In this document: piece by piece, positions 1-64,000 of the stretch
Layout: each line of letters starts with the position of its first letter
Position numbering within the stretch: position 1 is the stretch's first letter
From: a virus
Lineage: Duplodnaviria; Heunggongvirae; Uroviricota; Caudoviricetes
Reading direction: 5' to 3' (one strand)
Virus record (IMG/VR): IMGVR_UViG_3300037384_000074
Coordinates: 20,112 to 84,111 of that record
DNA length: 64,000 nt
Program-made: the position numbers and the translations under genes
Notes under the pieces: generated by a model
Database searches by the model: none
Told to the model about the DNA's origin: nothing
What the model saw: the letters and a program-made list of their open reading frames with translations, nothing else

Positions 1-103
1 ATGAAACACTTGTAGCTATTCGTTCACTAGGACGTGATGCTAATCTTACAAATGGCGCAGACGACGCGGAATTCCCTAACTCCTGACCAAGAAGGTGACT
101 GAT

Positions 104-373
104 ATGGTTACCCAGCCAGAAAAAGGTTTTCTAGTAACAGGTAAAACGCTGACAGTATTAGTCAGCGTTATTACTATCGTTGGTGCCCTTTTCGCTGGTG
201 TAACCAAAGTAAATAGCTGGGACAATCGATTGTCAAATCTTGAGATAAACTACTCAGCTCAAGACGAAAATGTGGTAAATTTAAGTAAAAACGTTCAGTC
301 ACTTGAACGTGTTATTATCGATTTGAAGTTGGTTCTAACACATAAGCAGCTTCTGTCGCCACCGGCACAGTGA
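104..373 (+). CDS. small membrane protein, hypothetical
   Basis: ORF with one hydrophobic helix (LTVLVSVITIVGALFAGV). ATG at 104 has a GAAGG RBS; the track's GTG at 95 is an alternative. Confidence 0.4.
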   Translation: MVTQPEKGFLVTGKTLTVLVSVITIVGALFAGVTKVNSWDNRLSNLEINYSAQDENVVNLSKNVQSLERVIIDLKLVLTHKQLLSPPAQ

Positions 374-399
374 TATACAAGTATGAATTTTGAGGGCCA

Positions 400-777
400 A
401 TGAAACAAGAGTTGAACGAAGATAACTTCGTGTTAACTGCAGCCAAGCACTATGACTGCGTATTTCTGAATACAGATGAGTTCCAAGAAGATATCAAACG
501 AATAGCTTACATCAAGCGTTTATTCAATTCATATCGAAAGACTGGTGACCTTAAGGAACGATTGATCCTTAATCATCTGATTGTCATTTATAATGTATTT
601 GGTCTTTTCGCGACGAAGATGTTATTCTTCAAGCTAGATGATTATGACCAATATTTGAAGACTTTCTTGACATTCCTCAGTTATATGCCAGACCATGTTA
701 GTGGAATTGGTCGAGAAATCAGTAGTAAAGAAATACCGCTACACGACGATATTTGGCGTAAGCTTCATAACCTTTAG
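400..777 (+). CDS. hypothetical protein
   Basis: 125-aa ORF, tight spacing, no recognisable motif. Confidence 0.45.
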   Translation: MKQELNEDNFVLTAAKHYDCVFLNTDEFQEDIKRIAYIKRLFNSYRKTGDLKERLILNHLIVIYNVFGLFATKMLFFKLDDYDQYLKTFLTFLSYMPDHVSGIGREISSKEIPLHDDIWRKLHNL

Positions 778-804
778 TAGTGCATAAATAGCTGATGGTA
801 ATAT

Positions 805-1287
805 TTGGGGGTATTGATGGCTTCACTCGTTGACACATATCTATTGTATAGGTTCGTTCGCGGCCTCTCTACACCATTCACTGAATTGAAAACCTATAAA
901 TTAGGCTTGACTGACGACGAGGGCGAATGGGTCGTTCCAAAAGGAGATCGAACTCCTGAACAGAATAATGGTTACACTTACTGGGATATTTTGATCCTCA
1001 ATATCAAGAAGATGCTTGCTAAGATTCCAGGTGGCAACACTAGATTAGGTACGTTTGCTGCAGCTTTATATCTGATCAAGGAGGGCGACGAAGAAGAAGC
1101 TGACCTCCTTAATGTTGACCTTCTTAAAGAAAAATACGATTATTACCTCACTGAGGCCGAGCTGTTCCTTGAAGATGAAGGTGGAGCTCCTACAAACAAT
1201 ATGGGTAGTGGCAATATCGCCGACCCCAAAGCCCCACTGAAGAGAAAGGTGTTGAAGAGATTCAAGGATTTAGTAGATCCTTCTTGA
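805..1287 (+). CDS. hypothetical protein
   Basis: 160-aa ORF, acidic C-terminus, no recognisable motif. Confidence 0.45.
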   Translation: MGVLMASLVDTYLLYRFVRGLSTPFTELKTYKLGLTDDEGEWVVPKGDRTPEQNNGYTYWDILILNIKKMLAKIPGGNTRLGTFAAALYLIKEGDEEEADLLNVDLLKEKYDYYLTEAELFLEDEGGAPTNNMGSGNIADPKAPLKRKVLKRFKDLVDPS

Positions 1288-1318
1288 CTCCAACTTAAGG
1301 ATTCAGTAGTGTCGAAAT

Positions 1319-2353
1319 ATGAATTTCGACAAGATCATCTACCTCAAGCAAGCAGCTCAGCAGCTTTCCTTCAGGTTATCCCTTTATAAACAGCAATCAA
1401 TTGCCCCGTTCAGGGGCAATTTTCGTTGCGATATATGTGGGGACTCCCAGAAGAATCGTTTCAAGCGGCGAGGCTTTATTCTTGAAGAAAACGGCAATCT
1501 CTTCAAATATTGTCATAACTGCGGTTACTCTGCGCCTCTTGAAATTTACCTCCGAGATCATCAGCCTGATATCTACCAACATTTCAAGTTTCAGATGATA
1601 TCGGAGCCGGTTCAAGAATCAGAACCGGAACAAGAAACAATTGGCGAGTATTCGATATTATCGCAATACCAGGCACTTGATGGGCTAACTGATATTATCA
1701 AGTTGAGTAGAAACCATCCTGCTGTTCAATATGTGTTGGGACGTAAACTGCCAGTAGAAGTGGGGCGCTTCTTTTATACTGACAAGTTCTATTCGTATGT
1801 GAACGATATACTCCCAAACAAATTCAAGGAAAATTCTCTAAAAAGAGACCATCCTCGACTAATTCTGCCGTTAAAACGTGAGGATGGTACAGTATTTGGC
1901 GTTGTAGGACGTGACATTAAACCGGATAGTGAACTTCGTTATTTGACGATTAAGTTTGATGATTCTGCCGCTAAGATTTACGGTCTAGAGAGGCTCAATA
2001 GAGCTGAGCACGCTAAGATTGTAGAGGGTCCTTTCGACAGTCTGTTCCTAACGAACTGTATAGCGTTAGCAGGTACTGACGGCAAGCCAGATGATGTATT
2101 TGACAGTCACAGTCAGTACACTTTAATTCTGGATAACCAGCCTAGAAATGTCGAAGTGACGAATAAATATGCTAGATACATATCAGCCGGTTGCCAGATC
2201 GTCATCTGGCCCGATTTCTTGAAAGAAAAAGACATCAATGACCTCATCTTAGCAGGTAAAACCTCTGCCGAGATTGAATCTATTGTTGCAGAAAATACTT
2301 TTCAAGGGATCCAAGCTGAACTTAGATTCAAACGTTGGAAGAAGTGTAAATGA
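1319..2353 (+). CDS. DNA primase (T4 gp61-like, zinc ribbon + Toprim)
   Basis: CxxC-x17-CxxC zinc ribbon (CDICGD...CHNCGY) near the N-terminus; Toprim-like EGPFDSLFL and DNQ motifs; about 340 aa, as for gp61. Confidence 0.7.
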   Translation: MNFDKIIYLKQAAQQLSFRLSLYKQQSIAPFRGNFRCDICGDSQKNRFKRRGFILEENGNLFKYCHNCGYSAPLEIYLRDHQPDIYQHFKFQMISEPVQESEPEQETIGEYSILSQYQALDGLTDIIKLSRNHPAVQYVLGRKLPVEVGRFFYTDKFYSYVNDILPNKFKENSLKRDHPRLILPLKREDGTVFGVVGRDIKPDSELRYLTIKFDDSAAKIYGLERLNRAEHAKIVEGPFDSLFLTNCIALAGTDGKPDDVFDSHSQYTLILDNQPRNVEVTNKYARYISAGCQIVIWPDFLKEKDINDLILAGKTSAEIESIVAENTFQGIQAELRFKRWKKCK

Positions 2354-2538
2354 AGAAGAAATTCACGGTACGAGTTAATGACTACTCCTATGAAGGCGGA
2401 ACCGCAATCGGGTTCGAGATTCCTGAAGACTTCCTAGAAGCAATGGATCTCAAACTACATGAGATTCTAGAATGGGAAGTTGACACAGAAACAAAGACTA
2501 CAACCATTACTAAGACAAATACAGTAGTAAGCCAGTAA
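2350..2538 (+). CDS. hypothetical small acidic protein
   Basis: 62-aa ORF, ATGA overlap with the primase stop. Confidence 0.4.
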   Translation: MKKKFTVRVNDYSYEGGTAIGFEIPEDFLEAMDLKLHEILEWEVDTETKTTTITKTNTVVSQ

Positions 2539-2539
2539 T

Positions 2540-3514
2540 ATGAAACTATTCGACACTCAGATCTCACGTAAGCCCAATCGTTATCCGTGGACTCAAGAAT
2601 TCATCAATGCAATGTGGCAAGGATTTTGGACTCCAAATGAGTTCGATTTCAAGGGCGACAAACACAATTTCAAGCGGGATCTTACTGAAGAAGAGCGTCG
2701 CATTATCGTAAAGACTCTAACTGCAATTGGTCAGATCGAGATCGCAGTTAAGAAGTTTTGGGCTCAGCTTGGCGATCATCTTCCACATCCCTCCATGAGT
2801 GATCTTGGCTATGTTCTAGCCAATACTGAAGTGATCCATAATCAGGCGTATGAGAAACTACTTGACACACTTGGACTACAGAAGGCTTTTGAAGAGAATC
2901 TTCAGGAACCAGTTGTCAAGGGTCGCGTAGAATATCTTCGGAAGCACCTTGAAAATTCCTTCACAGACAATCGCAAGCAGTACATCTACTCAATTATTCT
3001 CTTCACCCTATTTGTAGAGAATGTAAGTCTGTTCAGCCAGTTTTACACGATTCTTTGGTTCAATCGATATAAAAACGTGCTACGTGACACTGCCCAGCAG
3101 GTTAAATATACTCGTAATGAAGAGATGATCCACGCTCAGGTTGGGATCAAGATTATCAATACACTTCGTCAGGAATATCCTGAATTGTTTGATCAGGAAT
3201 TAGAGGATAAGATCCTCAAGGAATGTGCTAGTGCGTTCGAACATGAGAGTGCACTGATCGATTGGATGATTGGCACATATAGTGATGACAAGATTTCTGC
3301 GCCAATCTTAAAGGAATTCATCAAAAGTCGTTTCAACAGCTCGCTCTCGTCGATTGGATTCGGTAAACTGTTCAATATTGATTCTGAATTGATTGATGAT
3401 ACAATGTGGATGGATGAAGAGACTCTTGGTAATAATATGGTCGATTTTTTCCATTCCCGCCCAGTAGAATATACAAAGAAAAATAGGGCCTATACTGAAG
3501 ATGACATTTTCTGA
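2540..3514 (+). CDS. nrdB: ribonucleotide reductase class Ia small subunit
   Basis: Two E..H di-iron ligand motifs (EVIHNQAY, EEMIHAQ), tyrosyl-radical region, about 320 aa, directly upstream of nrdA. Confidence 0.85.
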   Translation: MKLFDTQISRKPNRYPWTQEFINAMWQGFWTPNEFDFKGDKHNFKRDLTEEERRIIVKTLTAIGQIEIAVKKFWAQLGDHLPHPSMSDLGYVLANTEVIHNQAYEKLLDTLGLQKAFEENLQEPVVKGRVEYLRKHLENSFTDNRKQYIYSIILFTLFVENVSLFSQFYTILWFNRYKNVLRDTAQQVKYTRNEEMIHAQVGIKIINTLRQEYPELFDQELEDKILKECASAFEHESALIDWMIGTYSDDKISAPILKEFIKSRFNSSLSSIGFGKLFNIDSELIDDTMWMDEETLGNNMVDFFHSRPVEYTKKNRAYTEDDIF

Positions 3515-3581
3515 TGCCAAATGGCATTATGAATTGATCGATTTAGCACGTTCGAAAGCAAAACAAAGAAGGTATTAATTA

Positions 3582-5225
3582 ATGACTGCACGTTGGCTAA
3601 ACAAGGAATCGCGACAGTTTCTCAGTCGTGGTTACTTGCAAGGAGAGCAGACCGCCGAAGAAAGAATTCGTGAAATAGCAGAAGGCGCTGAGCGATATCT
3701 TTCTAAGCCAGGATTTGCCGATAAATTTGAACAGTATGTGTTGAATGGCTGGGTATCTATGGCCTCCCCTGTATGGGCCAACTTTGCCACTGATAGAGGC
3801 CTTCCAATTAGCTGTAACGGCGTCTACGTAGACGACACTATGGACAGCATTCTCCACAAGGTCGCTGAAGTAGGGATGCAGACTAAGGAAGGTGCCGGCA
3901 CTTCCGGGTATCTGGGAGCTCTAAGACATCGTGGCGCAGCAATTCGTACTGGCGGTGAATCATACGGTCCAGTACACTTCCTTGAGATGTTCGAAACAAT
4001 CACGAATGTAGTCAGTCAGAGTAACGTTCGTAGAGGCTCATTTGCCGCATATCTCGACATTGAACACCCTGATATCAAGGAATTCCTCACTATTCGTGAA
4101 GAAAACTCACCAATGCAGAAGATGTCTTTCGGCGTTTGTGTGACGGATAAGTGGATGGAAGAGATGGTCAATGGCGATAAGGACAAGCGCAAGACCTGGG
4201 CCTCTGTCATTCGCCGGCGCTTCGAGACTGGTTATCCCTATATTTTCTATACTGATAACGTTAACAATGCTCGACCTCAAGTCTACAAGGATAAGGGTGT
4301 AAAGGTACACGCTTCTAATCTCTGCACTGAGATCATGCTACCTTCTTCCGAAGACGAATCATTCGTATGCTGCTTATCGTCACTTAACCTTTTATATTAC
4401 CTCGAATGGAAGGATACTGATGTTGTAGAGACGCTAACTTACTTCCTTGATGCAGTGTTGACAGAGTATATCAACAAGACTCTTGGCAAGAAGTTCATGG
4501 AGCCCTCTCGCAATTTCTCGATTAATCATCGCGCTATTGGTGTAGGTATTCTCGGATGGCACTCATTCCTACAGTCTCAGAATATTGCTTTTGAATCGAG
4601 TGAAGCGCGCGACTATAACGTTGAAATCTTCAAGACTATCGATGAACGTACGCTTGAAGCTTCGAAAGAAATGGCAATTCTATATGGTGAGCCGCCTATG
4701 CTAAAGGGCTATGGCTTAAGAAACACAACTAGAATGGCCGTTGCACCGACAACGTCGTCTTCATTTATTCTAGGACAGGTTTCACCTTCTTCTGAGCCTG
4801 AAAATAGTAATTACTACACTAAGGATCTTGCAAAGGGCAAGCACACCTACAAGAATCCTTGGCTTAAGGATGTATTGAAGAGCCATAAGCAGGATAATCC
4901 AGAGGTTTGGAGATCTATTCTTGTAAATGGTGGTAGTGTTCAGCATCTATCCTTCTTGTCTGAACATGAAAAGAATGTATTCAAGACGTTCGGCGAGATC
5001 GCTCAGATCGAAATTATCACACAGGCTGCTGCTCGTCAGTTGTTTATCGATCAGGGACAGAGCATTAACCTGATGGTTCATCCTGAGGCAGACCTAAAGG
5101 ATGTCAACAACCTGATGATTGAAGCGTGGAAGCTCGGAATCAAGAGCCTTTATTATCAGCGCTCAACCAATCCTGCTCAGCAGCTTGCTAGATCTCTACT
5201 GTCATGCGAATCATGTGAGGCGTAA
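3582..5225 (+). CDS. nrdA: ribonucleotide reductase class I large subunit, no ATP cone
   Basis: Active-site motifs LPISCNG, ASNLCTEI and a C-terminal CESCEA cysteine pair; 547 aa, so it is a short form without the N-terminal ATP cone. Confidence 0.85.
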   Translation: MTARWLNKESRQFLSRGYLQGEQTAEERIREIAEGAERYLSKPGFADKFEQYVLNGWVSMASPVWANFATDRGLPISCNGVYVDDTMDSILHKVAEVGMQTKEGAGTSGYLGALRHRGAAIRTGGESYGPVHFLEMFETITNVVSQSNVRRGSFAAYLDIEHPDIKEFLTIREENSPMQKMSFGVCVTDKWMEEMVNGDKDKRKTWASVIRRRFETGYPYIFYTDNVNNARPQVYKDKGVKVHASNLCTEIMLPSSEDESFVCCLSSLNLLYYLEWKDTDVVETLTYFLDAVLTEYINKTLGKKFMEPSRNFSINHRAIGVGILGWHSFLQSQNIAFESSEARDYNVEIFKTIDERTLEASKEMAILYGEPPMLKGYGLRNTTRMAVAPTTSSSFILGQVSPSSEPENSNYYTKDLAKGKHTYKNPWLKDVLKSHKQDNPEVWRSILVNGGSVQHLSFLSEHEKNVFKTFGEIAQIEIITQAAARQLFIDQGQSINLMVHPEADLKDVNNLMIEAWKLGIKSLYYQRSTNPAQQLARSLLSCESCEA

Positions 5226-5470
5226 TGGAAGAATTAGAAAACGTTAGTGATGTCTACTACGATGACTCGTACATTAAGCTTACTGAGACCTACAGACTTG
5301 ATGAGACCTACATCAAGTCTGTAGCACTTGATCCTTTCGAATTTAAGAATCGTCGTCAGGATCTTCGACTATCGGTTGGGATGGGAACACTATATTTGTC
5401 TGTTTTTCCTGACCCGTTCATAGAGGGAACCCGTATGTGCCAGACAATTGAATGGACACGTGATGAGTGA
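5225..5470 (+). CDS. hypothetical protein
   Basis: 81-aa ORF, TAATG overlap with the nrdA stop. Confidence 0.35.
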   Translation: MEELENVSDVYYDDSYIKLTETYRLDETYIKSVALDPFEFKNRRQDLRLSVGMGTLYLSVFPDPFIEGTRMCQTIEWTRDE

Positions 5471-6125
5471 TGAAGCAGTATTTTACGATGATCGTGAAGT
5501 AGACGGCATCTATGGCTGGTGGTGGAACCCAGTTGACACTGGTGCATGGGAAGGACCAAAGATCGATTGGGAGACCTCTCATAAACATCTTATTGACAGG
5601 CACTGTACACGTAAGCGAACTGTAATACAGGCTGGTGGCAACTTGGGGATGTATCCTAAGCTATTATCACGTCAGTTTGAGAAGGTAATAACATTCGAGC
5701 CAGATCTTTTGAATTACGATATTTTGCAGCGTAATTGTGTCGAAACCAATATTACCGCATTCCCACTTGCACTTGGATATGATCACGGCGTTGGGGTAAT
5801 GAGAAGGCCTTCACGTATTAACGTCGGCATGAATTATGTTGAAAACGTTGGTGAGCTTGATAACTTGTCACCAATTCAAGACAAGGTCGACATAATTCCA
5901 CTCGACCGTATTATGAAGCCAGATTTAAACGTCGATCTACTAATGTTGGATGTAGAGGGAAGTGAACTTAGTGTCCTTCTAGGTAGCAAAGAGATAATCA
6001 CGATGTTTCGACCGGTGATTTTCTGTGAGCGTCCTACAATAAACGTGCATTCTTTTCTCGAAGCATATGGATATAGAAAAGCTGATACATCGGCGATGGA
6101 TACAGTCTTTATTCCGTGGGATTGA
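5463..6125 (+). CDS. FkbM-family SAM-dependent methyltransferase
   Basis: VIQAGGNLG...ITFEP...ALG matches the Methyltransf_21/FkbM signature (G.N.G, FEP). ATG at 5463; TTG at 5448 is an alternative. Confidence 0.55.
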   Translation: MSDEAVFYDDREVDGIYGWWWNPVDTGAWEGPKIDWETSHKHLIDRHCTRKRTVIQAGGNLGMYPKLLSRQFEKVITFEPDLLNYDILQRNCVETNITAFPLALGYDHGVGVMRRPSRINVGMNYVENVGELDNLSPIQDKVDIIPLDRIMKPDLNVDLLMLDVEGSELSVLLGSKEIITMFRPVIFCERPTINVHSFLEAYGYRKADTSAMDTVFIPWD

Positions 6126-6141
6126 CGCCTAAATAGGCGTC

Positions 6142-6573
6142 ATGACTCATGAAACAAATCAGTGGATCTACAAAAATAAGCCCTTTTTAGAATCAGATGT
6201 TGGCGATTTCGTAGGATTCGTCTATCTTATTACTGAGATATCAACAGGCCGAAAGTATATTGGCAAAAAGATATTCTATAATAAGGTTGTAAAACCACCT
6301 CTGAAAGGCAAGAGCCGTCGGAGGATATCTCGGAAGTTCTCCGATTGGCAAACCTATTACTCATCAAGCGATGAAATCAAAGATATTGTTGCTGGGCAGG
6401 GTGACGCCGACTATAAACGAGAGATATTACGGCTTTGTATGAGCAAGGCTGAAATGTCATATTTCGAAACGAAAGAAATATTCTCTCGCGATGCACTTCT
6501 CAAGGATGAGTACATTAATAAATGGGTCAGTTCACGAATTCAGAAAAACCAGCTAAAAAGCGTTATCGTATAA
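6142..6573 (+). CDS. GIY-YIG endonuclease-domain protein (Seg-like, short)
   Basis: GFVYLITEISTGRKYIGKK carries the GIY...YIG motif. At 143 aa it lacks a DNA-binding extension. Confidence 0.5.
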   Translation: MTHETNQWIYKNKPFLESDVGDFVGFVYLITEISTGRKYIGKKIFYNKVVKPPLKGKSRRRISRKFSDWQTYYSSSDEIKDIVAGQGDADYKREILRLCMSKAEMSYFETKEIFSRDALLKDEYINKWVSSRIQKNQLKSVIV

Positions 6574-6997
6574 CGCAATTCCTTGGCGATATTGATGCTA
6601 AGGATCAGCCTGAAGACACTGCAGTGGTGACTCTTGAGGGGGCATGTCCAAACTGTGCTTCTGGTGAAAACTCACTAATCATCCTTAATACTAAAGCAAT
6701 TTCACCTACAGTGAAGAAGTTCTACTTTCGTTGCCTTCAATGCGACAGCGATGAAGGAAGTGTCCTACTTAATATGTGAGAATGTAATGAGAGAACATCT
6801 AGCCCTTACTATTTGTCTACAGTTGATGAGTGACTACGAAGACTTGACCGAGTCAATCGGTGAACCACGTCAGTTGACTTCACGTACTGCTGATGAAATA
6901 CCTCCACTAAATTCCCCGTTTCCATCCTTGAATGTTATGCACGACAATGTGTTGGCTCAGTTCAAGGCTCATTATAGCCATGTTAAGGAGTTCAATT

Positions 6998-7276
6998 ATG
7001 GCAGTTAAGACTCGCTCAAAGGTCGTTTCTAACGGTACTCGACGTTCAGTTCGGAAGATCAACACTCGTAAGGACCCAAGCGTTCGGTTTGCTAACCAGC
7101 TTGATGCCTTTCTTAGCGGTAAGAACGTCGTGATGACGATTCCTAACGGTAATCCGCTAGAGACCAACAAGCGCTTCATTAAGGTCAACGCTTCGCAGAT
7201 CTATGGAGATTGGCGCGCGATGCGGTCAGGCCTCATCGACAAGACTGATCACAGCAAGAAGGGTAAGCGGAAGTGA
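6998..7276 (+). CDS. small basic protein, hypothetical
   Basis: Strong AAGGAG RBS 7 nt upstream of ATG 6998; K/R-rich 92 aa. Confidence 0.45.
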   Translation: MAVKTRSKVVSNGTRRSVRKINTRKDPSVRFANQLDAFLSGKNVVMTIPNGNPLETNKRFIKVNASQIYGDWRAMRSGLIDKTDHSKKGKRK

Positions 7277-7500
7277 CCATCGAGGTATATGGCAAGCGAA
7301 ATTGTTCGTATTGCTCTCTTGCCAAGAGCTTTCTAGATAAACAGAACATCGAATATTCATATTTCGATGTTGAAGCTGAAGGTTTCGACCTCACTACACT
7401 ACTCAAGGTCACTGCTCCTGGTGCTAGAAGCGTACCCATTATAGTAGTTGATGGTAAATGGATTGGCGGTTATACAGAATTGACAAAGGAATTTAAGTGA
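7273..7500 (+). CDS. glutaredoxin/thioredoxin-like redoxin (NrdC/NrdH-type, RNR electron donor)
   Basis: YGKRNCSYCSLAK CxxC active site, 75 aa, located near nrdAB. Confidence 0.75.
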   Translation: MTIEVYGKRNCSYCSLAKSFLDKQNIEYSYFDVEAEGFDLTTLLKVTAPGARSVPIIVVDGKWIGGYTELTKEFK

Positions 7501-7778
7501 ATATCATTGAACTGCTTAGGAACGAGGTTCCAACTCGTATTAAGTTTACTAAGGCTGATGGATCCACTCGTGTAATGTGGGCAACTCTGAACTCTAAGTG
7601 GCTACCTCCTGTTGATCCTGACGCTAAACCTTCTACTAAGGTACGTCCTGAAGGTACGTTTGCCGTATTTGAAATCGACAATGGATGGCGATCCTTCAAG
7701 ATCGAAAATCTCCTCGAAATTGCATCCTATCACACACTCGAACGCGCCAAGGAACATGGTTTGGTGCTAAAGGACTGA
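7497..7778 (+). CDS. hypothetical protein
   Basis: 93-aa ORF, GTG start overlapping the redoxin stop (GTGA). Confidence 0.4.
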   Translation: MNIIELLRNEVPTRIKFTKADGSTRVMWATLNSKWLPPVDPDAKPSTKVRPEGTFAVFEIDNGWRSFKIENLLEIASYHTLERAKEHGLVLKD

Positions 7779-7780
7779 TT

Positions 7781-8092
7781 ATGGCTGACGTGATTGCTAA
7801 GAACTGGGCTATTTTTCAGGTATTCTACGGAGATAATACTTCTATTTTCTGTACTGTTACCAATGTGTTAGGTGTATCTGCCGACGTAACAGTTGCCAGT
7901 GAAGGTGATCAACTATACGTTATGACAGATAATAACACAATTTACTTGGATACCCTTAGAGAACCTCTAAAGTTGGGTCATCTATATGTATGGTCTACAT
8001 GGCTAGATATGCACAAGCGTGACAACAATGTTATTGATGCTTGTGACGTAACTGAGGATTTTATGGGTTTTATGGATTTTACGGATGACTGA
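7781..8092 (+). CDS. hypothetical protein
   Basis: ATG 7781 lies 3 nt after the upstream stop; 104 aa. Confidence 0.4.
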   Translation: MADVIAKNWAIFQVFYGDNTSIFCTVTNVLGVSADVTVASEGDQLYVMTDNNTIYLDTLREPLKLGHLYVWSTWLDMHKRDNNVIDACDVTEDFMGFMDFTDD

Positions 8093-9065
8093 GATTGTTG
8101 AAGGTAAGTTCGTAACAAACGAACTATCTAAGAACGCAATGGGTGGCACAGAGCAGATGGCTCTTAGGATGATTCGGGATATTGATCCTGAACTCCTAAA
8201 GAAATTCCAAATCATCCATTCTCGCCCTCGTGAACTGCGAACTGACCTCAAGAAGATTCTCGTTTGCCATGATCTGGCCGGTGACGATGAGGTAGCCCAA
8301 CTTGCTGATGTAAATTATCGTAAACAGTTTGACAAAATTGTGTTTGTGAGCAATTGGCAAGCTCAAATGTATAATCTTCAGCTCGGAATTCCTTATAGTG
8401 AATTTGTAGTGATTCCTAATGCGATCGAACCTTTCACTGCAGATCGTGAGGCTAGAAAGCCAAAGAGTCCAGATGAGCCTATTCGTTTGATCTATCATAC
8501 TACTCCTCATCGAGGCTTAGTACTACTTTGTCACGCATATGAGGAATTCACTAATAGATTTCCTGATTTTAAGGTTGAATTGGACGTTTATTCGTCGTTT
8601 GATGTATACGGTTGGGGCGAACGAGACACTCCTTATAAGCCTCTGTTTGACCACATTAAATCGCTTCCTGGCGTCACATATCACGGATTTAAGCCGAATT
8701 CAGAGGTTCGCGAAGCTCTGACAAAGAGTGATATCTTTGCATACCCATGTGTTTGGCCTGAAACGTCGTGTATTGCAGCGATTGAAGCGTTGTGCTCAGG
8801 CAATCTAATGCTATATCCTAATTTAGCGGCATTGCCTGAAACAGTGTGGATGTCAGATCCTGTTTTTCAGTATCAGTGGACAGAAAAAGCTCAGGATCAC
8901 GTCAATGTGTTTTTCACAGCATTGACCAATCTTCTATTCAAGATGAGAGAGCATCCTGAGCAAGTCTCTGAAGTAGCATTTCGTCAAATGCTTGTATATA
9001 ATGCTGAATATAATTGGTATTCTAGAGTGAAGAGGTGGGAGTCTCTCCTTAATTCACTCGTCTAA
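8085..9065 (+). CDS. glycosyltransferase, GT-B fold (GT1/GT4-like)
   Basis: C-terminal ETSCIAAIEALCSG is an E-x7-E donor-binding motif typical of GT-B transferases; ATGA overlap with the upstream gene. Confidence 0.5.
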   Translation: MTEIVEGKFVTNELSKNAMGGTEQMALRMIRDIDPELLKKFQIIHSRPRELRTDLKKILVCHDLAGDDEVAQLADVNYRKQFDKIVFVSNWQAQMYNLQLGIPYSEFVVIPNAIEPFTADREARKPKSPDEPIRLIYHTTPHRGLVLLCHAYEEFTNRFPDFKVELDVYSSFDVYGWGERDTPYKPLFDHIKSLPGVTYHGFKPNSEVREALTKSDIFAYPCVWPETSCIAAIEALCSGNLMLYPNLAALPETVWMSDPVFQYQWTEKAQDHVNVFFTALTNLLFKMREHPEQVSEVAFRQMLVYNAEYNWYSRVKRWESLLNSLV

Positions 9066-9076
9066 GGAGAATAGAG

Positions 9077-10351
9077 TTGAAAACTAAGTTTGAGATGGCT
9101 CGAGAAGTCATTAGCACTCATCCCGGAGTATCTCGCAAAGAGATGATTGCAATCTTAGTTGATCGTGTAGGGCTGACTACTGCAGGAGCCTCAACATATC
9201 ATTATAATATCACAAAGAAGGCTGCGAATACTGAAACGCAGCCTTCTCGCGCTGAAGCAGTAAAGACTCAGGTTTCCTTTAACAAGCGCGGTAGCAAGAC
9301 AGCTACCAAGAAGAACTTGATCACATACAAAAATTCTCACGGCGCAGAGCCAACATCGATCAACTCGAAATGTGAACTGACCCGTGCCTTGAATTGGTAC
9401 AACTATATCCATGAGCCTGTTCAGTCGAAAGAATGGCTTATCGAATATGTTACCAAGCATTTCCCTGATAAGACAGCGATTTTTAATCGGTTAGATATTA
9501 ATAATTTCGGATATACGGCTGGTTGGATTGGTCGTATGATACTGAATGGATTGAATATCGATCCGGAAACTGTTAACTGGTTGCACTCGAAGATCAATTC
9601 ATATATTGATGAATCTGCAACAAGTGATGAGACACTGGGTCGTCGTCCTACTGACAAAATCAGCCTTTATTTGCCCGATTTTGAGGATGCGGTTGACAGG
9701 TTTTATGATGGGGAAACAGAGTTCTCTGCATATAATTACTTAACGTCAAACGTCGTACCTCAGATTTATGCATCTCGAATTGCTGAATATTATCGGCCTT
9801 GGCTCGAAGAGCTCGAAGCTGCAATCAAAAATACGGATCCGCAGATCAAAGAAGGGTATGCGCATCTAACAAGTACTCAGAAGCGCGCACGAGCAGCCTT
9901 CATCAAAGCAATTATCGATGATTGCAGTCGATATGTGGGTAACACGCGTAAGGAACGTAAGCCCCGTCAGAAGCGGGCAACATCGAATGCAACAAAGCTC
10001 AAGCACTTCCGATATATGAGTAAACATGACGCTCTTAAGCTCGTTTCAGCTAATCCTGAAACGATCATTGGTGCATCTCAGTTGTTTGCATTGAATACAA
10101 AGAACAATGTACTAACCGTCTTTAACGCAAAGACGGGAGGTCTTGATGTAAGTCGCAGTTCTATCACAAATTATGATGAGACTACCACTAAATGTAAACG
10201 TGTAGGTCGGTCTCTTAGTACCGCAGTGCAGACAGTATTGACTGGCACTAAGTCAATGCGAAATCGAGTTCTTGATGCTGTCAAAACTGATTTTGCAGGT
10301 GTCATTGACCGCCTAAATAATGATACGATCCTATTGAAGGTCGTAAAATAA
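9077..10351 (+). CDS. hypothetical protein (424 aa)
   Basis: Long ORF; AAGGAG RBS 8 nt before TTG 9077 (in-frame ATG at 9095); no recognisable motif. Confidence 0.5.
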   Translation: MKTKFEMAREVISTHPGVSRKEMIAILVDRVGLTTAGASTYHYNITKKAANTETQPSRAEAVKTQVSFNKRGSKTATKKNLITYKNSHGAEPTSINSKCELTRALNWYNYIHEPVQSKEWLIEYVTKHFPDKTAIFNRLDINNFGYTAGWIGRMILNGLNIDPETVNWLHSKINSYIDESATSDETLGRRPTDKISLYLPDFEDAVDRFYDGETEFSAYNYLTSNVVPQIYASRIAEYYRPWLEELEAAIKNTDPQIKEGYAHLTSTQKRARAAFIKAIIDDCSRYVGNTRKERKPRQKRATSNATKLKHFRYMSKHDALKLVSANPETIIGASQLFALNTKNNVLTVFNAKTGGLDVSRSSITNYDETTTKCKRVGRSLSTAVQTVLTGTKSMRNRVLDAVKTDFAGVIDRLNNDTILLKVVK

Positions 10352-10362
10352 GAGGTAGCGTA

Positions 10363-10731
10363 GTGTCAACTGATGACGAAGAAGAAACAAATGTCTACCA
10401 GTTCCCTGATTTGCTAACAGAAGAGCGCAAATTTAACGCAAATTCGGCCAGGAATTTTCTGGAAATGACTAAGAAGGAATTTGTCGAAGAGGCGGCAGAT
10501 TCGATCTACGAGGAAACAATCCATCATCTCAAACAGTTTGGATTTTATAACGGCATCGGCAAGTACGACGGACGTGATCTGCACTTGATCAAAGAGATGT
10601 TAACTAGTATTATGTATCGTCATTATGGCTTCGAGCATTTCTTGCATAACATCGTTGAACAGCTTATGCCATACGAACTTGAAGATTCCGAAAAAACTGA
10701 GCCTGAGCCTGAGCCTGCTCTACAAGATTGA
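10363..10731 (+). CDS. acidic hypothetical protein
   Basis: GTG start with AAGAGG RBS; D/E-rich termini. Confidence 0.45.
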   Translation: MSTDDEEETNVYQFPDLLTEERKFNANSARNFLEMTKKEFVEEAADSIYEETIHHLKQFGFYNGIGKYDGRDLHLIKEMLTSIMYRHYGFEHFLHNIVEQLMPYELEDSEKTEPEPEPALQD

Positions 10732-10740
10732 GAATATCAT

Positions 10741-11595
10741 TTGATTTTAGTCGATTATAGCCAGATCTCGACTGCAGCATTTGCTGCAGCGGCACGAGAA
10801 GCGTCGTACGATATTCAGCTTGAAGTTGAGCTCGAACAGGTACGGCATATGATTCTGAACTCCATTAGGTTGATCAATTCAACATACTCCCATGAATATG
10901 GAGAGGTTGTGATTGCTGCAGATATGCCTAATTCGTGGAGAAAGCAGATCTTCCCTTATTATAAGGCGAATCGAAAGGCTGAGCATGACGCTCAGGATGT
11001 TATCGATTGGCCTAAGCTTCGCGAAGTATGTAAGACTGTACTAAGTGAAATGGAGCAATATCTTCCATACAGGGTTGTTCGAGTAGAAAACTCTGAAGCT
11101 GACGATATCATCGGAGTTCTAGCTCGAAAGGCAAGTGACGAAGGTGAATTGACTCTGATCCTATCAGGAGATAAGGATTTCGTGCAGCTTCAGGCTGATA
11201 CAATCTGGATTAAGCAGTATTGCCCGCGCAGATCAGTATTTCTAGGTCATCAAGAACCCAAGCGACTGCTCTTTGAGCACGTATGTAAGGGTGATAGGGG
11301 TGACGGCATTCCTAACATACTGTCTCCAGCCGATTCGCTAGTAGCAAAGATCCGTCAGAAGCCTGTCAGACAGACAAAGCTAGATCTTTGGTGGGAAGAT
11401 CCTTCAGAGATCAAAGATCTTCCACGATTCAGAGAAAATATCCGCCTGATCGACTTAAAGAAAACGCCTAAAGGACTGCAGGAAGAAATCACAAATAAAT
11501 TTGACACCTTTCAGGTCGCAGATCGCCGTGATCTACTCAATTACTTTGTGAAATTCAAGCTTCCTAAGCTTGCCAAGCAGATCAATGATTTCTAA
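10741..11595 (+). CDS. rnh: RNase H / 5'-3' flap exonuclease (T4 rnh-like, FEN family)
   Basis: N-terminus MILVDYSQIS resembles T4 RNase H ICLIDFSQIA; YYKANRKA matches the FEN YK.NR motif; acidic clusters; TTG start. Confidence 0.8.
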   Translation: MILVDYSQISTAAFAAAAREASYDIQLEVELEQVRHMILNSIRLINSTYSHEYGEVVIAADMPNSWRKQIFPYYKANRKAEHDAQDVIDWPKLREVCKTVLSEMEQYLPYRVVRVENSEADDIIGVLARKASDEGELTLILSGDKDFVQLQADTIWIKQYCPRRSVFLGHQEPKRLLFEHVCKGDRGDGIPNILSPADSLVAKIRQKPVRQTKLDLWWEDPSEIKDLPRFRENIRLIDLKKTPKGLQEEITNKFDTFQVADRRDLLNYFVKFKLPKLAKQINDF

Positions 11596-11621
11596 ATACC
11601 CCATGAGCTTTTGGAGACTTA

Positions 11622-12050
11622 ATGATGTTACGTGAAACTGCCTTTGCCACGCTATCCCGTGTAGCGAAGATTAATGACCGAGATGAACGGGCCGCTGAAC
11701 TTCGGCGGGTATGTCGAGAACGCCCTGCTATCGCAATGTACATTCAGTATGTGTATCACCCGAATGTAGCATTTGACCTTCCCAAGGGAAAGATTGAATA
11801 TCAGCGGTCAGGTGAAGACCAGTACGGGATGTTCTATTCGCAGGTTCGCAAGCTGAAGAATTTCTTCACGACCTCGCCCGTTTCAAAGGAACGGAAGCTA
11901 GAAAATTTCATTGTCCTTCTAGAGACTGTCACGGGATCAGACTCCGATCTATTGATTGCTGCAAAGGATAAGTCGCTGCCTTGGAATAGAATGGGTCGAC
12001 AGTTTTGCGTAGAAGCTCTTCCAGAGTTATTTCCGCAGGAAGCTAGTTGA
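11622..12050 (+). CDS. hypothetical protein
   Basis: 142-aa ORF. Confidence 0.45.
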   Translation: MMLRETAFATLSRVAKINDRDERAAELRRVCRERPAIAMYIQYVYHPNVAFDLPKGKIEYQRSGEDQYGMFYSQVRKLKNFFTTSPVSKERKLENFIVLLETVTGSDSDLLIAAKDKSLPWNRMGRQFCVEALPELFPQEAS

Positions 12051-12277
12051 TGCCAATTTACACATTTGAACATCGTGAAACTGGCGAGCAGAAGACTGAA
12101 TGGATGTCGGATGCAGAACGAGTTGTCTATCTTAAGGACAACCCCCAGTTGATGCAAATTATTGTTAACGCCAATGGATTTATTGGCGGAATCAATCAAA
12201 AGCCCGATGATGGGTTTAGGGATATCTTGCGAGAGATTAAGAGAGTCAATCCAAGAAATACCATTGATACGATGTAA
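12047..12277 (+). CDS. hypothetical protein
   Basis: 76-aa ORF with ATGA overlap. Confidence 0.4.
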   Translation: MMPIYTFEHRETGEQKTEWMSDAERVVYLKDNPQLMQIIVNANGFIGGINQKPDDGFRDILREIKRVNPRNTIDTM

Positions 12278-12291
12278 CCAAGGAGCATAAA

Positions 12292-13095
12292 TTGGATCGT
12301 ACCCGAGTAACAAAGAAGCGTGTAAAGACTAGTGAAGACAAGTCTCAGAAGCCAAATACCTCATTACGATTGAATCAAATAACGCCGCTGACATCTGTTC
12401 AGTCGGCGTTTTTTAATGTCTATAATGAGTACGATGTACTGTCGTTGACAGGATCTCCAGGTACTGGCAAGTCTTTCCTAGCTTTATTCAAGGCTCTCGA
12501 AGATTTTGAAGCTGGCGAACAATACCAGAAAATCGTTATTGTTAGAAGCTCAGTTTCTGGACGAGCTATGGGGTTTTTGCCTGGTAGTAGCAAAGAAAAG
12601 ATGGAAGTTTTCGAAGCTCCGTACATTTCAATTGTTAACGAATTGTATGGTAGAGGTGATGCATACTCGATTCTGAAGAATAAGGGTATAATCGAGTTCA
12701 TTTCATCATCATTCTTGCGTGGAACCACGTGGAACAACATGATCGTCATTGTTGATGAGTGCCAGAATATGTCTTACCAGGAACTTTCCACAATTCTTAC
12801 AAGGTTCGGTAGCAATTGTAAGCTAATACTTTGTGGTGATGTCAATCAAGATGATCTCACAAGCGAGAGATACAACGAAACTTCAGGATATGCTAAAATT
12901 CTTGAGATTCTTCAAGGGGTTAAACGTGCATATTCTCTAACATTCGGTGTTGACGACATTGTACGTAGTGGTTTCGTAAAAGACTTCATTATTGCAGCTA
13001 ATCGGTATGAGAAGAGGGCCAAGAGATCTCTAAATCGTCAGGGCAATGATCAAATAATTGTTACTTCACTTCAATTATTAGATCCAGTCGCTTAA
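12292..13095 (+). CDS. phoH: PhoH-like ATPase
   Basis: Walker A LTGSPGTGKS and Walker B IVIVDECQNM; about 267 aa; a common phage auxiliary gene. Confidence 0.8.
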   Translation: MDRTRVTKKRVKTSEDKSQKPNTSLRLNQITPLTSVQSAFFNVYNEYDVLSLTGSPGTGKSFLALFKALEDFEAGEQYQKIVIVRSSVSGRAMGFLPGSSKEKMEVFEAPYISIVNELYGRGDAYSILKNKGIIEFISSSFLRGTTWNNMIVIVDECQNMSYQELSTILTRFGSNCKLILCGDVNQDDLTSERYNETSGYAKILEILQGVKRAYSLTFGVDDIVRSGFVKDFIIAANRYEKRAKRSLNRQGNDQIIVTSLQLLDPVA

Positions 13096-13157
13096 AAAGA
13101 CTTGCATATCTGTTGAAACGAAGGTATACTCCATGAGTTGAGTAAGTGGAGTGCGTC

Positions 13158-13319
13158 ATGAAGTATAAGCAGATTTCAATTACGAAGGATGATCCCAAGT
13201 CCAAGATTCTTGGAGAAAGCATCTCAGTTTTTCTTGAACCGCGACAAGCGTCGGTTTACATCGGCCTGATTAAGTCAACATGGCCTGAAACAACAATCTC
13301 AACTCGTTTTCCAGCGTGA
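13158..13319 (+). CDS. small hypothetical protein (53 aa)
   Basis: Short ORF between phoH and the terminator; below the 60-aa track cutoff. Confidence 0.25.
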   Translation: MKYKQISITKDDPKSKILGESISVFLEPRQASVYIGLIKSTWPETTISTRFPA

Positions 13320-13337
13320 ATTGAGTATAATACACAA

Positions 13338-13368
13338 ATAACGGGCAAAAGTTGCCCGTTATTTCTAT
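13338..13368 (+). terminator. rho-independent terminator
   Basis: ACGGGCAA-aag-TTGCCCGT hairpin followed by TATTTCTATT. Confidence 0.6.
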
Positions 13369-13371
13369 TAC

Positions 13372-14901
13372 ATGGGTAGCATGGATACATTTTATACGTA
13401 TGTCGGTCAGCATTGGGATGATATCTTAGTGTCTGGGTATGAAAACGGCATCAAATTTAATCGCAAAGTCAAGTATACTCCTTATCTTTTCGTACCAGGC
13501 AATGGCGAATTCAAGACTGTTGACGGTAAGAATCTCTCACGGATTGACTTCGATTCGATCAAAGAAGCTCGTGAATTTGCAAAACAATACGATGAGATCG
13601 CTAATTTTAAGATTTACGGTCTTTCAAACTATCCTTACGTGTATCTCTATGAGAAATACCGTAAACTTAGTGTAGATGCTAAGAAGATTCGAGTTGGTAA
13701 TCTCGATATTGAGACTGATTCACAGGATGGGTATGGCAATATCCAGTTGGCTGATAGAGCCATTGTATCAATTACAATTAAGGTACTCCGCGAAAAGGAA
13801 ATTTTCGTACTCGGGCTCAAGCCATACCAGACGGAAGAGCCTGAATTGCTCGATATGATCACCAAAGGCTACAAGATCAAGTATGTTGAGTGTGTAAATG
13901 AAGCAATGCTGTTGCGTCGTTTCATCAAGATATGGCAGCATTTAGAGCTCGACGCCACGATGGGGTGGAACTCTAAAATGTTCGATATTCCATATATTAT
14001 CAAGCGGATTAAGCAGACCCTTACAGAAAAGGATGCTCTTGAACTGTCGCCTTTCAATCGAATTGACAAGGGCGAAGTCACTATGTATGGAAGAGTGAAC
14101 GATGTGTTCACTATTTGTGGCGTTCCTCACCTTGATTACATTGAGGTATACCAAAAGTTCTCCACGCCTGCGAACGGTAGAGAGGAGTCATATACTCTTA
14201 ACTATATCTCAGGTAAGATTTTGAAAGCAACTAAGCTCGATTATTCTGAGTATAGAACGCTTGCTGCACTATATAATCAGAATTTCAACAAGTTCATCGA
14301 CTACAATATCATCGACGTTCTACGTGTTGAGCAGCTTGAAGAGTACCTAAAATATCTTGAACTAGTGTTCACGATTGCGTATTTTGCAGGCATCAATTAT
14401 GAAGATACGTTTGGAACGATTCGACCTTGGGATATTATGATCCATAATTACCTTATGGATCGCGGGATTGCAATTCCCACAAAGGTTAGAAACACCAAAG
14501 AACGTCAGATCGCAGGTGGACATGTTAAGGATCCACATGTTGGCCGCCATGAACATGTAATTTCATTCGATTTTACAAGCCTCTATCCGATGTTGATTCA
14601 ATCTTTCAATATTTCTCCTGAGACTCTTCTAGGGTCTTTCGACCCAGTTGTTGGTGATTATTCAGTTGATAAGATCCTTTCAGGTATAATGTCACAGTAT
14701 GTTGACGAGATGGTCGAAAATAACGTGGCTATTACGGGTAAGGGAACTGTTTTTTCACGAGATAAACAAGGATTCATGCCGGCTTTGATGCAAGAGTTAT
14801 TTGCCGAACGTAAGCGATATACTGCGATCGAAGAGGCGGCAGATGCTAAGTTAGCTCCGGTGATGACTGAAATTGAGCGTAGAGGAATTAAGACGAAGTG
14901 A
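13372..14901 (+). CDS. DNA polymerase family B, N-terminal portion (exonuclease domain + motif A), gp43-like
   Basis: FDFTSLYPMLIQSFNISPETL equals pol-B motif A and aligns with T4 gp43 FDLTSLYPSIIRQVNISPETI. The ORF ends with ...IKTK immediately before motif B. Confidence 0.85.
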   Translation: MGSMDTFYTYVGQHWDDILVSGYENGIKFNRKVKYTPYLFVPGNGEFKTVDGKNLSRIDFDSIKEAREFAKQYDEIANFKIYGLSNYPYVYLYEKYRKLSVDAKKIRVGNLDIETDSQDGYGNIQLADRAIVSITIKVLREKEIFVLGLKPYQTEEPELLDMITKGYKIKYVECVNEAMLLRRFIKIWQHLELDATMGWNSKMFDIPYIIKRIKQTLTEKDALELSPFNRIDKGEVTMYGRVNDVFTICGVPHLDYIEVYQKFSTPANGREESYTLNYISGKILKATKLDYSEYRTLAALYNQNFNKFIDYNIIDVLRVEQLEEYLKYLELVFTIAYFAGINYEDTFGTIRPWDIMIHNYLMDRGIAIPTKVRNTKERQIAGGHVKDPHVGRHEHVISFDFTSLYPMLIQSFNISPETLLGSFDPVVGDYSVDKILSGIMSQYVDEMVENNVAITGKGTVFSRDKQGFMPALMQELFAERKRYTAIEEAADAKLAPVMTEIERRGIKTK

Positions 14902-14920
14902 CAATTAAGCTAAATAGAGG

Positions 14921-15697
14921 ATGAAACCAAACAGTAAAAAACAGTATATTCAAGAATTGGCCCCAATAATCCAGAACCTCTTAGATTCTGGACTCTCACT
15001 AAGTGAGGGTTGTACTAAACTGGGATTAATATACCACGCGACCTACGCTTTGTTAAAACGTCATACTAATTTAGTAATATCTACTAAGACTAACGGTAAA
15101 AGTGCATCAACATTAAAGGCCTTTCAAAATAAGATCAAAATTCCTGATTCCGAATTAGAAACGATAAAAGATCTATATTTCAATGAAATGATGTGTTTGA
15201 GCGCAATAGGTAAACGTTATAATACAACAGGTGCGACAATTATGTCTTTTATGAAAAGACATAATATCGTTAGACGAACTCATCTCGAAAACAAAATTCG
15301 AATGCTAGATCGACCTGAGTATAGAGCTCAACTAAAAGATTGGGGTGTTCAAGGATATCTAGCTAGACGAACTACACGAACTAAACCTGAACGATTGTTT
15401 GCAGAATTTCTTGAACGTAATAATATAAAATATGAAGAGCAATTTAGACGAGTAGGTAACAAGCACCCTTACGATTTTCGATTGAAAGACTACAATACGT
15501 TAGTTGAAATAGATGGACATTATTGGCACTCCAAACCTGAACAAAAACTGAAGGATGATATTCATACTAATGATGCAATTTCTAAAGGATTTTATGTGGT
15601 CCGTATTTGCACCAGTCAGTTAAAAAATGATAGTTTTAAAGTTATATTAGAGAGATTTTTGAATGAATGTGGATACTCTGTCGAATTTATCGAATGA
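14921..15697 (+). CDS. homing-endonuclease-like protein (Vsr/DUF559-type PD-(D/E)xK nuclease domain) inserted in the polymerase gene
   Basis: The C-terminus VEIDGHYWHSKPEQKLKDDIHTNDAISKGFYVVRI matches the DUF559/Vsr endonuclease pattern (E.DG..H ... D ... G..VvR). AGAGGA RBS. Different codon and amino-acid usage (K/N-rich) from its neighbours. Confidence 0.55.
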   Translation: MKPNSKKQYIQELAPIIQNLLDSGLSLSEGCTKLGLIYHATYALLKRHTNLVISTKTNGKSASTLKAFQNKIKIPDSELETIKDLYFNEMMCLSAIGKRYNTTGATIMSFMKRHNIVRRTHLENKIRMLDRPEYRAQLKDWGVQGYLARRTTRTKPERLFAEFLERNNIKYEEQFRRVGNKHPYDFRLKDYNTLVEIDGHYWHSKPEQKLKDDIHTNDAISKGFYVVRICTSQLKNDSFKVILERFLNECGYSVEFIE

Positions 15698-15813
15698 GGA
15701 ACTGACTAAACACCGTGATTCTCTCGAGCAAGAAGTGTTCCAGAATCATGGGTTTAGCAGCGCGATAAAGGTGTTACTTTAACGGGGGGTACGGCGCACT
15801 TTCGAACGAACAC

Positions 15814-16875
15814 ATGAGGTGGTATGCCGATGATCTAGCAGAGAGTATTACTCTTTCCGGCCAGCTCTCGGTTAAATGGGTAGAGCGTGACGTCAATTTG
15901 TTCCTCAACAACCTATTGAAGACCACTGATGTCGATTATATTGTTGCGATTGACACCGATTCTTGTTATGTGAAGGCTGACGCAGTTGTAAAACGCGCCT
16001 TCAAGGAAGAAACATACGATCAGGAAGAAGTCACTGTATTCCTTGAGAATTTTGCTGCAAAACTTGAACAGGTGATCGCTAACAGCCTTGAAGAACTATA
16101 TATATCAACCAATATCTTCGAGAAGAAGCTTCATATGAAGCTGGAAGCAATTGGTTCTGCTATTTGGACTTCCAAAAAGCACTATGTAATGGCTCTGAAG
16201 TCGTTCAAGGGAGTTCATCACTTCCCTCCAAAGATCAAGATGCAGGGAATCGAGGCAGTTAGATCATCAACGCCTAAGTTCTGCCGTGAGGCAATTAAGG
16301 AAGCTATTCCTAAGATCATTGAGGCAGATCGGGATTGGTTGAAAGCATTCATTGAAACCAAGCGTGAAGAGTTCTCCGAACTACCATTTGATCAAGTAGC
16401 ATCTCCTAGAGGTGTTAGTGATATCGACAAGTGGTTCGACAAGGACTCAATTTACATCAAGCGTACGCCGATCCAAGTGCGTGGAGCATTGCTATATAAT
16501 AACAAGGTAGCAACGACGAAGCTCAATTACGATCTTCCAATGATTCGTAGCGGTGACAAAATTCGATTCTGCTATATGAGACTACCAAATCCGTTAATGG
16601 AGAACGTGTTTGCTGTTCCGGATGAGATGCCAGAAGCGTTCCAATTGGATGACTACATCGATTATAGCAAGCAGTTCGATAAAACGTTCATGGAGCCAAT
16701 CAAGAATCTAATCAAAGCAGCAGGTATCGATATATCTGACAAGATCGACATCACTCAATTCTTCTCGGAGCCGCTTGCAGAGGAAGACCAGGATCCTACT
16801 GCAGGTCTCGATCTAATTGAAGACGATGGGTTCTGGGATAATACTGAAGAGGAAGATACAGTTTGGATAAACTAG
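15814..16875 (+). CDS. DNA polymerase family B, C-terminal portion (motif C + thumb). The motif B sequence is encoded in-frame upstream of this ATG, from 15769.
   Basis: YIVAIDTDSCYV is motif C (DTDS). The in-frame upstream codons 15769-15813 read RCYFNGGYGALSNEH, which matches T4 KILINSLYGALGNIH (motif B). Confidence 0.8.
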   Translation: MRWYADDLAESITLSGQLSVKWVERDVNLFLNNLLKTTDVDYIVAIDTDSCYVKADAVVKRAFKEETYDQEEVTVFLENFAAKLEQVIANSLEELYISTNIFEKKLHMKLEAIGSAIWTSKKHYVMALKSFKGVHHFPPKIKMQGIEAVRSSTPKFCREAIKEAIPKIIEADRDWLKAFIETKREEFSELPFDQVASPRGVSDIDKWFDKDSIYIKRTPIQVRGALLYNNKVATTKLNYDLPMIRSGDKIRFCYMRLPNPLMENVFAVPDEMPEAFQLDDYIDYSKQFDKTFMEPIKNLIKAAGIDISDKIDITQFFSEPLAEEDQDPTAGLDLIEDDGFWDNTEEEDTVWIN

Positions 16876-17183
16876 ACGAGAATGGCCCAACTATTGACTT
16901 TACCAGAAGTGAACTCAAGGATTTCGGGTTTACTTTTGAAGAAGACTTGAGTAATGTATCTGTTACTGAGCTAGAAGAATTGCAAGCTCTAGTCAAGAAG
17001 CAAGAAAAATCGCTTAAGGTTCATGATGCAGTCGCTAGAGAGTTAATCAAGCGAGTCATTTCATTTACCAATAATCTCAAGAGAAGTCCAGAAAAGCCTA
17101 CTATCAATTGGCCAAATAGAGTTGAGTCTATTGACAAGTGGGTAGCTGAGCTGCACGAAATTTACGCTAAGATCAAGGAATAA
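16863..17183 (+). CDS. hypothetical protein
   Basis: 106-aa ORF, TTG start overlapping the polymerase stop. Confidence 0.35.
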   Translation: MDKLDENGPTIDFTRSELKDFGFTFEEDLSNVSVTELEELQALVKKQEKSLKVHDAVARELIKRVISFTNNLKRSPEKPTINWPNRVESIDKWVAELHEIYAKIKE

Positions 17184-17185
17184 TA

Positions 17186-18259
17186 ATGTCTAATGAACTA
17201 ATGAAGCGTTTCAAGAACAATTCTACTCTTGAATACGCTGGAGTAATGTCCGGCTCTGATATCTTTAATACTCGTGATGAAGTAGCAACTCCGATTCTTG
17301 CACTGAATATTGCATATTCATCGAGAATTGATGGTGGTCTCGGCGCAGGTATTACCTTATGGGCAGGTCCATCCAAGCACTTTAAATCGATGTTCTGCCT
17401 AATTTCGGCTGCGTCATACTTGAAGAAGTATCCAGATGCAGTGTGTCTATTCTATGATAATGAGTTTGGTTCGCCGAAGGCCTACTTTGAATCTGTAGGA
17501 ATCGATCCAGACAGAGTCCTACATTCGCCATTCTTCACTTTGGAAGAGCTTCGTACTGATATCGTTAATCAGCTTAAGATGGTTAAGCGTGGCGATAAGG
17601 TAGTAATCGTTATTGATTCGCTTGGGCTTGCAGCTTCTGAGAAAGAAGTCAAGGATGCAGAGGATGGAAGCGAAAAGGCTGACATGACTCGTGCTAAGAT
17701 CAACAAGTCACTATTCCGTATCATCACTCCTCACCTTCGCATCAAGGATATCCCACTTCTAGCTGTAGCTCACGTGTATGATACGATTGAGATGTATTCT
17801 AAGAAGGTAGTTTCAGGTGGTTCTGGTCAGTATCTTGCCGCTGATAACATCTATATTATTGGTCGTCAGCAGGATAAGCAGGGTAAGGAACTTCTTGGTT
17901 ATGACTTTATTATCAATGTAGAAAAGAGTCGATATACGCGCGAGAAGTCGAAGATTCCTGTCAAGGTTTCTGCTGAAAATGGCATCGACAAGTGGACAGG
18001 TCTGTTTGATATGGCAATTCAGGCTGGTATCATCGAGCGTACTGGCAAGCGATATCATGTAATCGATACTCGGAGCGGTGAAGTTCTACGCGAATCCTTC
18101 TATCGAAAGGCAGTTGAGCGTTCCGGTGATTTCTGGCGAATGGTGTTCGAAGGAACAGCCTTCGAAGAATGGATCACTAATGAATACCGTGTAACGCACG
18201 GAGATATCATCTCCGATGTCAACGATGAAGATGAGATCGACCTCAATCTCGAGGATTGA
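17186..18259 (+). CDS. uvsX: UvsX recombinase (RecA-like)
   Basis: Near-colinear with T4 UvsX: GPSKHFKSMFCLISAASYLKKYPDAVCLFYDNEFG vs GPSKSFKSNFGLTMVSSYMRQYPDAVCLFYDSEFG; Walker A GPSKHFKS. Confidence 0.9.
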   Translation: MSNELMKRFKNNSTLEYAGVMSGSDIFNTRDEVATPILALNIAYSSRIDGGLGAGITLWAGPSKHFKSMFCLISAASYLKKYPDAVCLFYDNEFGSPKAYFESVGIDPDRVLHSPFFTLEELRTDIVNQLKMVKRGDKVVIVIDSLGLAASEKEVKDAEDGSEKADMTRAKINKSLFRIITPHLRIKDIPLLAVAHVYDTIEMYSKKVVSGGSGQYLAADNIYIIGRQQDKQGKELLGYDFIINVEKSRYTREKSKIPVKVSAENGIDKWTGLFDMAIQAGIIERTGKRYHVIDTRSGEVLRESFYRKAVERSGDFWRMVFEGTAFEEWITNEYRVTHGDIISDVNDEDEIDLNLED

Positions 18260-18264
18260 TCAGT

Positions 18265-19611
18265 ATGGAGAAGATGATCCTCTCCTCATTGCTGTTCAAT
18301 GAGGATTATACTCGTAAAGTGCTCCCCTATCTGAAGAAGGATTACTTTCATCAGATGGGGGATCAGGTTGTATATAAGCTGATTCGGGATCACTATGTCA
18401 AATACAACAAGTTGCCGAGTGCAGCTACACTCCAGGTTGATCTTGACAATAGTTCGTTAAAGGAAAATGCATATGATCAAGCAGTCACAGCGATTCAAGA
18501 TCTGTCGAACCCTCATGCAGAATTTGATTGGCTAGTTGATAACACAGAACTATTCTGTCAGAAGCAAGCATTCTATAACGCTCTATCGAAGGCCTCAGGC
18601 CTAATTGAGAGTGACACAGTAGATGATTATGGTCAGGCATTAGGTCTAGTTCAGGATGCTCTTGCGGTTACCTTTAATAATCACATTGGTCACGACTATT
18701 TTGAAGATGCTGAAGCTCGATTTCTAGCATACCATGAGAAGAAAGATCATCTTTCTTGTGATCTACAGATCTTTAACAAGGTCACAAAGGGCGGGTTCAG
18801 AGAGAAATCTCTAACTCTGTTCCTTGCGCCAACTGGCGTTGGTAAGTCGCTTGCTCTGTGTCATATGGCGAGCTCATTCTTGTCTATGGGTAAGAATGTT
18901 CTATATATCACGCTTGAAATGTCAGAAAAGCAGGTGGCTGAACGTATTGACGCCAATCTGCTCGACATTCCCTTTGAGCAGCTTGATAAAATTGAGCGTG
19001 GCGGGTTTATCGCACGTGTAAATCGTCTTCGCAAGAAGACTACAGGACAGTTAATTATCCACGAATACCCTGCTCATCAGGCTCATAGTGGACATTTTCG
19101 TCATCTAATCAACGAATTACGGATCAAGAAAGACTTTGTTCCTGACGTAATTGTAATTGACTATCTAGGAATTTGTGGTTCATCTACAACTTCTCGTAAT
19201 GATAATATGTTCGAGAAGGGCAAGCGGATTGCGGAAGAGATTCGCGCACTTGCACAGGAATTTAAGTGTAGAGCATTCTCTGCAGTGCAGGTCAATCGTG
19301 AAGGCACGAAGGCCGGAGATTTCAGTCTGACTGATATCGCTGAAAGTTGGGGCATTGCAAACACGGCCGACTATGCATACGGCATCGTGGCAACGGAAGA
19401 GCTTTTGAAGCTCAAGAAGTGGAAGATTCTACGTCTAAAGGATCGATACAACAACTATACGACCTATTATCCATCATTTATCATTGGAATTGACCACGAC
19501 AAGATGAGAATGTACGATATTGATAGTGATAATGACGATGAAGATAGTGATAACCCAGTGTTTGACAGTACATCGATTGGCGATCAGAGATTTATGGGCC
19601 TGATCTCATAA
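18265..19611 (+). CDS. replicative DNA helicase (T4 gp41 / DnaB-like)
   Basis: N-terminus MEKMILSSLLFNEDY vs T4 gp41 MVEIILSHLIFDQAY; Walker A FLAPTGVGKS; ITLEMSEKQVAERIDANLLD vs T4 ISMEMAEEVCAKRIDANMLD. Confidence 0.85.
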   Translation: MEKMILSSLLFNEDYTRKVLPYLKKDYFHQMGDQVVYKLIRDHYVKYNKLPSAATLQVDLDNSSLKENAYDQAVTAIQDLSNPHAEFDWLVDNTELFCQKQAFYNALSKASGLIESDTVDDYGQALGLVQDALAVTFNNHIGHDYFEDAEARFLAYHEKKDHLSCDLQIFNKVTKGGFREKSLTLFLAPTGVGKSLALCHMASSFLSMGKNVLYITLEMSEKQVAERIDANLLDIPFEQLDKIERGGFIARVNRLRKKTTGQLIIHEYPAHQAHSGHFRHLINELRIKKDFVPDVIVIDYLGICGSSTTSRNDNMFEKGKRIAEEIRALAQEFKCRAFSAVQVNREGTKAGDFSLTDIAESWGIANTADYAYGIVATEELLKLKKWKILRLKDRYNNYTTYYPSFIIGIDHDKMRMYDIDSDNDDEDSDNPVFDSTSIGDQRFMGLIS

Positions 19612-19632
19612 ATATGAGAAAGGAACACTCTG

Positions 19633-20004
19633 ATGCTTACAATTGCACTAGGCGCTTTCACTTGGATCAAGTCAAACATTAAATGGATTGTTATAGGACT
19701 ATGCGTCATTATGGCGTCCATTACGCTAAACAAACTATATAATATGGTTCTAGAGAATGGACAATATAGAATCCATGTTGAAGAACAGCAGAAAACTATC
19801 GCCAATAAGGACAATATTATTCGGAAACTCGAGCAAGATAAGCTAGATGTTCAGATTATATTGATGGATCGTGATGCGAAAGTCAAAGAGCTTGAGCTTC
19901 AGATGGATGGAATAACTGTTGATCTTGGTTCAGATGCAAACGATCAAGCGCCTGAAGCAATTAAAGAATTCTTCAGGCGCTTGAATAAAAGGTATGTAAA
20001 ATGA
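19633..20004 (+). CDS. inner-membrane spanin (i-spanin, Rz-like)
   Basis: N-terminal TM helix followed by a coiled-coil-prone periplasmic domain; directly upstream of a lipoprotein gene. Confidence 0.55.
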   Translation: MLTIALGAFTWIKSNIKWIVIGLCVIMASITLNKLYNMVLENGQYRIHVEEQQKTIANKDNIIRKLEQDKLDVQIILMDRDAKVKELELQMDGITVDLGSDANDQAPEAIKEFFRRLNKRYVK

Positions 20005-20294
20005 ACACGGCGTATAAGATTGCTGTTCTAGTCGCACTCGGTTCCGTTATGGCCGCATGCGCTAAACCTCCAGCGCCAGTAGTAATTGATCAGACGAGGA
20101 CTGTTGTAATTGCGCCTCCGGAAACTCTTTTGAAATGTCCTGAGTTGAAACAACTGCCTAATCCTGATACTCTAACAAATCAGCAGGCTGTGTCAGTTAT
20201 ATCTAAGCTGGTTGAAAATAACCAAACCTGTGCAATCAATATGGCTCAAATTAAAGCCTATGTAACCCGAGCTAAGGTCACTCATGCTGACTAG
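20001..20294 (+). CDS. outer-membrane spanin lipoprotein (o-spanin, Rz1-like)
   Basis: Signal peptide with lipobox VMAAC, proline-rich AKPPAPVVI segment, conserved Cys; ATGA overlap with the i-spanin gene. Confidence 0.6.
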   Translation: MNTAYKIAVLVALGSVMAACAKPPAPVVIDQTRTVVIAPPETLLKCPELKQLPNPDTLTNQQAVSVISKLVENNQTCAINMAQIKAYVTRAKVTHAD

Positions 20295-20466
20295 TTTTAT
20301 TATAATGTATCTAATAGTGAGTGGATCACTTTTGATCCAGACTCTACTATCAGATAACCTCGTTAATATGAGGTTGCGAGAGCGTTTCCGCAATACAAAT
20401 ATGGTGACCACTAGTGTATTTCTACTAGTGTTCTGGCCTCTAATCGTTATTATACACGGCCGATGA
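20284..20466 (+). CDS. small two-TM membrane protein
   Basis: 60 aa with two hydrophobic helices, adjacent to the spanins. Confidence 0.3.
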   Translation: MLTSFIIMYLIVSGSLLIQTLLSDNLVNMRLRERFRNTNMVTTSVFLLVFWPLIVIIHGR

Positions 20467-20888
20467 AATTAATCATTGCTGGCAGTAGAACCATCAATTC
20501 GATGGACGTTTTGTGCCGTGCTTTTGGCAAATTCTCTGACAAATTTGTTGGATTAGACATAATCGTCTCTGGGCATCAACCTAAAGGCGTGGATGCTCTT
20601 GGAGAGAAATTTGCAGAGGATTTTGATCTAGATATCAAGACATTTCCTCCTGACTACGACAATTATCCTCCAAAAGTTGCTCCGCTAATGCGTAATAAGC
20701 AAATGGCTCATTATGCAGATAAGGCGTTGATTGTATGGGACGGAATCTCAACTGGCTCTAAAAATATGGAGTGGAACATGAAACAGTTGAGGAAGCCTGT
20801 CTTCGTCTATAAGGTGGAAATCATCAAGGCGTTTGATGACTCAAATAGGGTATTCTACCAGTTACCGACTGGTGAGATTTTGGAGTAG
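20463..20888 (+). CDS. DUF2493 / YspA-like SLOG-family protein
   Basis: MKLIIAGSRTIN...IIVSGHQPKGVDALGEKFAED...VAPLMRNKQM...VWDGISTGSKNM matches the DUF2493 pattern (GSR ... G..GaD ... RN..M). Confidence 0.55.
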   Translation: MKLIIAGSRTINSMDVLCRAFGKFSDKFVGLDIIVSGHQPKGVDALGEKFAEDFDLDIKTFPPDYDNYPPKVAPLMRNKQMAHYADKALIVWDGISTGSKNMEWNMKQLRKPVFVYKVEIIKAFDDSNRVFYQLPTGEILE

Positions 20889-20891
20889 ACT

Positions 20892-21188
20892 ATGGATTAT
20901 GCTGCTAAAATTCAGATCGGAAAGCATAGCTATAACTGGATGAAACGTGGATATTACGAGCGGATTGTATCTGGTCCTAAAGGAATGGAAATATTCATTG
21001 TAGTCCCGTTTGAAGGCGTCGATCCTGAAAATTGGCGGTTCTCTTATTCTCGTTTTGCGTATACTCCGACCCCGTGGGAATATTCGAAGCTGGTCAACGA
21101 TATTCTGCTGCAGGTGTCGGATAATGCTCAGTCATCGGAAGAAATTCCCGAAATCAAATCTAAGCCTAGCCTTGTTGTGGTGAAGTGA
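20892..21188 (+). CDS. hypothetical protein
   Basis: 98-aa ORF. Confidence 0.4.
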   Translation: MDYAAKIQIGKHSYNWMKRGYYERIVSGPKGMEIFIVVPFEGVDPENWRFSYSRFAYTPTPWEYSKLVNDILLQVSDNAQSSEEIPEIKSKPSLVVVK

Positions 21189-21338
21189 TGATTAACGTAT
21201 ACGACTATGTGTGGCCAACATCCAAATACGATAAGCCGGGTTGGTTCGACAAGATCAAATCCAAGATTAGGGCATACAGACTGAAGCGATCGATCAAAAA
21301 GATCATCGTTGAAGTTGATCAAGTGATGAAGGATCATA

Positions 21339-21752
21339 ATGGAAATCGATAATCACGAAGTAAGATTGTACGTCATTGTCCGAACTGATATGGATTCGAT
21401 GAATCCAGGTCGTGTTGCAGCTCAGGTCAGTCATGCCGCTTCACAGGTAGCGTGGGCAGCGTTCATTGTTCCTCGCGACTCCGAAATCCAGGCTCTATAT
21501 GCGGAGTGGGTCGGCACGAGGGCTGCTGACCAAATTCGAGGTTTTGGAACCACTATTGTTCTCGACGGCGGTGACAATTTCAATGAACTCTGTGAACTCG
21601 GAACACATCATGGCGTCGTAATCGACCCAACCTATCCGATTTTGGACGGTAAAATCGTTCATTTGGTCAACATTCCTACTTGCTCTTGGATCCTAGCACG
21701 TGTTAAGGATGTGCCTGAACAGATCCGAAATCTCCCTCTATACAAAGGATAA
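21339..21752 (+). CDS. peptidyl-tRNA hydrolase, PTH2 family
   Basis: RLYVIVRTDMDSMNPGRVAAQVSHAAS matches the PTH2 signature (vvRtDL.M..GK.aAQ..HAa). Confidence 0.5.
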   Translation: MEIDNHEVRLYVIVRTDMDSMNPGRVAAQVSHAASQVAWAAFIVPRDSEIQALYAEWVGTRAADQIRGFGTTIVLDGGDNFNELCELGTHHGVVIDPTYPILDGKIVHLVNIPTCSWILARVKDVPEQIRNLPLYKG

Positions 21753-21757
21753 TAACG

Positions 21758-22093
21758 ATGATTTACCGTGATAACTGCTTTTCGCCCGCAGATTGGAACA
21801 AGCTGAAGCTTGAGCTTGAGGTTGAATACTCTGAAATTCGACTCGATGTCTTTGATCTCTGCGCAGTTGACACTCTTACTCTCGATTATGAGACGTACAG
21901 CCTCTGGGTACATACCTGGAAGAGTGTTTACAGTGCCCTATCGGATATGATCCGTGAACTCAAGGAAGAGCAGGAATTCCACTACGTCAACAAGTATGCA
22001 AAGCTAGTGAACACTCTGCTGAATGCTCGAGCTTTTGCCAAACAGGAGCATCGGAAGCGTGTCAAGCCACTTATTGAAGACGATCAGTCGTAA
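21758..22093 (+). CDS. hypothetical protein
   Basis: 111-aa ORF. Confidence 0.4.
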   Translation: MIYRDNCFSPADWNKLKLELEVEYSEIRLDVFDLCAVDTLTLDYETYSLWVHTWKSVYSALSDMIRELKEEQEFHYVNKYAKLVNTLLNARAFAKQEHRKRVKPLIEDDQS

Positions 22094-22961
22094 AGAACTG
22101 GCTGTAACTAAGGGTCAGAAGTGGATCGCTGATAGCCTTCAATATGAAGTAATCATGGGTTCAACTGCCTATGGCGTATCAACGGACACTTCTGACCTCG
22201 ATATCTATGGTTGGTGTATCCCACCTAAATCGTTTGTCTTCCCTCATACAGAGGGTTATATTGACGGTTTAGGCCCTTCACCTCCTAGATTTGAACAGTT
22301 TTCACAGCACCATGTGAAAACTGCACGTCACGAGTACGATTTCACAATCTATAACCTCGTCAAATACGTTCAGTTAGTCGCTGAAAACAATCCAAACATG
22401 ATTGATTCACTGTTTGTACCTCCAAACTGTGTCACACATATTACCGAAGTTGGCAATATGTTGCGTGATCGACGTAAAGATCTCCTACACAAGGGATCGT
22501 GGCACAAGTTCAAAGGATATGCTTACTCTCAGATTCACAAGATCAAGAACAAGGAATTCAACCCTAATTGGACAACGAAGCGTAAAGACCGAATCCAAGA
22601 AATTGGCTTCGACAGCAAGCAGTCATACCACGCTGTCCGTTTGATCGACGAAGCCGAGCAGATCCTGCTTCACGGTGACATTGACCTACAGAGAAATCGT
22701 GAGCACTACAAGGCTATTCGTCGCGGTGATCTGACTTTCGACCAGGTTGCTGAATACTTCTTCAACAAAGAACGCGACCTCGAGAAAGTGTATCTCGAGT
22801 GTAAACTGCCTCATGGTCCCAATTGGCCCATGATTAATGGACTAGTTTATGATATTTTGGAACAGTTTTACGGGTCTATTTCTGAAGTACCGAGGCATAA
22901 TGATGTCTCATTACTTCTAAATGATCTAGAGAAACTATTCCATAGGTATAAACAAGCATGA
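22023..22961 (+). CDS. nucleotidyltransferase, pol-beta superfamily
   Basis: GSTAYGVSTDTSDLDIYGW is the GS-x(n)-DxD signature. Start uncertain (ATG 22023 overlaps the upstream ORF). Confidence 0.5.
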   Translation: MLELLPNRSIGSVSSHLLKTISRKELAVTKGQKWIADSLQYEVIMGSTAYGVSTDTSDLDIYGWCIPPKSFVFPHTEGYIDGLGPSPPRFEQFSQHHVKTARHEYDFTIYNLVKYVQLVAENNPNMIDSLFVPPNCVTHITEVGNMLRDRRKDLLHKGSWHKFKGYAYSQIHKIKNKEFNPNWTTKRKDRIQEIGFDSKQSYHAVRLIDEAEQILLHGDIDLQRNREHYKAIRRGDLTFDQVAEYFFNKERDLEKVYLECKLPHGPNWPMINGLVYDILEQFYGSISEVPRHNDVSLLLNDLEKLFHRYKQA

Positions 22962-23740
22962 AATATCTAGACGCTGTTGTATTAATTCTTCTGTCAGTAT
23001 TCGTCTATGCGGCAATGACAGACAGTAATTGGTACGAGTTTCGACACAATATTCTTGGTGAAAACCCGAGAAGTATTGCAGAAAATGTTGAATCTACTAC
23101 TGAGATATTGGTAATCAACTCTGAAAACCCTAAAGAGATGGGATCTGGTACGGGAGTGCTAATTAACTCACGTCAGATCCTGTCTGCTGCCCACATATTT
23201 GACCCCAAGTGGAATAATCCTACTATCAAAGTCAAGGTATTAGGTGAAGATATTGTAGCTAAAGTTGACAACGTTTTCATTGAAAACGGAGAGGATCTAG
23301 CGGTACTAACGCTTGAAAAGGCAGTACCGCTAGATCCTATATCTATTGATTGCACTCCATTGCAATATTCTGCTGAAGATGTATACACTATTGGTTCGCC
23401 ATATGGTACTGAAAAGTTAATCCGGTTCGGCAATATTGCGAGATTGAGCCCAACTTTATACAAACGAGCTTGGCAACAGGATAAAACTGAAGAAGAAAAA
23501 CTTGAGTGGAAGAAGAATCATAAATCACTCAACACGATTGATATGACAGCTTTTCCTGGTAATTCCGGCGGTCCTGTCTTCAATAAGCGCAATAATATGA
23601 TTGGGATAGTCAGTAGTATCATGACTGTTATAAATTTAAATGGGCGTGGATACGAAAATAACCATTATACATTCACTATTAAGCCGGAATTAGTGTGTCA
23701 AGTTCTCACTGATGGCAAATATAAATTCATGAAAGCATAA
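22958..23740 (+). CDS. trypsin-like serine protease (S1 family) with N-terminal signal/TM
   Basis: Catalytic triad contexts ILSAAHI (His), GEDLAVLTL (Asp), FPGNSGGPVF (Ser, GDSGGP-like); hydrophobic N-terminus. Confidence 0.7.
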   Translation: MKYLDAVVLILLSVFVYAAMTDSNWYEFRHNILGENPRSIAENVESTTEILVINSENPKEMGSGTGVLINSRQILSAAHIFDPKWNNPTIKVKVLGEDIVAKVDNVFIENGEDLAVLTLEKAVPLDPISIDCTPLQYSAEDVYTIGSPYGTEKLIRFGNIARLSPTLYKRAWQQDKTEEEKLEWKKNHKSLNTIDMTAFPGNSGGPVFNKRNNMIGIVSSIMTVINLNGRGYENNHYTFTIKPELVCQVLTDGKYKFMKA

Positions 23741-23741
23741 T

Positions 23742-24638
23742 ATGACAACAATTAGTGCCAAATCGGTACAGTCGTCTCGCGGTCTATCAACGGGCGAAAC
23801 TGTCCATTCAATTGAGGCTAGATATCCTCGATTTATCCACGCAGAAGTAATGACTCATCGCGATTTCTCGCGAAATGCAGCTAGCTCTCGAGCTATTCCG
23901 ATCCTTAAAATGATCAAGGATATCATCAAGGATCCGGCAGTCCCACTGCACCTTGGAGCCGCCCAGAAGGGAATGCAGGCAGATGTTGAGCTGACAGGAT
24001 GGCGCCGTTGGCTTGTTCGGACTGCTTGGCTTACTGCAATGTGGTTCGTAATTGTACTAGCTTTGATTGCATACGCAGCCGGTGCTCATAAGCAAGTTGT
24101 AAATCGAATGCTGGAGCCTTGGTCGCATATCACAGTAATCATTACCTCTTCGAGTTGGAATAACTTCTTCCATCTAAGGCGTCATCGAGATGCTGAGCCG
24201 CATATTCATATGCTCGCCGATAGGATTTACGAAGCAATCCAGAACGCTGATGTGTATACTATTGGTGATGGTGAATGGCACGTGCCATACGTAGATCGCG
24301 CTGTTGACATGTATAGTAAAACCGTGTATTCAGTGCGAGATGAGACTGGCAATGTTATCGTCTTGAGTCTAGACGAAGCTCTGATTGTATCAGCAGCACG
24401 TTGTGCATCAACATCTTATCGAACTGTTGACGGTAAGATCATGAGCTATGAACGCGCCAAGATTGTAGCTGACAAACTCGTTAAGGCAGACGTTCTACAC
24501 GCTTCACCTTTCGAACATCAGTGCACTCCTGATCGTAAGGGTCCAGGTGATCAGTGGGATAATCCTAGACTGCACGGCAATCTACGTGGTTTCAAGCAGG
24601 CTCGTAAGCTATATCCAAACGAATCTGTACCGGGATAA
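23742..24638 (+). CDS. thyX: flavin-dependent thymidylate synthase ThyX (motif variant THR for RHR)
   Basis: FIHAEVMTHRDFSRNAASSRA aligns with the ThyX signature F.H..vRHR..S....S.R. No ThyA-type motifs. Confidence 0.65.
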   Translation: MTTISAKSVQSSRGLSTGETVHSIEARYPRFIHAEVMTHRDFSRNAASSRAIPILKMIKDIIKDPAVPLHLGAAQKGMQADVELTGWRRWLVRTAWLTAMWFVIVLALIAYAAGAHKQVVNRMLEPWSHITVIITSSSWNNFFHLRRHRDAEPHIHMLADRIYEAIQNADVYTIGDGEWHVPYVDRAVDMYSKTVYSVRDETGNVIVLSLDEALIVSAARCASTSYRTVDGKIMSYERAKIVADKLVKADVLHASPFEHQCTPDRKGPGDQWDNPRLHGNLRGFKQARKLYPNESVPG

Positions 24639-24693
24639 TGTGTTGACTTGTAACATAAACATCGTATAATTTCGATAATAATGGAGATGTGAT

Positions 24694-25977
24694 ATGCGTG
24701 TTTATGAAGTTGGCGGCAAAGTTAGAGACTCTATATTGGGGATGGCATCAAATGACATTGATTATGTCATTGTTGGAGGCACCCATGAAGAGATGATTGC
24801 TGCCGGTTATAAGCAGGTTGGGGTCGATTTTCCAGTCTACATTGATGAAAAGGGTATCGAGCATGCTTTCGCTCGCACTGAGCGAAAGACTGGTGATGGA
24901 TACACGAGTTTCACTGTATCGACTCTGAATGTCACACTCGAAGAAGATCTTGCCCGCCGCGACCTCACTATCAACGCCATGGCGCAGCGAGCGAGATCTC
25001 ACCCACTCGATGATGGGTCCGACGATGGATATGACCATCATTGGATGGATACTGCCGCGGTAATCGATCCTTATAAGGGTCGTCGTGATCTCGACACTTG
25101 TGTGATTCGGCACGTGACAGACGCCGGGTTTGTTGAAGATCCTGTCCGAATCTTGCGAGTTGCGCGATTTTTGGCACGATTCCCCACGTTTGATGTCCAT
25201 CCTGACACCTTCAAGTTGATCAAGAAAATGGTCGACGACGGGATGGTTCATCATCTTGTACCTGATCGAGTCGCGCTAGAGCTCAAGAAGGCTCTATCAT
25301 CATCGGTTCCTTCTAGGTTCTTCTACTTCCTTCAAATGGTAGGGGCACTGGAAATACTGTTTCCTGAACTCCACGCTTTGATCGGAAAAACTCAGCCTTC
25401 TCGTCATCATCCTGAAGGGGATGCGTTCGTTCATACGATGCTCGTCCTCGAAGAGAGTGCAAATCGATCCGACATCATGTATCGTTGGGCAGCTCTCGTG
25501 CATGATCTTGGGAAGGGGACTTCTGATATAGCGAATCTCCCTCATCATTATGGGCATGAAGATCGTGGGCCTGCTCTTGTAGAGAAGATGGTTAAGCGTC
25601 TCAACCTGTCGAATGACTTCTTGAAGGTCGGGCAGTTTGTGGCGAAGTATCATACTCATGTTCATCGTGTCTTTGTGATGAAGGCTAGCACTATTGCCAA
25701 TATCGCAGAGCTCTCGGTCGTTCGAGATCGAAAGATGATAGAGTATCTGTGCATCACATCTAGCAACGATGCACGTGGGCGTGGGCCATACTATGCGCGC
25801 GTATCGTATCCAAATTGCGCTGCAATGTCCTCTGCTTTGCACGCTGCAGTAGATATCAACCTACGAGATGTAATGACTGAGGAAGAGATTGAAAAGGCTT
25901 CGATCGATAAGCGGAAACAAGTTCTGTTTCGAGCTCGAACCAACGCTGTCAGTAATGCACTCGCAAGATTCAAGTAG
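24694..25977 (+). CDS. cca: CCA-adding tRNA nucleotidyltransferase with HD phosphohydrolase domain
   Basis: Head MRVYEVGGKVRDSILG...DIDYVIVGG (GGxVRD, DxD) and HD domain HHPEGDAFVHTMLVLE...HDLGK; 427 aa, as in class II bacterial CCA enzymes. Confidence 0.8.
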   Translation: MRVYEVGGKVRDSILGMASNDIDYVIVGGTHEEMIAAGYKQVGVDFPVYIDEKGIEHAFARTERKTGDGYTSFTVSTLNVTLEEDLARRDLTINAMAQRARSHPLDDGSDDGYDHHWMDTAAVIDPYKGRRDLDTCVIRHVTDAGFVEDPVRILRVARFLARFPTFDVHPDTFKLIKKMVDDGMVHHLVPDRVALELKKALSSSVPSRFFYFLQMVGALEILFPELHALIGKTQPSRHHPEGDAFVHTMLVLEESANRSDIMYRWAALVHDLGKGTSDIANLPHHYGHEDRGPALVEKMVKRLNLSNDFLKVGQFVAKYHTHVHRVFVMKASTIANIAELSVVRDRKMIEYLCITSSNDARGRGPYYARVSYPNCAAMSSALHAAVDINLRDVMTEEEIEKASIDKRKQVLFRARTNAVSNALARFK

Positions 25978-25985
25978 GATTTACA

Positions 25986-26666
25986 TTGGACTATAATTTC
26001 CCAATCATTGCCAATTATGATGCTATCAAGTTTGCTCTAGAAGGCCCAGGTAGTGATGACTTTGTAGAGGTCGTAAAAGGCTCCTACAAAGTCATCAACT
26101 ACATTAAGATCTCTTCGGACACATTTCGACCAATTAATGTCGAAGGTATTGGTCACGAAGAACGTCAGAGACGTATCATTCGCCGCGAATTCCGTGGCTT
26201 GATCTTTGATGATAAGTCCGGTGATCTAATTCGTCGACCATATTCCAAGTTTTTCAACTTGAATGAACGTGAAGAAACGTTGAAGGAAACGATTGACTTC
26301 AATCAGCCTCATGATATTCTTCAAAAACTCGACGGGAGTATGGTGGCACCCTTCATCACAAGTGATGGAGTACTCCGCTTTGGAACAAAGATGGGAGAGA
26401 CTGATATCTCTCAACAGGCTCTCGACTACTGTAAAAAAAACGATAAAGATCTCGATTTCATTCGTTGGGTAATTGAAGAGCTCGGAAGCACACCCATTTT
26501 TGAGTGGTGTTCTAGGGCAAATCGTGTAGTAATCGACTACCCTCAGCCGCGATTCGTGTTGACCGCTTGTCGTGATATAGTATCAGGGACTTACTGGAGT
26601 TTCGATGAAATGCATGCTACCTTTGGCATGCAAAATTTCGAAATCGTGGGACATTTTAAGGTATAA
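25986..26666 (+). CDS. rnlA: RNA ligase 1 (T4 RnlA-like), N-terminal part with adenylylation motif I
   Basis: LQKLDGSMV is the KxDGS motif I, at the position expected for Rnl1. Ends at an in-frame TAA (26664-26666). Confidence 0.7.
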   Translation: MDYNFPIIANYDAIKFALEGPGSDDFVEVVKGSYKVINYIKISSDTFRPINVEGIGHEERQRRIIRREFRGLIFDDKSGDLIRRPYSKFFNLNEREETLKETIDFNQPHDILQKLDGSMVAPFITSDGVLRFGTKMGETDISQQALDYCKKNDKDLDFIRWVIEELGSTPIFEWCSRANRVVIDYPQPRFVLTACRDIVSGTYWSFDEMHATFGMQNFEIVGHFKV

Positions 26667-26669
26667 TTA

Positions 26670-27215
26670 GTGAAAACTGATATTGATTCCTTGCTTCAGG
26701 TCATTGTGGACCTTGAAGGGCAAGAAGGTGTAGTCGTTCGCTTTAGTGACGGCCACATGACAAAAATCAAGAGCTCCATTTACGTCAATATCCATCGTGC
26801 TAAGGATAATCTCCTGTACGAACGTCACGTCATTGAGATGATTCTTAATGAAACAGTGGATGATGTGAAGGCATTCTTGCCTGATATTGACAAGCAGAAC
26901 CTAGATCAGTACCAAGATAATATCTCAAAGTGGATCGACTCCACAGTTGAGCGCCTGTATTTACTTTGCTATAAGCCAATGATTGAAGAGAAATACTCTC
27001 GTAAACAGTTTGCAATCAATGTATCTGCTCAGGCTAAACCATTCGATTCATTTCTGTTTAAGAATTATGAGCAGATTCAGGAAGCTGACCCCAGTATATA
27101 CCATGAGTTTCTTGTTGAAGGTGTGGAACAAGCTCTACTGAAAGCCTGTAGTTCTAACTCTAGCTTGACAACGTTCAAGTCTATCGCAAATATCCATTTC
27201 AATTGGAGTCTATAA
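26670..27215 (+). CDS. rnlA: RNA ligase 1, C-terminal part (motifs IV and V), same frame as the upstream part
   Basis: EGQEGVVVRF is motif IV and HMTKIKS is motif V. The spacing from motif I (~132 aa) equals that in T4 Rnl1. It is separated from the N-terminal part by a single TAA plus one codon. Confidence 0.65.
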   Translation: MKTDIDSLLQVIVDLEGQEGVVVRFSDGHMTKIKSSIYVNIHRAKDNLLYERHVIEMILNETVDDVKAFLPDIDKQNLDQYQDNISKWIDSTVERLYLLCYKPMIEEKYSRKQFAINVSAQAKPFDSFLFKNYEQIQEADPSIYHEFLVEGVEQALLKACSSNSSLTTFKSIANIHFNWSL

Positions 27216-27688
27216 TGCCTAATTGTGTGCTTTTGGTAGGTCTGCCATGTTCTGGCAAGACCACTTTTGTTCGGAATCACCCCGAATATTGTGACAATCG
27301 TCGTTATGAAATCCTGAGCAGCGACGATATTCTTGAAGAGATGGCTGAGATCCTTGGTAAGACATACAATGAAGCTTGGCCTGATTATTATGCGTGGGCC
27401 GATTTCCTTTTCTGGGAAAGGCTTGATAAGGCAATCGCTGATAAGCGTAATTTTATTGTCGATCGCACGAGTCTGACGGTCAATACACGTCGTAAGATCC
27501 TCAGTAGAGTTCCTAAATCCTACAAGAAAATCGCTATCGATTTTAAGCCAAACCCGACTGTGACTAACAAGCGGAACGTTCGGCCTGGAAAGATTATCCC
27601 TAATGGGACTCTTTGGTCCATGCTTTGCGCTTATGAAATGCCCTCCTTCTTTGAAGGCTTTGATGATATTGAGCAGCGCCATGTTTGA
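27215..27688 (+). CDS. polynucleotide 5'-kinase, P-loop kinase domain only (T4 Pnk-like, no phosphatase domain)
   Basis: CVLLVGLPCSGKTTFVRNHP vs T4 Pnk IILTIGCPGSGKSTWAREF. 157 aa equals the T4 Pnk kinase domain. TAATG overlap with rnlA. Confidence 0.65.
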   Translation: MPNCVLLVGLPCSGKTTFVRNHPEYCDNRRYEILSSDDILEEMAEILGKTYNEAWPDYYAWADFLFWERLDKAIADKRNFIVDRTSLTVNTRRKILSRVPKSYKKIAIDFKPNPTVTNKRNVRPGKIIPNGTLWSMLCAYEMPSFFEGFDDIEQRHV

Positions 27689-27790
27689 AGCTCACGTAAT
27701 TAATGGAATTAAATTCGTATATCGTGTTACTATTAATGGCAATACCAACCGTAGGATTGAGTTGGTTGCTACATACCCAGATTGGAATGA

Positions 27791-28831
27791 TTGATGAGTG
27801 GTTTACAGAAGAAACAGATCAGCAAGCTAGTTGCTGACCGAGTAAAGTATTGGGCATTCTCTTTCAAGGATGCCAAGAACTTCAAGGACGGAAAGATTCT
27901 TGAACTAGAGAACTTTGAAGAGCCGACCGACGACGATAAGTCCAAGATTCGAGATTTCCAGCAGAGTATTATCCATAACACTGTAGTTACTGGCGGTGCG
28001 ATCGCCTCAATGCTTCTAGGAGAAGAAGTTAACGATCTCGACATCTATTTTAAGGATCGTGAAATCGCCAAGAAGGTTGCTCATTATTACATCAACACTA
28101 TGAAGGAAAAGCTTGGTACAACCAATCAGGTTTCACGTGTCGAAGTTATGGACAACACAACTGGAGGCGTTGATATCGTCATCAAGTCCATGGGTGTCGT
28201 ATCCGACGATAGCGGTGGTACTGGCGACTATGATTACTTCGAGGGTCGTACGGAAAACGATGTCAACGAATTCTTTAACAAATATAAGAAGGTTGCTGGT
28301 AAGAATGACGAGGGTCCGAAGCATGCGGTCTCATTCATCTCGTCTAACGCAATCACACTGAAGAACGATATCCAGATTATTCTACGATTCTGTGGCGATC
28401 CAAGTGAGATCCATAAGAACTTCGACTTCGCACATTGTACGAATTATTGGACTAGCCACACTGGCACAGTATATAATGAGGAAGCTCTGTCAGCACTGTT
28501 GGAAAGGCGGCTATATTACATTGGCTCACGTTACCCTGTAGCATCTCTGTTCCGAATTCGTAAGTTTGTTGAGCGTGGATATAGAATTTCTGGTGGAGAG
28601 ATCCTCAAGATTGCATATGACGTATCCAAGTTGGACTTAGATGAGGCGCATACACTCAAAGATCAGCTTTGTGGTATGGATCTAGCATTTTTCTCACAGG
28701 TCATTTCAATGCTCAATAACCGCGAACCTGGAACAACAATAGATAGGACATATCTTTTTAACGTCGTGGATCGGATATTCAAACTCGGAGAGACTGATGC
28801 TGATAATGGCATGGAACTTCATAACGACTGA
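27791..28831 (+). CDS. nucleotidyltransferase, CCA/poly(A)-polymerase head-like (pol-beta superfamily)
   Basis: VVTGGAIASMLLGEEVNDLDIYF resembles the class II CCA/PAP head (GGxxxxxLLGxxxxDxDI). Confidence 0.45.
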   Translation: MMSGLQKKQISKLVADRVKYWAFSFKDAKNFKDGKILELENFEEPTDDDKSKIRDFQQSIIHNTVVTGGAIASMLLGEEVNDLDIYFKDREIAKKVAHYYINTMKEKLGTTNQVSRVEVMDNTTGGVDIVIKSMGVVSDDSGGTGDYDYFEGRTENDVNEFFNKYKKVAGKNDEGPKHAVSFISSNAITLKNDIQIILRFCGDPSEIHKNFDFAHCTNYWTSHTGTVYNEEALSALLERRLYYIGSRYPVASLFRIRKFVERGYRISGGEILKIAYDVSKLDLDEAHTLKDQLCGMDLAFFSQVISMLNNREPGTTIDRTYLFNVVDRIFKLGETDADNGMELHND

Positions 28832-28878
28832 CCATTCCACACTATTGTGCTATATGGAGCAGTAAAGAATCGGAAACG

Positions 28879-29508
28879 TTGATGTGTAATGTAATGTGTA
28901 ACGATTGCGTCCTAAATCAAAACGCAAAGATCGTGTATGAGATTCATGTTACAGTTGATAGTTCTAGTCTATGTGACCTAGATATTCAGTGGTTTCAAAG
29001 GATGTGTTCAGCATGGGGAATCAAAGGTATCGTAATCGAAAACCTTAGTCCATCTGGAGAAGTCTCCGTCGATGTGATGACATCAAGCGTCGTTAAGACA
29101 ACATACCTTGATGCCTTTAATGAAATGAATGAGATTGCATCTGAGCTAACAGCGTTAGATTTTGATGTTATCAGGCGTAAAATTGAGACTGTTTCCTGGA
29201 ATTTCCCCGATAATCCGGACCAAAAGGGATATTTCGAAACACACATCGAATTCGACGTTGCTGACATCGATCATTTCAGTGTACTAGTGCGGCAGTTGGG
29301 TGGATATGTCAGTAGAAATGCGAATAAGCCTGGAAAGGCTATCGCTACTCTACGTAGAAATGCCCGCTCGTGGTTCCTATATGGCTACGATCTAGGTCCA
29401 TTTGTGGATGGGATTGAGTCGGCAGGATACGTAGCAAACAAAACACTTAATGAGTATTGTCCGTACGATGACAATCCAACTCATGATGATTCGTGGATTA
29501 AAGGGTAA
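28879..29508 (+). CDS. hypothetical protein
   Basis: 209-aa ORF inside the tRNA-repair cluster. Confidence 0.45.
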   Translation: MMCNVMCNDCVLNQNAKIVYEIHVTVDSSSLCDLDIQWFQRMCSAWGIKGIVIENLSPSGEVSVDVMTSSVVKTTYLDAFNEMNEIASELTALDFDVIRRKIETVSWNFPDNPDQKGYFETHIEFDVADIDHFSVLVRQLGGYVSRNANKPGKAIATLRRNARSWFLYGYDLGPFVDGIESAGYVANKTLNEYCPYDDNPTHDDSWIKG

Positions 29509-29512
29509 TATT

Positions 29513-29965
29513 ATGTCTCTATTCGAGAAGATTAAGAAAGATTATTACCGAACTCGCCTCGCTAAGGAAACAATCAGAATCAACCTATTGTCAACTCTGA
29601 TTGGCGATCTCGAGAGCTCTGCTAAGTTCGTTGATGGCAAGAAAGTTGTTGACGATCAGGCTGTAATCGGTATGATCAAAAAGTACCTCAAGAATAATGA
29701 AATCATTCTCGAGGCAGTTAAGCGAGTACCAGGTCGTTCTCCTGAAGAGGTGACCGCGCAGAGTGAATCAATCTATCGCACAACGAAGGAAATCGAAGTG
29801 TTGAACAGTTTTCTTCCTCAGCAGTTGTCTGAACAAGAGCTCAAAGATATCCTGAAGACTCTTTCGCAGCGGCCTGATTTCCCAAACTGGATGAAGTTCT
29901 TGAAGGCGAACTTCGCTGGACTGTATGATGGCAAGGTTGCTGCAGAAATCTTCAAGAATGCCTGA
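29513..29965 (+). CDS. GatB/YqeY-domain protein
   Basis: MSLFEKIKKDYYRTRLAKETIRINLLSTLIGDLES resembles the YqeY N-terminus (MSL...LRLSTLR). ATG 29513 follows the upstream stop. Confidence 0.5.
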   Translation: MSLFEKIKKDYYRTRLAKETIRINLLSTLIGDLESSAKFVDGKKVVDDQAVIGMIKKYLKNNEIILEAVKRVPGRSPEEVTAQSESIYRTTKEIEVLNSFLPQQLSEQELKDILKTLSQRPDFPNWMKFLKANFAGLYDGKVAAEIFKNA

Positions 29966-30041
29966 ATGGTCAGCCATAGACACAAATCTAGGCACATCTC
30001 CTATGATGCCAACTGATCCAACATTTAATTGGAGAGAATTT

Positions 30042-31133
30042 ATGCTTGAAACTATTGACGTTATCGAACACGTTGCAATGGATGTTGATATGACTGGCGG
30101 ACGAGCGCTAGCCACCGTCCGTCGCATTTCTGCACTAGATCCGATTCCAAACGCAGATCGGATCGAGCTTGCTACCGTCGATGGTTGGCAGGTTGTTGTC
30201 GCCAAGAATGTTGGTCATAAGGTAGGCGATCTTATCATTTATTTTGAAATCGACTCATTTTTGCCAATTGAGCCACAGTATGAGTTTCTTCGCAAGGGAT
30301 GTTACACCAAGAATACTGTTTACGGTGAAGGGTTCCGCCTCAAGACGATCCGCCTTCGCGGTGCCCTAAGTCAAGGGCTCATTATGCCTATGAGTGATAT
30401 GTATAGCTCTCTGCTTGGGTCTAATGATTTTTACGAAGGACAGGACGTTACCGAAATCCTCGGCGTCAAGAAGTATGAGAAGCCTCTTCCTGCATCTCTT
30501 GGGGGCATTGCTCGCGGCAATTTCCCGAGTTTCATCCCGAAGACTGATGAGGATCGTATCCAGAACTGCTTCGGTCGTCTGAAGCATAAGGTTCCAGACC
30601 AGCTCTACGAGGCTACAATCAAGCTTGATGGTACATCATTCACGGCGTATTATCATCGTGAGACTGATCGTTTCGGTGTCTGTTCGCGTAACCTCGATCT
30701 AGAGGAAACGGAAGGTAACCTATATTGGCAGATCGCTCGCCAGTTCAATATCGAAGATATTCTTTGCAATGCTGTCAGTGGATCTTTCGCCATTCAGGGT
30801 GAAATTATCGGCTCGGGTGTCAACGGCAACTGGGAAGGAATTGGTCACAACGAGCTTTATATTTTCAATGTATGGGACATTGAAAATCAGAAGTATCTTG
30901 ATTCCGAAGAGCGAATCGCTTTTGTCCAGGATATGGCTGGTCTCAAGAACGCGCCTGTAGTTGGCTATTATCGGTTCAGTGAATTTGATAGTGTCAATGA
31001 CTTCCTCCAGTTTGCTGATGGTCCTTCTATCTATAATGATCAGCGTGAAGGTGTTGTTTTCAAGGGTGTTGACGATCCTTCGATCAGTTTTAAAGTTATT
31101 AGCAACGCCTGGTTGATTTCATCTGGAGAATAA
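30042..31133 (+). CDS. ATP-dependent RNA ligase with N-terminal tRNA-binding OB domain (Myf/Trbp111-like)
   Basis: N-terminal IPNADRIELATVDGWQVVVAKN resembles the tRNA_bind domain (hPnADkL...VD.G...iV.ga.N); IKLDGTSFTAYY is the KxDG nucleotidyltransferase motif I; GGAGAG RBS. Confidence 0.6.
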   Translation: MLETIDVIEHVAMDVDMTGGRALATVRRISALDPIPNADRIELATVDGWQVVVAKNVGHKVGDLIIYFEIDSFLPIEPQYEFLRKGCYTKNTVYGEGFRLKTIRLRGALSQGLIMPMSDMYSSLLGSNDFYEGQDVTEILGVKKYEKPLPASLGGIARGNFPSFIPKTDEDRIQNCFGRLKHKVPDQLYEATIKLDGTSFTAYYHRETDRFGVCSRNLDLEETEGNLYWQIARQFNIEDILCNAVSGSFAIQGEIIGSGVNGNWEGIGHNELYIFNVWDIENQKYLDSEERIAFVQDMAGLKNAPVVGYYRFSEFDSVNDFLQFADGPSIYNDQREGVVFKGVDDPSISFKVISNAWLISSGE

Positions 31134-31134
31134 T

Positions 31135-31245
31135 ATGAACGGAACTGCACTAGTATTCGTAGCGATTGCTATAGGATGTCTTACTATCGCTTGGTGGCTA
31201 GACTATAGATTTGCCAAGGATTACTACGAGATTATCGATGAATGA
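31135..31245 (+). CDS. small TM peptide (36 aa)
   Basis: GGAGAA RBS; single hydrophobic helix. Confidence 0.25.
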   Translation: MNGTALVFVAIAIGCLTIAWWLDYRFAKDYYEIIDE

Positions 31246-31459
31246 CATGTCCAATTTCGTCCGTGTAGACGTTTCAGTTGTCAAGGAACGATACGAGGAG
31301 CTTAAACATCAAGAGACTCAGCGTAATTGGGCACATACTGTGTTGAAGTGGCATGAAGAATTCAATAGTATGGGGCTTCAACCAATAATTATGCACAACC
31401 CATTTGGAGGAGAGTGGGTTGTGACTTCCGACGAATCAATTAGGAATTGGTATCACTGA
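31238..31459 (+). CDS. hypothetical protein
   Basis: ORF 31211-31459 in the track; ATG 31238 preferred. Confidence 0.35.
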   Translation: MNDMSNFVRVDVSVVKERYEELKHQETQRNWAHTVLKWHEEFNSMGLQPIIMHNPFGGEWVVTSDESIRNWYH

Positions 31460-31580
31460 TGGCTGCAATTTTCACAATGATCGGAGCACTTGTAGTGTTG
31501 ATGATCATCCTAGCAGGTGTTTATTGGGTTTCCAAGAACATCTATTTTTCTTCCTACACCCCTAATGGAGATTCAAAATG
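31458..31580 (+). CDS. small TM peptide (40 aa)
   Basis: Hydrophobic helix; ATGA overlap with the SPFH gene start. Confidence 0.3.
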
Positions 31581-32438
31581 ACTTTCGGTCGCGGCGTTAC
31601 GCTTGCAGTAACGCTTCTAATCGCCCTCGTGGGACTCTCGTTTGTATTTGGTACCTGGTATACAGTTAATCAGGGCGAACGTGGCGTCATCGTACGAAAT
31701 GGTGCTGTTGTAGGTACCGCTGAACCTGGTCTAGGGTTCAAGATTCCGTGGATTGACAATGTTGTTGATGTGAACGTTCAGACTAACGTTCGTGAATACG
31801 ACAAGATGTCAGTGTATTCTCGTGATCAGCAGCCTGCAGTGATTCGAGTATCGATCAACTATCGTATTCCCGCTGATCGAGCTGCAGAGGTATACGGTGA
31901 GTATGGCGGTCAGGAAGGTATCGTGACTCGACTACTCGACCGCCAGGCATTTGAGAAGATCAAGAACGTTTTTGGTCGTTACAATGCTATCAATGCGATT
32001 CAGGAACGTACTCGACTGAATGCTGATATTACTGAGATCGTACGATCTGGCATCGGTGATGCGCCTATTGTGATCGAAACAGTTCAGCTTGAGAACATTG
32101 ACTTCTCTGATGCATATGAGTCTGCGATTGAAGCTCGTATGACGGCAGAAGTTGGTGTCGAGAAGGAAAAGCAGGGACTAGCTCGAGAGAAGGTATCTGC
32201 TGAGATTGCAGTGACTCAGGCTCAGGCTCAGGCTGATTCGAAGCTTGCAGTTGCTCGATCTAACGCAGAGGCAACTCGACTACAGGGTCTTGCTGAAGCT
32301 GATGCGATCAAGGCTCGAGGTGATGCTCTACGTGAGAATCCAGGCATTCCTGCACTGATTCAGGCGGAAAAGTGGAATGGTCAGCTACCTCAGACGATGG
32401 TGCCAGGATCAGCCGTACCGTTTATCAGCGTCAAGTGA
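31578..32438 (+). CDS. SPFH/band-7 (prohibitin/HflC-like) membrane protein
   Basis: N-terminal TM then YTVNQGERGVIVRNGAV...GLGFKIPWID, typical of the SPFH domain; coiled-coil A/Q-rich C-terminus. Confidence 0.7.
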   Translation: MTFGRGVTLAVTLLIALVGLSFVFGTWYTVNQGERGVIVRNGAVVGTAEPGLGFKIPWIDNVVDVNVQTNVREYDKMSVYSRDQQPAVIRVSINYRIPADRAAEVYGEYGGQEGIVTRLLDRQAFEKIKNVFGRYNAINAIQERTRLNADITEIVRSGIGDAPIVIETVQLENIDFSDAYESAIEARMTAEVGVEKEKQGLAREKVSAEIAVTQAQAQADSKLAVARSNAEATRLQGLAEADAIKARGDALRENPGIPALIQAEKWNGQLPQTMVPGSAVPFISVK

Positions 32439-32443
32439 CTAAG

Positions 32444-32468
32444 AAATCGCCCTTCGGGGCGATTTTTC
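32444..32468 (+). terminator. rho-independent terminator
   Basis: ATCGCCC-ttcg-GGGCGAT followed by TTTTTCG. Confidence 0.65.
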
Positions 32469-32527
32469 GTTGCCTCAGTATGTGATTTCGAGGAGTATCT
32501 CATTACCACAACCGATGGAGTAATCAA

Positions 32528-32893
32528 ATGACGACCTTCAATCGCACCATTCTCCGTGAAATTTCGGCTGATATTGATGTGGCACTCGCTGAAGTTGCTC
32601 GCAAGCATGGAATCAACCTTGAAAAGGGTACGATCCGTTTCAGTGCCGATTCCTTCAAGGTTTCCGTTTCTGGTTCGCAGAAGACTTCTGGTTCCTTGAT
32701 TGATGTGATCAAGGAAAACGATACTGGCACTGATTTGTTTCCGATCAACACTCGAATCCTTGTGAAGCGTACTGTGTATACGATCACTGGCTATAACAAG
32801 AATGCTCCCAAGTACCAGTACAATGTCGTCACCGATAAGGGCGCCAAGTGGCGTGCCTCGCACTCGATGCTCGCTAAGGGCGTTCGTATCTGA
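32528..32893 (+). CDS. hypothetical protein
   Basis: 121-aa ORF. Confidence 0.45.
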   Translation: MTTFNRTILREISADIDVALAEVARKHGINLEKGTIRFSADSFKVSVSGSQKTSGSLIDVIKENDTGTDLFPINTRILVKRTVYTITGYNKNAPKYQYNVVTDKGAKWRASHSMLAKGVRI

Positions 32894-32906
32894 ATAGGAA
32901 AATATA

Positions 32907-34793
32907 ATGTCTGTAAAGACTGTTGAAGATATTGTTGACCAGCTTAATCAGGCAGCTCTCGCATATGCCGAGGGCTTCCCGATTATGACTGATGAAGAGT
33001 TTGACGCACTTGAAATTCTTCTCAAGCTACGTGATCCTAAGAATGACTACTTCAAGGAAGTAGGCGCACCCGTTCGTGGTGCGAAGACTGCACTACCTGT
33101 AGCTATGGGTAGTCTCGATCAGGTGTATGGCAATGATCTGCTCTCTACTGTTCGTCAGTATTGGCTTACAGATGATGTAGCTATCCTCACGGCAAAGCTC
33201 GATGGCGCTTCACTACTACTTGAGTATGTGGATGGCGTTTTCAAGCGTGCGCTGACACGTGGTGATGGATATGAAGGCCAGGACGTAACGCAGATTTTCA
33301 CTCATTGTGAGTGTGTTCCGAAGAAGGTTCCGGGCATTTTTATGCCGAATCCTCTCTACATTCGGGCAGAAGCTATCTTTACTGAGAGTGATTTCAAGTC
33401 ACTCAATGAGGCTGGAAAGCTCGGCCGAACGTACAAGAACGCTCGAAACTACGTCGCTGGACAGCTAAATCGGCAGTATGCTGATGCTGAAAGCGTGTTT
33501 GTCAAGAACATTCACGTTATTGCATACCAGATCTTCGGCGATTTCAGCAAGTCACATCAGCTTGACATGCTCCGATTATTCGGGTTTGAGATCGCTGAAA
33601 ACCTGACTTCGACGTTCGAATCGCTGGATGAATCGAAGCTTGAGCGTGTCCTACGTCAGTTCAAGTCGAGTGAAATCTCATCAAAGTATGCTATTGATGG
33701 CGTCGTAGTCGATGTGGACGCCAATGATACTCGCGTTCGCCTCGCTGAATCCGACAATCGTGGTAGCATCAACCCGAACTTTCAGTGGAAGTTCAAGATC
33801 AATGACAACCGCACGATCACAACAGTTGTCGATGTCGAGTGGAACATCTCCAAGAATGGATATCTGAAGCCTCGAGTGCAGGTTGAACCTGTTGAGCTCG
33901 CTGGTGTCACTATTTCATTCGCAACAGGCTTCAATGCGAAGTTCATTGAGCTCAATGGTATTGGCAAGGGTGCCAAGATCCAGATTACTCGCTCCGGAGA
34001 CGTTATTCCACTCATCGAGAAGGTTGTGGAACGAGTAGAACCGTCTCTTCCAACTGAGGAAGAATATGGCGAACTTGAGTGGACGCCTAACCGCGTTGAC
34101 CTCAAACTTGTACATGATCACGACGACGCTAAGATTGGTCGGATGATTGATCTGTTTTCGTCACTCGACGTTCCTCAGCTTCGTGAAGGAACTGTGATTA
34201 AGCTGTTTGACGCTGGCTTCCAGGACCCTGCTTCAGTGATTAACGCTAGCCTTGATGCACTGATTCATGCGGTAGGTGATGCTGCTGGTCGCAAGGTGTT
34301 CAACGGTATTCAATCGAAACTGAACCCTGTCACGATCTCTGATCTCGCTGGTTCTTCGCAGGTATTCGGTCGAGGACTCGGGAAGAGGAAGTTCAAGAAG
34401 CTGTTTGAGCAGTATCAGGACATCCTCGGACTGACTCGTGAGCAGATCATCGCTGCCGAAGGGTTCGATGTTAAGAGTGCTGACAAGATTATCGGTGGGA
34501 TGGGAGCGTTTAAGCAGTTCTTGGCCGACATCGAAGGGAAGTATACTCTCAAGATCGAAGGTAAGATCGAGGGTCCCTTGACTGGTATTGGCGTCTGTTT
34601 CACTGGAGTTCGCAGCAAGGAACTAGAGGAAGCTATCACTTCAAAGGGTGGTCGAATCGATAGTTCCGTCAGCAAGAAGACGACTCACCTCGTCTGCAAG
34701 GATCCGAATAGCGGGTCTGCGAAGCTCAAGAAGGCTTCTGATAGTGGCGTAAACGTTCTCTCGATCGAGAATGCATGGAAGCTGTGGGGTTGA
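32907..34793 (+). CDS. ligA: NAD-dependent DNA ligase LigA with C-terminal BRCT
   Basis: Adenylation motif LTAKLDGASL (KxDG); 628 aa; C-terminal GVCFTGVRSKELEEAITSKGGRIDSSVSKKTTHLVC is a BRCT domain. Confidence 0.85.
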   Translation: MSVKTVEDIVDQLNQAALAYAEGFPIMTDEEFDALEILLKLRDPKNDYFKEVGAPVRGAKTALPVAMGSLDQVYGNDLLSTVRQYWLTDDVAILTAKLDGASLLLEYVDGVFKRALTRGDGYEGQDVTQIFTHCECVPKKVPGIFMPNPLYIRAEAIFTESDFKSLNEAGKLGRTYKNARNYVAGQLNRQYADAESVFVKNIHVIAYQIFGDFSKSHQLDMLRLFGFEIAENLTSTFESLDESKLERVLRQFKSSEISSKYAIDGVVVDVDANDTRVRLAESDNRGSINPNFQWKFKINDNRTITTVVDVEWNISKNGYLKPRVQVEPVELAGVTISFATGFNAKFIELNGIGKGAKIQITRSGDVIPLIEKVVERVEPSLPTEEEYGELEWTPNRVDLKLVHDHDDAKIGRMIDLFSSLDVPQLREGTVIKLFDAGFQDPASVINASLDALIHAVGDAAGRKVFNGIQSKLNPVTISDLAGSSQVFGRGLGKRKFKKLFEQYQDILGLTREQIIAAEGFDVKSADKIIGGMGAFKQFLADIEGKYTLKIEGKIEGPLTGIGVCFTGVRSKELEEAITSKGGRIDSSVSKKTTHLVCKDPNSGSAKLKKASDSGVNVLSIENAWKLWG

Positions 34794-34794
34794 T

Positions 34795-35088
34795 ATGGAA
34801 ATTGAGACCTCTGAGCTCTCATTCAACGCTACTATCGTTAACCGCTTGAAAGAACTAGGGTATTCCAAGTTCTTCACAACTGATGTCCGCCTTGGAAACT
34901 ATGAAGGACGCAACTTCATCGTACGAGGTTGGGCTGTTGACGATGATTTCGAGTATCAGTTCACCAATCGTTTTCCTAAGGATACCACAATCATCGTCTA
35001 TGAAGGATATGTTAAGGATCCTTCTGCCCCAATTTTCTCATTTGCTCCAATTCTATCAGAAAGTGATATCAATGAAGTTCAACGCTAA
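34795..35088 (+). CDS. hypothetical protein
   Basis: ATG 34795 lies 1 nt after the ligA stop. Confidence 0.4.
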   Translation: MEIETSELSFNATIVNRLKELGYSKFFTTDVRLGNYEGRNFIVRGWAVDDDFEYQFTNRFPKDTTIIVYEGYVKDPSAPIFSFAPILSESDINEVQR

Positions 35089-35296
35089 CTATCAGTCTAT
35101 CGATTCCCTGATCGGCACCACTGTTATTCTCAACAGTGGCGGCCCTCGTATGACAATCAAGAAGGCTCGTGTCACAACCACCCGCCCCACTCTCGATAAG
35201 GAAATCACCAATGTGTATGTCACATGCACTTGGTTGAACGATGAATATGGGATCGGTGAAGCTGAATACCCAATCGAATGTGTAAAGGTTAACTGA
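35072..35296 (+). CDS. hypothetical protein
   Basis: 74 aa from ATG 35072. Confidence 0.35.
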   Translation: MKFNANYQSIDSLIGTTVILNSGGPRMTIKKARVTTTRPTLDKEITNVYVTCTWLNDEYGIGEAEYPIECVKVN

Positions 35297-35297
35297 G

Positions 35298-35429
35298 ATG
35301 AAGAAGTATATCAAAGTAATCGCAATCTCTCTCGCAGCTCTCTCACTCGCTGGCTGTCTAACATCTGAAGAGAAGTACTGGAAGCAGGCGACTCCTGTTA
35401 TCTCTGACATCCTCAATAGCCCAAAATGA
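35298..35429 (+). CDS. small lipoprotein (43 aa)
   Basis: Signal with lipobox LAGC. Confidence 0.3.
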   Translation: MKKYIKVIAISLAALSLAGCLTSEEKYWKQATPVISDILNSPK

Positions 35430-35517
35430 AGATAGAGCTCATCAAGCACGAGCCAAAAAGGTTCCCAGATATCAACAATCCAGACGAATTCGCACTCAAG
35501 ATCACGAACGACTTCAA

Positions 35518-35925
35518 ATGAAACTGACAATCATTCCATCTAGCAATCCCGATCGTCCCTGGGTCCTAGTGCCAACTCACACAATCAGTAAGTCAATCCC
35601 TCTCGCTGAGCTTACTGACGAAGGCGCTAAGATCGTATCAGAAGCTATCTATAACGGAGAAAAGATAGGCTTCCTCAATGGTCCGCCAGACTGGAACCGT
35701 ATCGATAAGGTCCGGCGTTACAATAAGCTCAATATCAAAGACGTTTTCCCGAAGTATGTGATTGTTCAGGGAGACCCCAACAAATATAGTAAGCCTGTTT
35801 GGTATGTTGAACAGATTACAGGTAAAGGTCCTAAGTATCGCTTAATCAATTGTGATTCCGAAGCAAGGTGTAGGCAGTATCTGGATAATTTGGGAAAGGC
35901 TTGCTGGACCGTTAGATATTTTTGA
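35518..35925 (+). CDS. hypothetical protein
   Basis: 135-aa ORF. Confidence 0.45.
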   Translation: MKLTIIPSSNPDRPWVLVPTHTISKSIPLAELTDEGAKIVSEAIYNGEKIGFLNGPPDWNRIDKVRRYNKLNIKDVFPKYVIVQGDPNKYSKPVWYVEQITGKGPKYRLINCDSEARCRQYLDNLGKACWTVRYF

Positions 35926-35944
35926 CAAAGATTCGAACGTAGAC

Positions 35945-35981
35945 GGGTAATAATATTACCCTTTTATACCATGGTATAAAA
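35945..35981. promoter_or_regulatory. two adjacent palindromes: a terminator-like hairpin plus a 20-bp perfect palindrome
   Basis: GGGTAAT-aat-ATTACCC, then TTTTATACCATGGTATAAAA. Intergenic between 35925 and 36014. Confidence 0.4.
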
Positions 35982-36013
35982 ACGGTCCAAATTAAATGAT
36001 TGGAGAGATATAA

Positions 36014-36241
36014 ATGTTGGTAATCGCGGTACTTTTTATTTGGTTTTTGAGCGGATTTCTGCCCGCGATTTACATGTGGTATAGGGATCCATCGTATACC
36101 GAATTGACCGTGCGCGAGCTCGCACAGATGTGTACCGTTGGCGCATTTGGCCCCGTTGCACTCGTTTGTTGGATCTATCACAATGTTGATACCGACAAGT
36201 TCTGGAATTTCACGCTGATTACGAAGAAAGAAAAGTCATGA
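36014..36241 (+). CDS. small membrane protein
   Basis: Two hydrophobic helices. Confidence 0.4.
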   Translation: MLVIAVLFIWFLSGFLPAIYMWYRDPSYTELTVRELAQMCTVGAFGPVALVCWIYHNVDTDKFWNFTLITKKEKS

Positions 36242-36326
36242 TTACATGCTCGTTCCAAATGATGATTACAACGAGTTAATGAGTGAAAAAGTTAACCTCG
36301 CTCAGTGTTAGTAGGTAACAAATGAT
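36238..36326 (+). repeat. direct repeat R1, copy a (89 bp, ~81% identical to 37518-37606; last 35 nt nearly identical)
   Basis: ATGATTACATGCT...AACCTCGCYCAGTGTTAGTAGGTAACAAATGAT present twice; it ends with the start codon of the downstream ORF. Confidence 0.75.
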
Positions 36327-36346
36327 GAAGGAAATGAGCTCCTAAA

Positions 36347-36661
36347 ATGCTGAATCGCATTGTATATTACGGTAATGACGGGGCAGTTGTAAGTGAAGTC
36401 GAGAATCAGTCGCTCGATATCTCAATTGACTTCCGTTTTGCAAGTCTCTACACTGACTGTAAGTCTCTCACTTTGACCAAGAAAGAGATCGACCAGTTGT
36501 GGCCTGTTACTAGCAATGGTAGGTGGGAGAAAGAGAGATCCTCTGGAACTCCGAAAAGGATCGCCGCCTCGCAGTTCATGTCCTACCTGTTCGGCAAATA
36601 TTACGAAAATAAGGTGCGAAAACGCATTGAGGACCGTAAATTGCTCGACTATCTTCGGTGA
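36347..36661 (+). CDS. hypothetical protein
   Basis: 104-aa ORF downstream of R1 copy a. Confidence 0.4.
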   Translation: MLNRIVYYGNDGAVVSEVENQSLDISIDFRFASLYTDCKSLTLTKKEIDQLWPVTSNGRWEKERSSGTPKRIAASQFMSYLFGKYYENKVRKRIEDRKLLDYLR

Positions 36662-36984
36662 TAACCACGAATTATTGCCCGAAACCTGCGGTAGAATACA
36701 TTCCCCGTCTAGGCCGGGCGGCTCGCGTGGACGTGCGCGTCCACGGCCAGCACGGCCGGCTGCTGATGATCGAGATCAAGGCAGAGGCGGGCAAGGCCAG
36801 CGAGGAGCAGCAGGACCGGCACGCGCTGCTTATCGGGCTCGGATACATGGTGGTGACGATCCACGCCAGCACCGAAGACGAATGCGCCGACTTGGTGGAG
36901 TCGATCGTTGAAGAGTGGCTGGCGGTGGGCGCGGCGGCGAATGACAATGAGTTACCGGCCAAGAAAACGCGAATTAGGGCTTGA
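36658..36984 (+). CDS. chimeric ORF: phage N-terminus fused to a GC-rich VRR-NUC-like nuclease fragment
   Basis: The first 18 aa (NYCPKPAVEYI) are encoded by repeat R2, which is also inside ORF 37602. The rest is ~68% GC. VDVRVHGQHGRLLMIEIKAEAGKASEEQQ matches the VRR-NUC D...E.K...Q core. Confidence 0.45.
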   Translation: MITTNYCPKPAVEYIPRLGRAARVDVRVHGQHGRLLMIEIKAEAGKASEEQQDRHALLIGLGYMVVTIHASTEDECADLVESIVEEWLAVGAAANDNELPAKKTRIRA

Positions 36985-37042
36985 CGCCCTAGGGCATTTA
37001 GCCTATATTCACATCCATGGACAGCGGCGGTGCCGCAACGAG

Positions 37043-37246
37043 ATGGAGACGGAAATGACCAAGGCACAGGCAATCAGCCAGATGATCCTCGATCAGGCTC
37101 AAGCAAAAGCGAACTTCCGATTTTCATCGATGGCCACCGACGTAACCGCCATGAAAGAAGCCATCGACTTCGTGCTTGGCGCTGGCACCTACGACCGTCT
37201 CGTCTCCGACTTGTATGACGAGCTCCGCGCTAAGGCGAGCAAATAG
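37043..37246 (+). CDS. small GC-rich ORF (67 aa), hypothetical
   Basis: High-GC codon usage; followed by a strong terminator. Confidence 0.35.
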   Translation: METEMTKAQAISQMILDQAQAKANFRFSSMATDVTAMKEAIDFVLGAGTYDRLVSDLYDELRAKASK

Positions 37247-37266
37247 CCCACCACACCACTAACCAC

Positions 37267-37293
37267 AGCCCGGCCACGTGCCGGGCTTTTTCG
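37267..37293 (+). terminator. rho-independent terminator inside the GC-rich island
   Basis: AGCCCGGC-cacgt-GCCGGGCT followed by TTTTTCG. Confidence 0.65.
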
Positions 37294-37517
37294 TTCGGAC
37301 TTAGGACAACTCTGCCGCACCGATCTAATCCAGCCCGCCACGCCTCCAGAGCGCCTATATCGTGGCAGTTCACCGTGGGGAGGCATCTGGTGCAGCCAGA
37401 CAACGACAACACAAAATGGACGGCCGAGCAGCGCGAGGAGCGCAGCTAGGCCCCCAGGGGGTGGTCCGCGTGATCCCGGCCTCAATATGTGGCTGGTTTT
37501 CAAGAATAACGGCACGG

Positions 37518-37606
37518 ATGATTACATGCTTGTGCCGCATGATGTCTATAACGAGTATATTTGTAAACTGGTGAACCTCGCCCAGTGTTAGTAGGTAACA
37601 AATGAT
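37518..37606 (+). repeat. direct repeat R1, copy b
   Basis: See 36238-36326. It ends with ATG 37602 of the downstream ORF. Confidence 0.75.
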
Positions 37607-37811
37607 CTGCAGAACGATCGAAGAAGCCTTATTTCACGCTCAGCAGACTGCGAATCACTTGATTTCTCTCGGCTGCAATGACGTTTGGATCGAATATAAT
37701 CGCGAAATATGCGCTGTAAACGTGTATTATTGCCCGAAACCTGTGGTAGAATGCATCGAATTGAGCTGCATCAGAGATGTTGAAGGGAATTATGTTCATG
37801 TTGAACTTTGA
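37602..37811 (+). CDS. hypothetical protein; contains repeat R2 (37726-37756) internally
   Basis: 69-aa ORF; residues VYYCPKPVVECI are shared with the chimeric ORF 36658. Confidence 0.35.
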   Translation: MICRTIEEALFHAQQTANHLISLGCNDVWIEYNREICAVNVYYCPKPVVECIELSCIRDVEGNYVHVEL

Positions 37812-38265
37812 AGAAGTGAAGGCAAACCGCAGGAAGTGGATCGATTTTCTTCGTGAAGATGGCCGTAAGAAAGCGGTCGATGCTCTCGATGTAGGTAATG
37901 AAGAACGTTGCTGCTTAGGTCACGCTTGTTTCGTCCTCGGCGTCGAACAGCATGTCAGTGTTAGCCAGGAAAATTCTAATGGAATCTTTTACGGAAAGGG
38001 ATGGAATTGTGGAGCAGCTCCTGCAGAGCTGATAGAGCTCGTTGGACTAAGAAGCAGTGGCGGTTCATTCGCACCATTCACATTTGCAGTAGAAATGAAC
38101 CTGCAGTCGTTGATGATAACTTCTCTCGCTGAACTCAACGACAAGACCAATTATACGCCAAAAGAAATTGGCGACTTCATTGAGAGCCACTATGACTACG
38201 TGTTCCTCAACGAGGAAGAATATATGGAAAAGTATGAGGTGGTTTCACCGTGGACCCTTCGTTAG
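37777..38265 (+). CDS. hypothetical protein
   Basis: 162-aa ORF; alternative ATGs at 37792 and 37798. Confidence 0.4.
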   Translation: MLKGIMFMLNFEEVKANRRKWIDFLREDGRKKAVDALDVGNEERCCLGHACFVLGVEQHVSVSQENSNGIFYGKGWNCGAAPAELIELVGLRSSGGSFAPFTFAVEMNLQSLMITSLAELNDKTNYTPKEIGDFIESHYDYVFLNEEEYMEKYEVVSPWTLR

Positions 38266-38306
38266 AAATAGCGGAGGGTCCTTTATCAACTGAGGGAGAT
38301 CTTGTC
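38252..38306 (+). promoter_or_regulatory. intergenic cassette copy 1: hairpin + TTTATCAACTGAGGGAGA 5' leader
   Basis: GGACCCT...AGGGTCC stem, then CTTTATCAACTGAGGGAGATCTTGTC ATG. Confidence 0.55.
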
Positions 38307-38464
38307 ATGAAAGACTTCAACGTTAAGCAGGCTCAGCGATGATGATGCGTTCGGACAAGGATTTCGAGCAGTATGTTAAGGAAAATCTACCGAATTCCTA
38401 TGCTGCGAAGAACAAGCTGATGGAAATGCTCCACGAAAAGTTCAAGATCTGAAGGGGTTACACA

Positions 38465-38719
38465 ATGATCGAAGATATCACGAAGACCAGGACTATCGAG
38501 CTGACCGAATGTGAGCTCACCCATCTGTACCACTTGATGCAGATGGTTGGCGGCCATCCTGACAATACTGGCCGGGGAGTAACTGATAGTGTTGGCCGCA
38601 AGATCCACGCTATGATCGATGAGGGTGATGAAGACGAGGGGTTTGAATGGCGCGAAGCTAATATCAGGGGATCGATATATTTCAACGACATCTCACCGAT
38701 CTTCAGGTTTAATGACTAG
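38465..38719 (+). CDS. hypothetical acidic protein
   Basis: 84-aa ORF. Confidence 0.45.
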   Translation: MIEDITKTRTIELTECELTHLYHLMQMVGGHPDNTGRGVTDSVGRKIHAMIDEGDEDEGFEWREANIRGSIYFNDISPIFRFND

Positions 38720-38720
38720 T

Positions 38721-38777
38721 TGTTGACCTTCTCGGAGAAATCTGGGAAGGTCTTTCATCAACTGAGGGAGAGCTCAA
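38721..38777 (+). promoter_or_regulatory. intergenic cassette copy 2
   Basis: TTGACCTTCtcggagaaatctggGAAGGTCTTT then CATCAACTGAGGGAGAGCTCAA ATG. Confidence 0.6.
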
Positions 38778-38951
38778 ATGGCGAAGACGCCCCGTATGTC
38801 GATCGTTTGGGAAGTGCTTGAAGGCGCGAAGGATGCTCAGGACGACGTTGTTATCGCAGCGTGCCGTCGTCTGATTTGGGCGAATACTCTCGGCTGGAAG
38901 CGGCACGCTACTGCCGAAGATAAGGCGCTCGTTTTCGCGTTTGCTAGTTGA
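38778..38951 (+). CDS. small hypothetical protein (57 aa)
   Basis: ATG immediately after the cassette. Confidence 0.35.
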   Translation: MAKTPRMSIVWEVLEGAKDAQDDVVIAACRRLIWANTLGWKRHATAEDKALVFAFAS

Positions 38952-39003
38952 CCTTTAGTCCAAGTTGGAGTAAGGTCAATCTATCAACTGAGGGAGAGAT
39001 CAA
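38950..39003 (+). promoter_or_regulatory. intergenic cassette copy 3
   Basis: GACCTT...AAGGTC hairpin + AATCTATCAACTGAGGGAGAGATCAA ATG. Confidence 0.55.
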
Positions 39004-39117
39004 ATGTATCCGGCTGGGAGTTTCTTGCATGACCCAGTGTTGCTGATCACTCAAGTCGAGGATGATCTCACGATCACTATCCTTAAGGACCGCAGCGGAA
39101 GACTGCGTGATACGTGA
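39004..39117 (+). CDS. small hypothetical protein (37 aa)
   Basis: Follows cassette 3. Confidence 0.25.
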   Translation: MYPAGSFLHDPVLLITQVEDDLTITILKDRSGRLRDT

Positions 39118-39234
39118 CGATATACGTTTATTGAGTGCTGCATAGACGCCAAAAGACCGTAAATAGCGAAATTTGCCCTTGTAAACCACTGTGTTTGCAG
39201 GGGTATTTTTGCGTTTATTCGTGTAATTGACTGT

Positions 39235-39783
39235 TCAGACGTGTTTAAATTTCGGGAATGTATACATTCCACTTGTCGCAAATGTACCTTTGAACCTTGG
39301 ATCTGCACGAAGATATCCGACATCCTTTGTATCTTTACCGCGGAATTCGCGGATCCAAATACCGGTTAGAGCTGCCCCTACGCTGATCTTCTTCGCAAAT
39401 ATCATCTCTTCAAACTCGTGGAAGTGATCTGGAAGGTCATACTTGTCGAAAACGGCACTGTTGCGGATCGGTTCAAGTTTGTATCTGTTGGCGATTCTGT
39501 CACGTGAAAATTCGAGAATCACTGGGAAGTCTGCAGCACGTTGATAGCTTCGTGTGAATGAGATTGTACGCGCTTTCCAAGCACCATCCTCATGATAAGC
39601 CACCTCGACTGCATGTGCTGGGAACTCAATTTGAGGCGGAATAACGGTCCAAGTATTTTGGTTTGAAGAGGAGTGCAGTTCACCGGATTTGATGATGCTT
39701 ACAGCAGCCTTGATATTTGTACCGTGAAAAAGCATATTACGGGCCGATGCGGCTTCGGATATGAATTGAGAGAAGGTTTTCAT
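39235..39783 (-). CDS. ADP-ribosyltransferase-fold protein (diphtheria-toxin/Tpt1-like H-Y-E class), paralogue A
   Basis: N-terminal LFHGTN (the Y/F-H-G-T NAD-binding motif of DT/KptA) with downstream Y and E-F-E-E. One of only two sizeable minus-strand genes in the window. Confidence 0.5.
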   Translation of the reverse strand: MKTFSQFISEAASARNMLFHGTNIKAAVSIIKSGELHSSSNQNTWTVIPPQIEFPAHAVEVAYHEDGAWKARTISFTRSYQRAADFPVILEFSRDRIANRYKLEPIRNSAVFDKYDLPDHFHEFEEMIFAKKISVGAALTGIWIREFRGKDTKDVGYLRADPRFKGTFATSGMYTFPKFKHV

Positions 39784-39808
39784 GACCTATTTATCAACTG
39801 ACATATCA

Positions 39809-40303
39809 TCATTTCAATAGGTCAGACTTGACCGGAAATCCGAAGTGTTCGATTCGCTCGAATGCAGTAGGCGATGCTACGTGGAAGGCTGTTATATAGC
39901 TTCGGATATTAGTCAAGTTTTTGTTAACAATCCGCTCTTCATATTCGTTCATACCGTACACAGGATCGTCCTTTAGATACCGACTCTTCGCCATATGGAA
40001 CGGTACCTGTGTATGATAGAAATTGTAAGTCTGTAACTTGTATCGCTGACGGATTTTTCTTTGGTCGAGCTCTATAACAACAGCATTGATCTTGCTGCGT
40101 GAAAGAGTAGTCGCCCAATCTAAGGCGTATTTGAGACTGCGGGTTAATGATACTACCTTCGTCTTATTGTCATCTTCACCCTCAGATATCCTACCTTCTA
40201 AGGTATTCTGATGCATTATAGACTCGAGTCTATCAACCGTAGTGCCGTGATATAGTGGTGCTGAGTGGCTTTCCGCCAGGAATTCGAGGAAGGTTTTCAT
40301 CAC
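39809..40303 (-). CDS. ADP-ribosyltransferase-fold protein (diphtheria-toxin/Tpt1-like), paralogue B
   Basis: PLYHGTTVDRLESIMHQ..LEG and KVVSLTRS resemble KptA [21 protein letters not shown]...HYVHLS; NEYEE acidic catalytic candidate; shares the MKTF.EF..E N-terminus with paralogue A. Confidence 0.5.
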   Translation of the reverse strand: MMKTFLEFLAESHSAPLYHGTTVDRLESIMHQNTLEGRISEGEDDNKTKVVSLTRSLKYALDWATTLSRSKINAVVIELDQRKIRQRYKLQTYNFYHTQVPFHMAKSRYLKDDPVYGMNEYEERIVNKNLTNIRSYITAFHVASPTAFERIEHFGFPVKSDLLK

Positions 40304-40366
40304 CTATTTATATCCGTTGCCTCAATCTCATTTAGGAGCGATATTATCTTCACGTTCAAATGAGGA

Positions 40367-40591
40367 GTGATTCAAATGACCGATATTATACACGTCGTTC
40401 ATGGTAAAAACATGAGTGCTCGAGTAGTTAATGCTCGTAGTCTCCCTGGGAAGCTCGGTCATTTCGAAGTGCAGAGTGAATACTCCCGCAAGACCAATAT
40501 GTGGAAGTATCATACTGATCGTAGCGGCCACATGAAGACGTTTACAACGAAAGCGCTTGCCGTAGCGGCGGCGAAGCGTATTGTTTGGTGA
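40367..40591 (+). CDS. hypothetical protein
   Basis: AGGAGTGATTCAA ATG leader variant. Confidence 0.4.
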   Translation: MIQMTDIIHVVHGKNMSARVVNARSLPGKLGHFEVQSEYSRKTNMWKYHTDRSGHMKTFTTKALAVAAAKRIVW

Positions 40592-40608
40592 AACGAGGAG
40601 ATACACAA

Positions 40609-40821
40609 ATGTCTGGTCATGCTGTTAACTGGCGCAAGTTCAAGGCTTACGAAAAGCTCCATATGTCTGCGGTCGAGAAGGCTTATCATGAGGGTGGGAA
40701 TGCCGTATATTCCCGCAAGCCCCGGATCAACCCGTATCCTGCCGGCCGTCGTCATGACGAGTGGAATCGAGGATACAATCTTTCGGATCCGCTCGGTGAT
40801 TACTACGGCAGAAATTACTGA
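40609..40821 (+). CDS. hypothetical protein
   Basis: GAGGAG RBS, ATG 40609. Confidence 0.4.
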   Translation: MSGHAVNWRKFKAYEKLHMSAVEKAYHEGGNAVYSRKPRINPYPAGRRHDEWNRGYNLSDPLGDYYGRNY

Positions 40822-40840
40822 TCGTCCGTCAAATAAATGT

Positions 40841-40895
40841 GGACCTTCCTATAGAAATCTGGGAAGGTCTTTTTATCAACTGAGGAGTGATTCAA
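40841..40895 (+). promoter_or_regulatory. intergenic cassette copy 4
   Basis: GGACCTTCC...GGAAGGTC hairpin + TTTTTATCAACTGAGGAGTGATTCAA ATG. Confidence 0.6.
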
Positions 40896-41078
40896 ATGCG
40901 CCCTTATGGTGGAGATCGTACTTATTACGACTGCCGGACTTCCAAGAAGGTTGGTAAGCCGATCAAGGTCGAGCAGGATCACCACGCGAAAAAGTCTCGC
41001 GCTCGTCGTGAGGGCAAGGTTGACCTTCTCGGGGAAATCAGTGAAGGTCCTTTATCAAATGAGGAGAGCACGTCATGA
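40896..41078 (+). CDS. hypothetical protein; its 3' end encodes cassette copy 5
   Basis: 60 aa; the C-terminus KVDLLGEISEGPLSNEESTS is translated from the cassette sequence. Confidence 0.35.
   Translation: MRPYGGDRTYYDCRTSKKVGKPIKVEQDHHAKKSRARREGKVDLLGEISEGPLSNEESTS
41021..41074 (+). promoter_or_regulatory. intergenic cassette copy 5 (embedded in the upstream CDS 3' end)
   Basis: TTGACCTTCtcggggaaatcagtGAAGGTCCTTTATCAAATGAGGAGAGCACGTC ATG. Confidence 0.55.
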
Positions 41079-41263
41079 AGGCCTTCAACATTGAATTCGA
41101 ATTTACTTCGTCGAAGGCCTATGGCGACAATTACAAGCTGTATGCGACTGTGGAAGCGAAGAATGCTGAGCAGGCCCTTAACATCGCGCATATAGTTGGC
41201 TTCAAACAATTCGGTGCGCGGTTTAACGACAACTGCATCGATTGGCGGATCAAGAACGATTGA
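41075..41263 (+). CDS. hypothetical protein
   Basis: 62-aa ORF. Confidence 0.4.
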   Translation: MKAFNIEFEFTSSKAYGDNYKLYATVEAKNAEQALNIAHIVGFKQFGARFNDNCIDWRIKND

Positions 41264-41290
41264 TTGGCCCTACCAAGAGGAGATCGCATC

Positions 41291-41599
41291 ATGAAAACGG
41301 TTCTGGTTCACTACCGCACGAATCCCGACTATTATGATGATGACGTCGAGCTTTACCACGCCGATTATGTTCTCGATGTCGCGAAGCTTCGCGCTGTTGT
41401 TGACACTGATGACTGCTACTATGCTCAGAATGAGATCAAGAAGATCCTGTGGCTCGTTGACAATCCCACGAAGCTCTGCGATCTCCACGAGCACGACAAA
41501 TATACGCTCTATGATACGTCGTGGGAGCTTGAGCTCGTTCTCGCTGATGATCAGGAGAGCAAGGCCGATCTCGAGATCACTGTCCTTCTCAACGCGTGA
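41291..41599 (+). CDS. hypothetical protein
   Basis: AGGAGA RBS, ATG 41291. Confidence 0.45.
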   Translation: MKTVLVHYRTNPDYYDDDVELYHADYVLDVAKLRAVVDTDDCYYAQNEIKKILWLVDNPTKLCDLHEHDKYTLYDTSWELELVLADDQESKADLEITVLLNA

Positions 41600-41617
41600 A
41601 AAGAGGAGTTTCGAATA

Positions 41618-41908
41618 ATGTTTATGGTCTGCGTTTACCATACTGAGTATGGATCTGACAGCATTCATGGTCACATCGACGAATCTACGATGAAACTCGA
41701 AGAAACTGCCGAACGATGTTTCGATCAGATCATCGAGTGGCAGATCGGTGGTGGAGGAAATTCCTTCGAAGGATATACGTTCTCTCACTACCGGATCTTC
41801 GAGATCAAACACTCCAAATTCGTTCCGTTCCGCACGTATCATGACCTCGATGATTTCCTGGCCGATATGCGGCAGCGGAAAATCAAAGTCAAATTATACA
41901 CGATTTAA
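41618..41908 (+). CDS. hypothetical protein
   Basis: 96-aa ORF. Confidence 0.45.
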   Translation: MFMVCVYHTEYGSDSIHGHIDESTMKLEETAERCFDQIIEWQIGGGGNSFEGYTFSHYRIFEIKHSKFVPFRTYHDLDDFLADMRQRKIKVKLYTI

Positions 41909-41926
41909 TGAACAGGAGTTACTACA

Positions 41927-42430
41927 ATGCGTAGTATCAAAATTTCCAATGGCATGAAGATCTGTATTGAGAACTCGATCGTTCCTCGAGGCCAGTCAAT
42001 CTTCATTGAGACTGCCGAAGGTCCAGCCTACAGGAGCTCTAGTGTCGCTGAGTTTCTTATCAGGCTCGAAGCTGGGCGATACCTCGAGCGTACCGACTAC
42101 GTTGATATCATCTCTCTCTGGTTTGGCCAGGAGAACAACACGAAGATCGATGCCTATATTCGGAACACCGTGACAGGCGGATTCTATCGTTTCAATTGCG
42201 ATTATCCGGATCAGCCCAATTGTCTCAAGCTGTTTGATGCTACTGGAGGCCGTGGAGATTACATCTTCGAGAAAGATTCGATGCCTTATGAGCGAGACAA
42301 TCTCGAGGTCACTGAATATAAGATCTACGCGTTTCCGACCGGCCGAAAAGTCTATGAAAACGGTACTCTTGTCGGTTATGACAGGCACGGCGATAAGATC
42401 AAGGAAGAAGTTGAAGAGGATTTCGACTAA
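41927..42430 (+). CDS. hypothetical protein
   Basis: 167-aa ORF. Confidence 0.5.
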   Translation: MRSIKISNGMKICIENSIVPRGQSIFIETAEGPAYRSSSVAEFLIRLEAGRYLERTDYVDIISLWFGQENNTKIDAYIRNTVTGGFYRFNCDYPDQPNCLKLFDATGGRGDYIFEKDSMPYERDNLEVTEYKIYAFPTGRKVYENGTLVGYDRHGDKIKEEVEEDFD

Positions 42431-42621
42431 TGGCACAACATTGCGCAGCGTGTGGAAGAGCACTTATTCGCGGCGATACGAGGTGGGAATCGGCTATATA
42501 CGGCTCGCATCACATCCTATGCGAACCATGTGGTCACGATGAAGAGCAGTTGATTGACAATGTCGGAACGAATGACCTTCCGAACATTCTCGAGCTCTAT
42601 GGCCCGCCAAATGATCGATAA
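42430..42621 (+). CDS. small zinc-ribbon protein
   Basis: CAACGR...CEPCGH, two Cys pairs. Confidence 0.4.
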   Translation: MAQHCAACGRALIRGDTRWESAIYGSHHILCEPCGHDEEQLIDNVGTNDLPNILELYGPPNDR

Positions 42622-42679
42622 CAGTGGACCTTCTCGGAGAAATCTGGGAAGGTCTTTTATCAACTGAGGGAGAGACCAA
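42621..42679 (+). promoter_or_regulatory. intergenic cassette copy 6
   Basis: ACAGTGGACCTTCtcggagaaatctggGAAGGTCTTTTATCAACTGAGGGAGAGACCAA ATG. Confidence 0.6.
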
Positions 42680-42886
42680 ATGTCGACCGAAACCAAGTTC
42701 GTTCTGTTCAACATGCATCGCAAGCAGTATGTCACGAAGGTTTTCACGCACTCTCATGACCTCCAAAATGCTATGCAGTGGGACAGTTTTGCTGAGGCGT
42801 GCATTGCGCTTGATATCTTCTCTGAAGCGCAGGCTGAAATGATCGAGATTCGTGAGCTTCGGATCTCGTATAGCATCGTTGGTTAA
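42680..42886 (+). CDS. hypothetical protein
   Basis: 68-aa ORF. Confidence 0.4.
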   Translation: MSTETKFVLFNMHRKQYVTKVFTHSHDLQNAMQWDSFAEACIALDIFSEAQAEMIEIRELRISYSIVG

Positions 42887-42900
42887 TCAGGAGAGATCCA

Positions 42901-43176
42901 ATGTTCGCAATTCGTCGCAAGTCTGATCGAGCGTTTGCTGGCTTCACAACTTACGCAACGCGCGATGGATATGTTGAAGTGTCAATCACTTTCGCCGACT
43001 GGAAGGAAACGATCGCTGTCTTCCGGGAGAGGGTAGAAGCGATAAGCGCAGTCGATCCTAGTATACGGTCCGGGGAATTTCTAAAGTCGTTGGAATATCC
43101 TTCTCGTGAGCGCGATTTTCGTGACGCAATCGATGCAGATGACGTCGAAATCGTTGATCTGACTCCCGCAACGTAA
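42901..43176 (+). CDS. hypothetical protein
   Basis: 91-aa ORF. Confidence 0.4.
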   Translation: MFAIRRKSDRAFAGFTTYATRDGYVEVSITFADWKETIAVFRERVEAISAVDPSIRSGEFLKSLEYPSRERDFRDAIDADDVEIVDLTPAT

Positions 43177-43213
43177 TATGCAGTAGTTAACAATAGTTTG
43201 ACAGGAGAGCAAT

Positions 43214-43564
43214 ATGCTCACTAAGCAAGAAATTTTTACCAAGGCGTATGAGGGTCTTAAGGCCCAAGGCTTTGAAAAATCTGCTGGATATGACCTCAGC
43301 GGCAATTTTACATGCATGTATCGCTTTGACAATTTGAAGTGCGCTATCGGCCATTGTATCCCTGACGAGAGGTACAATACTGACCTCGAAAATATCAGAG
43401 CACGTGATCCGATGATTCGTCGGGCTGCAGGGATCCACCCTGACGTGCCAGATGAGTGGCTGGTTGATCTTCAGCATTGCCATGACGCGTCGTTGGATCC
43501 TGAAGATATGAAGCTGCGCCTCTCCGATTTCGCCAGATTTTACGATCTCAAGATCGAGGAATGA
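43214..43564 (+). CDS. hypothetical protein, tandem paralogue 1 of 3 (MLTKQEIF family)
   Basis: MLTKQEIFTKAYEGLKAQGF...CAIGHCIPDE conserved in three consecutive genes. Confidence 0.5.
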   Translation: MLTKQEIFTKAYEGLKAQGFEKSAGYDLSGNFTCMYRFDNLKCAIGHCIPDERYNTDLENIRARDPMIRRAAGIHPDVPDEWLVDLQHCHDASLDPEDMKLRLSDFARFYDLKIEE

Positions 43565-43567
43565 CGA

Positions 43568-43918
43568 ATGCTAACTAAGCAGGAAATCTTCAATAAGGCG
43601 TATGCCGGCCTTAAGGCGCAGGGCTTTCAGCGAGCTGTTCGTGATGCTGGTCCGTTAGCAATTTGTCAGTATCGTGGAAGAAATGGTCTCAAGTGTGCTA
43701 TCGGTCACTTGATTCCTGATGAGAATTACTGCCCAACACTCGAAGGTAAAGGCGCTGAACTATTAGTTGTTCGTGAGGCTGCGAATATTCCACTTGACGT
43801 GCCAATTAGCTTCCTTGTTGATCTTCAGACGTGCCATGACGCTGGCAGTTCTCCGGAAGCGATGAAGCGGTCACTGACCGTGTTTTCTCATCAGTATAAT
43901 CTCAAGATTGAGGATTGA
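43568..43918 (+). CDS. hypothetical protein, tandem paralogue 2
   Basis: MLTKQEIFNKAYAGLKAQGF...CAIGHLIPDE. Confidence 0.5.
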   Translation: MLTKQEIFNKAYAGLKAQGFQRAVRDAGPLAICQYRGRNGLKCAIGHLIPDENYCPTLEGKGAELLVVREAANIPLDVPISFLVDLQTCHDAGSSPEAMKRSLTVFSHQYNLKIED

Positions 43919-44277
43919 AAATGCTTACCCAACAGGAAATCTTTAATAGGGTGTATACCGGTCTTAAGGCTCAAGGCTTTAAGAGGTCGCTTTCAGGGCC
44001 CGATGATGCCGTTTCACGGTGTCGATATCGTGGCGAGGATGGTCTCAAGTGTGCTATTGGGCACCTGATTCCTGATGAAAAATATGAAGAGGGTTTGGAA
44101 GGTCTATGTGCTTCTGTTGTTGAAGTTCGTAACGCTTCAGGCACTAGCGGGATCGATTGGAACTTTCTCGATGATCTCCAGGTTTGCCATGACGAGGGTA
44201 ACACTCCTGCAGATATGGAGAGACTCCTTAAGCGTTTTGCTGCAGATTACGAGCTCGTCATCGAGGAATCGATTTGA
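43915..44277 (+). CDS. hypothetical protein, tandem paralogue 3
   Basis: LTQQEIFNRVYTGLKAQGF...CAIGHLIPDE. Confidence 0.5.
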   Translation: MKMLTQQEIFNRVYTGLKAQGFKRSLSGPDDAVSRCRYRGEDGLKCAIGHLIPDEKYEEGLEGLCASVVEVRNASGTSGIDWNFLDDLQVCHDEGNTPADMERLLKRFAADYELVIEESI

Positions 44278-44531
44278 TGGAGCTGATCCTTATACTATCA
44301 TGGTGGCTTGTTGGTATCATCTCAAGCATCATCTTTTGGTGGTGCGCCGCATCTAAGGGTGAGCCATTTACTACAGCAACTTTCTGCCGCTGTTTGCTAT
44401 TTGGTCTCGCTGGTTGGATTGTAACATATGTACTTGTTACATTTTTTCTTGTATATATCTGTGTAAAGATATATGATAGATACGACAAGTTTATGAAGGA
44501 TCGTGAGTGGAATGTTTGGTTCAGGCGATGA
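44274..44531 (+). CDS. small membrane protein (family with 44912 and 49697)
   Basis: Two TM helices, W-rich (FWWCAASKGEPF). Confidence 0.45.
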   Translation: MMELILILSWWLVGIISSIIFWWCAASKGEPFTTATFCRCLLFGLAGWIVTYVLVTFFLVYICVKIYDRYDKFMKDREWNVWFRR

Positions 44532-44728
44532 GTGACGACCTTATTCGAAAGATACGAGCTACGACTCCGGATCAACTCGCGAGAGAATTACTACTTGTTC
44601 AGCCAATGCCTAACAATACGTTTGAGGTGTTGTATAACGAATCCAAGAGTCAAGCAGAATTGAAGGCGGAGGGATATAAGCCCGTATCCAGCCTTGGTCT
44701 AATGTGGATTAAAGACAATGACAGTTGA
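44507..44728 (+). CDS. hypothetical protein (paralogue of 45686)
   Basis: Shared C-terminal LGLMWIKDND / GLLWIKKEDP. Confidence 0.4.
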   Translation: MECLVQAMSDDLIRKIRATTPDQLARELLLVQPMPNNTFEVLYNESKSQAELKAEGYKPVSSLGLMWIKDNDS

Positions 44729-44915
44729 TCAAGCTCAACGCAAGATTACAGATCTTCTACTCGAACTCAAAGAAGCTAGACTGCTGACAATTGAGAAGGT
44801 AACTGATGAAGGAACTGGCCATCAACTGCTGATGTTCTCTGCAGATCTACCGGATCTTTGTCTCGTTGTGTCTGCTGATATTCAAGTGACGCCAGAAGTA
44901 TTCGAGTTGCTGTGA
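44718..44915 (+). CDS. hypothetical protein
   Basis: 65-aa ORF. Confidence 0.35.
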   Translation: MTVDQAQRKITDLLLELKEARLLTIEKVTDEGTGHQLLMFSADLPDLCLVVSADIQVTPEVFELL

Positions 44916-45178
44916 TGGAATATTTGGTCGTTCACATGATTTGGGCCGTATTTGGCGTCGCATCCGCATTCGGATTTTGGTGGATGTTCTCTCAAAAGGG
45001 TGACGAATTCCGTGGGTATCATGCCGTTACATGTGCTATTGTCGGCGGCATTGGCGGGGGACTTCTCGCCTTTGTCCTAGGGCTGTTCTTGATCTTTGTA
45101 GCGGCGATATGGGCGTATCAGAAATATGCCTCGACGCGCGTCGAGGTATTCATGAACAAAAGGATGTTCAAGAAATGA
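44912..45178 (+). CDS. small membrane protein (paralogue of 44274)
   Basis: FGFWWMFSQKGDEF, two TM helices. Confidence 0.45.
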   Translation: MMEYLVVHMIWAVFGVASAFGFWWMFSQKGDEFRGYHAVTCAIVGGIGGGLLAFVLGLFLIFVAAIWAYQKYASTRVEVFMNKRMFKK

Positions 45179-45414
45179 ATGAAAATGTCAATGTTGTTTT
45201 GGAGTCGCTAACACTGGGTGAGGTTCATTTCTCGAAGATTGTTCCGCTCCATGTTCTTTATGGTCGTCAGATCATTAGTCGGAATCACCGCTATTATGTG
45301 TTCCATCATAGTAAGTTGGAGGATGGTGTCCAACGGATTGTCTATACTGAGACGCAGCAACCACTCTTGATCGAATTCGTGGACCTAGAGGAAACTAATG
45401 TTGACTCATTTTGA
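45175..45414 (+). CDS. hypothetical protein
   Basis: ATGA overlap; 79 aa. Confidence 0.4.
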   Translation: MNENVNVVLESLTLGEVHFSKIVPLHVLYGRQIISRNHRYYVFHHSKLEDGVQRIVYTETQQPLLIEFVDLEETNVDSF

Positions 45415-45610
45415 AGCTCATCAGCAGATATGGGATCTACTTCAGTCATATAAAAATTTTCTGAAGTATGAGTCGCATTTTGAAAAGGGATCTGGCAAGA
45501 AGTTTGGGCCCGGAGAATTTGTCGAGGCGTGTGAACTAATGGGACAATACCACAAACTTCGTGATCAGATGATCTTGACTCTCTCGAGGTGCTCTGATGA
45601 ACAGACTTGA
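45398..45610 (+). CDS. hypothetical protein
   Basis: 70-aa ORF. Confidence 0.35.
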   Translation: MLTHFEAHQQIWDLLQSYKNFLKYESHFEKGSGKKFGPGEFVEACELMGQYHKLRDQMILTLSRCSDEQT

Positions 45611-45685
45611 CAGGATCCATGTGGTGAATGTCAGATCTCGGAAGGACCGCTTCTATGTGGTCCTTTCAGACTCTTCCGAAGTTCA

Positions 45686-45964
45686 GTGGGACATCTGGAT
45701 AAAGATGTCCGAGGAAGAAAGGTTCTCGCAATGAGTGAAGATCAGACCGAGAATTTTCTGAAAGACGTCAGGAAGAATACTCCTATGTGCTTGGCTGTAG
45801 ACATCTTGAGTGTACAGCCATTCAAAGGCGACGAGTTTTCGATCTTCTCAACAGGTTTGATGTCTGAGAAGGAACTGACAGAGAAGGGCTACTCTCCAGT
45901 ATCTCGGATGGGACTCCTGTGGATCAAGAAGGAGGATCCTGATGGAAACGCCACTCGAACTTGA
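45686..45964 (+). CDS. hypothetical protein (paralogue of 44507)
   Basis: 92-aa ORF. Confidence 0.4.
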   Translation: MGHLDKDVRGRKVLAMSEDQTENFLKDVRKNTPMCLAVDILSVQPFKGDEFSIFSTGLMSEKELTEKGYSPVSRMGLLWIKKEDPDGNATRT

Positions 45965-46140
45965 GAAGATCGAAGAGTTCGCGAAGGAGAAAGGTTTGGA
46001 TCCTATTCTCCTCCGGCTTTTTCTAAGAGGTCTTCGAGCGAAGGCGCCTTCGAACACTCTGGTCCAGGCTGCAAGAATGCACGGCGAAGATCAAGGATCC
46101 CAGTCCAATGTTTCTGATATACTCTGTGGAAGGAAACCAG

Positions 46141-46428
46141 ATGAGCGGTGAACTCGAACCTGATGCCTGGGATCTACTCGGAAGAGATTCTGAGAGTGAC
46201 CTGCTGGTCCTGAAGAAGAGGGAAGGAGCTTGTCTCTATAGCATCGCTCTGTCCCTGAAGCGTATCGCTGATGCTCTCACCGATGAAGAAGGCATCGGCA
46301 AGAAACTCGGGGCCGACTTCATCGAGTCGATAATCCACACTTCTGCAAACTGCTACGGCGAGAACATAGTCGAAGGAATGCAGAATAGCATCGAACGCGG
46401 CCTCCGTGGCATCAACACCAACCGATAA
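46141..46428 (+). CDS. hypothetical protein
   Basis: ORF 46108-46428 in the track; ATG 46141 avoids a long overlap. Confidence 0.35.
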   Translation: MSGELEPDAWDLLGRDSESDLLVLKKREGACLYSIALSLKRIADALTDEEGIGKKLGADFIESIIHTSANCYGENIVEGMQNSIERGLRGINTNR

Positions 46429-46522
46429 GAATGTGAACTTCGTTAGTCACATCTGACAAATATGGTTTACGAAGTTCCCAAATGTGATATGATGAAATTG
46501 TCTCAAACAGAAGGCTACTAAA

Positions 46523-46672
46523 ATGGCTAACATCGTCTACCGCGACAATGCTTTCGAACCGATCGACTGGAAGTATCTCGACATCGACACCGAGATCCAG
46601 TACAAGGAGAACGAGTTCGGCACCATCATCATGGCTTCCTCTGTCGAAGAGGCTGGTCTCGAAGATGCATGA
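46523..46672 (+). CDS. small hypothetical protein (49 aa)
   Basis: GAAGG RBS; start of a chain of three ATGA-coupled mini-ORFs. Confidence 0.3.
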   Translation: MANIVYRDNAFEPIDWKYLDIDTEIQYKENEFGTIIMASSVEEAGLEDA

Positions 46673-46784
46673 GAATTATACACTTCGAGAACGCCTGCCG
46701 CTAATTGAGTATGAGTCTGTAGAATGGATGAAGGTTCATCGTCAGCCGTTCATTGACGCGCTAATAGCGGCTAATTCGCTATGA
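46669..46784 (+). CDS. small hypothetical protein (38 aa)
   Basis: ATGCATGA overlap. Confidence 0.25.
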
Positions 46785-46945
46785 CTGTCAATGTCAAAGA
46801 GTTGATCAAATTGCTCGAAAAGTATCCAGAAGATACTGAAGTGATTATTGATATCGGTCTTGAAAATGTGCCGATTAGTATCAAATACCGCGAAATCAAG
46901 AGTCTCAGATACAACATCGCTGACAAGAAATTGATTATTGGGTGA
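46781..46945 (+). CDS. small hypothetical protein (54 aa)
   Basis: ATGA overlap. Confidence 0.3.
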   Translation: MTVNVKELIKLLEKYPEDTEVIIDIGLENVPISIKYREIKSLRYNIADKKLIIG

Positions 46946-47007
46946 TCGGCACTATTGACCTTCGTCATAAAGGTCGTATAATACTCTCTTAAACAGGGAG
47001 ATAACTT

Positions 47008-47238
47008 ATGGCCAATCTCAAGGGAACTCTGGAAGTTGAAGCGGTAATTGATAGCCGAAAGGGTCTTTCGGAAGATTTCGTACCGGCAGGCTCCATTGGA
47101 TATGTTCTCGGAGTTCATCCCAATGGAGCCGATTGGCTCGTGCACTGGCCTAACGCCGAACGAGCCTACAAGTCTGATTGCCGCACATCTTCGCATGCGA
47201 AGATTACTCTTCGCCCTACAGGCAATCGTCATCCTTGA
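47008..47238 (+). CDS. hypothetical protein
   Basis: GGAGATAACTT ATG. Confidence 0.4.
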   Translation: MANLKGTLEVEAVIDSRKGLSEDFVPAGSIGYVLGVHPNGADWLVHWPNAERAYKSDCRTSSHAKITLRPTGNRHP

Positions 47239-47256
47239 CGATAGACTAAATAGACG

Positions 47257-47706
47257 ATGATCACTTTCAACCAATACATCACCGAGCTCTTCGATAAGGC
47301 CGCACCATACCAGATAGTAAATGAGAAGCTCACTCATTTTGGAGGGTACGTAAGATATCATTTCGAAATTGACTCGCTACAATACGACGCTTATGTTACA
47401 TACTCGTCCAAAGACAAGAGTATCAGCGTGGATTTTAAGCTAAAAAGATCCGATGGAACCTCAACTGTAGAAACTACAGGTGAAGCTGGTCACGACGCAT
47501 CTCTAAAGGTGTTCGGAACGTTAGCTGAGATATTGAGACACGCTCTCGGTAAATGGCCAAAAGCCAGAATCTTGTTCAATGGCGATGGCGATTCTAGAGT
47601 CAAACTGTACCGATCTCTCGGCATGAAGATAGCAAAGATCCTTGGATATAATTACGAGGCTGATGGCGGCGGCAACCATATTTCGATAACACTGACGCCA
47701 AAATAA
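47257..47706 (+). CDS. hypothetical protein, 149-aa family copy A (paralogue of 51979-52428)
   Basis: MITFNQYITELFDK...TTGEAGH...VKLYRSLGMK...TLTPK; about 55% identical to copy B. Confidence 0.5.
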   Translation: MITFNQYITELFDKAAPYQIVNEKLTHFGGYVRYHFEIDSLQYDAYVTYSSKDKSISVDFKLKRSDGTSTVETTGEAGHDASLKVFGTLAEILRHALGKWPKARILFNGDGDSRVKLYRSLGMKIAKILGYNYEADGGGNHISITLTPK

Positions 47707-47765
47707 CAGTGGTCTTCTAATTCAAAATATGATAATCTCCATTAGTTGATAATGGAGATTATCAA
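47707..47765 (+). promoter_or_regulatory. intergenic cassette copy 7 (first 36 nt identical to 52427-52462)
   Basis: ACAGTGGTCTTCTAATTCAAAATATGATAATCTCC then hairpin TCTCCATTA..TAATGGAGA and ATCAA ATG. Confidence 0.55.
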
Positions 47766-48026
47766 ATGTCGATTTTTGACAAAATCCAGAACCGAGAGTA
47801 TGTTAACAAGATGACATATTCATTTGATACTCGAGACGATTATGATGACGAAGGTAATCGCCTGTTTTGGCTGTTTAAGTGCGATCTTGAATCTTACTTT
47901 AGTCAAACTGGAGAGCCGAAGGCGGACATGCTTTTCGAAATAGCCTGTGAATTGGCTCGCAGCAGACATCCGCGCCCTTGCCGACAAGTCGGAGGAGGCG
48001 GAGAGTTGGACGATTCTGTGCTTTGA
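47766..48026 (+). CDS. hypothetical protein
   Basis: 86-aa ORF. Confidence 0.35.
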   Translation: MSIFDKIQNREYVNKMTYSFDTRDDYDDEGNRLFWLFKCDLESYFSQTGEPKADMLFEIACELARSRHPRPCRQVGGGGELDDSVL

Positions 48027-48284
48027 CGACCCTCCGCCTACCCCGGAAGGATACACCCTTGAAGTTCAATGTCAGATGACTGAAGAACGTAATTTCCGAC
48101 AAAAGGTCTTTATCCGAGTCTGTAGAGATAGCGGTTTCAAACTAGAACCGAGTAGAGCCGCACAGTTTGCGGCTCAACTTATTGGTATACATCCGTTTGA
48201 AATCCTAAACGCAATCGGCTGTCTCAACACAATGAACCAGATCGCAGATGGCACTCATCCTGTACTACAAATGGAAGAATATAA

Positions 48285-48650
48285 ATGATCAAGCCTGGAA
48301 CATACACCCAAAATCCATACCAGTCCCATTATGGCCAGGGATCTCTATTAATTGCAGATGAGTTGATTGGCAGAATTCTCGACGACGACTGTATGGCTGT
48401 TCTCTGGAGCTACGATCCACACTGCATCCGAGTATCAACAGGATCGTTGACGTGTGACGGCCACTCTAATCGGATTACAGTGATCGTTAGCCAGCTTGGA
48501 CGTGTCGAAGGCGTTTGGTGGGAGCATAATATATACCTGCCAGATGATGTTAAGGGTGGATCTGGTTCACTAAGACATCGTATGAAGAGCAATCCACAGC
48601 TACTCGATCAGATCGATCTTGACAGGGCTGACCGTTATAGGAGAGTTTGA
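48285..48650 (+). CDS. hypothetical protein
   Basis: 121-aa ORF. Confidence 0.4.
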   Translation: MIKPGTYTQNPYQSHYGQGSLLIADELIGRILDDDCMAVLWSYDPHCIRVSTGSLTCDGHSNRITVIVSQLGRVEGVWWEHNIYLPDDVKGGSGSLRHRMKSNPQLLDQIDLDRADRYRRV

Positions 48651-48651
48651 C

Positions 48652-48801
48652 GTGAATCTGCAAGAAATTTTCGATAAGGTATATCTCGGTCTCAAACAAC
48701 AGAACTTCGATAAGTCGATCAATGTTATACATGGGACTCGAACCTGTCAGTACCGTGAAGTCCATGTAAATAATTTTGTAGCTCAGGAAACGGCCGCATG
48801 A
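48652..48801 (+). CDS. truncated fourth member of the MLTKQEIF family (GTG start)
   Basis: NLQEIFDKVYLGLKQQNFDKS; AGGAGAG RBS before GTG 48652. Confidence 0.3.
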   Translation: MNLQEIFDKVYLGLKQQNFDKSINVIHGTRTCQYREVHVNNFVAQETAA

Positions 48802-48974
48802 TTAACTGGTTTAAAGATCGATATTGGCCAATGGAATATGTCGAATTTGATTTCATTGACATCGTATCCGGAAACAGTGTCAATCGATATCGCACCGCCG
48901 GCACCGGCCAGATTGTGATGGCTGAAAGTCGTTGGTCATTTTTCCGAGTTCCTTCGTCAAAAGGTGTGAAATGA
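48798..48974 (+). CDS. small hypothetical protein (58 aa)
   Basis: ATGA overlaps at both ends. Confidence 0.3.
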   Translation: MINWFKDRYWPMEYVEFDFIDIVSGNSVNRYRTAGTGQIVMAESRWSFFRVPSSKGVK

Positions 48975-49453
48975 ATATCGAACGGTTGATCGAAATCGCT
49001 GAAATCCTCGAGACGCGATCCTACACTGAGCAATTTGATGTAGGATTCAACATGGCGTATGTTATTACGCCAGCCGCCGAACCAACCCACCTAGGCCCTT
49101 TGACAAATAAGGAGGAGCATGAGTGTGGGACGACCTGCTGTATTGCAGGTATCGCTGCGCTTAGATACCGGCCGGAAATGTTCCACAAAGATTACGTCAT
49201 TTATGATTCAGTATTCATCAGCCCGTTGTATGGCGTAGTTGATATTGCCGAGGAGGTTCTTGGGCTAGATTCCGAAACGGCAGAAAGTCTGTTCTTTCCG
49301 TTGGATGGAATAGTCGCAGGCAGCAACATTAATTGGCGTGACATCAAACCTGAGACTGCTGCCAAAGTGATTCGTAATTTGGTCGCAACTGGTAAGGTTG
49401 ATTGGACAACTCCCGTACTCGAGCAGATAGCTGAGACAGCACCACATCTATAG
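48971..49453 (+). CDS. hypothetical protein, Cys-motif family copy A (paralogue of 53312-53743)
   Basis: MNIERLIEIAEILETRSY...CGTTCCIAG shared with 53312. Confidence 0.5.
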   Translation: MNIERLIEIAEILETRSYTEQFDVGFNMAYVITPAAEPTHLGPLTNKEEHECGTTCCIAGIAALRYRPEMFHKDYVIYDSVFISPLYGVVDIAEEVLGLDSETAESLFFPLDGIVAGSNINWRDIKPETAAKVIRNLVATGKVDWTTPVLEQIAETAPHL

Positions 49454-49596
49454 GAGCATTAACAATGTATATCGTTTATTCGTTCGGCGACTACTATTTG
49501 ACATCTATTCCGGAAACGTGGACATGTCCTGGCCCTTCGGACAGTGTTACGCTGATTCCAGGAACCCTGGACCCCAACGAAGATTGAAACAAATTC

Positions 49597-49680
49597 ACTA
49601 GGTATGCAGAATGGGGCTGCCGGCTGCTCATAACGGTCTCCCGCAAGGGCGAGTAGGTTCGATTCCTACACCTAGTACCA
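49597..49680 (+). tRNA. tRNA-like gene, anticodon CAU (Met or Ile-lysidine), encoded CCA, atypical long variable arm
   Basis: 7-bp acceptor stem ACTAGGT/ACCTAGT; D arm GCAG-aatgggg-CTGC; anticodon loop CUCAUAA; T arm GTAGG-TTCGATT-CCTAC; discriminator A then CCA. A 14-nt variable arm and A at position 8 are atypical. Confidence 0.5.
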
Positions 49681-49696
49681 ATTTCCAGAGGTTGTT

Positions 49697-49969
49697 ATGA
49701 TTATAGTTGTCTGGTTTGTTGTGGGGTTTGCGTCCTCAGTATATCTGTGGCGGATAATGTCTTATGATCACTCTGACTTCAAAGTGTCATCCTTAATTGG
49801 ATGTTTACTGGCCGCAATTCCTGCTCCTATCACTTTTGGTGTGGCAGTTGTAAGTGCTATTGTCGAGCTGGCGATGTGGCTATATGACTTGGCCGTCAAC
49901 TGCGACCTCAACAAAGTGATTATTCGAAGAAAGCCAAAATATGGAAACTACGACAATGTCAGATTCTGA
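49697..49969 (+). CDS. small membrane protein (family with 44274 and 44912)
   Basis: Two TM helices. Confidence 0.45.
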   Translation: MIIVVWFVVGFASSVYLWRIMSYDHSDFKVSSLIGCLLAAIPAPITFGVAVVSAIVELAMWLYDLAVNCDLNKVIIRRKPKYGNYDNVRF

Positions 49970-50321
49970 ACCTGAAGATCCGCTACTGAACAGACTCCGA
50001 GCACTGGCGCTTGATGCCAGTCTTTCCGATGGATGGGAAGACACTGAAGCTGATATTCTATTAGCAGTGGAGATTATCAAGAATCTCACGGCTTTCAATC
50101 TGGCCTCTCTCGAGAAAGACAAGACTCATCGTGAAGAGTTGGAACGTTATATCAAGATGATCAAGGATCTTGAAGAGCAGATCAACAAAAAGGACGAAGC
50201 TCTCGATTGGTATGATGAGCACGGTGCTGGTTGTCGTAAACTAGGTAGTGTCGGCGATCCGTTTCGCCACGCACTTGATGCAGATGGCGGAAAGCGAGCT
50301 CGTGAAGCTAGAATGTGTTGA
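49956..50321 (+). CDS. hypothetical protein
   Basis: ORF 49941-50321; acidic N-terminus, coiled-coil. Confidence 0.4.
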   Translation: MSDSEPEDPLLNRLRALALDASLSDGWEDTEADILLAVEIIKNLTAFNLASLEKDKTHREELERYIKMIKDLEEQINKKDEALDWYDEHGAGCRKLGSVGDPFRHALDADGGKRAREARMC

Positions 50322-50371
50322 CCTTAAACTGATGAAGTGATATGATCCTTTATCAACCAAGGGAGACTCCA
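50318..50371 (+). promoter_or_regulatory. cassette copy 8 carrying a sigma70-like promoter
   Basis: TTGACC-N17-TATGAT, then CCTTTATCAACCAAGGGAGACTCCA ATG. Confidence 0.5.
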
Positions 50372-50581
50372 ATGACGATGATTGTGCACTATCCGTCCAA
50401 GAAAGTCCTGAAGGAAAATATCGGCGAGAAGCTCAACTATACCGAGACGTCGATGTTCGGTGAAGAATACAAGAGCAACGGAACTTTTGCTGTCGCGAAT
50501 CGGCCGCATATTACCAAGATTGGTCGAGAATTTTTCGCTGAAGTGACGATGGAAAATGATCTGATCAAGAAGGTCGTTTGA
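50372..50581 (+). CDS. hypothetical protein
   Basis: 69 aa from ATG 50372. Confidence 0.4.
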   Translation: MTMIVHYPSKKVLKENIGEKLNYTETSMFGEEYKSNGTFAVANRPHITKIGREFFAEVTMENDLIKKVV

Positions 50582-50592
50582 GTCGTCAGTTA

Positions 50593-50620
50593 ATACCCTG
50601 GAGAATTCTCCAGGGTATTT
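50593..50620 (+). terminator. palindromic hairpin, possible terminator
   Basis: ATACCCTGGAGAATTCTCCAGGGTAT perfect palindrome followed by TTG. Confidence 0.4.
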
Positions 50621-50651
50621 GCGGGTGTCTTGCCCTGTTTGGAGAAGTCAA

Positions 50652-50807
50652 ATGAACCTTCGTCAGATGAAGACCAATGAACTTGCCCTACTTTTGCACG
50701 GCCTTCGTGCTGTTATGGTTGCTGATGAGGAAGAAACTCGTCAGCGATTGATTTCGAAGCTGGAAAGCGAGCTTGCGGCGCGTGGAGTAGCACTCGCCGA
50801 AGTGTGA
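50652..50807 (+). CDS. hypothetical protein
   Basis: GGAGAAGTCAA ATG. Confidence 0.35.
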   Translation: MNLRQMKTNELALLLHGLRAVMVADEEETRQRLISKLESELAARGVALAEV

Positions 50808-50812
50808 AACTA

Positions 50813-50873
50813 ACAGTGGGCCCTCTTCCGGAAATGGTAGAGGGTCTTTCTGCGTTCAGAACAGGAGATCAAT
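50813..50873 (+). promoter_or_regulatory. intergenic cassette copy 9
   Basis: ACAGTGGGCCCTCT...AGAGGGTCTTT hairpin + CAGAACAGGAGATCAAT ATG. Confidence 0.5.
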
Positions 50874-51233
50874 ATGTCACGGAACTTCAACGTCACCGCA
50901 ATTTATGTGATCACCGAGCAGGTTCCAGTTCCGGATCATTCAGGAAATCCATACACACCTGAAGTATATAAAGCTGGTACAATTTGCGCTCTCGGAGAGG
51001 ATCGTGAATGGTATCTCTATACCCATAGATTCACTGATGAAGGCGATCTACATTCCAGCTCATGGCCTCGAATCAATAAAGGACTTATCAGTCTGTTTCG
51101 TGATTATTGGCGCGTCATAGTGCACGATGATCATCTATATCTACCTTCTGATCGGATTTCTCCTATTAATAAGTCATTTAAGGCTGCTAAAAAGCGCCTT
51201 ATCAAGGGCACTCATGTTAAGGGAGTTGTGTGA
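50874..51233 (+). CDS. hypothetical protein
   Basis: 119-aa ORF. Confidence 0.45.
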   Translation: MSRNFNVTAIYVITEQVPVPDHSGNPYTPEVYKAGTICALGEDREWYLYTHRFTDEGDLHSSSWPRINKGLISLFRDYWRVIVHDDHLYLPSDRISPINKSFKAAKKRLIKGTHVKGVV

Positions 51234-51433
51234 TGACACATTATGCTTTAGCAATATGTGAGAACCGCAGGTGGTCGGTAGTTGCATCACACTCATTATA
51301 TGGAGTCCTTTTAGGTACACGGGATTCCTTATATGATCAAATTCCAATTAAAATGACCAAAATCCTTGTTTTGGAGACGGCCGACCAAGAGGAGATTGAT
51401 CGACGAATCGCAGAATTGAACCGAAAGAAATAA
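51230..51433 (+). CDS. hypothetical protein
   Basis: ATGA overlap. Confidence 0.4.
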   Translation: MMTHYALAICENRRWSVVASHSLYGVLLGTRDSLYDQIPIKMTKILVLETADQEEIDRRIAELNRKK

Positions 51434-51494
51434 TAGTGGACCCTCTTCCAGAAATGGTGGAGGGTCTTAATATGTTCGGTTGAGGAGACATCAA
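51434..51494 (+). promoter_or_regulatory. intergenic cassette copy 10
   Basis: TAGTGGACCCTC...GAGGGTCTT hairpin + GAGGAGACATCAA ATG. Confidence 0.5.
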
Positions 51495-51683
51495 ATGTTG
51501 AAGCTCTGGGAAGTTCGGCAGGATGGTAAGCGAGTCGCTACTTATTACGCGAAGAATGAAAAGCATGCAGTGCAGCGTCATAAGGATGACCAGATGCAAT
51601 ATGCAGCTTCCTTTCGACGTTCCCATGGAATCGGCACACTCGAAAATCTGACCGCTGTTCAGATTGAACCTCATAAGGATTGA
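51495..51683 (+). CDS. hypothetical protein
   Basis: 62-aa ORF. Confidence 0.4.
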   Translation: MLKLWEVRQDGKRVATYYAKNEKHAVQRHKDDQMQYAASFRRSHGIGTLENLTAVQIEPHKD

Positions 51684-51955
51684 ATATGAATGCTCCTTTA
51701 ATTTCTAAGGTTGATCGTCCACTCAAAGGAGTGGATCTATCGCCGTACCTCCCTGATCTAATCAAATTCGACCAGCCTCCATTCGTGCTCGAAATTGGTC
51801 CTTTGGATGAACTTCGGGCTCGAATTTGGCCTCAGTTGGCTGAGCGAACGGTACTAACGCTTGTCTGCATCACTCGTGAAATATACCGAGAGTTGGCGCT
51901 CAGAGCGTTGATGGGTGAATATGTGCCAGAGTATAATGGGGTTGACACCAAGTGA
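51680..51955 (+). CDS. hypothetical protein
   Basis: ATGA overlap. Confidence 0.4.
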   Translation: MNMNAPLISKVDRPLKGVDLSPYLPDLIKFDQPPFVLEIGPLDELRARIWPQLAERTVLTLVCITREIYRELALRALMGEYVPEYNGVDTK

Positions 51956-51978
51956 TTTAATTATCTCATAAATAATCG

Positions 51979-52428
51979 ATGATCACTTTCAACCAATATC
52001 TCACTGAACTCTTTGACAAAGCTGTGCCGTACCAGTCGGTAAAGACTACAATAAACAGCTATGGAAGCTTCACTAAATTTAAATTTACAGTTGGTTCGCA
52101 CTATTTCGAAGTCAATATAGCTTATACGACAGGTGATAATAACATCGAAGTAGACTTTTACCTACTAAACCCTGATGGCAGCACGACAGTAAAAACTACA
52201 GGGGAGGCTGGTCATCAGGTTTCCGTAAAAGTATTTGCCACTGTGGCTGACATTCTCAAGCATGCTCTCAAGAATTGGCCAAATGCTAGAATCACGTTTA
52301 TTGGAGATGGTTTATCTAAAGTAAAACTGTACCGATCTCTTGGGATGAAATTAGCGAAAGTCCTCAATTACAAATATGATGAGCGCGGTGCAGGTGATTG
52401 GATCGGAGTCGTCCTAACACCAAAATAA
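51979..52428 (+). CDS. hypothetical protein, 149-aa family copy B
   Basis: Same length as copy A, with a shared N-terminus (MITFNQY.TELFDKA.PYQ) and C-terminus (KLYRSLGMK). Confidence 0.5.
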   Translation: MITFNQYLTELFDKAVPYQSVKTTINSYGSFTKFKFTVGSHYFEVNIAYTTGDNNIEVDFYLLNPDGSTTVKTTGEAGHQVSVKVFATVADILKHALKNWPNARITFIGDGLSKVKLYRSLGMKLAKVLNYKYDERGAGDWIGVVLTPK

Positions 52429-52486
52429 CAGTGGTCTTCTAATTCAAAATATGATAATCTCCTTTATCAACTGAGGGAGAGTTCAA
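52429..52486 (+). promoter_or_regulatory. intergenic cassette copy 11
   Basis: ACAGTGGTCTTCTAATTCAAAATATGATAATCTCC + TTTATCAACTGAGGGAGAGTTCAA ATG. Confidence 0.55.
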
Positions 52487-52885
52487 ATGTCCATGTCATT
52501 CATCGGCGCAAAGCGTTCCTCGAACAATAACCTTGTTCCTGTCTATGACCTTGTGAAGATCCTCAACGAACGGATCTATGGAGATCCTCTTGATGTCGAG
52601 GACATGGGTGAACCCAATCCTTACTACGAGCCTGATGCTGATTTCAATGTAGCTAGCGGAAATGCTAAGTGGATCATCGAAGATCTCCTCGGTTACAAGA
52701 TCGAGGATGGCTACGTTGAGATGGAGATCGAAGATCTCGAGAGGAGAATCGTTGAAGCTTCTTCGAAGCTATCGAGCAGAAAATATTATTCGGAACGTAA
52801 TTATGCTATGAGCTTCTTCGTCCGGACGAAGAAGCTCATCGACTTCTCCCAGGCACGTGGTGCCACACATATCTATGGAGCCTAA
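52487..52885 (+). CDS. hypothetical protein
   Basis: 132-aa ORF. Confidence 0.45.
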   Translation: MSMSFIGAKRSSNNNLVPVYDLVKILNERIYGDPLDVEDMGEPNPYYEPDADFNVASGNAKWIIEDLLGYKIEDGYVEMEIEDLERRIVEASSKLSSRKYYSERNYAMSFFVRTKKLIDFSQARGATHIYGA

Positions 52886-52887
52886 CA

Positions 52888-53322
52888 GTGATTCATATTG
52901 ATTCTATCCGGCATATTGCCAAGCTGATTCGACCCTCTAACGGTGTTCGGGCAAATGTGATGTACCGCGACCCGGAACCTATTCGAATCGCTGCAGATTT
53001 TATCGACCAGGAAGTTGCTCGACGTGACCTTGCACTTAAAACTCCGTGGTCTGAACAGCCACTCGAAGTGTTGTACGAAGCCGTCAATCAGCTTCAAGAC
53101 CCTTATGATCCTAACAGTAAGGATGGCCAACTTAATTACAAGATTGCAGAATCTCTCATGACGATTGAATCCGCTCTGAAACAGCTTGAGGATCTGATCA
53201 GTATGAATGAGACTTATACTGACGATCGTGGAACAGTTTGGACTCGACCAACCGCAGAAGCGTATGCCCGTGCTTGTCGCACGATTGAAAATCTGAGGAA
53301 GGAACACTCTGATGAACGTTGA
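52888..53322 (+). CDS. hypothetical protein
   Basis: 144 aa, GTG start. Confidence 0.45.
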   Translation: MIHIDSIRHIAKLIRPSNGVRANVMYRDPEPIRIAADFIDQEVARRDLALKTPWSEQPLEVLYEAVNQLQDPYDPNSKDGQLNYKIAESLMTIESALKQLEDLISMNETYTDDRGTVWTRPTAEAYARACRTIENLRKEHSDER

Positions 53323-53743
53323 GCGATTGACTGAAATTGCAGCGATTCTCGAGACTGAATCTTACTCCAAAGAGTTGGGCGTTGGGTTCAGCATGGATCG
53401 AATCTTCGGCCACGTGGAAACTATGGAAGGCGTTGAACTCCAATTTTCACATGGTTGCGGAACGGTATGTTGCATTGCAGGACTTGCGGCGGTCAAATAT
53501 ACACCTAATTCATTTTTGGTCGTCGATGGGAAATGTCGTCAAATTTCTGGTTTCAAGAACGGCATCGAGTTTCTCGCAATAACGGCACTTGACCTCAGTT
53601 TTGACGAGGCTGAAGAGCTCTTTTACCCCACTATTGAAGGTGCAGATATAATTGATTATCAAGGAATCTCGCCAAGTGAGGCCGCGAAAGTAATTCGAAA
53701 TTTTATTGAGAATAAGAGGATTGATTGGAGCATCATTCTATGA
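53312..53743 (+). CDS. hypothetical protein, Cys-motif family copy B
   Basis: MNVERLTEIAAILETESY...CGTVCCIAG. Confidence 0.5.
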   Translation: MNVERLTEIAAILETESYSKELGVGFSMDRIFGHVETMEGVELQFSHGCGTVCCIAGLAAVKYTPNSFLVVDGKCRQISGFKNGIEFLAITALDLSFDEAEELFYPTIEGADIIDYQGISPSEAAKVIRNFIENKRIDWSIIL

Positions 53744-53904
53744 GCCACACTATCAGATATCCCGTGTTCGTTACACCGGACGGAGATCGTTTTGTCTTTC
53801 CGAGCATCGTTGAAGACCTCTCGAGGGACAAAACGATTGACTTTTTCCAATGTTTGGAGCTGACCATGACGCTCGGTCTCGAAAAAGGAAGAGTCGCCAA
53901 TTGA
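53740..53904 (+). CDS. small hypothetical protein (54 aa)
   Basis: ATGA overlap. Confidence 0.3.
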   Translation: MSHTIRYPVFVTPDGDRFVFPSIVEDLSRDKTIDFFQCLELTMTLGLEKGRVAN

Positions 53905-54042
53905 AGCGATCGTCGAAGGCGATTATGTCATGCTTCCTCATATCGACACTGAAATGGGACATAGTTCATTCCTTCATGGCCGTGCGACTGTCTGGCTAAT
54001 TGGCGGCCCGACGTTTGAATCAGTTAAAAATGGAACATCAAC

Positions 54043-54756
54043 ATGAGTTTTATCTCAGCAATTATTGACTTCTTTCGTGGACTATTTGGTGGAAAGAAGT
54101 CCAAGGCTCCGACTGAATTTCCAATTGTTCAGCGACCCGTACCACCTGATGAACTAACGGCAGATGTGGTTGTTACTCTTGATGGTAACAGCATGTCATA
54201 TGCGTATGCTCCGATTCTGAAAGAGAAGCTGAAGGCTGCATACGGTGACAATGTCCAGTTCTTTGACTTCTCGATTCCTGGACAGACGACTCGGCAGATG
54301 TCTGCTTCTGCGAAGGAAGTTGACGCGATCCCTGCGAAGGATCAGTCCAAACGACATATTCTTGTTGTATGGGAAATCCGCAACGAGATGAACCTAGGAA
54401 TTGCCAGTTCGGCCAGAGAAGCCGTTGACAATATGAAGAGGTATTGTCACGAACGTTTCCTTGCCGGGTTTGACACGATCATTCTTCTTGGTCCTCTTCC
54501 ATCCGGAGGCAGTTTTGGCGGATCGTGGAATGCCATATCTCACATTGAGGTTACGAGTATTCTGGCAAAAGAGACGCCGGCTTTCTGTGATTATTTTGTC
54601 AACCTATATCAGCTTTGTCCGCAGCTTCGTACGCCGAGTGATCGAAAGTACTTCAAGGAAGACATGTTGCATTTAACTGATGCTGGCAGTGAAATCGTTG
54701 CGAGTGAAGTAATCGACTCAATTGACGAATTACTTCAACTGGATGGGAATGTGTAA
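54043..54756 (+). CDS. SGNH/GDSL-family hydrolase
   Basis: Block I VVVTLDGNSMSY (GDS-like), block II IPGQTT, block V MLHLTDAG (DxxH). Confidence 0.55.
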   Translation: MSFISAIIDFFRGLFGGKKSKAPTEFPIVQRPVPPDELTADVVVTLDGNSMSYAYAPILKEKLKAAYGDNVQFFDFSIPGQTTRQMSASAKEVDAIPAKDQSKRHILVVWEIRNEMNLGIASSAREAVDNMKRYCHERFLAGFDTIILLGPLPSGGSFGGSWNAISHIEVTSILAKETPAFCDYFVNLYQLCPQLRTPSDRKYFKEDMLHLTDAGSEIVASEVIDSIDELLQLDGNV

Positions 54757-55000
54757 TGGAAGCAAAGAAACTGGCTACACTCCCATGAATCCTTACTGTG
54801 TCCTTCACAAGAACCTTACTCCAGGCTTCTGGTATCTGAGAGTGGATTATGAGCCATTCTACGATATTGTCAGCATCGTAAAAATGATGGTTGGGCCGGA
54901 TGAAGGTGAACTTGTCGTTTTCTCGATTGACCACGAAGGTTATCACTATATTGCAGACTTTGCGAACGATCAGTTTATCTGTAGGGTTCCAGGTCCATGA
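54722..55000 (+). CDS. hypothetical protein
   Basis: Start ambiguous (ATGs at 54722, 54743, 54749, 54787). Confidence 0.35.
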   Translation: MTNYFNWMGMCNGSKETGYTPMNPYCVLHKNLTPGFWYLRVDYEPFYDIVSIVKMMVGPDEGELVVFSIDHEGYHYIADFANDQFICRVPGP

Positions 55001-55308
55001 CCCCTTTATACGATCCTGAACTAGCAGCCAAAGTCACTAAATCTGGACAAGAAGCGATTAAGTCGATGACAGCCTCAATCAAAGTATGGGTGATTCGTGG
55101 CCAGATGATGGTCAACACGAGTGCACTTGAGTGGCATGACCCTGATCATCCGTACAACCAGATTAAGTCGCAAGGCCTAATACCTGAGTACTACGGATAC
55201 TCCCATCCGCTACATGAGCGATTCAAGGACAACTCTAGAGGTGACTTGATCGACATGATTGTAGATCTTGAAACACAGTTAGTTGGTTATATGAGGGAAT
55301 TTGGATGA
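54997..55308 (+). CDS. hypothetical protein
   Basis: ATGA overlap. Confidence 0.4.
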   Translation: MTPLYDPELAAKVTKSGQEAIKSMTASIKVWVIRGQMMVNTSALEWHDPDHPYNQIKSQGLIPEYYGYSHPLHERFKDNSRGDLIDMIVDLETQLVGYMREFG

Positions 55309-55652
55309 GCAAGATTACCAAGGAACAGATCACTCAGTGGATTGAGGATCTCAGGTCAGGAAATTACCGAAAGTGTACAGGTGTCCTAAAGATGATTGGT
55401 GTCGACAATGATTGTTCATATTGTGCGCTCGGCGTTCTTGCACTACAGCTTCAGGATCAGTATATGATCGAAGTGAATAAATCGAGTATTTCAGCTGAAT
55501 TGGTTGAACGCAATGGTACCCCTGTTGGGTATCGCCCTTTCGATGAATTGCTGGGCGGTTTTGAGGAAACCCAATCAATCTATCGACTTTCCGATGGAAG
55601 CGCTACATTTGACGCCGTGATTCAGTATTTGGAGAATAAGCTCAATGGCTAA
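55305..55652 (+). CDS. hypothetical protein
   Basis: ATGA overlap; CxxC pair (CSYCALG). Confidence 0.45.
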   Translation: MSKITKEQITQWIEDLRSGNYRKCTGVLKMIGVDNDCSYCALGVLALQLQDQYMIEVNKSSISAELVERNGTPVGYRPFDELLGGFEETQSIYRLSDGSATFDAVIQYLENKLNG

Positions 55653-56055
55653 GGTCACCATCACTAAACGTATCGAATACGATGTTAAGTATCTATACGT
55701 AGTTGCCAACGTTCGATACTGGGAAGACGCTGATATCAATGGCGTATCTGACGTAAATGGAACTCTGACGCCGTGCAAAGAAGGCCCACTCTGGTGTCCA
55801 ATTATTGACGTTGATAGTGGACAGATCACTAATTGGAAGCAGGGAACGACTGCTTCCATCCATTTCAAGGTATGTGACGAAGGCGAATATACGCTCAAGG
55901 ATGTCAATCGTACCACTATCACTTCGTATGCTGGCTACGTTCCTAACATGATGAGTCCTGCTGAACCCGGATATGGTGACTACATCATTATGAATATCGA
56001 TGAGAACGGATATATCGACAGTTGGAAATTTACGCCGTGGGTATTTGAAGATTGA
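55645..56055 (+). CDS. hypothetical protein
   Basis: 136-aa ORF. Confidence 0.45.
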   Translation: MAKVTITKRIEYDVKYLYVVANVRYWEDADINGVSDVNGTLTPCKEGPLWCPIIDVDSGQITNWKQGTTASIHFKVCDEGEYTLKDVNRTTITSYAGYVPNMMSPAEPGYGDYIIMNIDENGYIDSWKFTPWVFED

Positions 56056-56070
56056 ACCGGGAGAATAGAA

Positions 56071-56319
56071 ATGTCGGCAGCAACTCGTCAAGAAATTTCT
56101 GAATGGTTCGATCGTGGTCGTGACCAGAAGTCTCGATATATGGTTGTAGTGTGCGACACATATGACCATGATGACTATCCGAGCTACTTCGCCACTCGTG
56201 AAGGTGTGGTCGATAAGATCGCAAATCCCGGGAATATGCAGCGAGTTATGGAAGTGTACGATCTCAACAAGAACAAGGAAGAACAGCTCGATCTTCCTCG
56301 GGCGTGGTCAATAAGGTGA
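56071..56319 (+). CDS. hypothetical protein
   Basis: 82-aa ORF. Confidence 0.45.
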   Translation: MSAATRQEISEWFDRGRDQKSRYMVVVCDTYDHDDYPSYFATREGVVDKIANPGNMQRVMEVYDLNKNKEEQLDLPRAWSIR

Positions 56320-56322
56320 TTC

Positions 56323-56568
56323 ATGAACTATTTTGTCCTTCTCGATTATATTAATTGGAGTGCACTTGCCTCCTGGTGTTGGCCAGGACTGCTTGTGGCA
56401 ATTGTATTGGCGTATATCCAATGGTATAGTGGCAATCCAATTACAGTGAGAACGCTGTTTGCGGCTTGCCTGCTGACGTTGGTGGGCCCTATTTCGGTGA
56501 TTCTTGCACTAGGTCTGTTCATTGTTGTATGTGCCGATACTGCTGTCATTCCTGGTCGTAAGGGTTAG
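56323..56568 (+). CDS. small membrane protein
   Basis: Three hydrophobic segments. Confidence 0.4.
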   Translation: MNYFVLLDYINWSALASWCWPGLLVAIVLAYIQWYSGNPITVRTLFAACLLTLVGPISVILALGLFIVVCADTAVIPGRKG

Positions 56569-56636
56569 TCGATTTGGCAGTTGACCTATTCCGGATATGA
56601 CATATAGTCCTTATATCGTCAATTGGGAGAAATCAA

Positions 56637-56828
56637 ATGTTCCTCGGCATCCTTCTGGCAATCCTCAGCGGTCCCTTTTGGTTTTTCGGTATTGTATTTT
56701 GGATTGCCGCAGTCTTCAACGTACTGACCATAACGGGGCGACACTCAGTTTTGGGTAGGGATTTCTCGGTAAACGCAAGGCTACGTCCAAAGAGCGCTTT
56801 TGGTTCATGTTGGGTAGTTCCTGTGTGA
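56637..56828 (+). CDS. small membrane protein
   Basis: Hydrophobic N-terminus. Confidence 0.35.
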   Translation: MFLGILLAILSGPFWFFGIVFWIAAVFNVLTITGRHSVLGRDFSVNARLRPKSAFGSCWVVPV

Positions 56829-56868
56829 TCCTGTTCGCGTATTTCCTTGCTACGATCGGTTTCTGATT

Positions 56869-57060
56869 ATGAGTGAGATCAAGTATATCAAGGTTCCTAA
56901 GAAGGTTGGGGATATCTGGGTACTCTCTGTCGTCAAGACGAAATTCGGTGGCGAAGCCAGAAATTTCATAGCCTCAGTTTCGAACGACGCAGAAGCTGAT
57001 CAGGTGATCACACACGTCAAATCGGCTCTTGCACATCAAAAACGTATTAGTGGCCGATAA
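56869..57060 (+). CDS. hypothetical protein
   Basis: 63-aa ORF followed by a terminator. Confidence 0.4.
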   Translation: MSEIKYIKVPKKVGDIWVLSVVKTKFGGEARNFIASVSNDAEADQVITHVKSALAHQKRISGR

Positions 57061-57077
57061 ATACTGACACACAGTCC

Positions 57078-57106
57078 AAACGGGGCAAGCTTGCCCCGTT
57101 TTTGGC
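57078..57106 (+). terminator. rho-independent terminator
   Basis: AAACGGGGCAAGCTTGCCCCGTTT palindrome followed by TTGG; it resembles the 13338 terminator. Confidence 0.65.
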
Positions 57107-57260
57107 GTTTGAGGTTGAAAAGTGACCACACTTTTGTCTGCTGCCCTATCGATACTTTTTATTTTTGTGGTAATGGGTGGCACTATTGTTTTTCTGTTGC
57201 CTGTCTTGGCAATCTTCAGTATATTGATGCTAATTGCTGCACTTTGCCTGGAGAAGACAA

Positions 57261-57458
57261 ATGGTCGTGGAAAAGCCTAAGTTCCGATTCCGTACTGGCT
57301 TTCGTGGAAAGTTGATTCTGCAGGTTCAAGAGAGGCTCGAATATACCGACCCTCAGTGCTTCGACACGACATATTACAATCAGTGGCGTGATGCGACCGT
57401 GTCAGATATGACTGTCGATTGTCTGCTGATGTTGGATAACCTTTCGAAGGATCATTGA
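57261..57458 (+). CDS. hypothetical protein
   Basis: ORF 57234-57458; ATG 57261. Confidence 0.35.
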   Translation: MVVEKPKFRFRTGFRGKLILQVQERLEYTDPQCFDTTYYNQWRDATVSDMTVDCLLMLDNLSKDH

Positions 57459-57562
57459 AATGACTCAGCTTCTTCGCACTCGCCATGGCCGGATGTCCTG
57501 CGCGTTCGTGGCAATGTATTTCGCAACGTTTTTGTTTGTCGTATTCCACTAAGGATGCTATC

Positions 57563-57832
57563 ATGACTAAAGACAAGGGCCGATTCGAAGCATGGTACGA
57601 TCGTAAATCCGCATCAGAGAAATATTCTGATAGGGTAGTGGCACAGTTTGCCTTTTACTCGATCATTGCGCTTTTTATTGCGGCTCTCGCAGGGGCAACA
57701 TTCGCGGGCGGAATAGGGCTTAGCATTGCGCTAGAAGCGATCCATGGCTGGTTTAGCTTGCCTGGCCTGTTTCTGACTATTGTGATCATTGGCGTCAGTG
57801 TAATGGCACTTATTACTGCCAGAAAGAAGTGA
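57563..57832 (+). CDS. membrane protein
   Basis: AAGGA RBS; two TM helices. Confidence 0.4.
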   Translation: MTKDKGRFEAWYDRKSASEKYSDRVVAQFAFYSIIALFIAALAGATFAGGIGLSIALEAIHGWFSLPGLFLTIVIIGVSVMALITARKK

Positions 57833-57835
57833 AAA

Positions 57836-58042
57836 TTGGCCGGATTTAACAAGAACTTTAGTGTTGACGAACGTGTTAAAATCGTCAACACTAATGAATT
57901 ACTTGATGGAACGACTGGAACCATTCTGGGCCAGTCGACAACCGGCGTTATAAACAACGCATACATTGTGTTGTTGGACGTCCCTCTTACAACTCATAAG
58001 GCAATTACAATGCCTGAAAGCCTACTGGAAAGAATTCCATGA
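57836..58042 (+). CDS. hypothetical protein
   Basis: 68-aa ORF. Confidence 0.35.
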   Translation: MAGFNKNFSVDERVKIVNTNELLDGTTGTILGQSTTGVINNAYIVLLDVPLTTHKAITMPESLLERIP

Positions 58043-58680
58043 AAACATTTCGCCTGACTGCCGCAATTCGTGACGAAATCATCGAGGATATGATCAGTCA
58101 TCGATACCTTGAAGAATGTCATGAGCACATCATGCATATGAAGTGCTTTGCTGAAGCCGTGTATGAGGATATTTATTCCGAGAAGACTCGTGCTGAATTT
58201 GAAGCTCTTCCGAAGGGCTGGCTGCCTGAGTCAACGATGATCAAGGTTATTTTCGGCAATAGTCACGCTGAACTCAATTTCAATGGTCTATTCGAAACCC
58301 GTTATTCGAATCAGGAATTTAGCTTCCTGAAAGATTTCGACACTAAGGTTTACCAGCCAATTTCGAAGAGACTTCCTGATAAGGATAAGGGGAGTTGGAT
58401 CAAGCGGTATGAAGCCAACTCGTCAATGGCGATCGAGTATGACCAGTTGATCAATGACCGTAAGACAATCATTGCCGAGATGAAGGATTCGAAAACAAAG
58501 CTCGGAGGAGTCCTAAATAGCTTCTCTTCTTCTGGACCTCTGGTCGAATCCTGGCCTGAAATTGCTCCTTTCCTGAAGAAGTTCATTAAGGAGCCGGCTC
58601 CTCTTCCTGCAATCCCAGTCGAGTCGTTTAACGCCACATTCAAGCTTCCTATCACGACCGAAAATAAAATCGCAGCCTGA
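58039..58680 (+). CDS. hypothetical protein
   Basis: 213-aa ORF, ATGA overlap. Confidence 0.5.
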   Translation: MKTFRLTAAIRDEIIEDMISHRYLEECHEHIMHMKCFAEAVYEDIYSEKTRAEFEALPKGWLPESTMIKVIFGNSHAELNFNGLFETRYSNQEFSFLKDFDTKVYQPISKRLPDKDKGSWIKRYEANSSMAIEYDQLINDRKTIIAEMKDSKTKLGGVLNSFSSSGPLVESWPEIAPFLKKFIKEPAPLPAIPVESFNATFKLPITTENKIAA

Positions 58681-59114
58681 ATAAAAATCTCAAATAACAG
58701 TTGTCTGCGAGAAGCGAATATCGGATAAAGATCTTGTTGAGATTGGTTGCCACGAGCAACCGCACTTGAGAGCGAAAGCAATCAAACAGCAGGAGGTTAT
58801 CATGTAGCAATCTGGATTTTTATCTTTTGGAAACAGTTGAAAAAGTTTAGATTAGATGTGATAAAGATATAGACGATGCTAACAAGCTTAGTCTACCGTC
58901 CAGGTGCTAGCGGGTGGATAATACCCCTGGGTAATACGTCCTAGTCTTAGTGGCGTGACAGTCCGGAGAGTGGTTCAAGTGAACGGACAAGGAATGCAGA
59001 ATTCCTGAACATTAAACGCTTGATATTCTATCTGCATTGGGGTATCAAGACGGAAGCCTGATTGCGACGAACGGGTTTAATTAAAAGATTGAGGTGTTGC
59101 AATCGCACCTCTTT

Positions 59115-59353
59115 CTCTCTAATTAGATGGGTAGAGATAGGAAGAATGAATGATTGCAATCATTCATATCTTCTGACAAGATCAGTAAAATGCAGTGAAA
59201 GTCTAGGGATCCCGCTTGACCGTTGTGTGGGACAAGGCAAGTATCTGATAGTGTTTGGTTCAGCGATATCGAGATGACTCAGTAAAATGGTCCTGTTTGG
59301 TCATCACGCTTAAGACCAGCCGAAAGATCTTCTCTACCTTTCTAATTAGAGAG
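59115..59353. repeat. 239-bp element bounded by 23-bp terminal inverted repeats (21/23 match) inside the ORF-poor region
   Basis: CTCTCTAATTAGATGGGTAGAGA at 59115 and its reverse complement TCTCTACCTTTCTAATTAGAGAG at 59331; an internal 10-bp-stem hairpin ATGAATGATTgcAATCATTCAT; an 11-nt direct repeat CAGTAAAATG. Confidence 0.4.
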
Positions 59354-60552
59354 GCGAGTATTTAGTGAAGCAGAGGGCTATTAGGTATAGATCTCCCACG
59401 CATGCAGGAGGTCGAGAAGGGTACAACGACACCGTCCCTTACCTGAGTTGCTATTGCGGGGACAAACGGCACTCGATGATTCTAGATCAATTCGATGCCT
59501 CTGTTTCACTAAGTATTTGTTGACTTTATACGCCTGTAGATTGAATATCTACGTGCACAGTAGTAAACGGATGTGTGGTGGACCACAGGGCCCTCTGAAA
59601 AGGGCCCGTTCTGGGTTCGATTCCTGGCTCTGGTTTGATCTACAGGCGTATAAAGTCAAGCTGTTTGAAATGTGAATTAGAACTTCTGAACTGAGCTTTG
59701 ATGGTATATCACCTTATGGGAGAATGGCCCATGGGTAGATATTCGGGAACAATCGTATGGAATGCTGCAACATTCCTATATAAACCCCGACCATTTGCAG
59801 ATGGCTCGCTTGAACTAGCGACGAGTCAAGGCTCTGTTCAGAAGTTCTTTAGTGTCATATTCGCAAATTATAGAATACAACGTTGAGTGTTGAATCAAGC
59901 GAAAGAACGGGTCGACCGATCAGGCAACTTCGTGGAAATAAATACACTAGCGGCGAGTTAGGCTACCTGAAAGCAATCCTCGTGTAACAGAGTTAGGGTG
60001 ATGTAAACTGTGGCAAGTAGTGAATTGGTCGAAATTCACGAAAGGATCATAGGCTAAGTTGGATAGTAGTCGAAGAGGTTCGGCCGAACTTTTAGGTGAA
60101 ATTTGGCGATGCAGCATGACAGGTCCAAAAATAAATCCTGCTGTGTAGGTGGAATCCCTACCCCTTACAGATTTGAATTGACTGAGTGACGGTTTCCAAG
60201 GTATGCGAAAGTAGGAGCGTCGTTTCACTCTGAGGATAGCAGAAAAAGGCGGGTAGAGCTTAATAGGCTCCTGTGGGGTTTGCCGCCAGGTATTAGTACG
60301 GAACGTGAGTTTGGCAGAAATGCCGGAAACGGAACTCTCTCCTGAAAGTTATCTGTCCACCGACAATACGAATTGGCTCTCTGGCGAAATGGTAGACGCA
60401 CCTCGCGAAGAGTTGATGGAAGTAGTAAGCGAAGGATATCATGTATTAGCTAGTGCATGATTTGAGAATGCGCTGCGAAACGGGATGCGAAGATTCTAGC
60501 TGGATAGAGGCGCCGCGATACCAGTGAGGAATAATAGCAGAACACCATTGTT

Positions 60553-60580
60553 CCAGGTTCGAGTCCTGGGAGGGCCACCA
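60553..60580 (+). other. tRNA-like 3' portion (T arm + acceptor 3' strand + CCA)
   Basis: CCAGG-TTCGAGT-CCTGG, then GAGGGCC-A-CCA. A possible 5' partner GGCTCTC sits 170 nt upstream at 60375. Confidence 0.35.
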
Positions 60581-60586
60581 AATTAG

Positions 60587-60614
60587 AACCCCGTTCCTTG
60601 ATTGGAACGGGGTT
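60587..60614 (+). terminator. hairpin, possible terminator before the tail fibre genes
   Basis: AACCCCGTTCC-ttgatt-GGAACGGGGTT, 11-bp stem. Confidence 0.4.
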
Positions 60615-60635
60615 CATTCGTTGATAAATAGGTTC

Positions 60636-62006
60636 ATGCAACCAACTCTCTCACTATATCTAAACACAAATGCCCCTGCTAAAAGAATTCAATTCTTAGG
60701 AGTTGACTTTACAGGATCTGTCGTTGAACTTGTTCTAACGAACCTAGTGACATCAGAGGAGATCACTCTTTCGACAGCAGATGATGAGATCTCAATTGAT
60801 CAAGACATTGTTGTTTGGGATTACGATCAAACAATTTTGGAACAGCTTCCGGTAGGAAATTGGACATCCTTTTCTGTGTATCGCAGTATTGGTGAAACGC
60901 GCGAATTCATTGGGTCCGGTCGCGTCTCCATAATTGCAAATGGTGGATACCAGGTCGACAACGGTACAATGGTTATCAACGTACCAGGTGTTAGAGGACC
61001 TGCTGGTACGCTTGAGGTTGATAGTGTTGTCACTCTCGATCCCGATGAAGATGCATATATTGAAGAGCTCGGTACCAACACTGAGTCCGCGTGGAGAGTA
61101 GGCATCCCTCGTGGATACACTGGGTTAACTCCAGATATAGAGATTTTATCAACCACAACTCTAGCTGCAGGACAGCCCGCCACGGTGACGCTCGATCCGA
61201 GCAGCACGCCGGAAGAGCCGAAGCTGGTGTTCGGGGTGCCGAAGGGCGACACGGGCGCGACGCCGGACATCTCGGTGCTCTCGACCGCCACGCTGGCGCC
61301 CAGCCAGCCCGCCACGGTGACGCTTGACCCGAGCAGCACGCCGGAAGAGCCGAAGCTGGTATTCGGCGTCCCGCGCGGTGACACGGGCGCGACGGGTCTG
61401 ACGCCTGCAATCTCGGTGCTCTCGACTTCTACCCTTGCGCCGGGATCGCAGGCAACCGTCGCGCTCGATCCCTCCAGCACCCCGGAAGCGCCTAAGCTCA
61501 ACTTCGGCGTCCCGCGCGGCGACACGGGAGACACGGGCGCCGCTGCGACGATCGTGATTGCTGGCACGGACACGCTTGCCCCCGGCGCGCCGGCAACCGT
61601 CGTTAATGAGGGCACGTCCGCAGCGGCAAGCCTGCGTGTTGGCATCCCTGCCGGCGTGCAGGGCCTGCCCGGCGCCCCCGGCGAGCCGCTGGCGCTGGTG
61701 GTGAGCGACACGACAGATATCGGCCTCGGTGGATGGTGGGTGGCGCGAGATTATCACGGTGCCGCCACCTGCGATTATCTCCGCGCGGAAATGCTGGTTG
61801 GTGAGGCCGACGCTGTGACGCTTGCCGTGCGGAAGAATGGCGCGACCGTCCGCAGTGGTATCGCACTCGGTGCCGGTGTGACTGTGATCACAGATCTTGG
61901 CCTTGTGCTCGCAGAAGGCGACCAAGTATCCGTACATCGCGTTGGCGGCGGTACGCTCACAGGACCATGGATGATGCTAGTTCAAATCGACGGAAGGACG
62001 CCCTGA
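60636..62006 (+). CDS. tail fibre-like structural protein with tandem 40-aa repeats and a short collagen-like stretch
   Basis: Three tandem copies of (L/P)xxISVLSTxTLAxxQPATVTLDPSSTPEEPKLVFGVPRGDTGxTG; GIPAGVQGLPGAPGEP; GC rises to about 68% within the gene. Confidence 0.6.
   Translation: MQPTLSLYLNTNAPAKRIQFLGVDFTGSVVELVLTNLVTSEEITLSTADDEISIDQDIVVWDYDQTILEQLPVGNWTSFSVYRSIGETREFIGSGRVSIIANGGYQVDNGTMVINVPGVRGPAGTLEVDSVVTLDPDEDAYIEELGTNTESAWRVGIPRGYTGLTPDIEILSTTTLAAGQPATVTLDPSSTPEEPKLVFGVPKGDTGATPDISVLSTATLAPSQPATVTLDPSSTPEEPKLVFGVPRGDTGATGLTPAISVLSTSTLAPGSQATVALDPSSTPEAPKLNFGVPRGDTGDTGAAATIVIAGTDTLAPGAPATVVNEGTSAAASLRVGIPAGVQGLPGAPGEPLALVVSDTTDIGLGGWWVARDYHGAATCDYLRAEMLVGEADAVTLAVRKNGATVRSGIALGAGVTVITDLGLVLAEGDQVSVHRVGGGTLTGPWMMLVQIDGRTP
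61131..61531 (+). repeat. tandem repeat, about 3 x 120-132 bp, inside the tail fibre gene
   Basis: ...GCCACGGTGACGCT(C/T)GA(T/C)CCGAGCAGCACGCCGGAAGAGCCGAAGCTGGT(G/A)TTCGG... is repeated. Confidence 0.7.
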
Positions 62007-63361
62007 TGCCTACGCTTACCTATGCCAATATCGGCAAGCTCCCGATCAAGCCGACGCTGCAAGATTTTTTCAGCAATGGTGAGGCTGGCGCCGCTTCAGC
62101 TTTTCCCGATTTGTCGTCGCTCTATCAGGACGCGGCAGGCACGGTGCCGGTGACGGCGATTGGTCAACAGGTCTACCGGGTCAACGACCTCAGCGGCCGC
62201 AACAATCACCTCTTGCAGGCGACGGCGCTTGCTCGCCCTCGGCTTGGGCGAACGCCGGCGGGTGGCGTACGGAATTTGCTTCAACAGACTGAAGCATTTG
62301 ACAATACCTTTTGGACAAAGACAAACGTGTCTGTAGCACCGAGCGCTACAGCTGCGCCTGATGGTGTATCCGCAGTATATGAAATAACGCCATCTGCTGT
62401 GCTTGGCTATGCTCATGGCGTCTCTGTAATCGTGGCACTTACCAGTGTAGCGTATACTGTTTCATGCTATGCAAAGGCAAATGAATACAATGTCCTCGTG
62501 TTTGTGCTTAACAATAGCTCAAGCACGAGTATAAGCTTCGACTTGAGCACTGGTGTTTTGGGGGCCAATCCACAAGGATATGGTTTTAGCATAGAAAATT
62601 CGGGCAACGGATGGTTTCGGTGTTCGTTCACATTTACGCCGGGCGCGGGAAACAATACCATCAGAATAATAGCCAGGAACGACAGCGTTGTCGCAAACTG
62701 GACGCCAGACGGTACATCCGGCATCTGCATCTGTGGCGCTCAACTCGAACTTGGCTCCACTGTCACCCCTTACCAGCGCGTCACAACACAATGGGACGTC
62801 ACCGAGGCCGGCAAGCGCGACTGCTATTGCCTCTATGGCGACGGCATCGACGACACGATGGCGACCGCTGGTGCCGTCCTGCCCGTGCGAAATGGCTTGT
62901 CGCTGATTGGCGCCTTTAACGCTGTCACACCGGGGGCGTCCTCCTCCTTCGCTACAACCTTTGGCCTCGTCTCGGGAGCGGTCGGGTTCACCCTCTTAAC
63001 CCGCAGACAGGCTGATTTCCGTCAGGTGGGCGCTTATGTGCGTGGTGCTGGTGGCGCAACTATCACGCCGATCACAAATCTTGGAAACGCAGGGTTTGAC
63101 TACGGGCGCCCATTCATAACGTCGGCGACGCAGAATGCTGATAATTTACAGGTGTTGTCGATTAACCCGGAAGGCAACGCTTCTGCGCCATCCGCGCTTG
63201 GCTTGACAACCACAGCGTTTCTTCCTCTGGGCGCTTTCATTGTGGCGGGCAATTCCCCGATTTTCTGGTATGGCGGGCTGGCAATTGATCGCCCGCTCAC
63301 TTCGCTGGAACGTGAAATTGCAATGGAGTACTACGCCTATATCTCAGGAGCAATCGAATGA
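62006..63361 (+). CDS. tail fibre-like structural protein
   Basis: TGATG overlap with the upstream gene. The N-terminal module LSSLYQDAAGTVPVTAIGQQV...HLLQATALARPRLGR is shared with the next gene. Confidence 0.55.
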   Translation: MPTLTYANIGKLPIKPTLQDFFSNGEAGAASAFPDLSSLYQDAAGTVPVTAIGQQVYRVNDLSGRNNHLLQATALARPRLGRTPAGGVRNLLQQTEAFDNTFWTKTNVSVAPSATAAPDGVSAVYEITPSAVLGYAHGVSVIVALTSVAYTVSCYAKANEYNVLVFVLNNSSSTSISFDLSTGVLGANPQGYGFSIENSGNGWFRCSFTFTPGAGNNTIRIIARNDSVVANWTPDGTSGICICGAQLELGSTVTPYQRVTTQWDVTEAGKRDCYCLYGDGIDDTMATAGAVLPVRNGLSLIGAFNAVTPGASSSFATTFGLVSGAVGFTLLTRRQADFRQVGAYVRGAGGATITPITNLGNAGFDYGRPFITSATQNADNLQVLSINPEGNASAPSALGLTTTAFLPLGAFIVAGNSPIFWYGGLAIDRPLTSLEREIAMEYYAYISGAIE

Positions 63362-64000
63362 CACAAATGACTTATACTGAAATCGGAAAACCTGTCATTG
63401 ATCCTGCGATGTTAGACCTGTTTGTTTATAATGAACAGGGCCTCTGGCTCGACCCCTCCGACCTCTCGACGCTCTTTCAGGACACGGCCGGGACCACCCC
63501 TGTAACGGCTCCGGGGCAGACCGTGGCGCTTGCGTTGGATAAGCGCTTGGGGCTTCGACGCGGGCCGGAATTGGTATCGAACGGCGACTTCTCGAATGGG
63601 CCAGCGGGGTATGTTGAAGCTCTGAACGGCACAATCAGCTACGCAAACGCAACCATGTTGGCGACGGGGACGACTGGCAATACTGGCGTGTATCGGGATG
63701 TTGCAGTTGTTGCCGGCCGCCCATATCAGGTATCGTGGCGGCAGGTTTCGGGCTCCAATAATCGCATCAACATCTATAACGGCGCGTCCTTCGCGTCTTC
63801 ACTTTACAACAATGGGGTGGGTGACACTATAACGGGCACGAGGTCTGTAATAGTTCTGCCTACCGCAACAGTGCTCCGAATTTATATCCACACTGCTCCG
63901 GGCTTCACGGCAGAGTTCGACAACGTTTCTGTGCGCGATCTTGAGGGTAATCACCTAATCCAGCCTGTAGCCCTCTCGCGCCCGACGCTGGGGCGACATC
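63358..64000 (+). CDS. tail fibre-like protein, 5' partial (runs past the window end)
   Basis: ATGA overlap. N-terminal LSTLFQDTAGTTPVTAPGQTV...RLGLRRG repeats the module of the upstream gene, and recurs as HLIQPVALSRPTLGR at the window end. Confidence 0.5.
   Translation, partial: MTQMTYTEIGKPVIDPAMLDLFVYNEQGLWLDPSDLSTLFQDTAGTTPVTAPGQTVALALDKRLGLRRGPELVSNGDFSNGPAGYVEALNGTISYANATMLATGTTGNTGVYRDVAVVAGRPYQVSWRQVSGSNNRINIYNGASFASSLYNNGVGDTITGTRSVIVLPTATVLRIYIHTAPGFTAEFDNVSVRDLEGNHLIQPVALSRPTLGRH

Follow-up and report, generated by a model that had tools for sequence, protein, structure and literature searches.

The locus raises the question of how a phage makes its replicative DNA polymerase when the coding sequence is broken up around catalytic motif B. 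The DNA analysed, a 64,000-nt stretch hereafter called the window, comes from a T4-like phage whose polymerase is encoded by two genes flanking a selfish nuclease gene. The polymerase is a core essential gene, and the 136-kb contig that carries it is otherwise intact. The locus is predicted to be a bicistronic, fingertip-split family-B replicative polymerase with subunits gp43A and gp43B, and it comprises the following reading frames:

13372..14901, plus strand: gp43A, the N-terminal cistron of the split family-B polymerase, with a natural stop at 14899-14901
14921..15697, plus strand: a free-standing homing endonuclease gene (HEG) of the Vsr-like/EDxHD family, with its own start and stop between the two cistrons
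15663..15782, plus strand: gp43B ORF1, frame 0, with 39 codons (MNVDTLSNLSNEELTKHRDSLEQEVFQNHGFSSAIKVLL) followed by TAA (three-frame translation)
15781..16875, plus strand: gp43B ORF2, +1 frame, running from NGGYGALSNEH MRWY... to motif C (DTDS), palm and thumb, with a stop at 16873-16875

gp43A contains the N-terminal, exonuclease and palm motif A domains together with the first finger helix (Pfam DNA_pol_B_exo1, 1.9e-17; DNA_pol_B, 2.3e-14). In relatives, the 43A ORFs are 488–509 aa long and end at the same ...RRG(I/M/L)... position. In alignment, 43A and 43B are collinear with the N- and C-terminal parts of the polymerase of Rhizobium phage RHph_I1_18, the nearest isolate, in which the polymerase is unsplit. 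We infer that 43A and 43B assemble with each other. ORF1 encodes the start of finger helix P, motif-B lysine included, and in alignment matches the N-terminal ends of intact 43B proteins (e.g., P0002, MKPLTELTNEELQELHDSLEQRVAQYHGFSHAVKILLNGGYGAL); its frame is the sole open one across this region, both in the window and in the relative L015. Homologues read ...A(I/V)K(I/V)LLNGGYG at motif B, preceded by about 36 residues, and the N and Y-G of this motif are invariant in every homologue examined. Joining ORF1 to ORF2 raised the Pfam DNA_pol_B score from 21.9 to 38.6 bits.

The preliminary description had recognized a first part at 13372-14901 ending in ...RRGIKTK*, a second part at 15814-16875 in the same frame, and frame-1 codons at 15769-15813 encoding RCYFNGGYGALSNEH downstream of a stop at 15766-15768, with no start codon ahead of 15814. 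All of these were recovered here, and indeed neither ATG, GTG nor TTG occurs between the frame-1 stop and 15814. What it overlooked is the ORF at 15663-15782, the conserved 43B N-terminus with the motif-B lysine, since gp43B starts at ATG 15663, in the third frame relative to those two parts. Its placing of the split inside motif B has to be revised: the boundary lies 36 codons upstream of the lysine, between two finger helices, and the nuclease is outside the motif. Likewise, the 870-nt insert was misdelimited; the element covers 14902-15662, about 760 nt, and 15663-15780 already codes for polymerase. The terminal lysine of the first part, which had been assigned the catalytic role, cannot be the catalytic lysine because it is not conserved in relatives, whose 43A proteins end in RRGMETH, RRGLM, RRRGI or KRGIE. 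The two-subunit split that had been considered less likely proved correct, second-half ORFs starting 20–49 residues before the lysine accounting for about 100 of the 207 retrieved homologues with motif B. The closest relative, L008 (84% aa identity), shares this split, with the stop and start overlapping as TGATG, but has neither the nuclease gene nor the frameshift, and the 43A/43B junction of L011 is an 11-nt overlap.

The suggestion of another recoding event, also made in the preliminary description, holds in that motif B is obtained only through a +1 shift, but not as a join between its two parts: the shift, from frame 0 to frame 1 at CTT-TAA-C, lies within the second cistron. There, 43B runs in frame 0 as MNVD...SSAIKVLL, meets CTT-TAA-C (15777-15783) and continues in the +1 frame as NGGYGALSNEH.... 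The site consists of three elements:

15768..15773, plus strand: Shine-Dalgarno (SD)-like AAGGTG (the K-V codons), ending 3 nt upstream of the CUU shift codon
15774..15776, plus strand: spacer codon TTA, between the SD-like element and the shift codon
15777..15783, plus strand: shift site CTT-T-AAC, with CUU in the P site, UAA (15780-15782) in the A site and then C

T15780 is the extra base (one T more than in L008), and AAC at 15781-15783 is read after the shift. The conceptual +1 product (query 11-357) aligns unbroken across the junction to the RHph_I1_18 polymerase (55.7%), and one-piece alignments were also obtained with about 2500 other phage polymerases. In the window, AGGTGNNNCTTTRAC occurs once versus 0 occurrences expected. 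AGGUG is predicted to pair with the complementary 3′ end of 16S rRNA. An SD core precedes about 45% of the window's ORFs versus 20% in the background; thus, SD pairing appears to be used in this phage. No structure was found downstream of the shift site (z = 0.72), and a prfB-type shift requires none.

The order AAGGTG-TTA-CTT-T-AAC reproduces the layout of prfB, namely an SD-like element, a 3-nt spacer, a P-site CUU and an A-site stop codon followed by C, and in both cases downstream structure is absent. The Escherichia coli prfB site reads AGGGGG-UAU-CUU-UGA-C. For prfB, the described consensus is CTT_TGA_C preceded by a stimulatory SD (PMC3711429), and the CUU-stop sites in RECODE are all prfB (PMC10885494). 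The two sites also differ. The stop codon here is UAA, which is read by both RF1 and RF2, and therefore the RF2 autoregulatory logic, specific to UGA, does not apply; the site would resemble prfB mechanically, not as an RF2 feedback loop. In addition, the gene is a phage DNA polymerase subunit with the site inside a catalytic motif, and the distribution is patchy and polyphyletic, whereas that in prfB is near-universal.

From sequence comparison, gp43B is very probably completed by programmed +1 ribosomal frameshifting; we infer the ribosomal nature of the shift, as well as its efficiency. Ribosomes would initiate 43B at ATG 15663, within the 3′ end of the HEG, and read 39 codons until CUU (15777-15779) occupies the P site and UAA the A site. 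The SD-like AGGUG, located 3 nt before CUU, would pair with the anti-SD of the translating ribosome, UAA followed by C would terminate poorly, and the peptidyl-tRNA-Leu would shift its pairing from CUU to UUU, with AAC decoded next. The product would be a gp43B of 403 aa in which motif B is intact (AIKVLLNGGYGALSNEH) and VLLNGGYGALSNEHMR is the trans-frame peptide, while terminating ribosomes would instead release a 39-aa peptide. Because UAA is read by both release factors, shifting here may be less efficient than at the UGA of prfB.

Comparison of the window with L015 bears on which frames are translated. Over 15781-15813, the 11 codons before the first ATG, all six changed codons are synonymous in frame 1, and NGGYGALSNEH is perfectly conserved. 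Over 15781-16020, the +1 frame shows 35 synonymous and 10 non-synonymous changes and 0 stops, versus 4/41 and 4/43 synonymous/non-synonymous changes, with stops, in the other two frames. Upstream of the shift, frame 0 is the only open frame. Substitutions on both sides are synonymous in their proper frames, a pattern indicative of purifying selection in the right frames.

The cassette AAGGTG-NNN-CTT-T-AAC is found at the same codon (K-V-x-L|N-x-x-Y-G) in 10 contigs, which represent at least five polymerase lineages with 36–90% aa identity (36–55% between the 43B proteins of different lineages). Its distribution is patchy and polyphyletic, and its sole variable part is the spacer codon (TTA, TTG, CAA or TCT). 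CTT followed by a stop codon is invariant across the 10 carriers, and the stop is TAA in each. AAC, never AAT, supplies the C after the stop in all 10, whereas two of the seven non-carriers have AAT. AAGGTG is present in 10/10 carriers, and AAGGTG or CTT occurs here in 0/7 non-carriers; AAGGTG was fixed in the metagenome-scan pattern that yielded four of the carriers, and the unbiased support for the SD element comes from the four lineages in which the search did not impose it. Carriers L045 and L046 were found through protein searches, and L018 through a pattern without a fixed SD. An identical site is present in strain L014 (97.4% identity), which was assembled independently in ENA, in Logan assemblies (L007) and in L015 (flanking nucleotide identity of about 76%).

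The intron favored in the preliminary description would occupy the 870 nt between 14901 and 15772 as a compact group I or other intron with an endonuclease ORF, splicing to IKTK|CYFNGGYGAL. The shared frame of the two parts fits it, K-CYF-N formally satisfies K-x3-N, and motif B is a real intron site in the relative L009. However, the IKTK|CYFNGG junction matches no homologue and relies on the non-conserved terminal lysine of 43A, splicing would delete 39 conserved 43B codons, and in the HEG-less L008, 43A still stops and 43B still starts at this very place (the comparison with insert-free relatives had been proposed as a check). The covariance-model scan, likewise proposed, returned no group I/II match in 14500-16200 at E ≤ 10 (RF00028 included), and intron models gave no match over the whole window at the gathering score; as a positive control, the same tool detects the group I intron in motif B of L009 (84.1 bits, E = 8e-22). 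With no covariance-model match, conserved codons lost and the L008 boundary kept, the intron was rejected, and we give it practically no chance. It is scarcely more credible that the extra T arose from faulty sequencing or assembly, or that the polymerase gene is dead in a defective genome. Indels of one base in T runs are the most frequent artefact, and JGI called the pieces hypothetical proteins, but the same base is seen in independent assemblies and samples and recurs in 10 contigs of at least five diverged lineages, always with the same cassette; moreover, the frame-specific synonymous substitutions on both sides, and the essential nature of the gene in an otherwise intact contig, speak against decay.

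Translation without recoding would give three pieces, 43A, a 39-aa peptide and a 353-aa protein from ATG 15814 or a non-canonical start, with N-x2-YG left untranslated. Although the window does have ATG 15814 and family-B polymerases tolerate finger splits (PMC3061061), L015 has AAT in place of this ATG, neither ATG, GTG nor TTG is available from the frame-1 stop up to 15814, and the supposedly untranslated NGGYGALSNEH is perfectly conserved with only synonymous changes in its six altered codons and holds the invariant N and Y-G of motif B; we consider this reading highly improbable. Repair of the frame at the RNA level, by transcriptional slippage or by editing that removes one U, is also very unlikely. 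The extra base does lie within a run of three T, and transcriptional realignment has precedents in both bacteria and phages (PMC5009743), but a T3 run is far below the length of known slippage tracts, and the invariant SD-like element at 3-nt spacing, the stop and the following C matter to ribosomal +1 shifting, not to polymerase slippage.

The 258-aa endonuclease-like ORF of the preliminary description corresponds to the HEG at 14921-15697, and its single-sequence Pfam matches (Vsr, 24.4 bits; DUF559, 17.2 bits) are weak, both under the Pfam cut-offs. The protein has an N-terminal DNA-binding region and a C-terminal nuclease domain (GNKHPYDF...VEIDGHYWHSKP), and the 3′ 35 nt of the gene overlap the 43B start. 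PHROG homing-endonuclease families were matched down to 1e-16. Its catalytic domain is homologous to that of I-Bth0305I (PDB 3r3p), with E = 3.4e-10 for the family profile and E = 0.014 for the single sequence alone. I-Bth0305I is an intron-encoded enzyme in recA of a Bacillus phage. Both are phage-borne and target DNA-metabolism genes, but the present HEG is free-standing between two cistrons, with no intron-model match, and is not embedded in an intron or intein. Its absence from the 84%-identical L008 constitutes a presence/absence polymorphism at one locus, and L008 and L011 show that the split is older than the HEG in this clade. In other, unrelated split-polymerase phages, HEG homologues are always at the 43A/43B junction. 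Between the window and L015, the HEG (about 90% nucleotide identity) is more conserved than the flanking polymerase (about 76%). Against strain L014, the HEG has 0 mismatches and belongs to a longer identical segment:

14503..15809, no strand assigned: mismatch-free tract versus strain L014, 1307 nt, within about 4% divergence

The two strains differ at 178 of 6777 nt overall and at 0 within this tract (P ~ 1e-24), which spans the 43A 3′ end, the HEG, 43B ORF1 and the frameshift cassette, its right edge lying at most 27 nt from the cassette. The tract is interpreted as a putative unit of recent homing and co-conversion.

More tentatively, the 1-nt insertion and its prfB-like decoding signal could form a mobile immunity cassette comparable to T4 gene 60/MobA, a possibility that we put at somewhat below even. 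The insertion would break the motif-B DNA target of HEGs parking at the 43A/43B junction, and the cassette would spread with them by co-conversion, while the ribosome would in effect "splice" it out. At 1 nt, it would be a pared-down equivalent of the MobA/gene-60 bypass cassette, and it would take the functional place of the group I intron found at the adjacent codon in other phages. Survival would be limited to sequences permitting efficient +1 shifting, which would account for the repeated occurrence of one 16-nt cassette in polymerases of only 36–55% identity.

As in T4 gene 39/60 with MobA, an essential replication-related gene is split and a HEG lies in the gap (PMC5009743; bioRxiv 10.1101/2022.08.31.505936). 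The recoding insertion similarly opens with an in-frame stop, some 40 codons from the start of the second cistron (codon 46/47 in T4 gene 60, codon 39/40 here), and the cassette may be accompanied by the HEG, have a substitute HEG (VSR or GIY-YIG) beside it or persist where the HEG has been lost. Distinctively, T4 gene 60 requires a 50-nt hop, whereas here a 1-nt insertion calls for a simple +1 slip; the target is a topoisomerase in T4 and polB here, the split predates the HEG here, and protection against the nuclease has been demonstrated with MobA but is a hypothesis here. Fingertip-split gp43 is documented in the T4-related phages 25, 44RR, 31, 65 and 133 (PMC3061061, PMC2988022; Petrov et al. 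2006, 2010), and the subunits of phage 25 co-purify and are active (PMC2988022, PMC3061061). Those polymerases are also split at the finger tip upstream of motif B, with cistrons 2 bp to 3 kb apart and sometimes a HEG between them, as the seg-like one in phage 25. However, the window phage belongs to a different clade, its HEG is EDxHD rather than GIY-YIG seg, and no frameshift is reported in those phages.

If confirmed, an SD-stimulated CUU-stop +1 site outside prfB would be a new class of +1 site, embedded in the catalytic motif of an essential replicase and recurring in a variety of environmental T4-like phages. It would be the second recoding element beside a homing endonuclease, after T4 gene 60/MobA, and a much simpler one, which makes testable the idea that recoding signals evolve as protection from selfish nucleases. 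Gene callers output a "hypothetical" 39-aa ORF and a truncated protein without motif B, and such polymerases are therefore mis-annotated in metagenomes. In the JGI annotation, the polymerase pieces of the window are hypothetical proteins.

The following open reading frames occupy the polymerase locus:

13372–14901: 43A, the N-terminal cistron of the gp43-like family-B DNA polymerase, 509 aa, ending ...RRGIKTK*
14921–15697: homing endonuclease gene (HEG), Vsr-like (EDxHD), 258 aa
ATG 15663 to TAA 15780–15782: frame-0 ORF of 43B, the C-terminal cistron, 39 codons, MNVDTLSNLSNEELTKHRDSLEQEVFQNHGFSSAIKVLL
15814–16875: 353-aa ORF in the +1 frame of 43B

The first, second and last of these were named in the preliminary description, and all three are present. 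Likewise, codons 15769–15813, in the frame of the 353-aa ORF, encode RCYFNGGYGALSNEH after a TAA at 15766–15768, with no ATG, GTG or TTG before 15814. The observation is partly confirmed: the ORFs and coordinates of that description stand, but it overlooked the third frame, in which the 39-codon ORF starting at ATG 15663 overlaps the final 35 nt of the endonuclease gene. Pfam assigns the PolB exonuclease domain and the start of the polymerase domain to the 509-aa ORF. Matches are weak for the 353-aa ORF, to the later polymerase domain (21.9 bits), and for the 258-aa ORF, to Vsr and DUF559, all of them under the cut-off.

The split of the polymerase is of a known kind. When the 353-aa ORF served as query in a protein search, many second-half ORFs of 365–407 aa were retrieved, all of which open M..L(T/S)..EL..., about 36 residues ahead of the motif-B lysine; this lysine lies 20–49 residues from the N-terminus in about 100 of the 207 retrieved homologues having motif B. 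In the closest relative, contig L008 (protein P0002, 84% identical to the window), the nuclease gene is absent, 43A (506 aa) ends ...RRGMETH*, and the start of the 400-aa 43B overlaps the 43A stop as TGATG. Its 43B runs uninterrupted through ...AVKILLNGGYGALSNEH, and motif B of this type is AAGATCCTGCTGAAC. From the stop/start overlap in L008 and the second-half ORFs of the homologues, 14899–14901 is a true gene end and 15663 a true gene start, with the split in the finger tip; the two-subunit split, dismissed in the preliminary description, is thus the correct reading. A fingertip split has been documented in the T4-related phages 25, 44RR, 31, 65, and 133, where the gaps between the gp43 cistrons range from 2 bp to 3 kb, phage 25 carries a seg-type HEG, and the subunits co-purify and are active (PMC2988022; PMC3061061). 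The nearest isolate, Rhizobium phage RHph_I1_18, has an unsplit polymerase of 887 aa and shares with the window the gene order phoH, pol, small ORF, uvsX, and dnaB-like helicase. The frame-0 peptide and its +1 continuation align with this polymerase: ...QQKIAEFNNKQMAMKILLNSGYGACSNEHFRWY.

Compared with L008, the window contains one extra T (T15780; AAG GTG TTA CTT T AAC GGG versus AAG ATC CTG CTG AAC GGC), so that frame 0 ends at CTT-TAA and motif B goes on in +1. The base is not a sequencing or assembly artefact: it recurs in the SRR36367014 Logan contigs, in L015 (SRR25435845), which is a clearly diverged phage, and in strain L014 from an independent ENA assembly, where a single SNP lies nearby (15810) and leaves the frame-1 amino acid unchanged. 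A block of 30 nt around the site (15756–15785) is identical between the window and L015, in contrast to the drifted flanking sequence. On either side of the shift site, the expected reading frame is the one under selection. Between the window and L015, all six changed codons among the 11 from the shift site to the ATG (15781–15813) are synonymous in frame 1, and the changes are mostly non-synonymous in the other frames. Over 15781–16020, frame 1 shows 35 synonymous and 10 non-synonymous changes and no stops, as against 4/41 and 4/43, with stops, in the other frames; ahead of the site, all frames but frame 0 contain stops. With both frames joined, the Pfam match to DNA_pol_B improves from 21.9 to 38.6 bits, and the predicted trans-frame tryptic peptide of the +1 product is VLLNGGYGALSNEHMR.

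Internal initiation at ATG 15814 cannot explain expression, since L015 has AAT at this position. The preliminary description favored an intron with the junction IKTK|CYFNGG, which would delete conserved coding sequence and which depends on a terminal lysine absent from relatives. An Rfam scan of 14500–16200 at E ≤ 10 revealed no intron and no other RNA family, and the whole window yielded no RNA family at the gathering score; as a positive control, the same tool identified a group I intron in the related split-polymerase contigs L009 and L010 (RF00028, 84.1 bits, E = 8e-22). The intron interpretation was accordingly abandoned, whereas the generic alternative of recoding was right in kind but involves another junction and a specific conserved mechanism. 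The L009 intron (3754–4003, 250 nt) is ORF-less and lies inside motif B of 43B, as does that of L010; exon 1 ends ...AVKIL (CTT|) and exon 2 starts LNSGYGAL. There is no support for the extra base being a 1-nt scar of such an intron, since the T (K-V-L-L|N) follows the intron site (K-I-L|L-N) at a distance of one codon. The proteins P0026, P0028, P0030, and P0038 all begin MLN(S/G)G(Y/F)GA, which suggests that the L009-type intron is probably common in its clade.

The extra base belongs to a cassette, AAGGTG-NNN-CTT-T-AAC, which is found at K-V-x-L|N-x-x-Y-G in 10 of 10 carrier contigs, of which L018 came from an IMG/VR pattern scan leaving the K-V codons free, L025, L038, L039, and L040 from a JGI metagenome pattern scan with AAGGTG fixed, and L045 and L046 from a protein search followed by reading of the DNA. 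The spacer codon is TTA, TTG, CAA, or TCT, and the invariant features are the SD-like AGGUG, the 3-nt spacer, CUU, a stop codon, and then C. Neither AAGGTG nor CTT occurs at the cassette codons in the seven non-carriers. Carrier lineages share only 36–55% identity in 43B, in comparison to 84% between the window and the non-carrier L008. The window has a single copy of the full motif, versus zero expected. No stable RNA structure is evident near the site (z = 0.72), as expected for the prfB-type class. The region had no match by Megablast among 50,697 phage records. A metagenome pattern scan limited to N-G-x-Y-G-A returned nothing, the window's own contig included, indicating that this collection lacks the window's phage. 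Both matches of a genome-collection pattern scan were due to chance, and of the 19 metagenome matches, 15 were discarded as chance occurrences in unrelated sequence, as were the viral matches L016 and L017.

AGGUG is complementary to the 3′ end of 16S rRNA. An SD core is present upstream of about 45% of the window ORFs versus a background of 20%, and SD pairing thus appears to be used in this phage. The defining parts of the prfB signal are the same as the invariant cassette features: the prfB (RF2) consensus combines CTT_TGA_C with a stimulatory SD upstream of it (PMC3711429), and RECODE lists CUU-stop +1 sites for prfB alone (PMC10885494). The most likely decoding, inferred as regards the slip, how efficient it is, and the assembly of the subunits, would proceed as follows. 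Ribosomes would start 43B at 15663 and reach codon 39, where pairing of the SD-like element with the anti-SD would be accompanied by slow termination at UAA-C, and the peptidyl-tRNA-Leu would slip from CUU to UUU, after which AAC would be decoded. The product would be a 403-aa gp43B, pairing with gp43A. Among the papers searched, none describes a frameshift in the family-B polymerase of a phage, and a prfB-like +1 site in motif B of a phage PolB appears to be new. A phage tRNA-Phe was dropped as a helper of the shift, as neither predicted tRNA is backed by Rfam. ARAGORN calls a tRNA-Met (49597–49680, 84 nt) and a tRNA-Phe(GAA) (59565–59636); the Rfam tRNA model gave nothing at either locus at the gathering score or E ≤ 0.1, and both calls are doubtful or atypical.

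Judging from sequence comparisons, the ORF between the two cistrons encodes a mobile homing endonuclease of a known kind. A profile of the 258-aa ORF and seven database homologues matches the catalytic domain of I-Bth0305I (PDB 3r3p) with E = 3.4e-10, and the ORF matches PHROG homing-endonuclease families down to E 1e-16. All homologues with readable context (L019–L022, L023, and the P0129 contig) lie between 43A and 43B of quite different split-polymerase phages. The HEG shares about 90% nucleotide identity with that of L015, versus about 75–78% for the adjoining polymerase cistrons. Strain L014 is 97.4% identical to the window, with 178 mismatches and no indels over 6.8 kb; 43A and the remainder of 43B differ by 40–45 mismatches per kb, but 14503–15809 (1307 nt) contains none (P ~1e-24). 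This tract, which spans the 43A 3′ end, the HEG, 43B ORF1, and the frameshift site and ends at most 27 nt past the latter, has the footprint that would be expected of recent homing with co-conversion. The uvsX gene and the downstream small ORF show 20 and 6.5 mismatches per kb, respectively, both below the polymerase value, which suggests mosaic exchange in the replication module. The Vsr-like homologues of L019 (2783–3538) and L023 (3501–4106) extend into both neighboring cistrons, the overlap in L019 amounting to 14 nt of 43A and 28 nt of 43B; it thus appears that the initial codons of 43B are provided by the HEG in each host, similar to the N-terminal extensions at MobA and MobE insertions.

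An HEG occupies the 43A/43B junction in 6–7 of the 10 carrier contigs: Vsr-like in the window, L014, and L015, and Mob-like HNH in L018 (4767–5921), L025 (309–1127), L040 (2–724), and L045 (381–1205). Strict coupling of HEG and cassette is excluded, because L019–L023 have an HEG without the frameshift, and L038, L039, and L046 have the frameshift without an HEG. The Mob-like HNH family, about 28% related to HEGs of T4-type coliphages, holds the same junction as the Vsr-like HEG, in other frameshift carriers. The architecture is closely parallel to that of T4 gene 39/60, which is split by the HEG MobA and whose downstream cistron, gene 60, contains a 50-nt recoding insert at codon 46/47 that shields the DNA from the nuclease; the T4-type cassette outlasts loss or replacement of the HEG, VSR-type enzymes included (PMC5009743; bioRxiv 10.1101/2022.08.31.505936). 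A speculative and rather tentative idea is that the present cassette could be an immunity allele surviving only where efficient +1 shifting is possible, which would fit both the inclusion of the cassette in the window/L014 identity tract and the group I intron at the neighboring codon in L009.

Second-half polymerase ORFs in other clades (P0071, P0089, P0230, P0233, P0088, P0206, and P0218) open inside or just past motif B, with starts such as VRWVSNEYFRWF, MPTVRWVSNQYFRWF, and MNSLYGAMSN; these may represent further interruptions at a hotspot (introns, other frameshifts, or inteins) or gene-calling artefacts. Two SRR36367014 Logan contigs with 100% identity to the window meet at 15644–15664, one ending and the other beginning there with a 21-nt overlap, precisely where the HEG ends and 43B starts. 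The window contains no HEG paralogue that could explain this break, and HEG-plus and HEG-minus variants may coexist in the sample.

What the first reader, a model, noticed from the sequence alone, without database searches (positions are those of the whole stretch)
23742..31133. Expanded phage tRNA end-repair and maturation cluster
A 7.4-kb block of co-oriented genes concentrates tRNA-directed activities. It holds ThyX, a class II CCA-adding enzyme with an HD phosphoesterase domain, a T4 Rnl1-type RNA ligase, a polynucleotide 5'-kinase with no phosphatase domain, a second CCA-head-like nucleotidyltransferase, a YqeY/GatB-domain protein and a second ATP-dependent ligase fused to a tRNA-binding OB domain. 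A PTH2-family peptidyl-tRNA hydrolase sits 2 kb upstream (21339-21752). T4 needs only Pnk and Rnl1 to reverse PrrC anticodon-nuclease damage. This set additionally covers healing of the 2',3'-end (HD), resynthesis of CCA and tRNA targeting. That points to a broader counter-defence kit against host tRNA-cleaving or CCA-trimming immunity, or to phage control of the tRNA pool.
Basis: partly seen in the sequence, partly recalled or inferred. Interest (0 to 1): 0.85.

Follow-up and report, generated by a model that had tools for sequence, protein, structure and literature searches.

The report
Phage tRNA-repair genes with split ligase
An uncultured T4-like phage carries a compact set of RNA/tRNA repair genes of a kind already described for large phages; the one unusual feature is that its T4-type RNA ligase is encoded in two pieces that have stayed conserved.

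Summary

Corrections:
- Rnl1 is split into two ORFs (25986-26666 and 26670-27215).
- The second ligase is a standard Rnl5 (NgrRnl/DraRnl) enzyme. Its OB domain belongs to that family; it is not a tRNA_bind module.
- The "second CCA-head-like" enzyme belongs to Pfam Gad2 (PF26128).
- ThyX, a trypsin-like protease and a 208-aa protein of unknown function have no visible tRNA link.

The Rnl1 split recurs at the same residue in relatives of 76% and 64% identity, with different stop/start junctions and dN far below saturated dS. It is therefore a stable "gene in pieces".

Across 80 other viral loci only the Rnl1-kinase pair is generally linked (43 of 55 evaluable). The expanded cluster is specific to this clade; Rhizobium phage RHph_I1_18 shares CCA-Rnl1-kinase-Gad2-like.

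The counter-defence idea is already published (Iyer et al. 2021). Verdict: a new member of a known kind, of modest interest.

The parts
21339..21752 (+). PTH2-like peptidyl/aminoacyl-tRNA hydrolase (137 aa)
   Evidence: Pfam PTH2 1.9e-06, 28.5 bits against a cut-off of 23, but only profile positions 2-45 of 115 align. It is the ortholog of phiM12 gp291 'putative aminoacyl-tRNA hydrolase', 9e-20. Conserved in L004. PDB hits to Pth2 proteins are weak, E 0.1-0.7.
22059..22961 (+).
   Evidence: Pfam PF10127 3.9e-15. phrog_388 nucleotidyltransferase 9e-49. GS...DLD motif. 74% identical in L004 with dN/dS 0.08. RlaP adds 1-2 NMP to damaged RNA 3' ends (PMC12776372).
23742..24638 (+). Divergent ThyX-like protein (thymidylate synthesis; not a tRNA function)
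   Evidence: phrog_85 1e-71. Pfam Thy1 scores 22.3 bits, below the cut-off of 24.8. TIGR02170 scores 30.6 against 87.9.
24643..24670 (+). Sigma-70-like promoter candidate in the ThyX/CCA gap (TTGACT-16-TATAAT)
   Evidence: Best match in 18-35 kb, 11 of 12 positions. The -35 TTGAC is kept at the same place in L004. Promoter-like sites as a class are not enriched over shuffles (40 against 33 +/- 6), so this is only a candidate.
24694..25977 (+). Class II CCA-adding enzyme with C-terminal HD phosphoesterase domain (E. coli Cca type)
   Evidence: PolyA_pol 4.4e-14, PolyA_pol_RNAbd 2.5e-09, HD 1.4e-03. NF008137 408.5 bits over residues 1-422; the equivalog cut-off is 451. 42% identity to Salmonella Cca. 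Invariant residues include GG..R-D..DxD, RRD, EDPxR, and the HD-domain positions H239 P240 E241 D243 H247, H270 D271, H285 H288, H320 H324, D359.
25986..26666 (+). Rnl1 N-fragment (226 aa): nucleotidyltransferase motifs I-IIIa including the lysine nucleophile (K114, KLDG)
   Evidence: RNA_lig_T4_1 2.2e-19. Residues 68-213 align to T4 Rnl1 residues 53-200. It ends at TAA 26664-26666. N-fragments of 226/227 aa occur in relatives of 76% and 64% identity.
26670..27215 (+). Rnl1 C-fragment (181 aa): motif IV (EGVVV), motif V (KIK) and the C-terminal helical domain
   Evidence: phrog_562 positions 215-352 of 377, 7e-23. Residues 11-122 align to T4 Rnl1 residues 220-330. In L004 and L007 it is a separate ORF in a different frame, with its own ATG. 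dN 0.35 against dS 2.15 versus L004.
27215..27688 (+). Stand-alone P-loop kinase (157 aa), inferred polynucleotide 5'-kinase; no phosphatase domain
   Evidence: AAA_33 8e-17. phrog_505 polynucleotide kinase 1e-05. TIGR04075 bacterial Pnkp 6e-04. The nearest solved relative is PSTK, 5e-05. Homologs lie within 2 kb downstream of Rnl1 in 43 of 55 evaluable viral loci.
27681..27794 (+). Conserved 37-aa ORF between the kinase and the nucleotidyltransferase
   Evidence: Alignable small ORFs (37-48 aa...ELVA.YP.W...) sit at the same position in L004, L007 and RHph_I1_18. Function unknown.
27794..28831 (+). Gad2-family (PF26128) nucleotidyltransferase with a class-II CCA/poly(A)-polymerase-like head
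28882..29508 (+). 208-aa protein of unknown function (tandem ferredoxin-like fold); no evidence for a tRNA role
29513..29965 (+). YqeY/GatB-tail domain protein (150 aa)
   Evidence: Pfam YqeY 2.3e-10, 41.2 bits against a cut-off of 27. phrog_1460 9e-30. The 150-aa ortholog in L004 is 74% identical. A YqeY domain raises the tRNA affinity of D. radiodurans GlnRS, in cis (PMC1865053).
30090..31133 (+). Rnl5-family ATP-dependent RNA ligase (N-terminal OB plus C-terminal nucleotidyltransferase). The start codon is uncertain (29925, 30042, 30078 or 30090).
   Evidence: NgrRnl 5cot 6.8e-67 over the whole chain, residues 3-334. TIGR02306 RNA_lig_DRB0094 scores 205.7 bits against a cut-off of 151. KLDG motif I. 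82% identical in L004, where the gene is 342 aa.

Best explanation
The window is the replication and early-gene arm of an uncultured T4-like phage related to the rhizobiophages phiM12 and RHph_I1_18. It encodes an RNA/tRNA repair gene set.

Core: a tightly packed run, CCA/HD enzyme - Rnl1 N-fragment - Rnl1 C-fragment - kinase - 37-aa ORF - Gad2-family nucleotidyltransferase. It is probably transcribed from a promoter in the ThyX/CCA gap.

Inferred mechanism, by analogy with T4 Pnkp/Rnl1 and E. coli Cca:
1. [quoted passage not shown]
2. The kinase phosphorylates the 5'-OH.
3. The 3' phosphate is removed by the HD domain of the CCA enzyme, or by a phosphatase encoded outside this window.
4. RlaP, and possibly the Gad2-like class-II-type nucleotidyltransferase, add back excised nucleotides.
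5. Rnl1 seals the loop. Rnl1 is made as two polypeptides that must assemble, because motif I lies on one and motifs IV and V on the other.
6. The CCA enzyme rebuilds the 3' end.
7. PTH2 could free peptidyl groups from broken tRNAs, YqeY could aid tRNA binding, and Rnl5 seals nicks in duplex RNA.

Shown here: family assignments, catalytic motifs, gene order, conservation, and purifying selection on both Rnl1 halves. Inferred: every biochemical step, the substrates and the counter-defence role.
For: - Family and motif evidence.
- Tight packing of CCA through the Gad2-like gene (gaps 8, 3, -1, -8, -1 nt) and the best promoter-like site of the region just upstream.
- The order PTH2 - RlaP - protease - ThyX - CCA - Rnl1N - Rnl1C - kinase - Gad2-like - 208 aa - YqeY - Rnl5 is kept in L004 at 52-82% protein identity, with dN well below saturated dS.
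- CCA - Rnl1 - kinase - small ORF - Gad2-like is kept in L007 and in the cultured Rhizobium phage RHph_I1_18. There a Thg1-like gene is inserted and tRNA-Lys and tRNA-Gln genes lie next to it.
- The Rnl1-kinase pair is linked in 43 of 55 viral loci.
- Split Rnl1: same break point and three different junctions. The window has TAA-tta-GTG in frame; L004 has an overlapping TAATG and L007 has TAA-t-ATG, both out of frame.
- The window sequence is identical in an independent assembly.
- All three stop codons are in normal use, so recoding is not the explanation.
- Literature: RlaP acts on damaged RNA 3' ends (PMC12776372). Phage RNA-repair sets of this composition are described in PMC7824862.
Against: - No activity was tested.
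- The kinase has no detectable pairwise similarity to T4 Pnk. Its nearest solved relative is PSTK.
- No dedicated 3'-phosphatase (HAD, metallophosphoesterase or 2H) was found in the 64-kb window, so end-healing is incomplete unless the HD domain or a gene elsewhere does it.
- Outside this clade, CCA, Gad2-like, RlaP, YqeY and the 208-aa protein are not neighbours of Rnl1 (0 of 80 loci), Rnl5 is a neighbour in 3 of 80, and Gad2-like genes are near Rnl1 in 1 of 22 loci.
- phiM12 disperses part of the set.
- Unrelated genes (protease, ThyX, 208-aa protein) are interleaved.
- Rnl5 enzymes seal duplex nicks rather than anticodon loops (established knowledge on NgrRnl and DraRnl).
- T4 Rnl1 also has a tail-fibre attachment role.
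- Promoter and terminator scans are not above background overall.
Confidence: 0.55

Rival explanations
1. The cluster is a by-product of genome organisation, not one functional unit. Accessory nucleic-acid enzymes accumulate in the early/replication arm of T4-like genomes. Only Rnl1 plus the kinase work together. The CCA enzyme matures or maintains tRNAs generally, Rnl5 and RlaP serve other RNA or DNA transactions, and the Gad2-like enzyme counters a DNA-targeting defence such as Gabija.
For: - Only Rnl1-kinase linkage is general (43 of 55). CCA, Gad2-like, RlaP, YqeY and the 208-aa protein are absent from 80 other Rnl1 neighbourhoods; Rnl5 occurs in 3 and PTH2 in 1.
- Gad2-like genes are near Rnl1 in 1 of 22 loci.
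- phiM12 has part of the set dispersed among many small ORFs (about 60 annotated CDS across that span), in a different order.
- The block is flanked by primase, RNR, RNase H, DNA polymerase, UvsX, a DnaB-like helicase and NAD-dependent DNA ligase, and is interleaved with ThyX and a protease.
- A Gad2 family member was shown to inhibit Gabija (bioRxiv 10.1101/2023.05.01.538930).
Against: - CCA through the Gad2-like gene are packed with overlapping or near-touching stop and start codons, and kept in that order in four phages down to about 50% protein identity.
- RHph_I1_18 adds a Thg1-like gene within this run and has tRNA genes just downstream of it.
- The Gad2-like fold is closest to tRNA nucleotidyltransferases.
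Confidence: 0.3
2. The set mainly serves phage control or maturation of the tRNA pool (processing of phage-encoded tRNAs and translation optimisation) rather than repair of defence-inflicted damage.
For: - CCA enzymes, PTH2 and YqeY are housekeeping-type translation factors.
- RHph_I1_18 has tRNA genes beside the cluster.
- T4-like phages with CCA-type and YqeY genes have been known since 2006 (PMC1524935).
Against: - The window has only two ARAGORN tRNA calls, 18 and 28 kb away, and neither is supported by Rfam even at E<=1.
- The first of them already encodes its 3' CCA.
- Ligase plus kinase plus RlaP are repair enzymes, not maturation enzymes.
Confidence: 0.1
3. The interrupted Rnl1 is a pseudogene or an assembly error, so the heal-and-seal core is defective.
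For: - An in-frame TAA interrupts the nucleotidyltransferase domain before motifs IV and V.
- 76 of 77 complete Rnl1 genes in other viral loci are intact.
Against: - The sequence is identical in an independent assembly.
- The same break point occurs in relatives of 76% and 64% identity, with proper start codons and different frames.
- There are no further stops or frameshifts.
- dN is 0.18 (N-fragment) and 0.35 (C-fragment) against saturated dS.
- All catalytic motifs are kept.
- This phage also has a split DNA polymerase gene carrying an HNH endonuclease, and other lineages split Rnl1 in the same linker, one with an HNH gene between the halves.
Confidence: 0.03

Closest known systems
Phage T4 Pnkp + Rnl1 tRNA heal-and-seal pathway (counter to the PrrC anticodon nuclease)
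   Same: Rnl1-family ligase with motifs I, IV and V and the C-terminal domain. A P-loop kinase gene is linked to it.
   Different: - The kinase lacks the DxDxT phosphatase domain and shows no pairwise similarity to T4 Pnk.
- Rnl1 is encoded as two polypeptides.
- The genes are adjacent here, whereas in T4 they are not (own knowledge).
Phage RNA-repair gene sets described by Iyer, Anantharaman, Krishnan, Burroughs and Aravind 2021 (PMC7824862, section 3.4.9)
   Same: The same inventory: ATP-dependent RNA ligases, PNK, RlaP, CCA-adding enzyme, PTH2, and HD-type phosphoesterases as occasional phosphatases. The proposed role is the same: countering host RNase effectors.
   Different: - The genome here is about 136 kb or more rather than a jumbo phage.
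- The genes are unusually compact.
- The set includes a split Rnl1, an Rnl5-type ligase, a Gad2-family nucleotidyltransferase and YqeY. YqeY is not mentioned in that paper (0 occurrences); it was not searched for Rnl5 or Gad2.
Rhizobium phage RHph_I1_18 (MN988519) and Sinorhizobium phage phiM12 group (Emdodecavirus)
   Same: - These are the closest cultured relatives: CCA 44-48% identical and Rnl5 48% identical in phiM12.
- RHph_I1_18 has CCA - Rnl1 - kinase - small ORF - Gad2-like in the same order.
   Different: - Rnl1 is intact in both.
- RHph_I1_18 adds Thg1-like, DUF1127 and tRNA genes, and has a different second ligase.
- phiM12 disperses the genes over about 23 kb and lacks the kinase and the Gad2-like gene in that stretch.
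'Genes in pieces' of T4-related phages: Aeh1 nrdA split by mobE, T4 genes 39/60, split gene 43 (PMC2988022)
   Same: - An essential enzyme is split into two ORFs at a surface linker and remains under selection.
- Free-standing endonucleases are associated with the locus: an HNH gene lies between the Rnl1 halves in L010, and an HNH-like gene with a duplicated Rnl1 5' end is present in L004.
   Different: - The gene affected is rnlA. I found no report of a split Rnl1 in the held literature.
- In this window no endonuclease remains. Only 3 nt separate the halves.
Naegleria gruberi / Deinococcus radiodurans Rnl5 RNA ligases
   Same: Full-length similarity (6.8e-67), an N-terminal OB plus C-terminal adenylyltransferase architecture, and a score above the TIGR02306 cut-off.
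   Different: It is phage-encoded. The substrate in vivo is unknown.
Gad2 (Gabija anti-defence 2) of SPbeta-like Bacillus phages
   Same: Same Pfam family (PF26128). A predicted nucleotidyltransferase with a conserved GG...DxD motif.
   Different: - The homologs found in Bacillus phage records (SP-10, Goe26, SBSphiC, Nachito) are only about 33% identical; SPbetaL7 Gad2 itself was not compared.
- Here the gene sits downstream of Rnl1-kinase.
- Anti-Gabija activity was not tested, and no mechanism for Gad2 turned up in the held literature (one search; the hits were not read).

Membership tests
T4 Rnl1 family (PF09511 / TIGR02308) | Nucleotidyltransferase domain with motif I lysine (KxDG) | tested here: met
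   K114 in KLDG aligns with T4 K99. PF09511 70.7 bits against a cut-off of 28.3.
T4 Rnl1 family (PF09511 / TIGR02308) | Motif IV (EGxx) and motif V (KxK) completing the active site | tested here: met
   EGVVV...KIK in the C-fragment aligns to T4 residues 220-330. These motifs lie on a separate polypeptide.
T4 Rnl1 family (PF09511 / TIGR02308) | C-terminal helical domain (T4_Rnl1_C) | tested here: inconclusive
   PF20819 scores 17.2 bits, below the cut-off of 27. However, phrog_562 positions 215-352 give 7e-23, and the T4 alignment runs to residue 330.
T4 Rnl1 family (PF09511 / TIGR02308) | Single polypeptide of about 375-400 aa | tested here: not met
   There are two ORFs of 226 and 181 aa. 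Each half scores 50.7 bits against the TIGR02308 equivalog cut-off of 242.
T4 Rnl1 family (PF09511 / TIGR02308) | Seals tRNA anticodon-loop breaks with 3'-OH and 5'-PO4 ends | not testable with these tools
   Needs biochemistry.
Class II CCA-adding enzyme, multifunctional Cca type (NF008137) | Head domain GG...DxD, RRD and EDxxR motifs | tested here: met
   Invariant G7 G8 R11 D12 D21 D23, R88 R89 D90, E148 D149 P150 R152 in the alignment with Salmonella Cca. PolyA_pol 53.3 bits.
Class II CCA-adding enzyme, multifunctional Cca type (NF008137) | C-terminal HD phosphohydrolase domain with H...HD...H...D residues | tested here: met
   H239, H247, H270-D271, H285, H288, H320, H324 and D359 are invariant with Salmonella Cca. 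Pfam HD alone is below its cut-off (19.3 against 22).
Class II CCA-adding enzyme, multifunctional Cca type (NF008137) | Equivalog-level score | tested here: not met
   408.5 bits against a cut-off of 451, over the full length. It is a homolog; orthologous function is inferred.
T4-type polynucleotide kinase-phosphatase (Pnkp) | P-loop 5'-kinase domain | tested here: inconclusive
   The P-loop GLPCSGKT is present and AAA_33 scores 8e-17. Hits to PNK models are only weak: phrog_505 1e-05 and TIGR04075 6e-04. Conserved adjacency to Rnl1 supports the assignment.
T4-type polynucleotide kinase-phosphatase (Pnkp) | DxDxT (HAD) 3'-phosphatase domain | tested here: not met
   The protein is 157 aa and kinase only. 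No HAD-Pnkp or metallophosphoesterase homolog exists anywhere in the window.
Rnl5 (DraRnl/NgrRnl; TIGR02306) | N-terminal OB domain plus C-terminal adenylyltransferase, score above the curated cut-off | tested here: met
   205.7 bits against 151.15. 5cot 6.8e-67 over residues 3-334. PHA02142 OB 1.3e-34 plus RNA_ligase 6.8e-25.
   Pfam reports only the PHA02142 OB and RNA_ligase for this ORF at E<=0.01. The OB is the Rnl5 N domain.
RlaP (PF10127) | Pfam match above the cut-off and a Pol-beta GS...DxD motif | tested here: met
   56.7 bits against 23. GSTAYGVSTDTSDLD.
Gad2 (PF26128) | Pfam family match | tested here: inconclusive
   The assignment comes from precomputed tables. The model is absent from the local Pfam copy, which gave 0 hits. 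Homologs of about 33% identity exist in Bacillus phage records.
Gad2 (PF26128) | Inhibits Gabija defence | not testable with these tools
   Needs phage and host genetics.
YqeY (PF09424) | Pfam match above the cut-off | tested here: met
   41.2 bits against 27, covering 140 of 143 profile positions.
PTH2 (PF01981) | Pfam match above the cut-off over the catalytic domain | tested here: inconclusive
   28.5 bits against 23, but only profile positions 2-45 of 115 align. PDB hits to Pth2 and Bit1 have E 0.1-0.7.
ThyX (PF02511 / TIGR02170) | Score above the curated cut-offs | tested here: not met
   22.3 against 24.8 and 30.6 against 87.9. Only phrog_85 is strong, at 1e-71. This is a divergent ThyX-like protein.

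The most novel reading that the evidence does not exclude
In this phage clade Rnl1 would be an obligate two-subunit RNA ligase whose active site is assembled from two polypeptides, a relic of homing-endonuclease invasion. The Gad2-family, class-II-like nucleotidyltransferase that always follows Rnl1-kinase would work with it by rebuilding RNA or tRNA 3' ends. That would give the Gad2 anti-defence family an RNA-end-repair mechanism. It would also make the CCA-to-Gad2-like run a self-contained operon against tRNA-nuclease and CCA-trimming defences.
Probability: 0.12. Interest if true: 0.6.

Novelty: new member of a known kind. Interest (0 to 1): 0.35.

Why it matters
If the module works as inferred, it is a compact natural example of how a mid-sized T4-like phage combines end-healing, nucleotide re-addition, sealing and CCA rebuilding against tRNA-targeting immunity.

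RHph_I1_18 is a culturable relative in which this could be tested.

The conserved two-piece Rnl1 offers a natural split-enzyme system for studying how an RNA ligase active site assembles. It also adds rnlA to the short list of phage 'genes in pieces'.

The placement and fold of the Gad2-like enzyme give a testable hint that this anti-defence family acts on RNA 3' ends.

None of this changes current concepts. The counter-defence idea and most components are already in the literature.

Tried and rejected
- Stop-codon recoding or readthrough as the cause of the in-frame TAA. Rejected: TGA, TAA and TAG all terminate genes here (18, 15 and 5 of 38 genes), and the halves are out of frame in L004 and L007.
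- Sequencing error. Rejected: an independent assembly is identical.
- The 208-aa ORF as the missing 2',3'-cyclic phosphodiesterase. Its HVTV and THIEF motifs suggested a 2H enzyme. Rejected: the second motif is not H-x-T/S in the family. The AF2 model is a tandem ferredoxin-like fold with no 2H or CYTH match. It is absent from 80 Rnl1 neighbourhoods. Its function stays unknown.
- Search for HAD-Pnkp, metallophosphoesterase, macro-domain or Thg1 homologs in the window. None found. Pfam on about 50 further ORFs found no phosphoesterase.
- General linkage of Gad2-like genes to RNA repair. Not found: 1 of 22 loci.
- Megablast of the block against 50,697 phage records. No match.
- Rfam scan of the window. 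Nothing, not even the two ARAGORN tRNAs.
- The search for related loci with the 208-aa family alignments failed because no conserved stretch was available.
- The afdb50 fold library was unavailable.
- Literature searches for a split rnlA and for a Gad2 mechanism turned up nothing relevant among the hits I read; the Gad2 hits were not read.

Full report
**Context**

The window is the replication and early-gene arm of a T4-like phage. Upstream of the finding lie:
- a primase, class I ribonucleotide reductase, T4-type RNase H and PhoH;
- a family-B DNA polymerase split by an HNH endonuclease gene;
- UvsX and a DnaB-like helicase.

Downstream lie an SPFH protein, an NAD-dependent DNA ligase and, from about 60 kb, tail proteins.

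The 7.4-kb block has no megablast match in 50,697 phage records. The same DNA occurs, base for base, in an independent public assembly (L003) and on a 136-kb JGI contig.

The closest cultured relatives by protein are Rhizobium phage RHph_I1_18 and the Sinorhizobium phiM12 group, at 44-48% identity.

**Checking the observation**

- The CCA enzyme (24694-25977) matches PolyA_pol and its RNA-binding domain. It aligns over its whole length to the NCBIfam model for the multifunctional E. coli-type Cca, 408 bits, slightly under the equivalog cut-off.
- It is 42% identical to Salmonella Cca. The head motifs and the histidine/aspartate residues of the HD domain are invariant.
- The kinase (27215-27688) is a 157-aa P-loop protein with no phosphatase domain.
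- YqeY (29513-29965) and PTH2 (21339-21752) pass Pfam's cut-offs. The PTH2 match covers only the N-terminal part of the profile.
- The ThyX-like protein is divergent: below the Pfam and NCBIfam cut-offs, but phrog_85 gives 1e-71.

**Corrections**

1. The Rnl1-type ligase is not one gene. An in-frame TAA at 26664-26666 divides it into a 226-aa and a 181-aa ORF.
2. The second ligase is a textbook Rnl5 enzyme. It matches the Naegleria gruberi RNA ligase structure end to end (6.8e-67) and passes the curated TIGR02306 (DraRnl) cut-off. Its OB domain is the family's own N-terminal domain. No tRNA_bind-type match exists. The roughly 55 extra N-terminal residues of the longest ORF are probably not translated.
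4. RlaP was recently shown to add one or two nucleotides to damaged RNA 3' ends (PMC12776372).

**The split Rnl1**

The N-fragment aligns with T4 Rnl1 residues 53-200 and holds the motif I lysine (K114, KLDG). The C-fragment aligns with residues 220-330 and holds motif IV (EGVVV), motif V (KIK) and the C-terminal domain. The active site is therefore divided between two polypeptides.

This is neither an error nor a dead gene:
- Relatives at 76% (L004) and 64% (L007) identity break at exactly the same residue, after ...HFK[V/F/G].
- Their junctions differ. The window has TAA-tta-GTG in frame. L004 has an overlapping TAATG, and L007 has TAA-t-ATG; both are out of frame.
- Both halves show dN far below a saturated dS.
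- All three stop codons are used normally in this phage.

Among 77 complete Rnl1 genes in other IMG/VR loci, 76 are intact and one is split. Two further lineages found through the protein search are split about 20 residues earlier in the same linker. One has an HNH endonuclease gene between the halves.

L004 also carries a duplicated Rnl1 5' end next to an HNH-like gene. The window's own DNA polymerase gene is split by an HNH endonuclease.

This matches the 'genes in pieces' phenomenon known for nrdA, genes 39/60 and gene 43 of T4-related phages (PMC2988022). I found no report of it for rnlA.

**Is the cluster a unit?**

From CCA to the Gad2-like gene the ORFs nearly touch or overlap: gaps of 8, 3, -1, -8 and -1 nt. 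The best sigma-70-like site of the 17-kb region (11 of 12 positions) sits in the 55-nt gap before CCA, and its -35 element is conserved in L004. Promoter- and terminator-like sites are not enriched overall, so this is only a candidate.

Conservation of order:
- L004 keeps the whole order from PTH2 to Rnl5, with three endonuclease-type insertions on the other strand.
- L007 and RHph_I1_18 keep CCA - Rnl1 - kinase - small ORF - Gad2-like. RHph_I1_18 adds a Thg1-like gene within that run and has tRNA-Lys and tRNA-Gln genes just downstream of it.

Against a general functional linkage:
- In 80 viral loci with more distant Rnl1 genes, a stand-alone kinase homolog follows within 2 kb in 43 of 55 evaluable cases.
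- CCA, Gad2-like, RlaP, YqeY and the 208-aa protein never appear in those loci. Rnl5 appears three times and PTH2 once.
- Of 22 loci with Gad2-like relatives, only one has an Rnl1 nearby.
- phiM12 has PTH2-like, Rnl5, RlaP-like (nrdC.11), Rnl1, the 208-aa protein and CCA spread over about 23 kb, with no kinase or Gad2-like gene in that stretch.

The robust unit is therefore Rnl1 plus the kinase. The expanded arrangement is a trait of this clade.

**Mechanism**

By analogy with T4 Pnkp/Rnl1 and E. coli Cca (established knowledge), the most likely sequence is:
1. The kinase phosphorylates 5'-OH ends left by a host tRNA nuclease.
2. The 2',3'-cyclic phosphate is removed.
3. RlaP, and perhaps the Gad2-like enzyme, restore excised nucleotides.
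4. The two-piece Rnl1 seals the break.
5. The CCA enzyme rebuilds trimmed 3' ends.

Possible supporting roles:
- PTH2 could clear peptidyl groups from broken tRNAs.
- YqeY could aid tRNA binding. A YqeY domain does this in cis for D. radiodurans GlnRS (PMC1865053).
- Rnl5 would seal duplex nicks.

The weak point is 3'-end healing. No HAD, metallophosphoesterase or 2H enzyme is detectable in the 64 kb. That leaves the HD domain of the CCA enzyme, or a gene in the unseen half of the genome. All of these steps are inferred; none was tested.

**The 208-aa ORF**

I tested it as a candidate phosphodiesterase.
- It belongs to a family of about 550 representatives with thirteen invariant polar or aromatic residues. 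Many of the listed members are about 300-345 aa with an extra N-terminal region; 7 of 8 of these scanned gave a weak, below-cut-off MazG or MazG-like match there.
- Structural relatives occur only among uncharacterised proteins of T4-like phages and giant viruses.

Nothing ties it to tRNA.

**Comparison with the literature and verdict**

Iyer et al. 2021 (PMC7824862, section 3.4.9) already describe phage RNA-repair sets built from Rnl1/Rnl2/RtcB ligases, PNK, phosphoesterases (including HD), RlaP, CCA-adding enzyme, Thg1 and PTH2. They interpret these as counters to host RNase effectors.

T4-like phages with CCA-type and YqeY genes were noted in 2006 (PMC1524935). RHph_I1_18, which shares the core, is public and partly annotated.

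The finding is a correct and fairly complete annotation of a new, compact member of a known kind of system. Its added points of interest are the conserved two-piece Rnl1 and the position and fold of the Gad2-family enzyme.

Interest is modest, at 0.35.

Noticed in passing
window 13372-16875: The family-B DNA polymerase (gp43-like) is also in pieces. The exonuclease and N-terminal polymerase part is at 13372-14901, a 258-aa HNH/Vsr-like homing endonuclease at 14921-15697, and the C-terminal polymerase part at 15814-16875.
   Followed up: partly
L004 9061-9982: In the 76%-identity relative, a 58-aa ORF duplicates the first 50 residues of Rnl1 (78% identical). It is followed by a minus-strand 250-aa HNH-like gene, between CCA and the resident Rnl1. 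This looks like the footprint of a mobile endonuclease insertion.
   Followed up: partly
L010 8001-9768; L008 3796-5252; L103 7956-9183: Other phage lineages split Rnl1 about 20 residues upstream of the window's break, in the same linker. L010 has an HNH endonuclease gene between the halves, and separate HAD-phosphatase and kinase genes on either side.
   Followed up: partly
window 28882-29508: A 208-aa protein from a large, uncharacterised viral family (T4-like phages and giant viruses such as Klosneuvirus and Bodo saltans virus). It has 13 invariant residues and a tandem ferredoxin-like fold; many homologs carry an extra N-terminal region with a weak, below-cut-off MazG-like match.
   Followed up: yes
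window 27681-27794: A 37-aa ORF between the kinase and the Gad2-like gene is conserved in sequence and position in L004, L007 and RHph_I1_18.
   Followed up: partly
window 49597-49680 and 59565-59636: The two ARAGORN tRNA calls (an 84-nt Met with a long variable arm and an encoded ACCA end, and a Phe) get no Rfam tRNA match even at E<=1. They also fold no better than shuffled sequence. They are doubtful or atypical tRNAs.
   Followed up: partly
window 24694-25977, residues about 98-122: The CCA enzymes of the window and L004 carry an acidic insertion of about 20 residues after the RRD motif. It is absent from Salmonella, RHph_I1_18 and phiM12.
   Followed up: no
window 60000-64000: GC rises from about 45% to 55% where two ORFs of about 460 aa with tail-protein PHROG hits begin. 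This is probably the start of the structural module.
   Followed up: partly
window 6142-6573; 20463-20888; 58039-58680: Three other accessory genes: a SegE-like GIY-YIG endonuclease downstream of the RNR genes, a YAcAr (SLOG) protein, and an Nmad5 'nucleotide modification associated' protein.
   Followed up: no
L002 (RHph_I1_18) 2520-3251 and 6740-6918: The cultured relative has a Thg1-like tRNA-His guanylyltransferase between CCA and Rnl1, and tRNA-Lys(UUU) and tRNA-Gln genes just after the Gad2-like gene. tRNA-Lys is the PrrC target (own knowledge).
   Followed up: no

Follow-up and report, generated by a model that had tools for sequence, protein, structure and literature searches.

An Rnl1-type RNA ligase gene in two pieces, conserved among related phage lineages

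RNA ligase 1 (Rnl1), the textbook example of a phage tRNA-repair ligase, is also a standard reagent in the laboratory and has, to our knowledge, only ever been regarded as a single polypeptide. In the T4 enzyme (RnlA, gp63; PDB 2C5U, 5TT6 and 9DO4) the motifs run in the order KxDGS, III, IIIa, EGxxx and KxK and are followed by a helical C-terminal domain, a fold and motif order shared by the ligase described here. The T4 gene, too, belongs to an RNA-repair setting that includes a polynucleotide kinase-like gene. However, T4 Rnl1 and all deposited phage homologues inspected are single chains, whereas the present enzyme, only about 23% identical to T4 Rnl1, is broken within the nucleotidyltransferase domain, after motif IIIa and before motif IV, at a point equivalent to approximately T4 residue 211/212.

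Broken genes of this kind are known from other enzymes of T4-related phages. The nrdA gene of Aeromonas phage Aeh1 is split by mobE, the T4 topoisomerase genes 39 and 60 occur with mobA, and the DNA polymerase gene is divided into 43A and 43B in phages 25 and 44RR (PMC2988022). For Aeh1 NrdA, reassembly of the pieces to an active enzyme has been demonstrated, and gene 43 of phage 44RR is split without a homing endonuclease, so that an endonuclease at the cut is usual but not obligatory in such genes in pieces (PMC2988022). Homing endonucleases in phage genes are also often accompanied by split inteins and introns (PMC2677866; PMC2988022). Our literature searches found no published split Rnl1 or rnlA; one paper mentions both split genes and RNA ligase, but no split ligase (PMC3322345).

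An Rnl1-type ligase spread over two adjacent ORFs

The locus lies in a 64,000-nt stretch of tailed-phage DNA, analysed as a whole and called the window here (Table 1). Direct reading of positions 26649-26675 (GGA CAT TTT AAG GTA TAA TTA GTG AAA) bears out the preliminary description of two ORFs in the same frame, parted only by the TAA stop and the codon TTA (26667-26669). The AAGG element ahead of the second ORF is formed by a conserved Lys codon and the base that follows it. The JGI gene call gives the identical 181-aa downstream ORF (P0121). Together the pieces (226+181 = 407 aa) have the length of intact relatives (391-417 aa), with no missing or extra sequence. Junctions of the same type occur elsewhere in the window (TAATATG, ATGA and the TAATG at 27213), and the break thus resembles an ordinary gene boundary.

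Table 1. Coordinates of the split ligase locus and its flanking genes in the window
Feature	Position	Strand	Remarks
CCA-adding tRNA nucleotidyltransferase	24694..25977	+	Upstream neighbour; Pfam PolyA_pol, PolyA_pol_RNAbd, weak HD
Rnl1 N piece	25986..26666	+	226 aa, TTG start; includes motifs I, III and IIIa and the greater part of the nucleotidyltransferase domain; ends ...EIVGHFKV-TAA
Motif I, KLDGS	26325..26339	+	Aligns with KEDGS of T4 Rnl1; K, D and G invariant in 39 homologues
AAGG, Shine-Dalgarno-like	26658..26661	+	8 nt upstream of GTG 26670; read from the sequence
TAA stop of the N piece	26664..26666	+	TAA-T context; same TAAT in L001, L004 and L009
Rnl1 C piece	26670..27215	+	181 aa, GTG start; helix, motif IV and V strands, all-helical C-terminal domain
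Motif IV, EGVVVR	26724..26741	+	Aligns with EGYVA of T4 Rnl1; E and G invariant in 39 homologues
Motif V, KIK	26763..26771	+	Aligns with KIK of T4 Rnl1; both lysines invariant in 39 homologues
P-loop kinase (AAA_33), candidate polynucleotide 5'-kinase	27215..27688	+	Pfam AAA_33, E=7e-17

The motif set and the family profiles are those of the Rnl1 class. The N piece matches Pfam RNA_lig_T4_1 (E=2.2e-19, 70.7 bits against a cut-off of 28.3), while the match of the C piece to T4_Rnl1_C is weak (17.2 bits, under the cut-off of 27). The two ORFs tile a single family model, the N piece covering positions 28-204 (E=8e-37) and the C piece positions 215-352 (E=7e-23) of the 377 in PHROG 562. The motifs KLDGS, FEW, EGVVVR and KIK follow in canonical order in the alignment with T4 Rnl1, and the motif I, IV and V residues (K, D, G, E, G, K and K) do not vary among the 39 homologues. 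These data uphold the assignment to the Rnl1 type proposed in the preliminary description, as well as its placement of motif I in the first half and motifs IV and V in the second. Its statement that neither half can function alone holds insofar as neither piece contains a complete active site. The enzyme departs from the class in that it is not encoded as a single polypeptide, being interrupted by the TAA in the window and split in the relatives L001 and L004 as well.

An AlphaFold2 model of N and C as one joined chain (pLDDT 93.3, pTM 0.83) is helical from residue 262 to the end, in agreement with the all-helical C-terminal domain that is specific to Rnl1. In T4 Rnl1 this domain confers tRNA specificity. 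With the joined model as query, a fold search returns T4 Rnl1 2C5U as the best match (E=2.5e-21) and three T4 Rnl1 structures as the top matches; by sequence the match to 2C5U has E=2e-21. The predicted AMP acceptor is the motif I lysine (residue 114). The junction (226|227) sits in the loop 225-230, the lowest-confidence block of the model, and the break maps to the protein surface, in the loop that links a short strand to the helix preceding motif IV.

The CCA-adding enzyme, the ligase and the kinase form an RNA-repair cluster. Their order is the same in L001 and L004, and the kinase gene lies downstream of the ligase in the window, L001, L004, L005, L007 and L012. The stop codon of the C piece overlaps the ATG of the kinase gene (TAATG, 27213-27217), which is translationally coupled to it. 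The window also holds a second, intact RNA ligase (29925-31133).

The position of the split is conserved and its reading frame is not

Two lines of comparison show that the split is real, old and conserved. First, in a search with the joined protein only P0002 (76%) and P0004 (64%) exceed 45% identity among the matches listed, and both are 226-227 aa long, ending where the window N piece ends. The other matches listed are about 326-428 aa (most 385-428 aa). C-piece orthologues of 182 and 184 aa are found in the split relatives. The stop falls at the identical aligned residue in the window, L001 and L004, the three lineages found to carry exactly this split, and the next closest relatives (47-49% identity) are intact, with 402 and 391 aa. 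Neighbour joining places the window, L001 and L004 in one monophyletic group, whereas other split forms are scattered among intact ones.

Secondly, both pieces are under purifying selection. Between the window and the split relatives synonymous divergence is saturated (pS 0.71-0.81), while pN values are 0.16-0.25 in the N piece and 0.28-0.44 in the C piece, similar to those of the neighbouring CCA enzyme and kinase genes. The corresponding pN/pS ratios are 0.20-0.32 and about 0.16-0.53, the C piece being the faster-evolving of the two. Both ORFs stay open in the split relatives and their catalytic residues are intact.

The frame relation, in contrast, is not conserved. While the window junction (TAA-TTA-GTG) is in frame 0, the second ORF lies in the -1 frame in L001 (TTT-TAATG, identical in the three independent run assemblies L001-L003) and in the +1 frame in L004 (GGA-TAA-T-ATG), the gap between the ORFs ranging from -1 to +3 nt. 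The in-frame relation of the window ORFs is incidental. AAGGGA stands 5 nt ahead of the ATG in L004 and GGGA 5 nt ahead of that in L009, whereas the corresponding element in L001 is weak (AAG only).

Scans of viral and metagenome contigs with the N piece return only intact relatives at 47-49% identity, and an exact look-up of the window N piece gives no record. A megablast of 24600-28900 against deposited phages gives no match, leaving no close cultured relative for comparison. In tblastn against deposited phages with the joined protein and the split relative L012, all 100 records listed are single-piece (at most 54% identity), with no cultured split example among them. A word-indexed search with the C piece gives 3 matches only. 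In an exhaustive search of representatives about 34 of the best 150 matches are C-terminal pieces of 165-226 aa; genomic context is verified for 8 of these and the others could include truncated gene calls, thus we quote no frequency of split forms.

Homing endonucleases at the break in other lineages

In other lineages the site harbours homing endonuclease genes, and four split metagenomic Rnl1 loci still have one between the pieces. L016 is split at the same loop as the window and carries a 224-aa homing endonuclease (phrog_314, E=2e-26) in the gap, while in L008, L012 and L013 the split lies about 20 residues further upstream and HNH homing endonucleases are present. At this upstream loop L009 is also split, with no insert, as is L015, with a 73-aa ORF inserted. 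A further candidate, L014 (P0234), is uninformative, as the sequence upstream of the piece is unrelated, GC-rich and at a contig end. The split recurs independently at two neighbouring loops, and the comparison shows a stretch of about 25 residues of Rnl1 to be a repeated landing site for at least three different homing endonuclease families.

The locus resembles the genes in pieces of T4-related phages. The gene is contiguous in relatives and cut within a critical region, both ORFs are kept as a colinear pair, and a homing endonuclease stands at the cut in the four ligase loci above. The window clade differs in that no homing endonuclease is found at the junction in the window, L001 or L004, and in that the window ORFs lie 3 nt apart.

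A second example is provided by the window itself. Its DNA polymerase is also encoded in two pieces (13372-14901 and 15814-16875) that are colinear on phrog_262 (positions 5-491 and 533-852 of 856), so that, as for the ligase, one enzyme of the genome is represented by two ORFs. Unlike the ligase pair, the polymerase pair still holds an HNH endonuclease gene (14921-15697) between its pieces. Split polymerases have PHROG families of their own (phrog_2062 and phrog_1918), marking them as common and known.

A probable two-chain ligase and its alternatives

The preliminary description offered read-through or recoding, a suppressor tRNA, a recent nonsense mutation or a sequencing error as causes of the interruption; all four are contradicted by the data, whereas a two-gene split enzyme, absent from that list, fits. 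We consider the most probable reading (roughly three chances in four) to be a conserved two-cistron Rnl1 whose chains are made separately and pair non-covalently, with a split probably born of an endonuclease. Ribosomes would stop at TAA 26664-26666 and release the 226-aa N piece, which would carry the adenylylated lysine of motif I together with motifs III and IIIa. The 181-aa C piece would be translated from GTG 26670 by re-initiation, or by fresh initiation guided by the AAGG, and the translation of the two pieces is probably coupled. The polypeptides may then associate into one nucleotidyltransferase fold with an active site drawn from both chains and with ligase activity. This reassembly would be demanding, because the break lies inside the catalytic domain and not between domains. 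As for its origin, the split most likely arose when a homing endonuclease gene inserted at the loop and was later lost, so that nothing but a stop, a ribosome-binding site and a start remained. For the window this origin is suggested by analogy, since none of the three members of its clade keeps an endonuclease at the junction.

An improbable alternative, though the one that survives best, is that the pieces are sub-functionalised fragments and not a ligase, for example with the N piece acting in nucleotide binding or tail-fibre assembly and the C piece in the binding of tRNA. T4 gp63 has a second, ligase-independent activity in tail-fibre attachment, which is reflected in the label of PHROG 562 (RNA ligase / tail fibre attachment catalyst). 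The intact second ligase points the same way, since with it RNA repair need not strictly depend on ligation by the split enzyme, and so does the faster evolution of the C piece. However, residues required only for catalysis (K, D and G of motif I, E and G of motif IV and both lysines of motif V) are invariant across the split clade, and the two genes are always adjacent, tightly coupled and kept between the CCA enzyme and kinase genes, in better agreement with a two-chain ligase.

Programmed recoding is very unlikely. On this reading some ribosomes would pass TAA 26664, by read-through or by a hop from GTA 26661 to GTG 26670, and the single-chain product would be the active ligase. The ORFs of the window are in frame and colinear with intact homologues, and in the unrelated split ligase L013, as assembled, a TAA likewise stands in frame at the corresponding structural position. 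Yet two in-frame cases out of four is the chance expectation, and with offsets of 0, 2 and 1 in the window, L001 and L004 three different mechanisms would be needed at one site. In L001 and L004, where the downstream ORF occupies the -1 and +1 frame respectively, read-through would yield nonsense. All junctions possess a separate start codon, placed -1 to +3 nt from the stop, and share the stop context TAA-T, one of the strongest for termination in E. coli. TAA is moreover an ordinary stop in the window, where it ends 13 of the 41 large ORFs, and an Rfam search of 24000-30000 returns no match at E<=1. Whether run with gathering thresholds or by E-value, Rfam finds no recoding element in the window or in the endonuclease-bearing relatives. 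ARAGORN, run on the whole window, predicts two tRNAs, Met-CAU at 49597 and Phe-GAA at 59565, and neither is a suppressor; the earlier claim that the gene at 49597 is no suppressor therefore stands, and the claim that it is the only tRNA-like gene does not. A recoded TAA is contradicted by the same observations.

Low-level read-through in the window would yield a colinear full-length protein. The in-frame arrangement here, and that of the TAA in L013, allows a related possibility, to which we give a similarly small chance: such read-through or the GTA to GTG hop may add a third, single-chain isoform to the two subunits, giving regulated two-chain and one-chain forms of the ligase.

Barring a systematic error common to unrelated assemblies, the comparison refutes a recent nonsense mutation or an assembly error in a single-chain ligase, which we regard as very improbable. 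One point mutation or base-call error would suffice to produce a single in-frame stop; however, two lineages with 76% and 64% protein identity and saturated synonymous divergence have the stop at the same residue, and it is seen again in the three runs from which the L001 lineage was independently assembled. The N and C proteins of the window are each present on 2 JGI contigs. Both pieces are open, with low pN/pS and intact catalytic motifs, and the locus shows none of the marks of a pseudogene (relaxed constraint, lost catalytic residues, scattered stops or frameshifts). Rejoining of one chain by a split intein or at the RNA level by an intron has a negligible probability: both often accompany homing endonucleases in phage genes, but the ORFs lie 3 nt apart and sum to the intact length, leaving no extra sequence for an intein, and no group I or group II intron model of Rfam matches at the window or at the endonuclease-bearing relatives.

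For annotation, the two-cistron reading means that such ORF pairs should not be marked as pseudogenes or frameshifted genes. The split loci look like snapshots of a likely cycle, from insertion, through a split with a resident endonuclease, to loss of the endonuclease and a permanent two-gene enzyme. A natural Rnl1 in two chains would be a ready design for split-ligase tools, and one that has persisted for long with a cut between motifs IIIa and IV would show that the fold can be rebuilt from fragments.

Two ORFs of one Rnl1-family ligase

The two ligase ORFs share a frame, with only TAA (26664-26666) and a TTA codon between them (...GGA CAT TTT AAG GTA TAA TTA GTG AAA ACT...). Reading of the sequence, the ORFs and Pfam bear out the preliminary description of an Rnl1-type ligase interrupted in this way. 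The N ORF matches Pfam RNA_lig_T4_1 at 70.7 bits (threshold 28.3) and the C ORF weakly matches T4_Rnl1_C. Against PHROG 562 (RNA ligase / tail-fibre attachment catalyst; 377 positions) they align with positions 28-204 and 215-352, respectively, and the two predicted proteins tile this one family with nothing missing. An AlphaFold2 model of N and C joined head to tail (mean pLDDT 93.3, pTM 0.83) finds its best structural matches in three T4 Rnl1 entries (2C5U, E=2.5e-21), and motifs, profile and fold all place the protein in the Rnl1 ligase family. It departs from the customary features of that family in one respect, the single chain.

In the joined-chain model the cut (226|227) lies in loop 225-230, the lowest-confidence block, between a short strand and a helix (231-239) that leads into the motif IV strand. 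By sequence alignment it falls near T4 Rnl1 residue 211/212, roughly 15 residues before motif IV and thus inside the nucleotidyltransferase domain. The chain is continuous in all 38 full-length homologues aligned, and the cut falls where conservation is poor and length varies. Alignment with T4 Rnl1 also upholds the earlier assignment of motif I to the first half and motifs IV and V to the second. One chain therefore carries the motif I lysine and the other the glutamate of motif IV and the lysines of motif V; all of these residues are reportedly essential in T4 Rnl1 mutagenesis. As had been proposed, neither piece alone is predicted to be a ligase, and an active enzyme would require both. A large nucleic-acid repair/metabolism cluster (23742-34793) surrounds the split gene.

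Features of the window and of compared metagenomic loci
Sequence	Feature	Position	Strand	Detail
Window	DNA polymerase, first part	13372-14901		phrog_262 positions 5-491 of 856
Window	HNH homing endonuclease between polymerase parts	14921-15697		phrog_559
Window	DNA polymerase, second part	15814-16875		phrog_262 positions 533-852 of 856
Window	ThyX	23742-24638		
Window	CCA-adding enzyme	24694-25977		
Window	Rnl1 N piece	25986-26666		TTG start, 226 aa
Window	Motif I, KLDGS	26325-26339		N ORF; aligns with KEDGS of T4 Rnl1
Window	Rnl1 C piece	26670-27215		GTG start, 181 aa
Window	Motif IV, EGVVVR	26724-26741		C ORF; aligns with EGYVA of T4 Rnl1
Window	Motif V, KIK	26763-26771		C ORF; aligns with KIK of T4 Rnl1
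Window	P-loop kinase	27215-27688		
Window	Gad2-like / Pol-beta-type nucleotidyltransferase	27791-28831		
Window	YqeY-like ORF	29450-29965		
Window	Second RNA ligase, intact	29925-31133		phrog_968
Window	NAD-dependent DNA ligase	32907-34793		
Window	tRNA-Met (CAU)	49597-49680		ARAGORN
Window	tRNA-Phe (GAA)	59565-59636		ARAGORN
L001	Homing endonuclease, 250 aa	5230-5982	minus	phrog_655, E=1e-22
L013	Mini-ORF MDGSMMDVQHLISKYNIPVVKA	2414-2510		Ends in TAA in frame with ligase C piece (..VVKA-stop-DGTVENMEWLL..)
L015	73-aa ORF between ligase pieces	2279-2500		No Pfam or PHROG match

Conservation and translation of the two pieces

When 5.8 billion proteins were searched with the joined sequence, the matches included the window's own N piece, P0002 (226 aa; 76% identity) and P0004 (227 aa; 64% identity); no other match listed exceeds 45% identity, and nearly all of these others are 385-428 aa long, with a few of 326-382 aa. 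Three loci from separate sequencing runs (L001-L003) encode P0002, and L004 encodes P0004; the order CCA-adding enzyme, N piece, 181/182/184-aa ORF and P-loop kinase is common to these loci and the window. In the alignment all the N pieces terminate at one shared position (...EIVGHFKV, ...EIVRTFKF and ...EIVGHFKG, each followed by the stop), and the 182- and 184-aa ORFs are orthologues of the window C piece (59% and 40% identity). The split is old, with synonymous sites saturated among the three lineages (pS 0.71-0.81). Both pieces are under selection, pN (0.16-0.25 for the N piece, 0.28-0.44 for the C piece) resembling that of the flanking CCA-enzyme and kinase genes, and the catalytic residues are invariant in both. 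This invariance and the strict adjacency of the pieces make it unlikely that they have acquired separate new functions, an alternative to which the second ligase of the window and the second activity of T4 gp63 lend some weight.

The split position is conserved across the three lineages, but the frame relation between the ORFs is not. The second ORF is in the same frame in the window (TAA TTA GTG), in the -1 frame in L001, where its start overlaps the stop (TTT TAATG), and in the +1 frame in L004 (GGA TAA T ATG). Small indels have built up at the junction, which are harmless between two cistrons yet would destroy a read-through product. Programmed read-through, as first suggested, or hopping is contradicted by these frames and is required by nothing in the sequence; in this phage it may yield a minor by-product, and as the main explanation we consider it very improbable. 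Of the window's 41 non-overlapping ORFs of 150 aa or more, 13 stop at TAA, 20 at TGA and 8 at TAG, which makes TAA an ordinary stop there. ARAGORN identifies two tRNA genes in the window, where a single tRNA-like gene had been counted. The CAU gene was correctly judged not to be a suppressor and the same applies to Phe-GAA, so that no suppressor tRNA is present among them. With the ordinary use of TAA this speaks against suppression and a recoded TAA. The tRNA-Met call, at 84 nt, is long for a tRNA-Met. There is no Rfam match in window 24000-30000.

A T follows TAA at every split junction compared, and TAA-T is a strong termination context in bacteria. Every C piece begins with a start codon of its own, placed -1 to +3 nt from the stop; 5-8 nt upstream of it the window, L004 and L009 (a further split locus) have a purine-rich AAGG or GGGA. 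Similarly compact junctions join unquestioned window genes (TAATATG, 23738-23744; TAATG, 27213-27217, between C piece and kinase). The locus is most simply read as two cistrons that are translationally coupled, the second probably initiated at 26670, and it is highly likely that these are two conserved genes and not one recoded or broken gene. The shared stop position, saturated pS, low pN and invariant catalytic residues effectively exclude a decaying pseudogene, as well as the recent nonsense mutation and sequencing error raised earlier, since the stop recurs at the same aligned residue in diverged lineages, one of them seen in three sequencing runs; we give these a negligible chance. A split intein or intron is scarcely credible, as the locus has no sequence available for either.

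Homing endonucleases and the proposed origin of the split

Among the best 150 matches in an exhaustive HMMER search with the C piece (1.84 billion representatives) are many proteins of 165-226 aa that begin near the C-piece start or about 20 residues upstream, and genomic context was checked for several of them. At the window's loop (site B), L016 carries a 224-aa homing endonuclease on the opposite strand (phrog_314, E=2e-26) between N and C pieces of 222 and 165 aa. At the upstream loop (site A, about 20 residues before site B and after a conserved TGxY), opposite-strand HNH_3 endonucleases separate the pieces of L008 (203 and 195 aa) and L012 (205 and 205 aa), and a phrog_655 homing endonuclease those of L013 (196 and 176 aa). 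In L015 (206 and 199 aa) the intervening 73-aa ORF has no Pfam or PHROG match and may be a mobile-element remnant; L009-L011 (206 and 200 aa) have no insert (TAA-T-ATG). Group I and group II intron models gave no match at any of these split loci. A repeated motif in the C-terminal halves (..NTPEAIAKRVATRKA.. / ..HTPEAIAKRTKTRK..) is common to the HNH_3 endonucleases of L008 and L012 and the unrelated phrog_314 endonuclease of L016, suggesting that different nuclease domains targeting the same gene carry one shared DNA-binding module. In L012 a Thg1-like tRNA-His guanylyltransferase (84-842) lies directly upstream of the split ligase and two tRNA genes (4984-5574) downstream; the Thg1-ligase-kinase order recurs in Rhizobium phage RHph_I1_18 with an intact ligase.

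In a neighbour-joining tree split and intact forms are intermingled (L008 shares 69% identity with intact P0007, and L012 60% with intact P0014), the only clade made up of split forms being the window, L001 and L004. This quick distance tree supports polyphyly and points to at least six separate fission events, an imprecise count, in two neighbouring loops flanking one helix-strand element. Besides its site A split, L013, from a lineage unrelated to the window, has a TAA in frame that matches the window's stop in structural position (...IPVVKA TAA GAT GGC ACT GTA GAG AAC ATG GAA TGG...); this single contig is compatible with recoding or an enzyme in three pieces, and equally with a fresh nonsense mutation or an error.

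The DNA polymerase of the window also comes in two parts around a resident endonuclease (13372-16875), and the L001 endonuclease lies between CCA-adding enzyme and N piece, where the window has an 8-nt spacer (25978-25985), indicating activity of homing endonucleases both within this phage group and near the ligase gene. We propose that an ancestral Rnl1, made as a single chain, was invaded by a homing endonuclease gene in the loop preceding motif IV, the insert furnishing the upstream part with a stop and the downstream part with a ribosome-binding site and a start. Splits with such insert-supplied signals have been described for nrdA/mobE of phage Aeh1 and genes 39/60 of T4 (PMC2988022). The split would have been tolerated since the two polypeptides still assembled; later loss of the endonuclease gene would have left just TAA, 0-1 codon and a start as a minimal scar, the cistrons thereafter evolving as a coupled pair. 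To this reading as a whole, a coupled two-cistron Rnl1 with assembling pieces, putative ligase activity and an endonuclease-derived split, we assign a probability of about three in four.

Significance

The arrangement falls in the known class of phage genes-in-pieces. No description of a split Rnl1 was found in the literature searched, and all 100 records of deposited phages among the tblastn matches listed are one-piece genes. The read-through idea, source of the apparent exoticism, is not supported. The case is directly testable and offers a useful annotation lesson.
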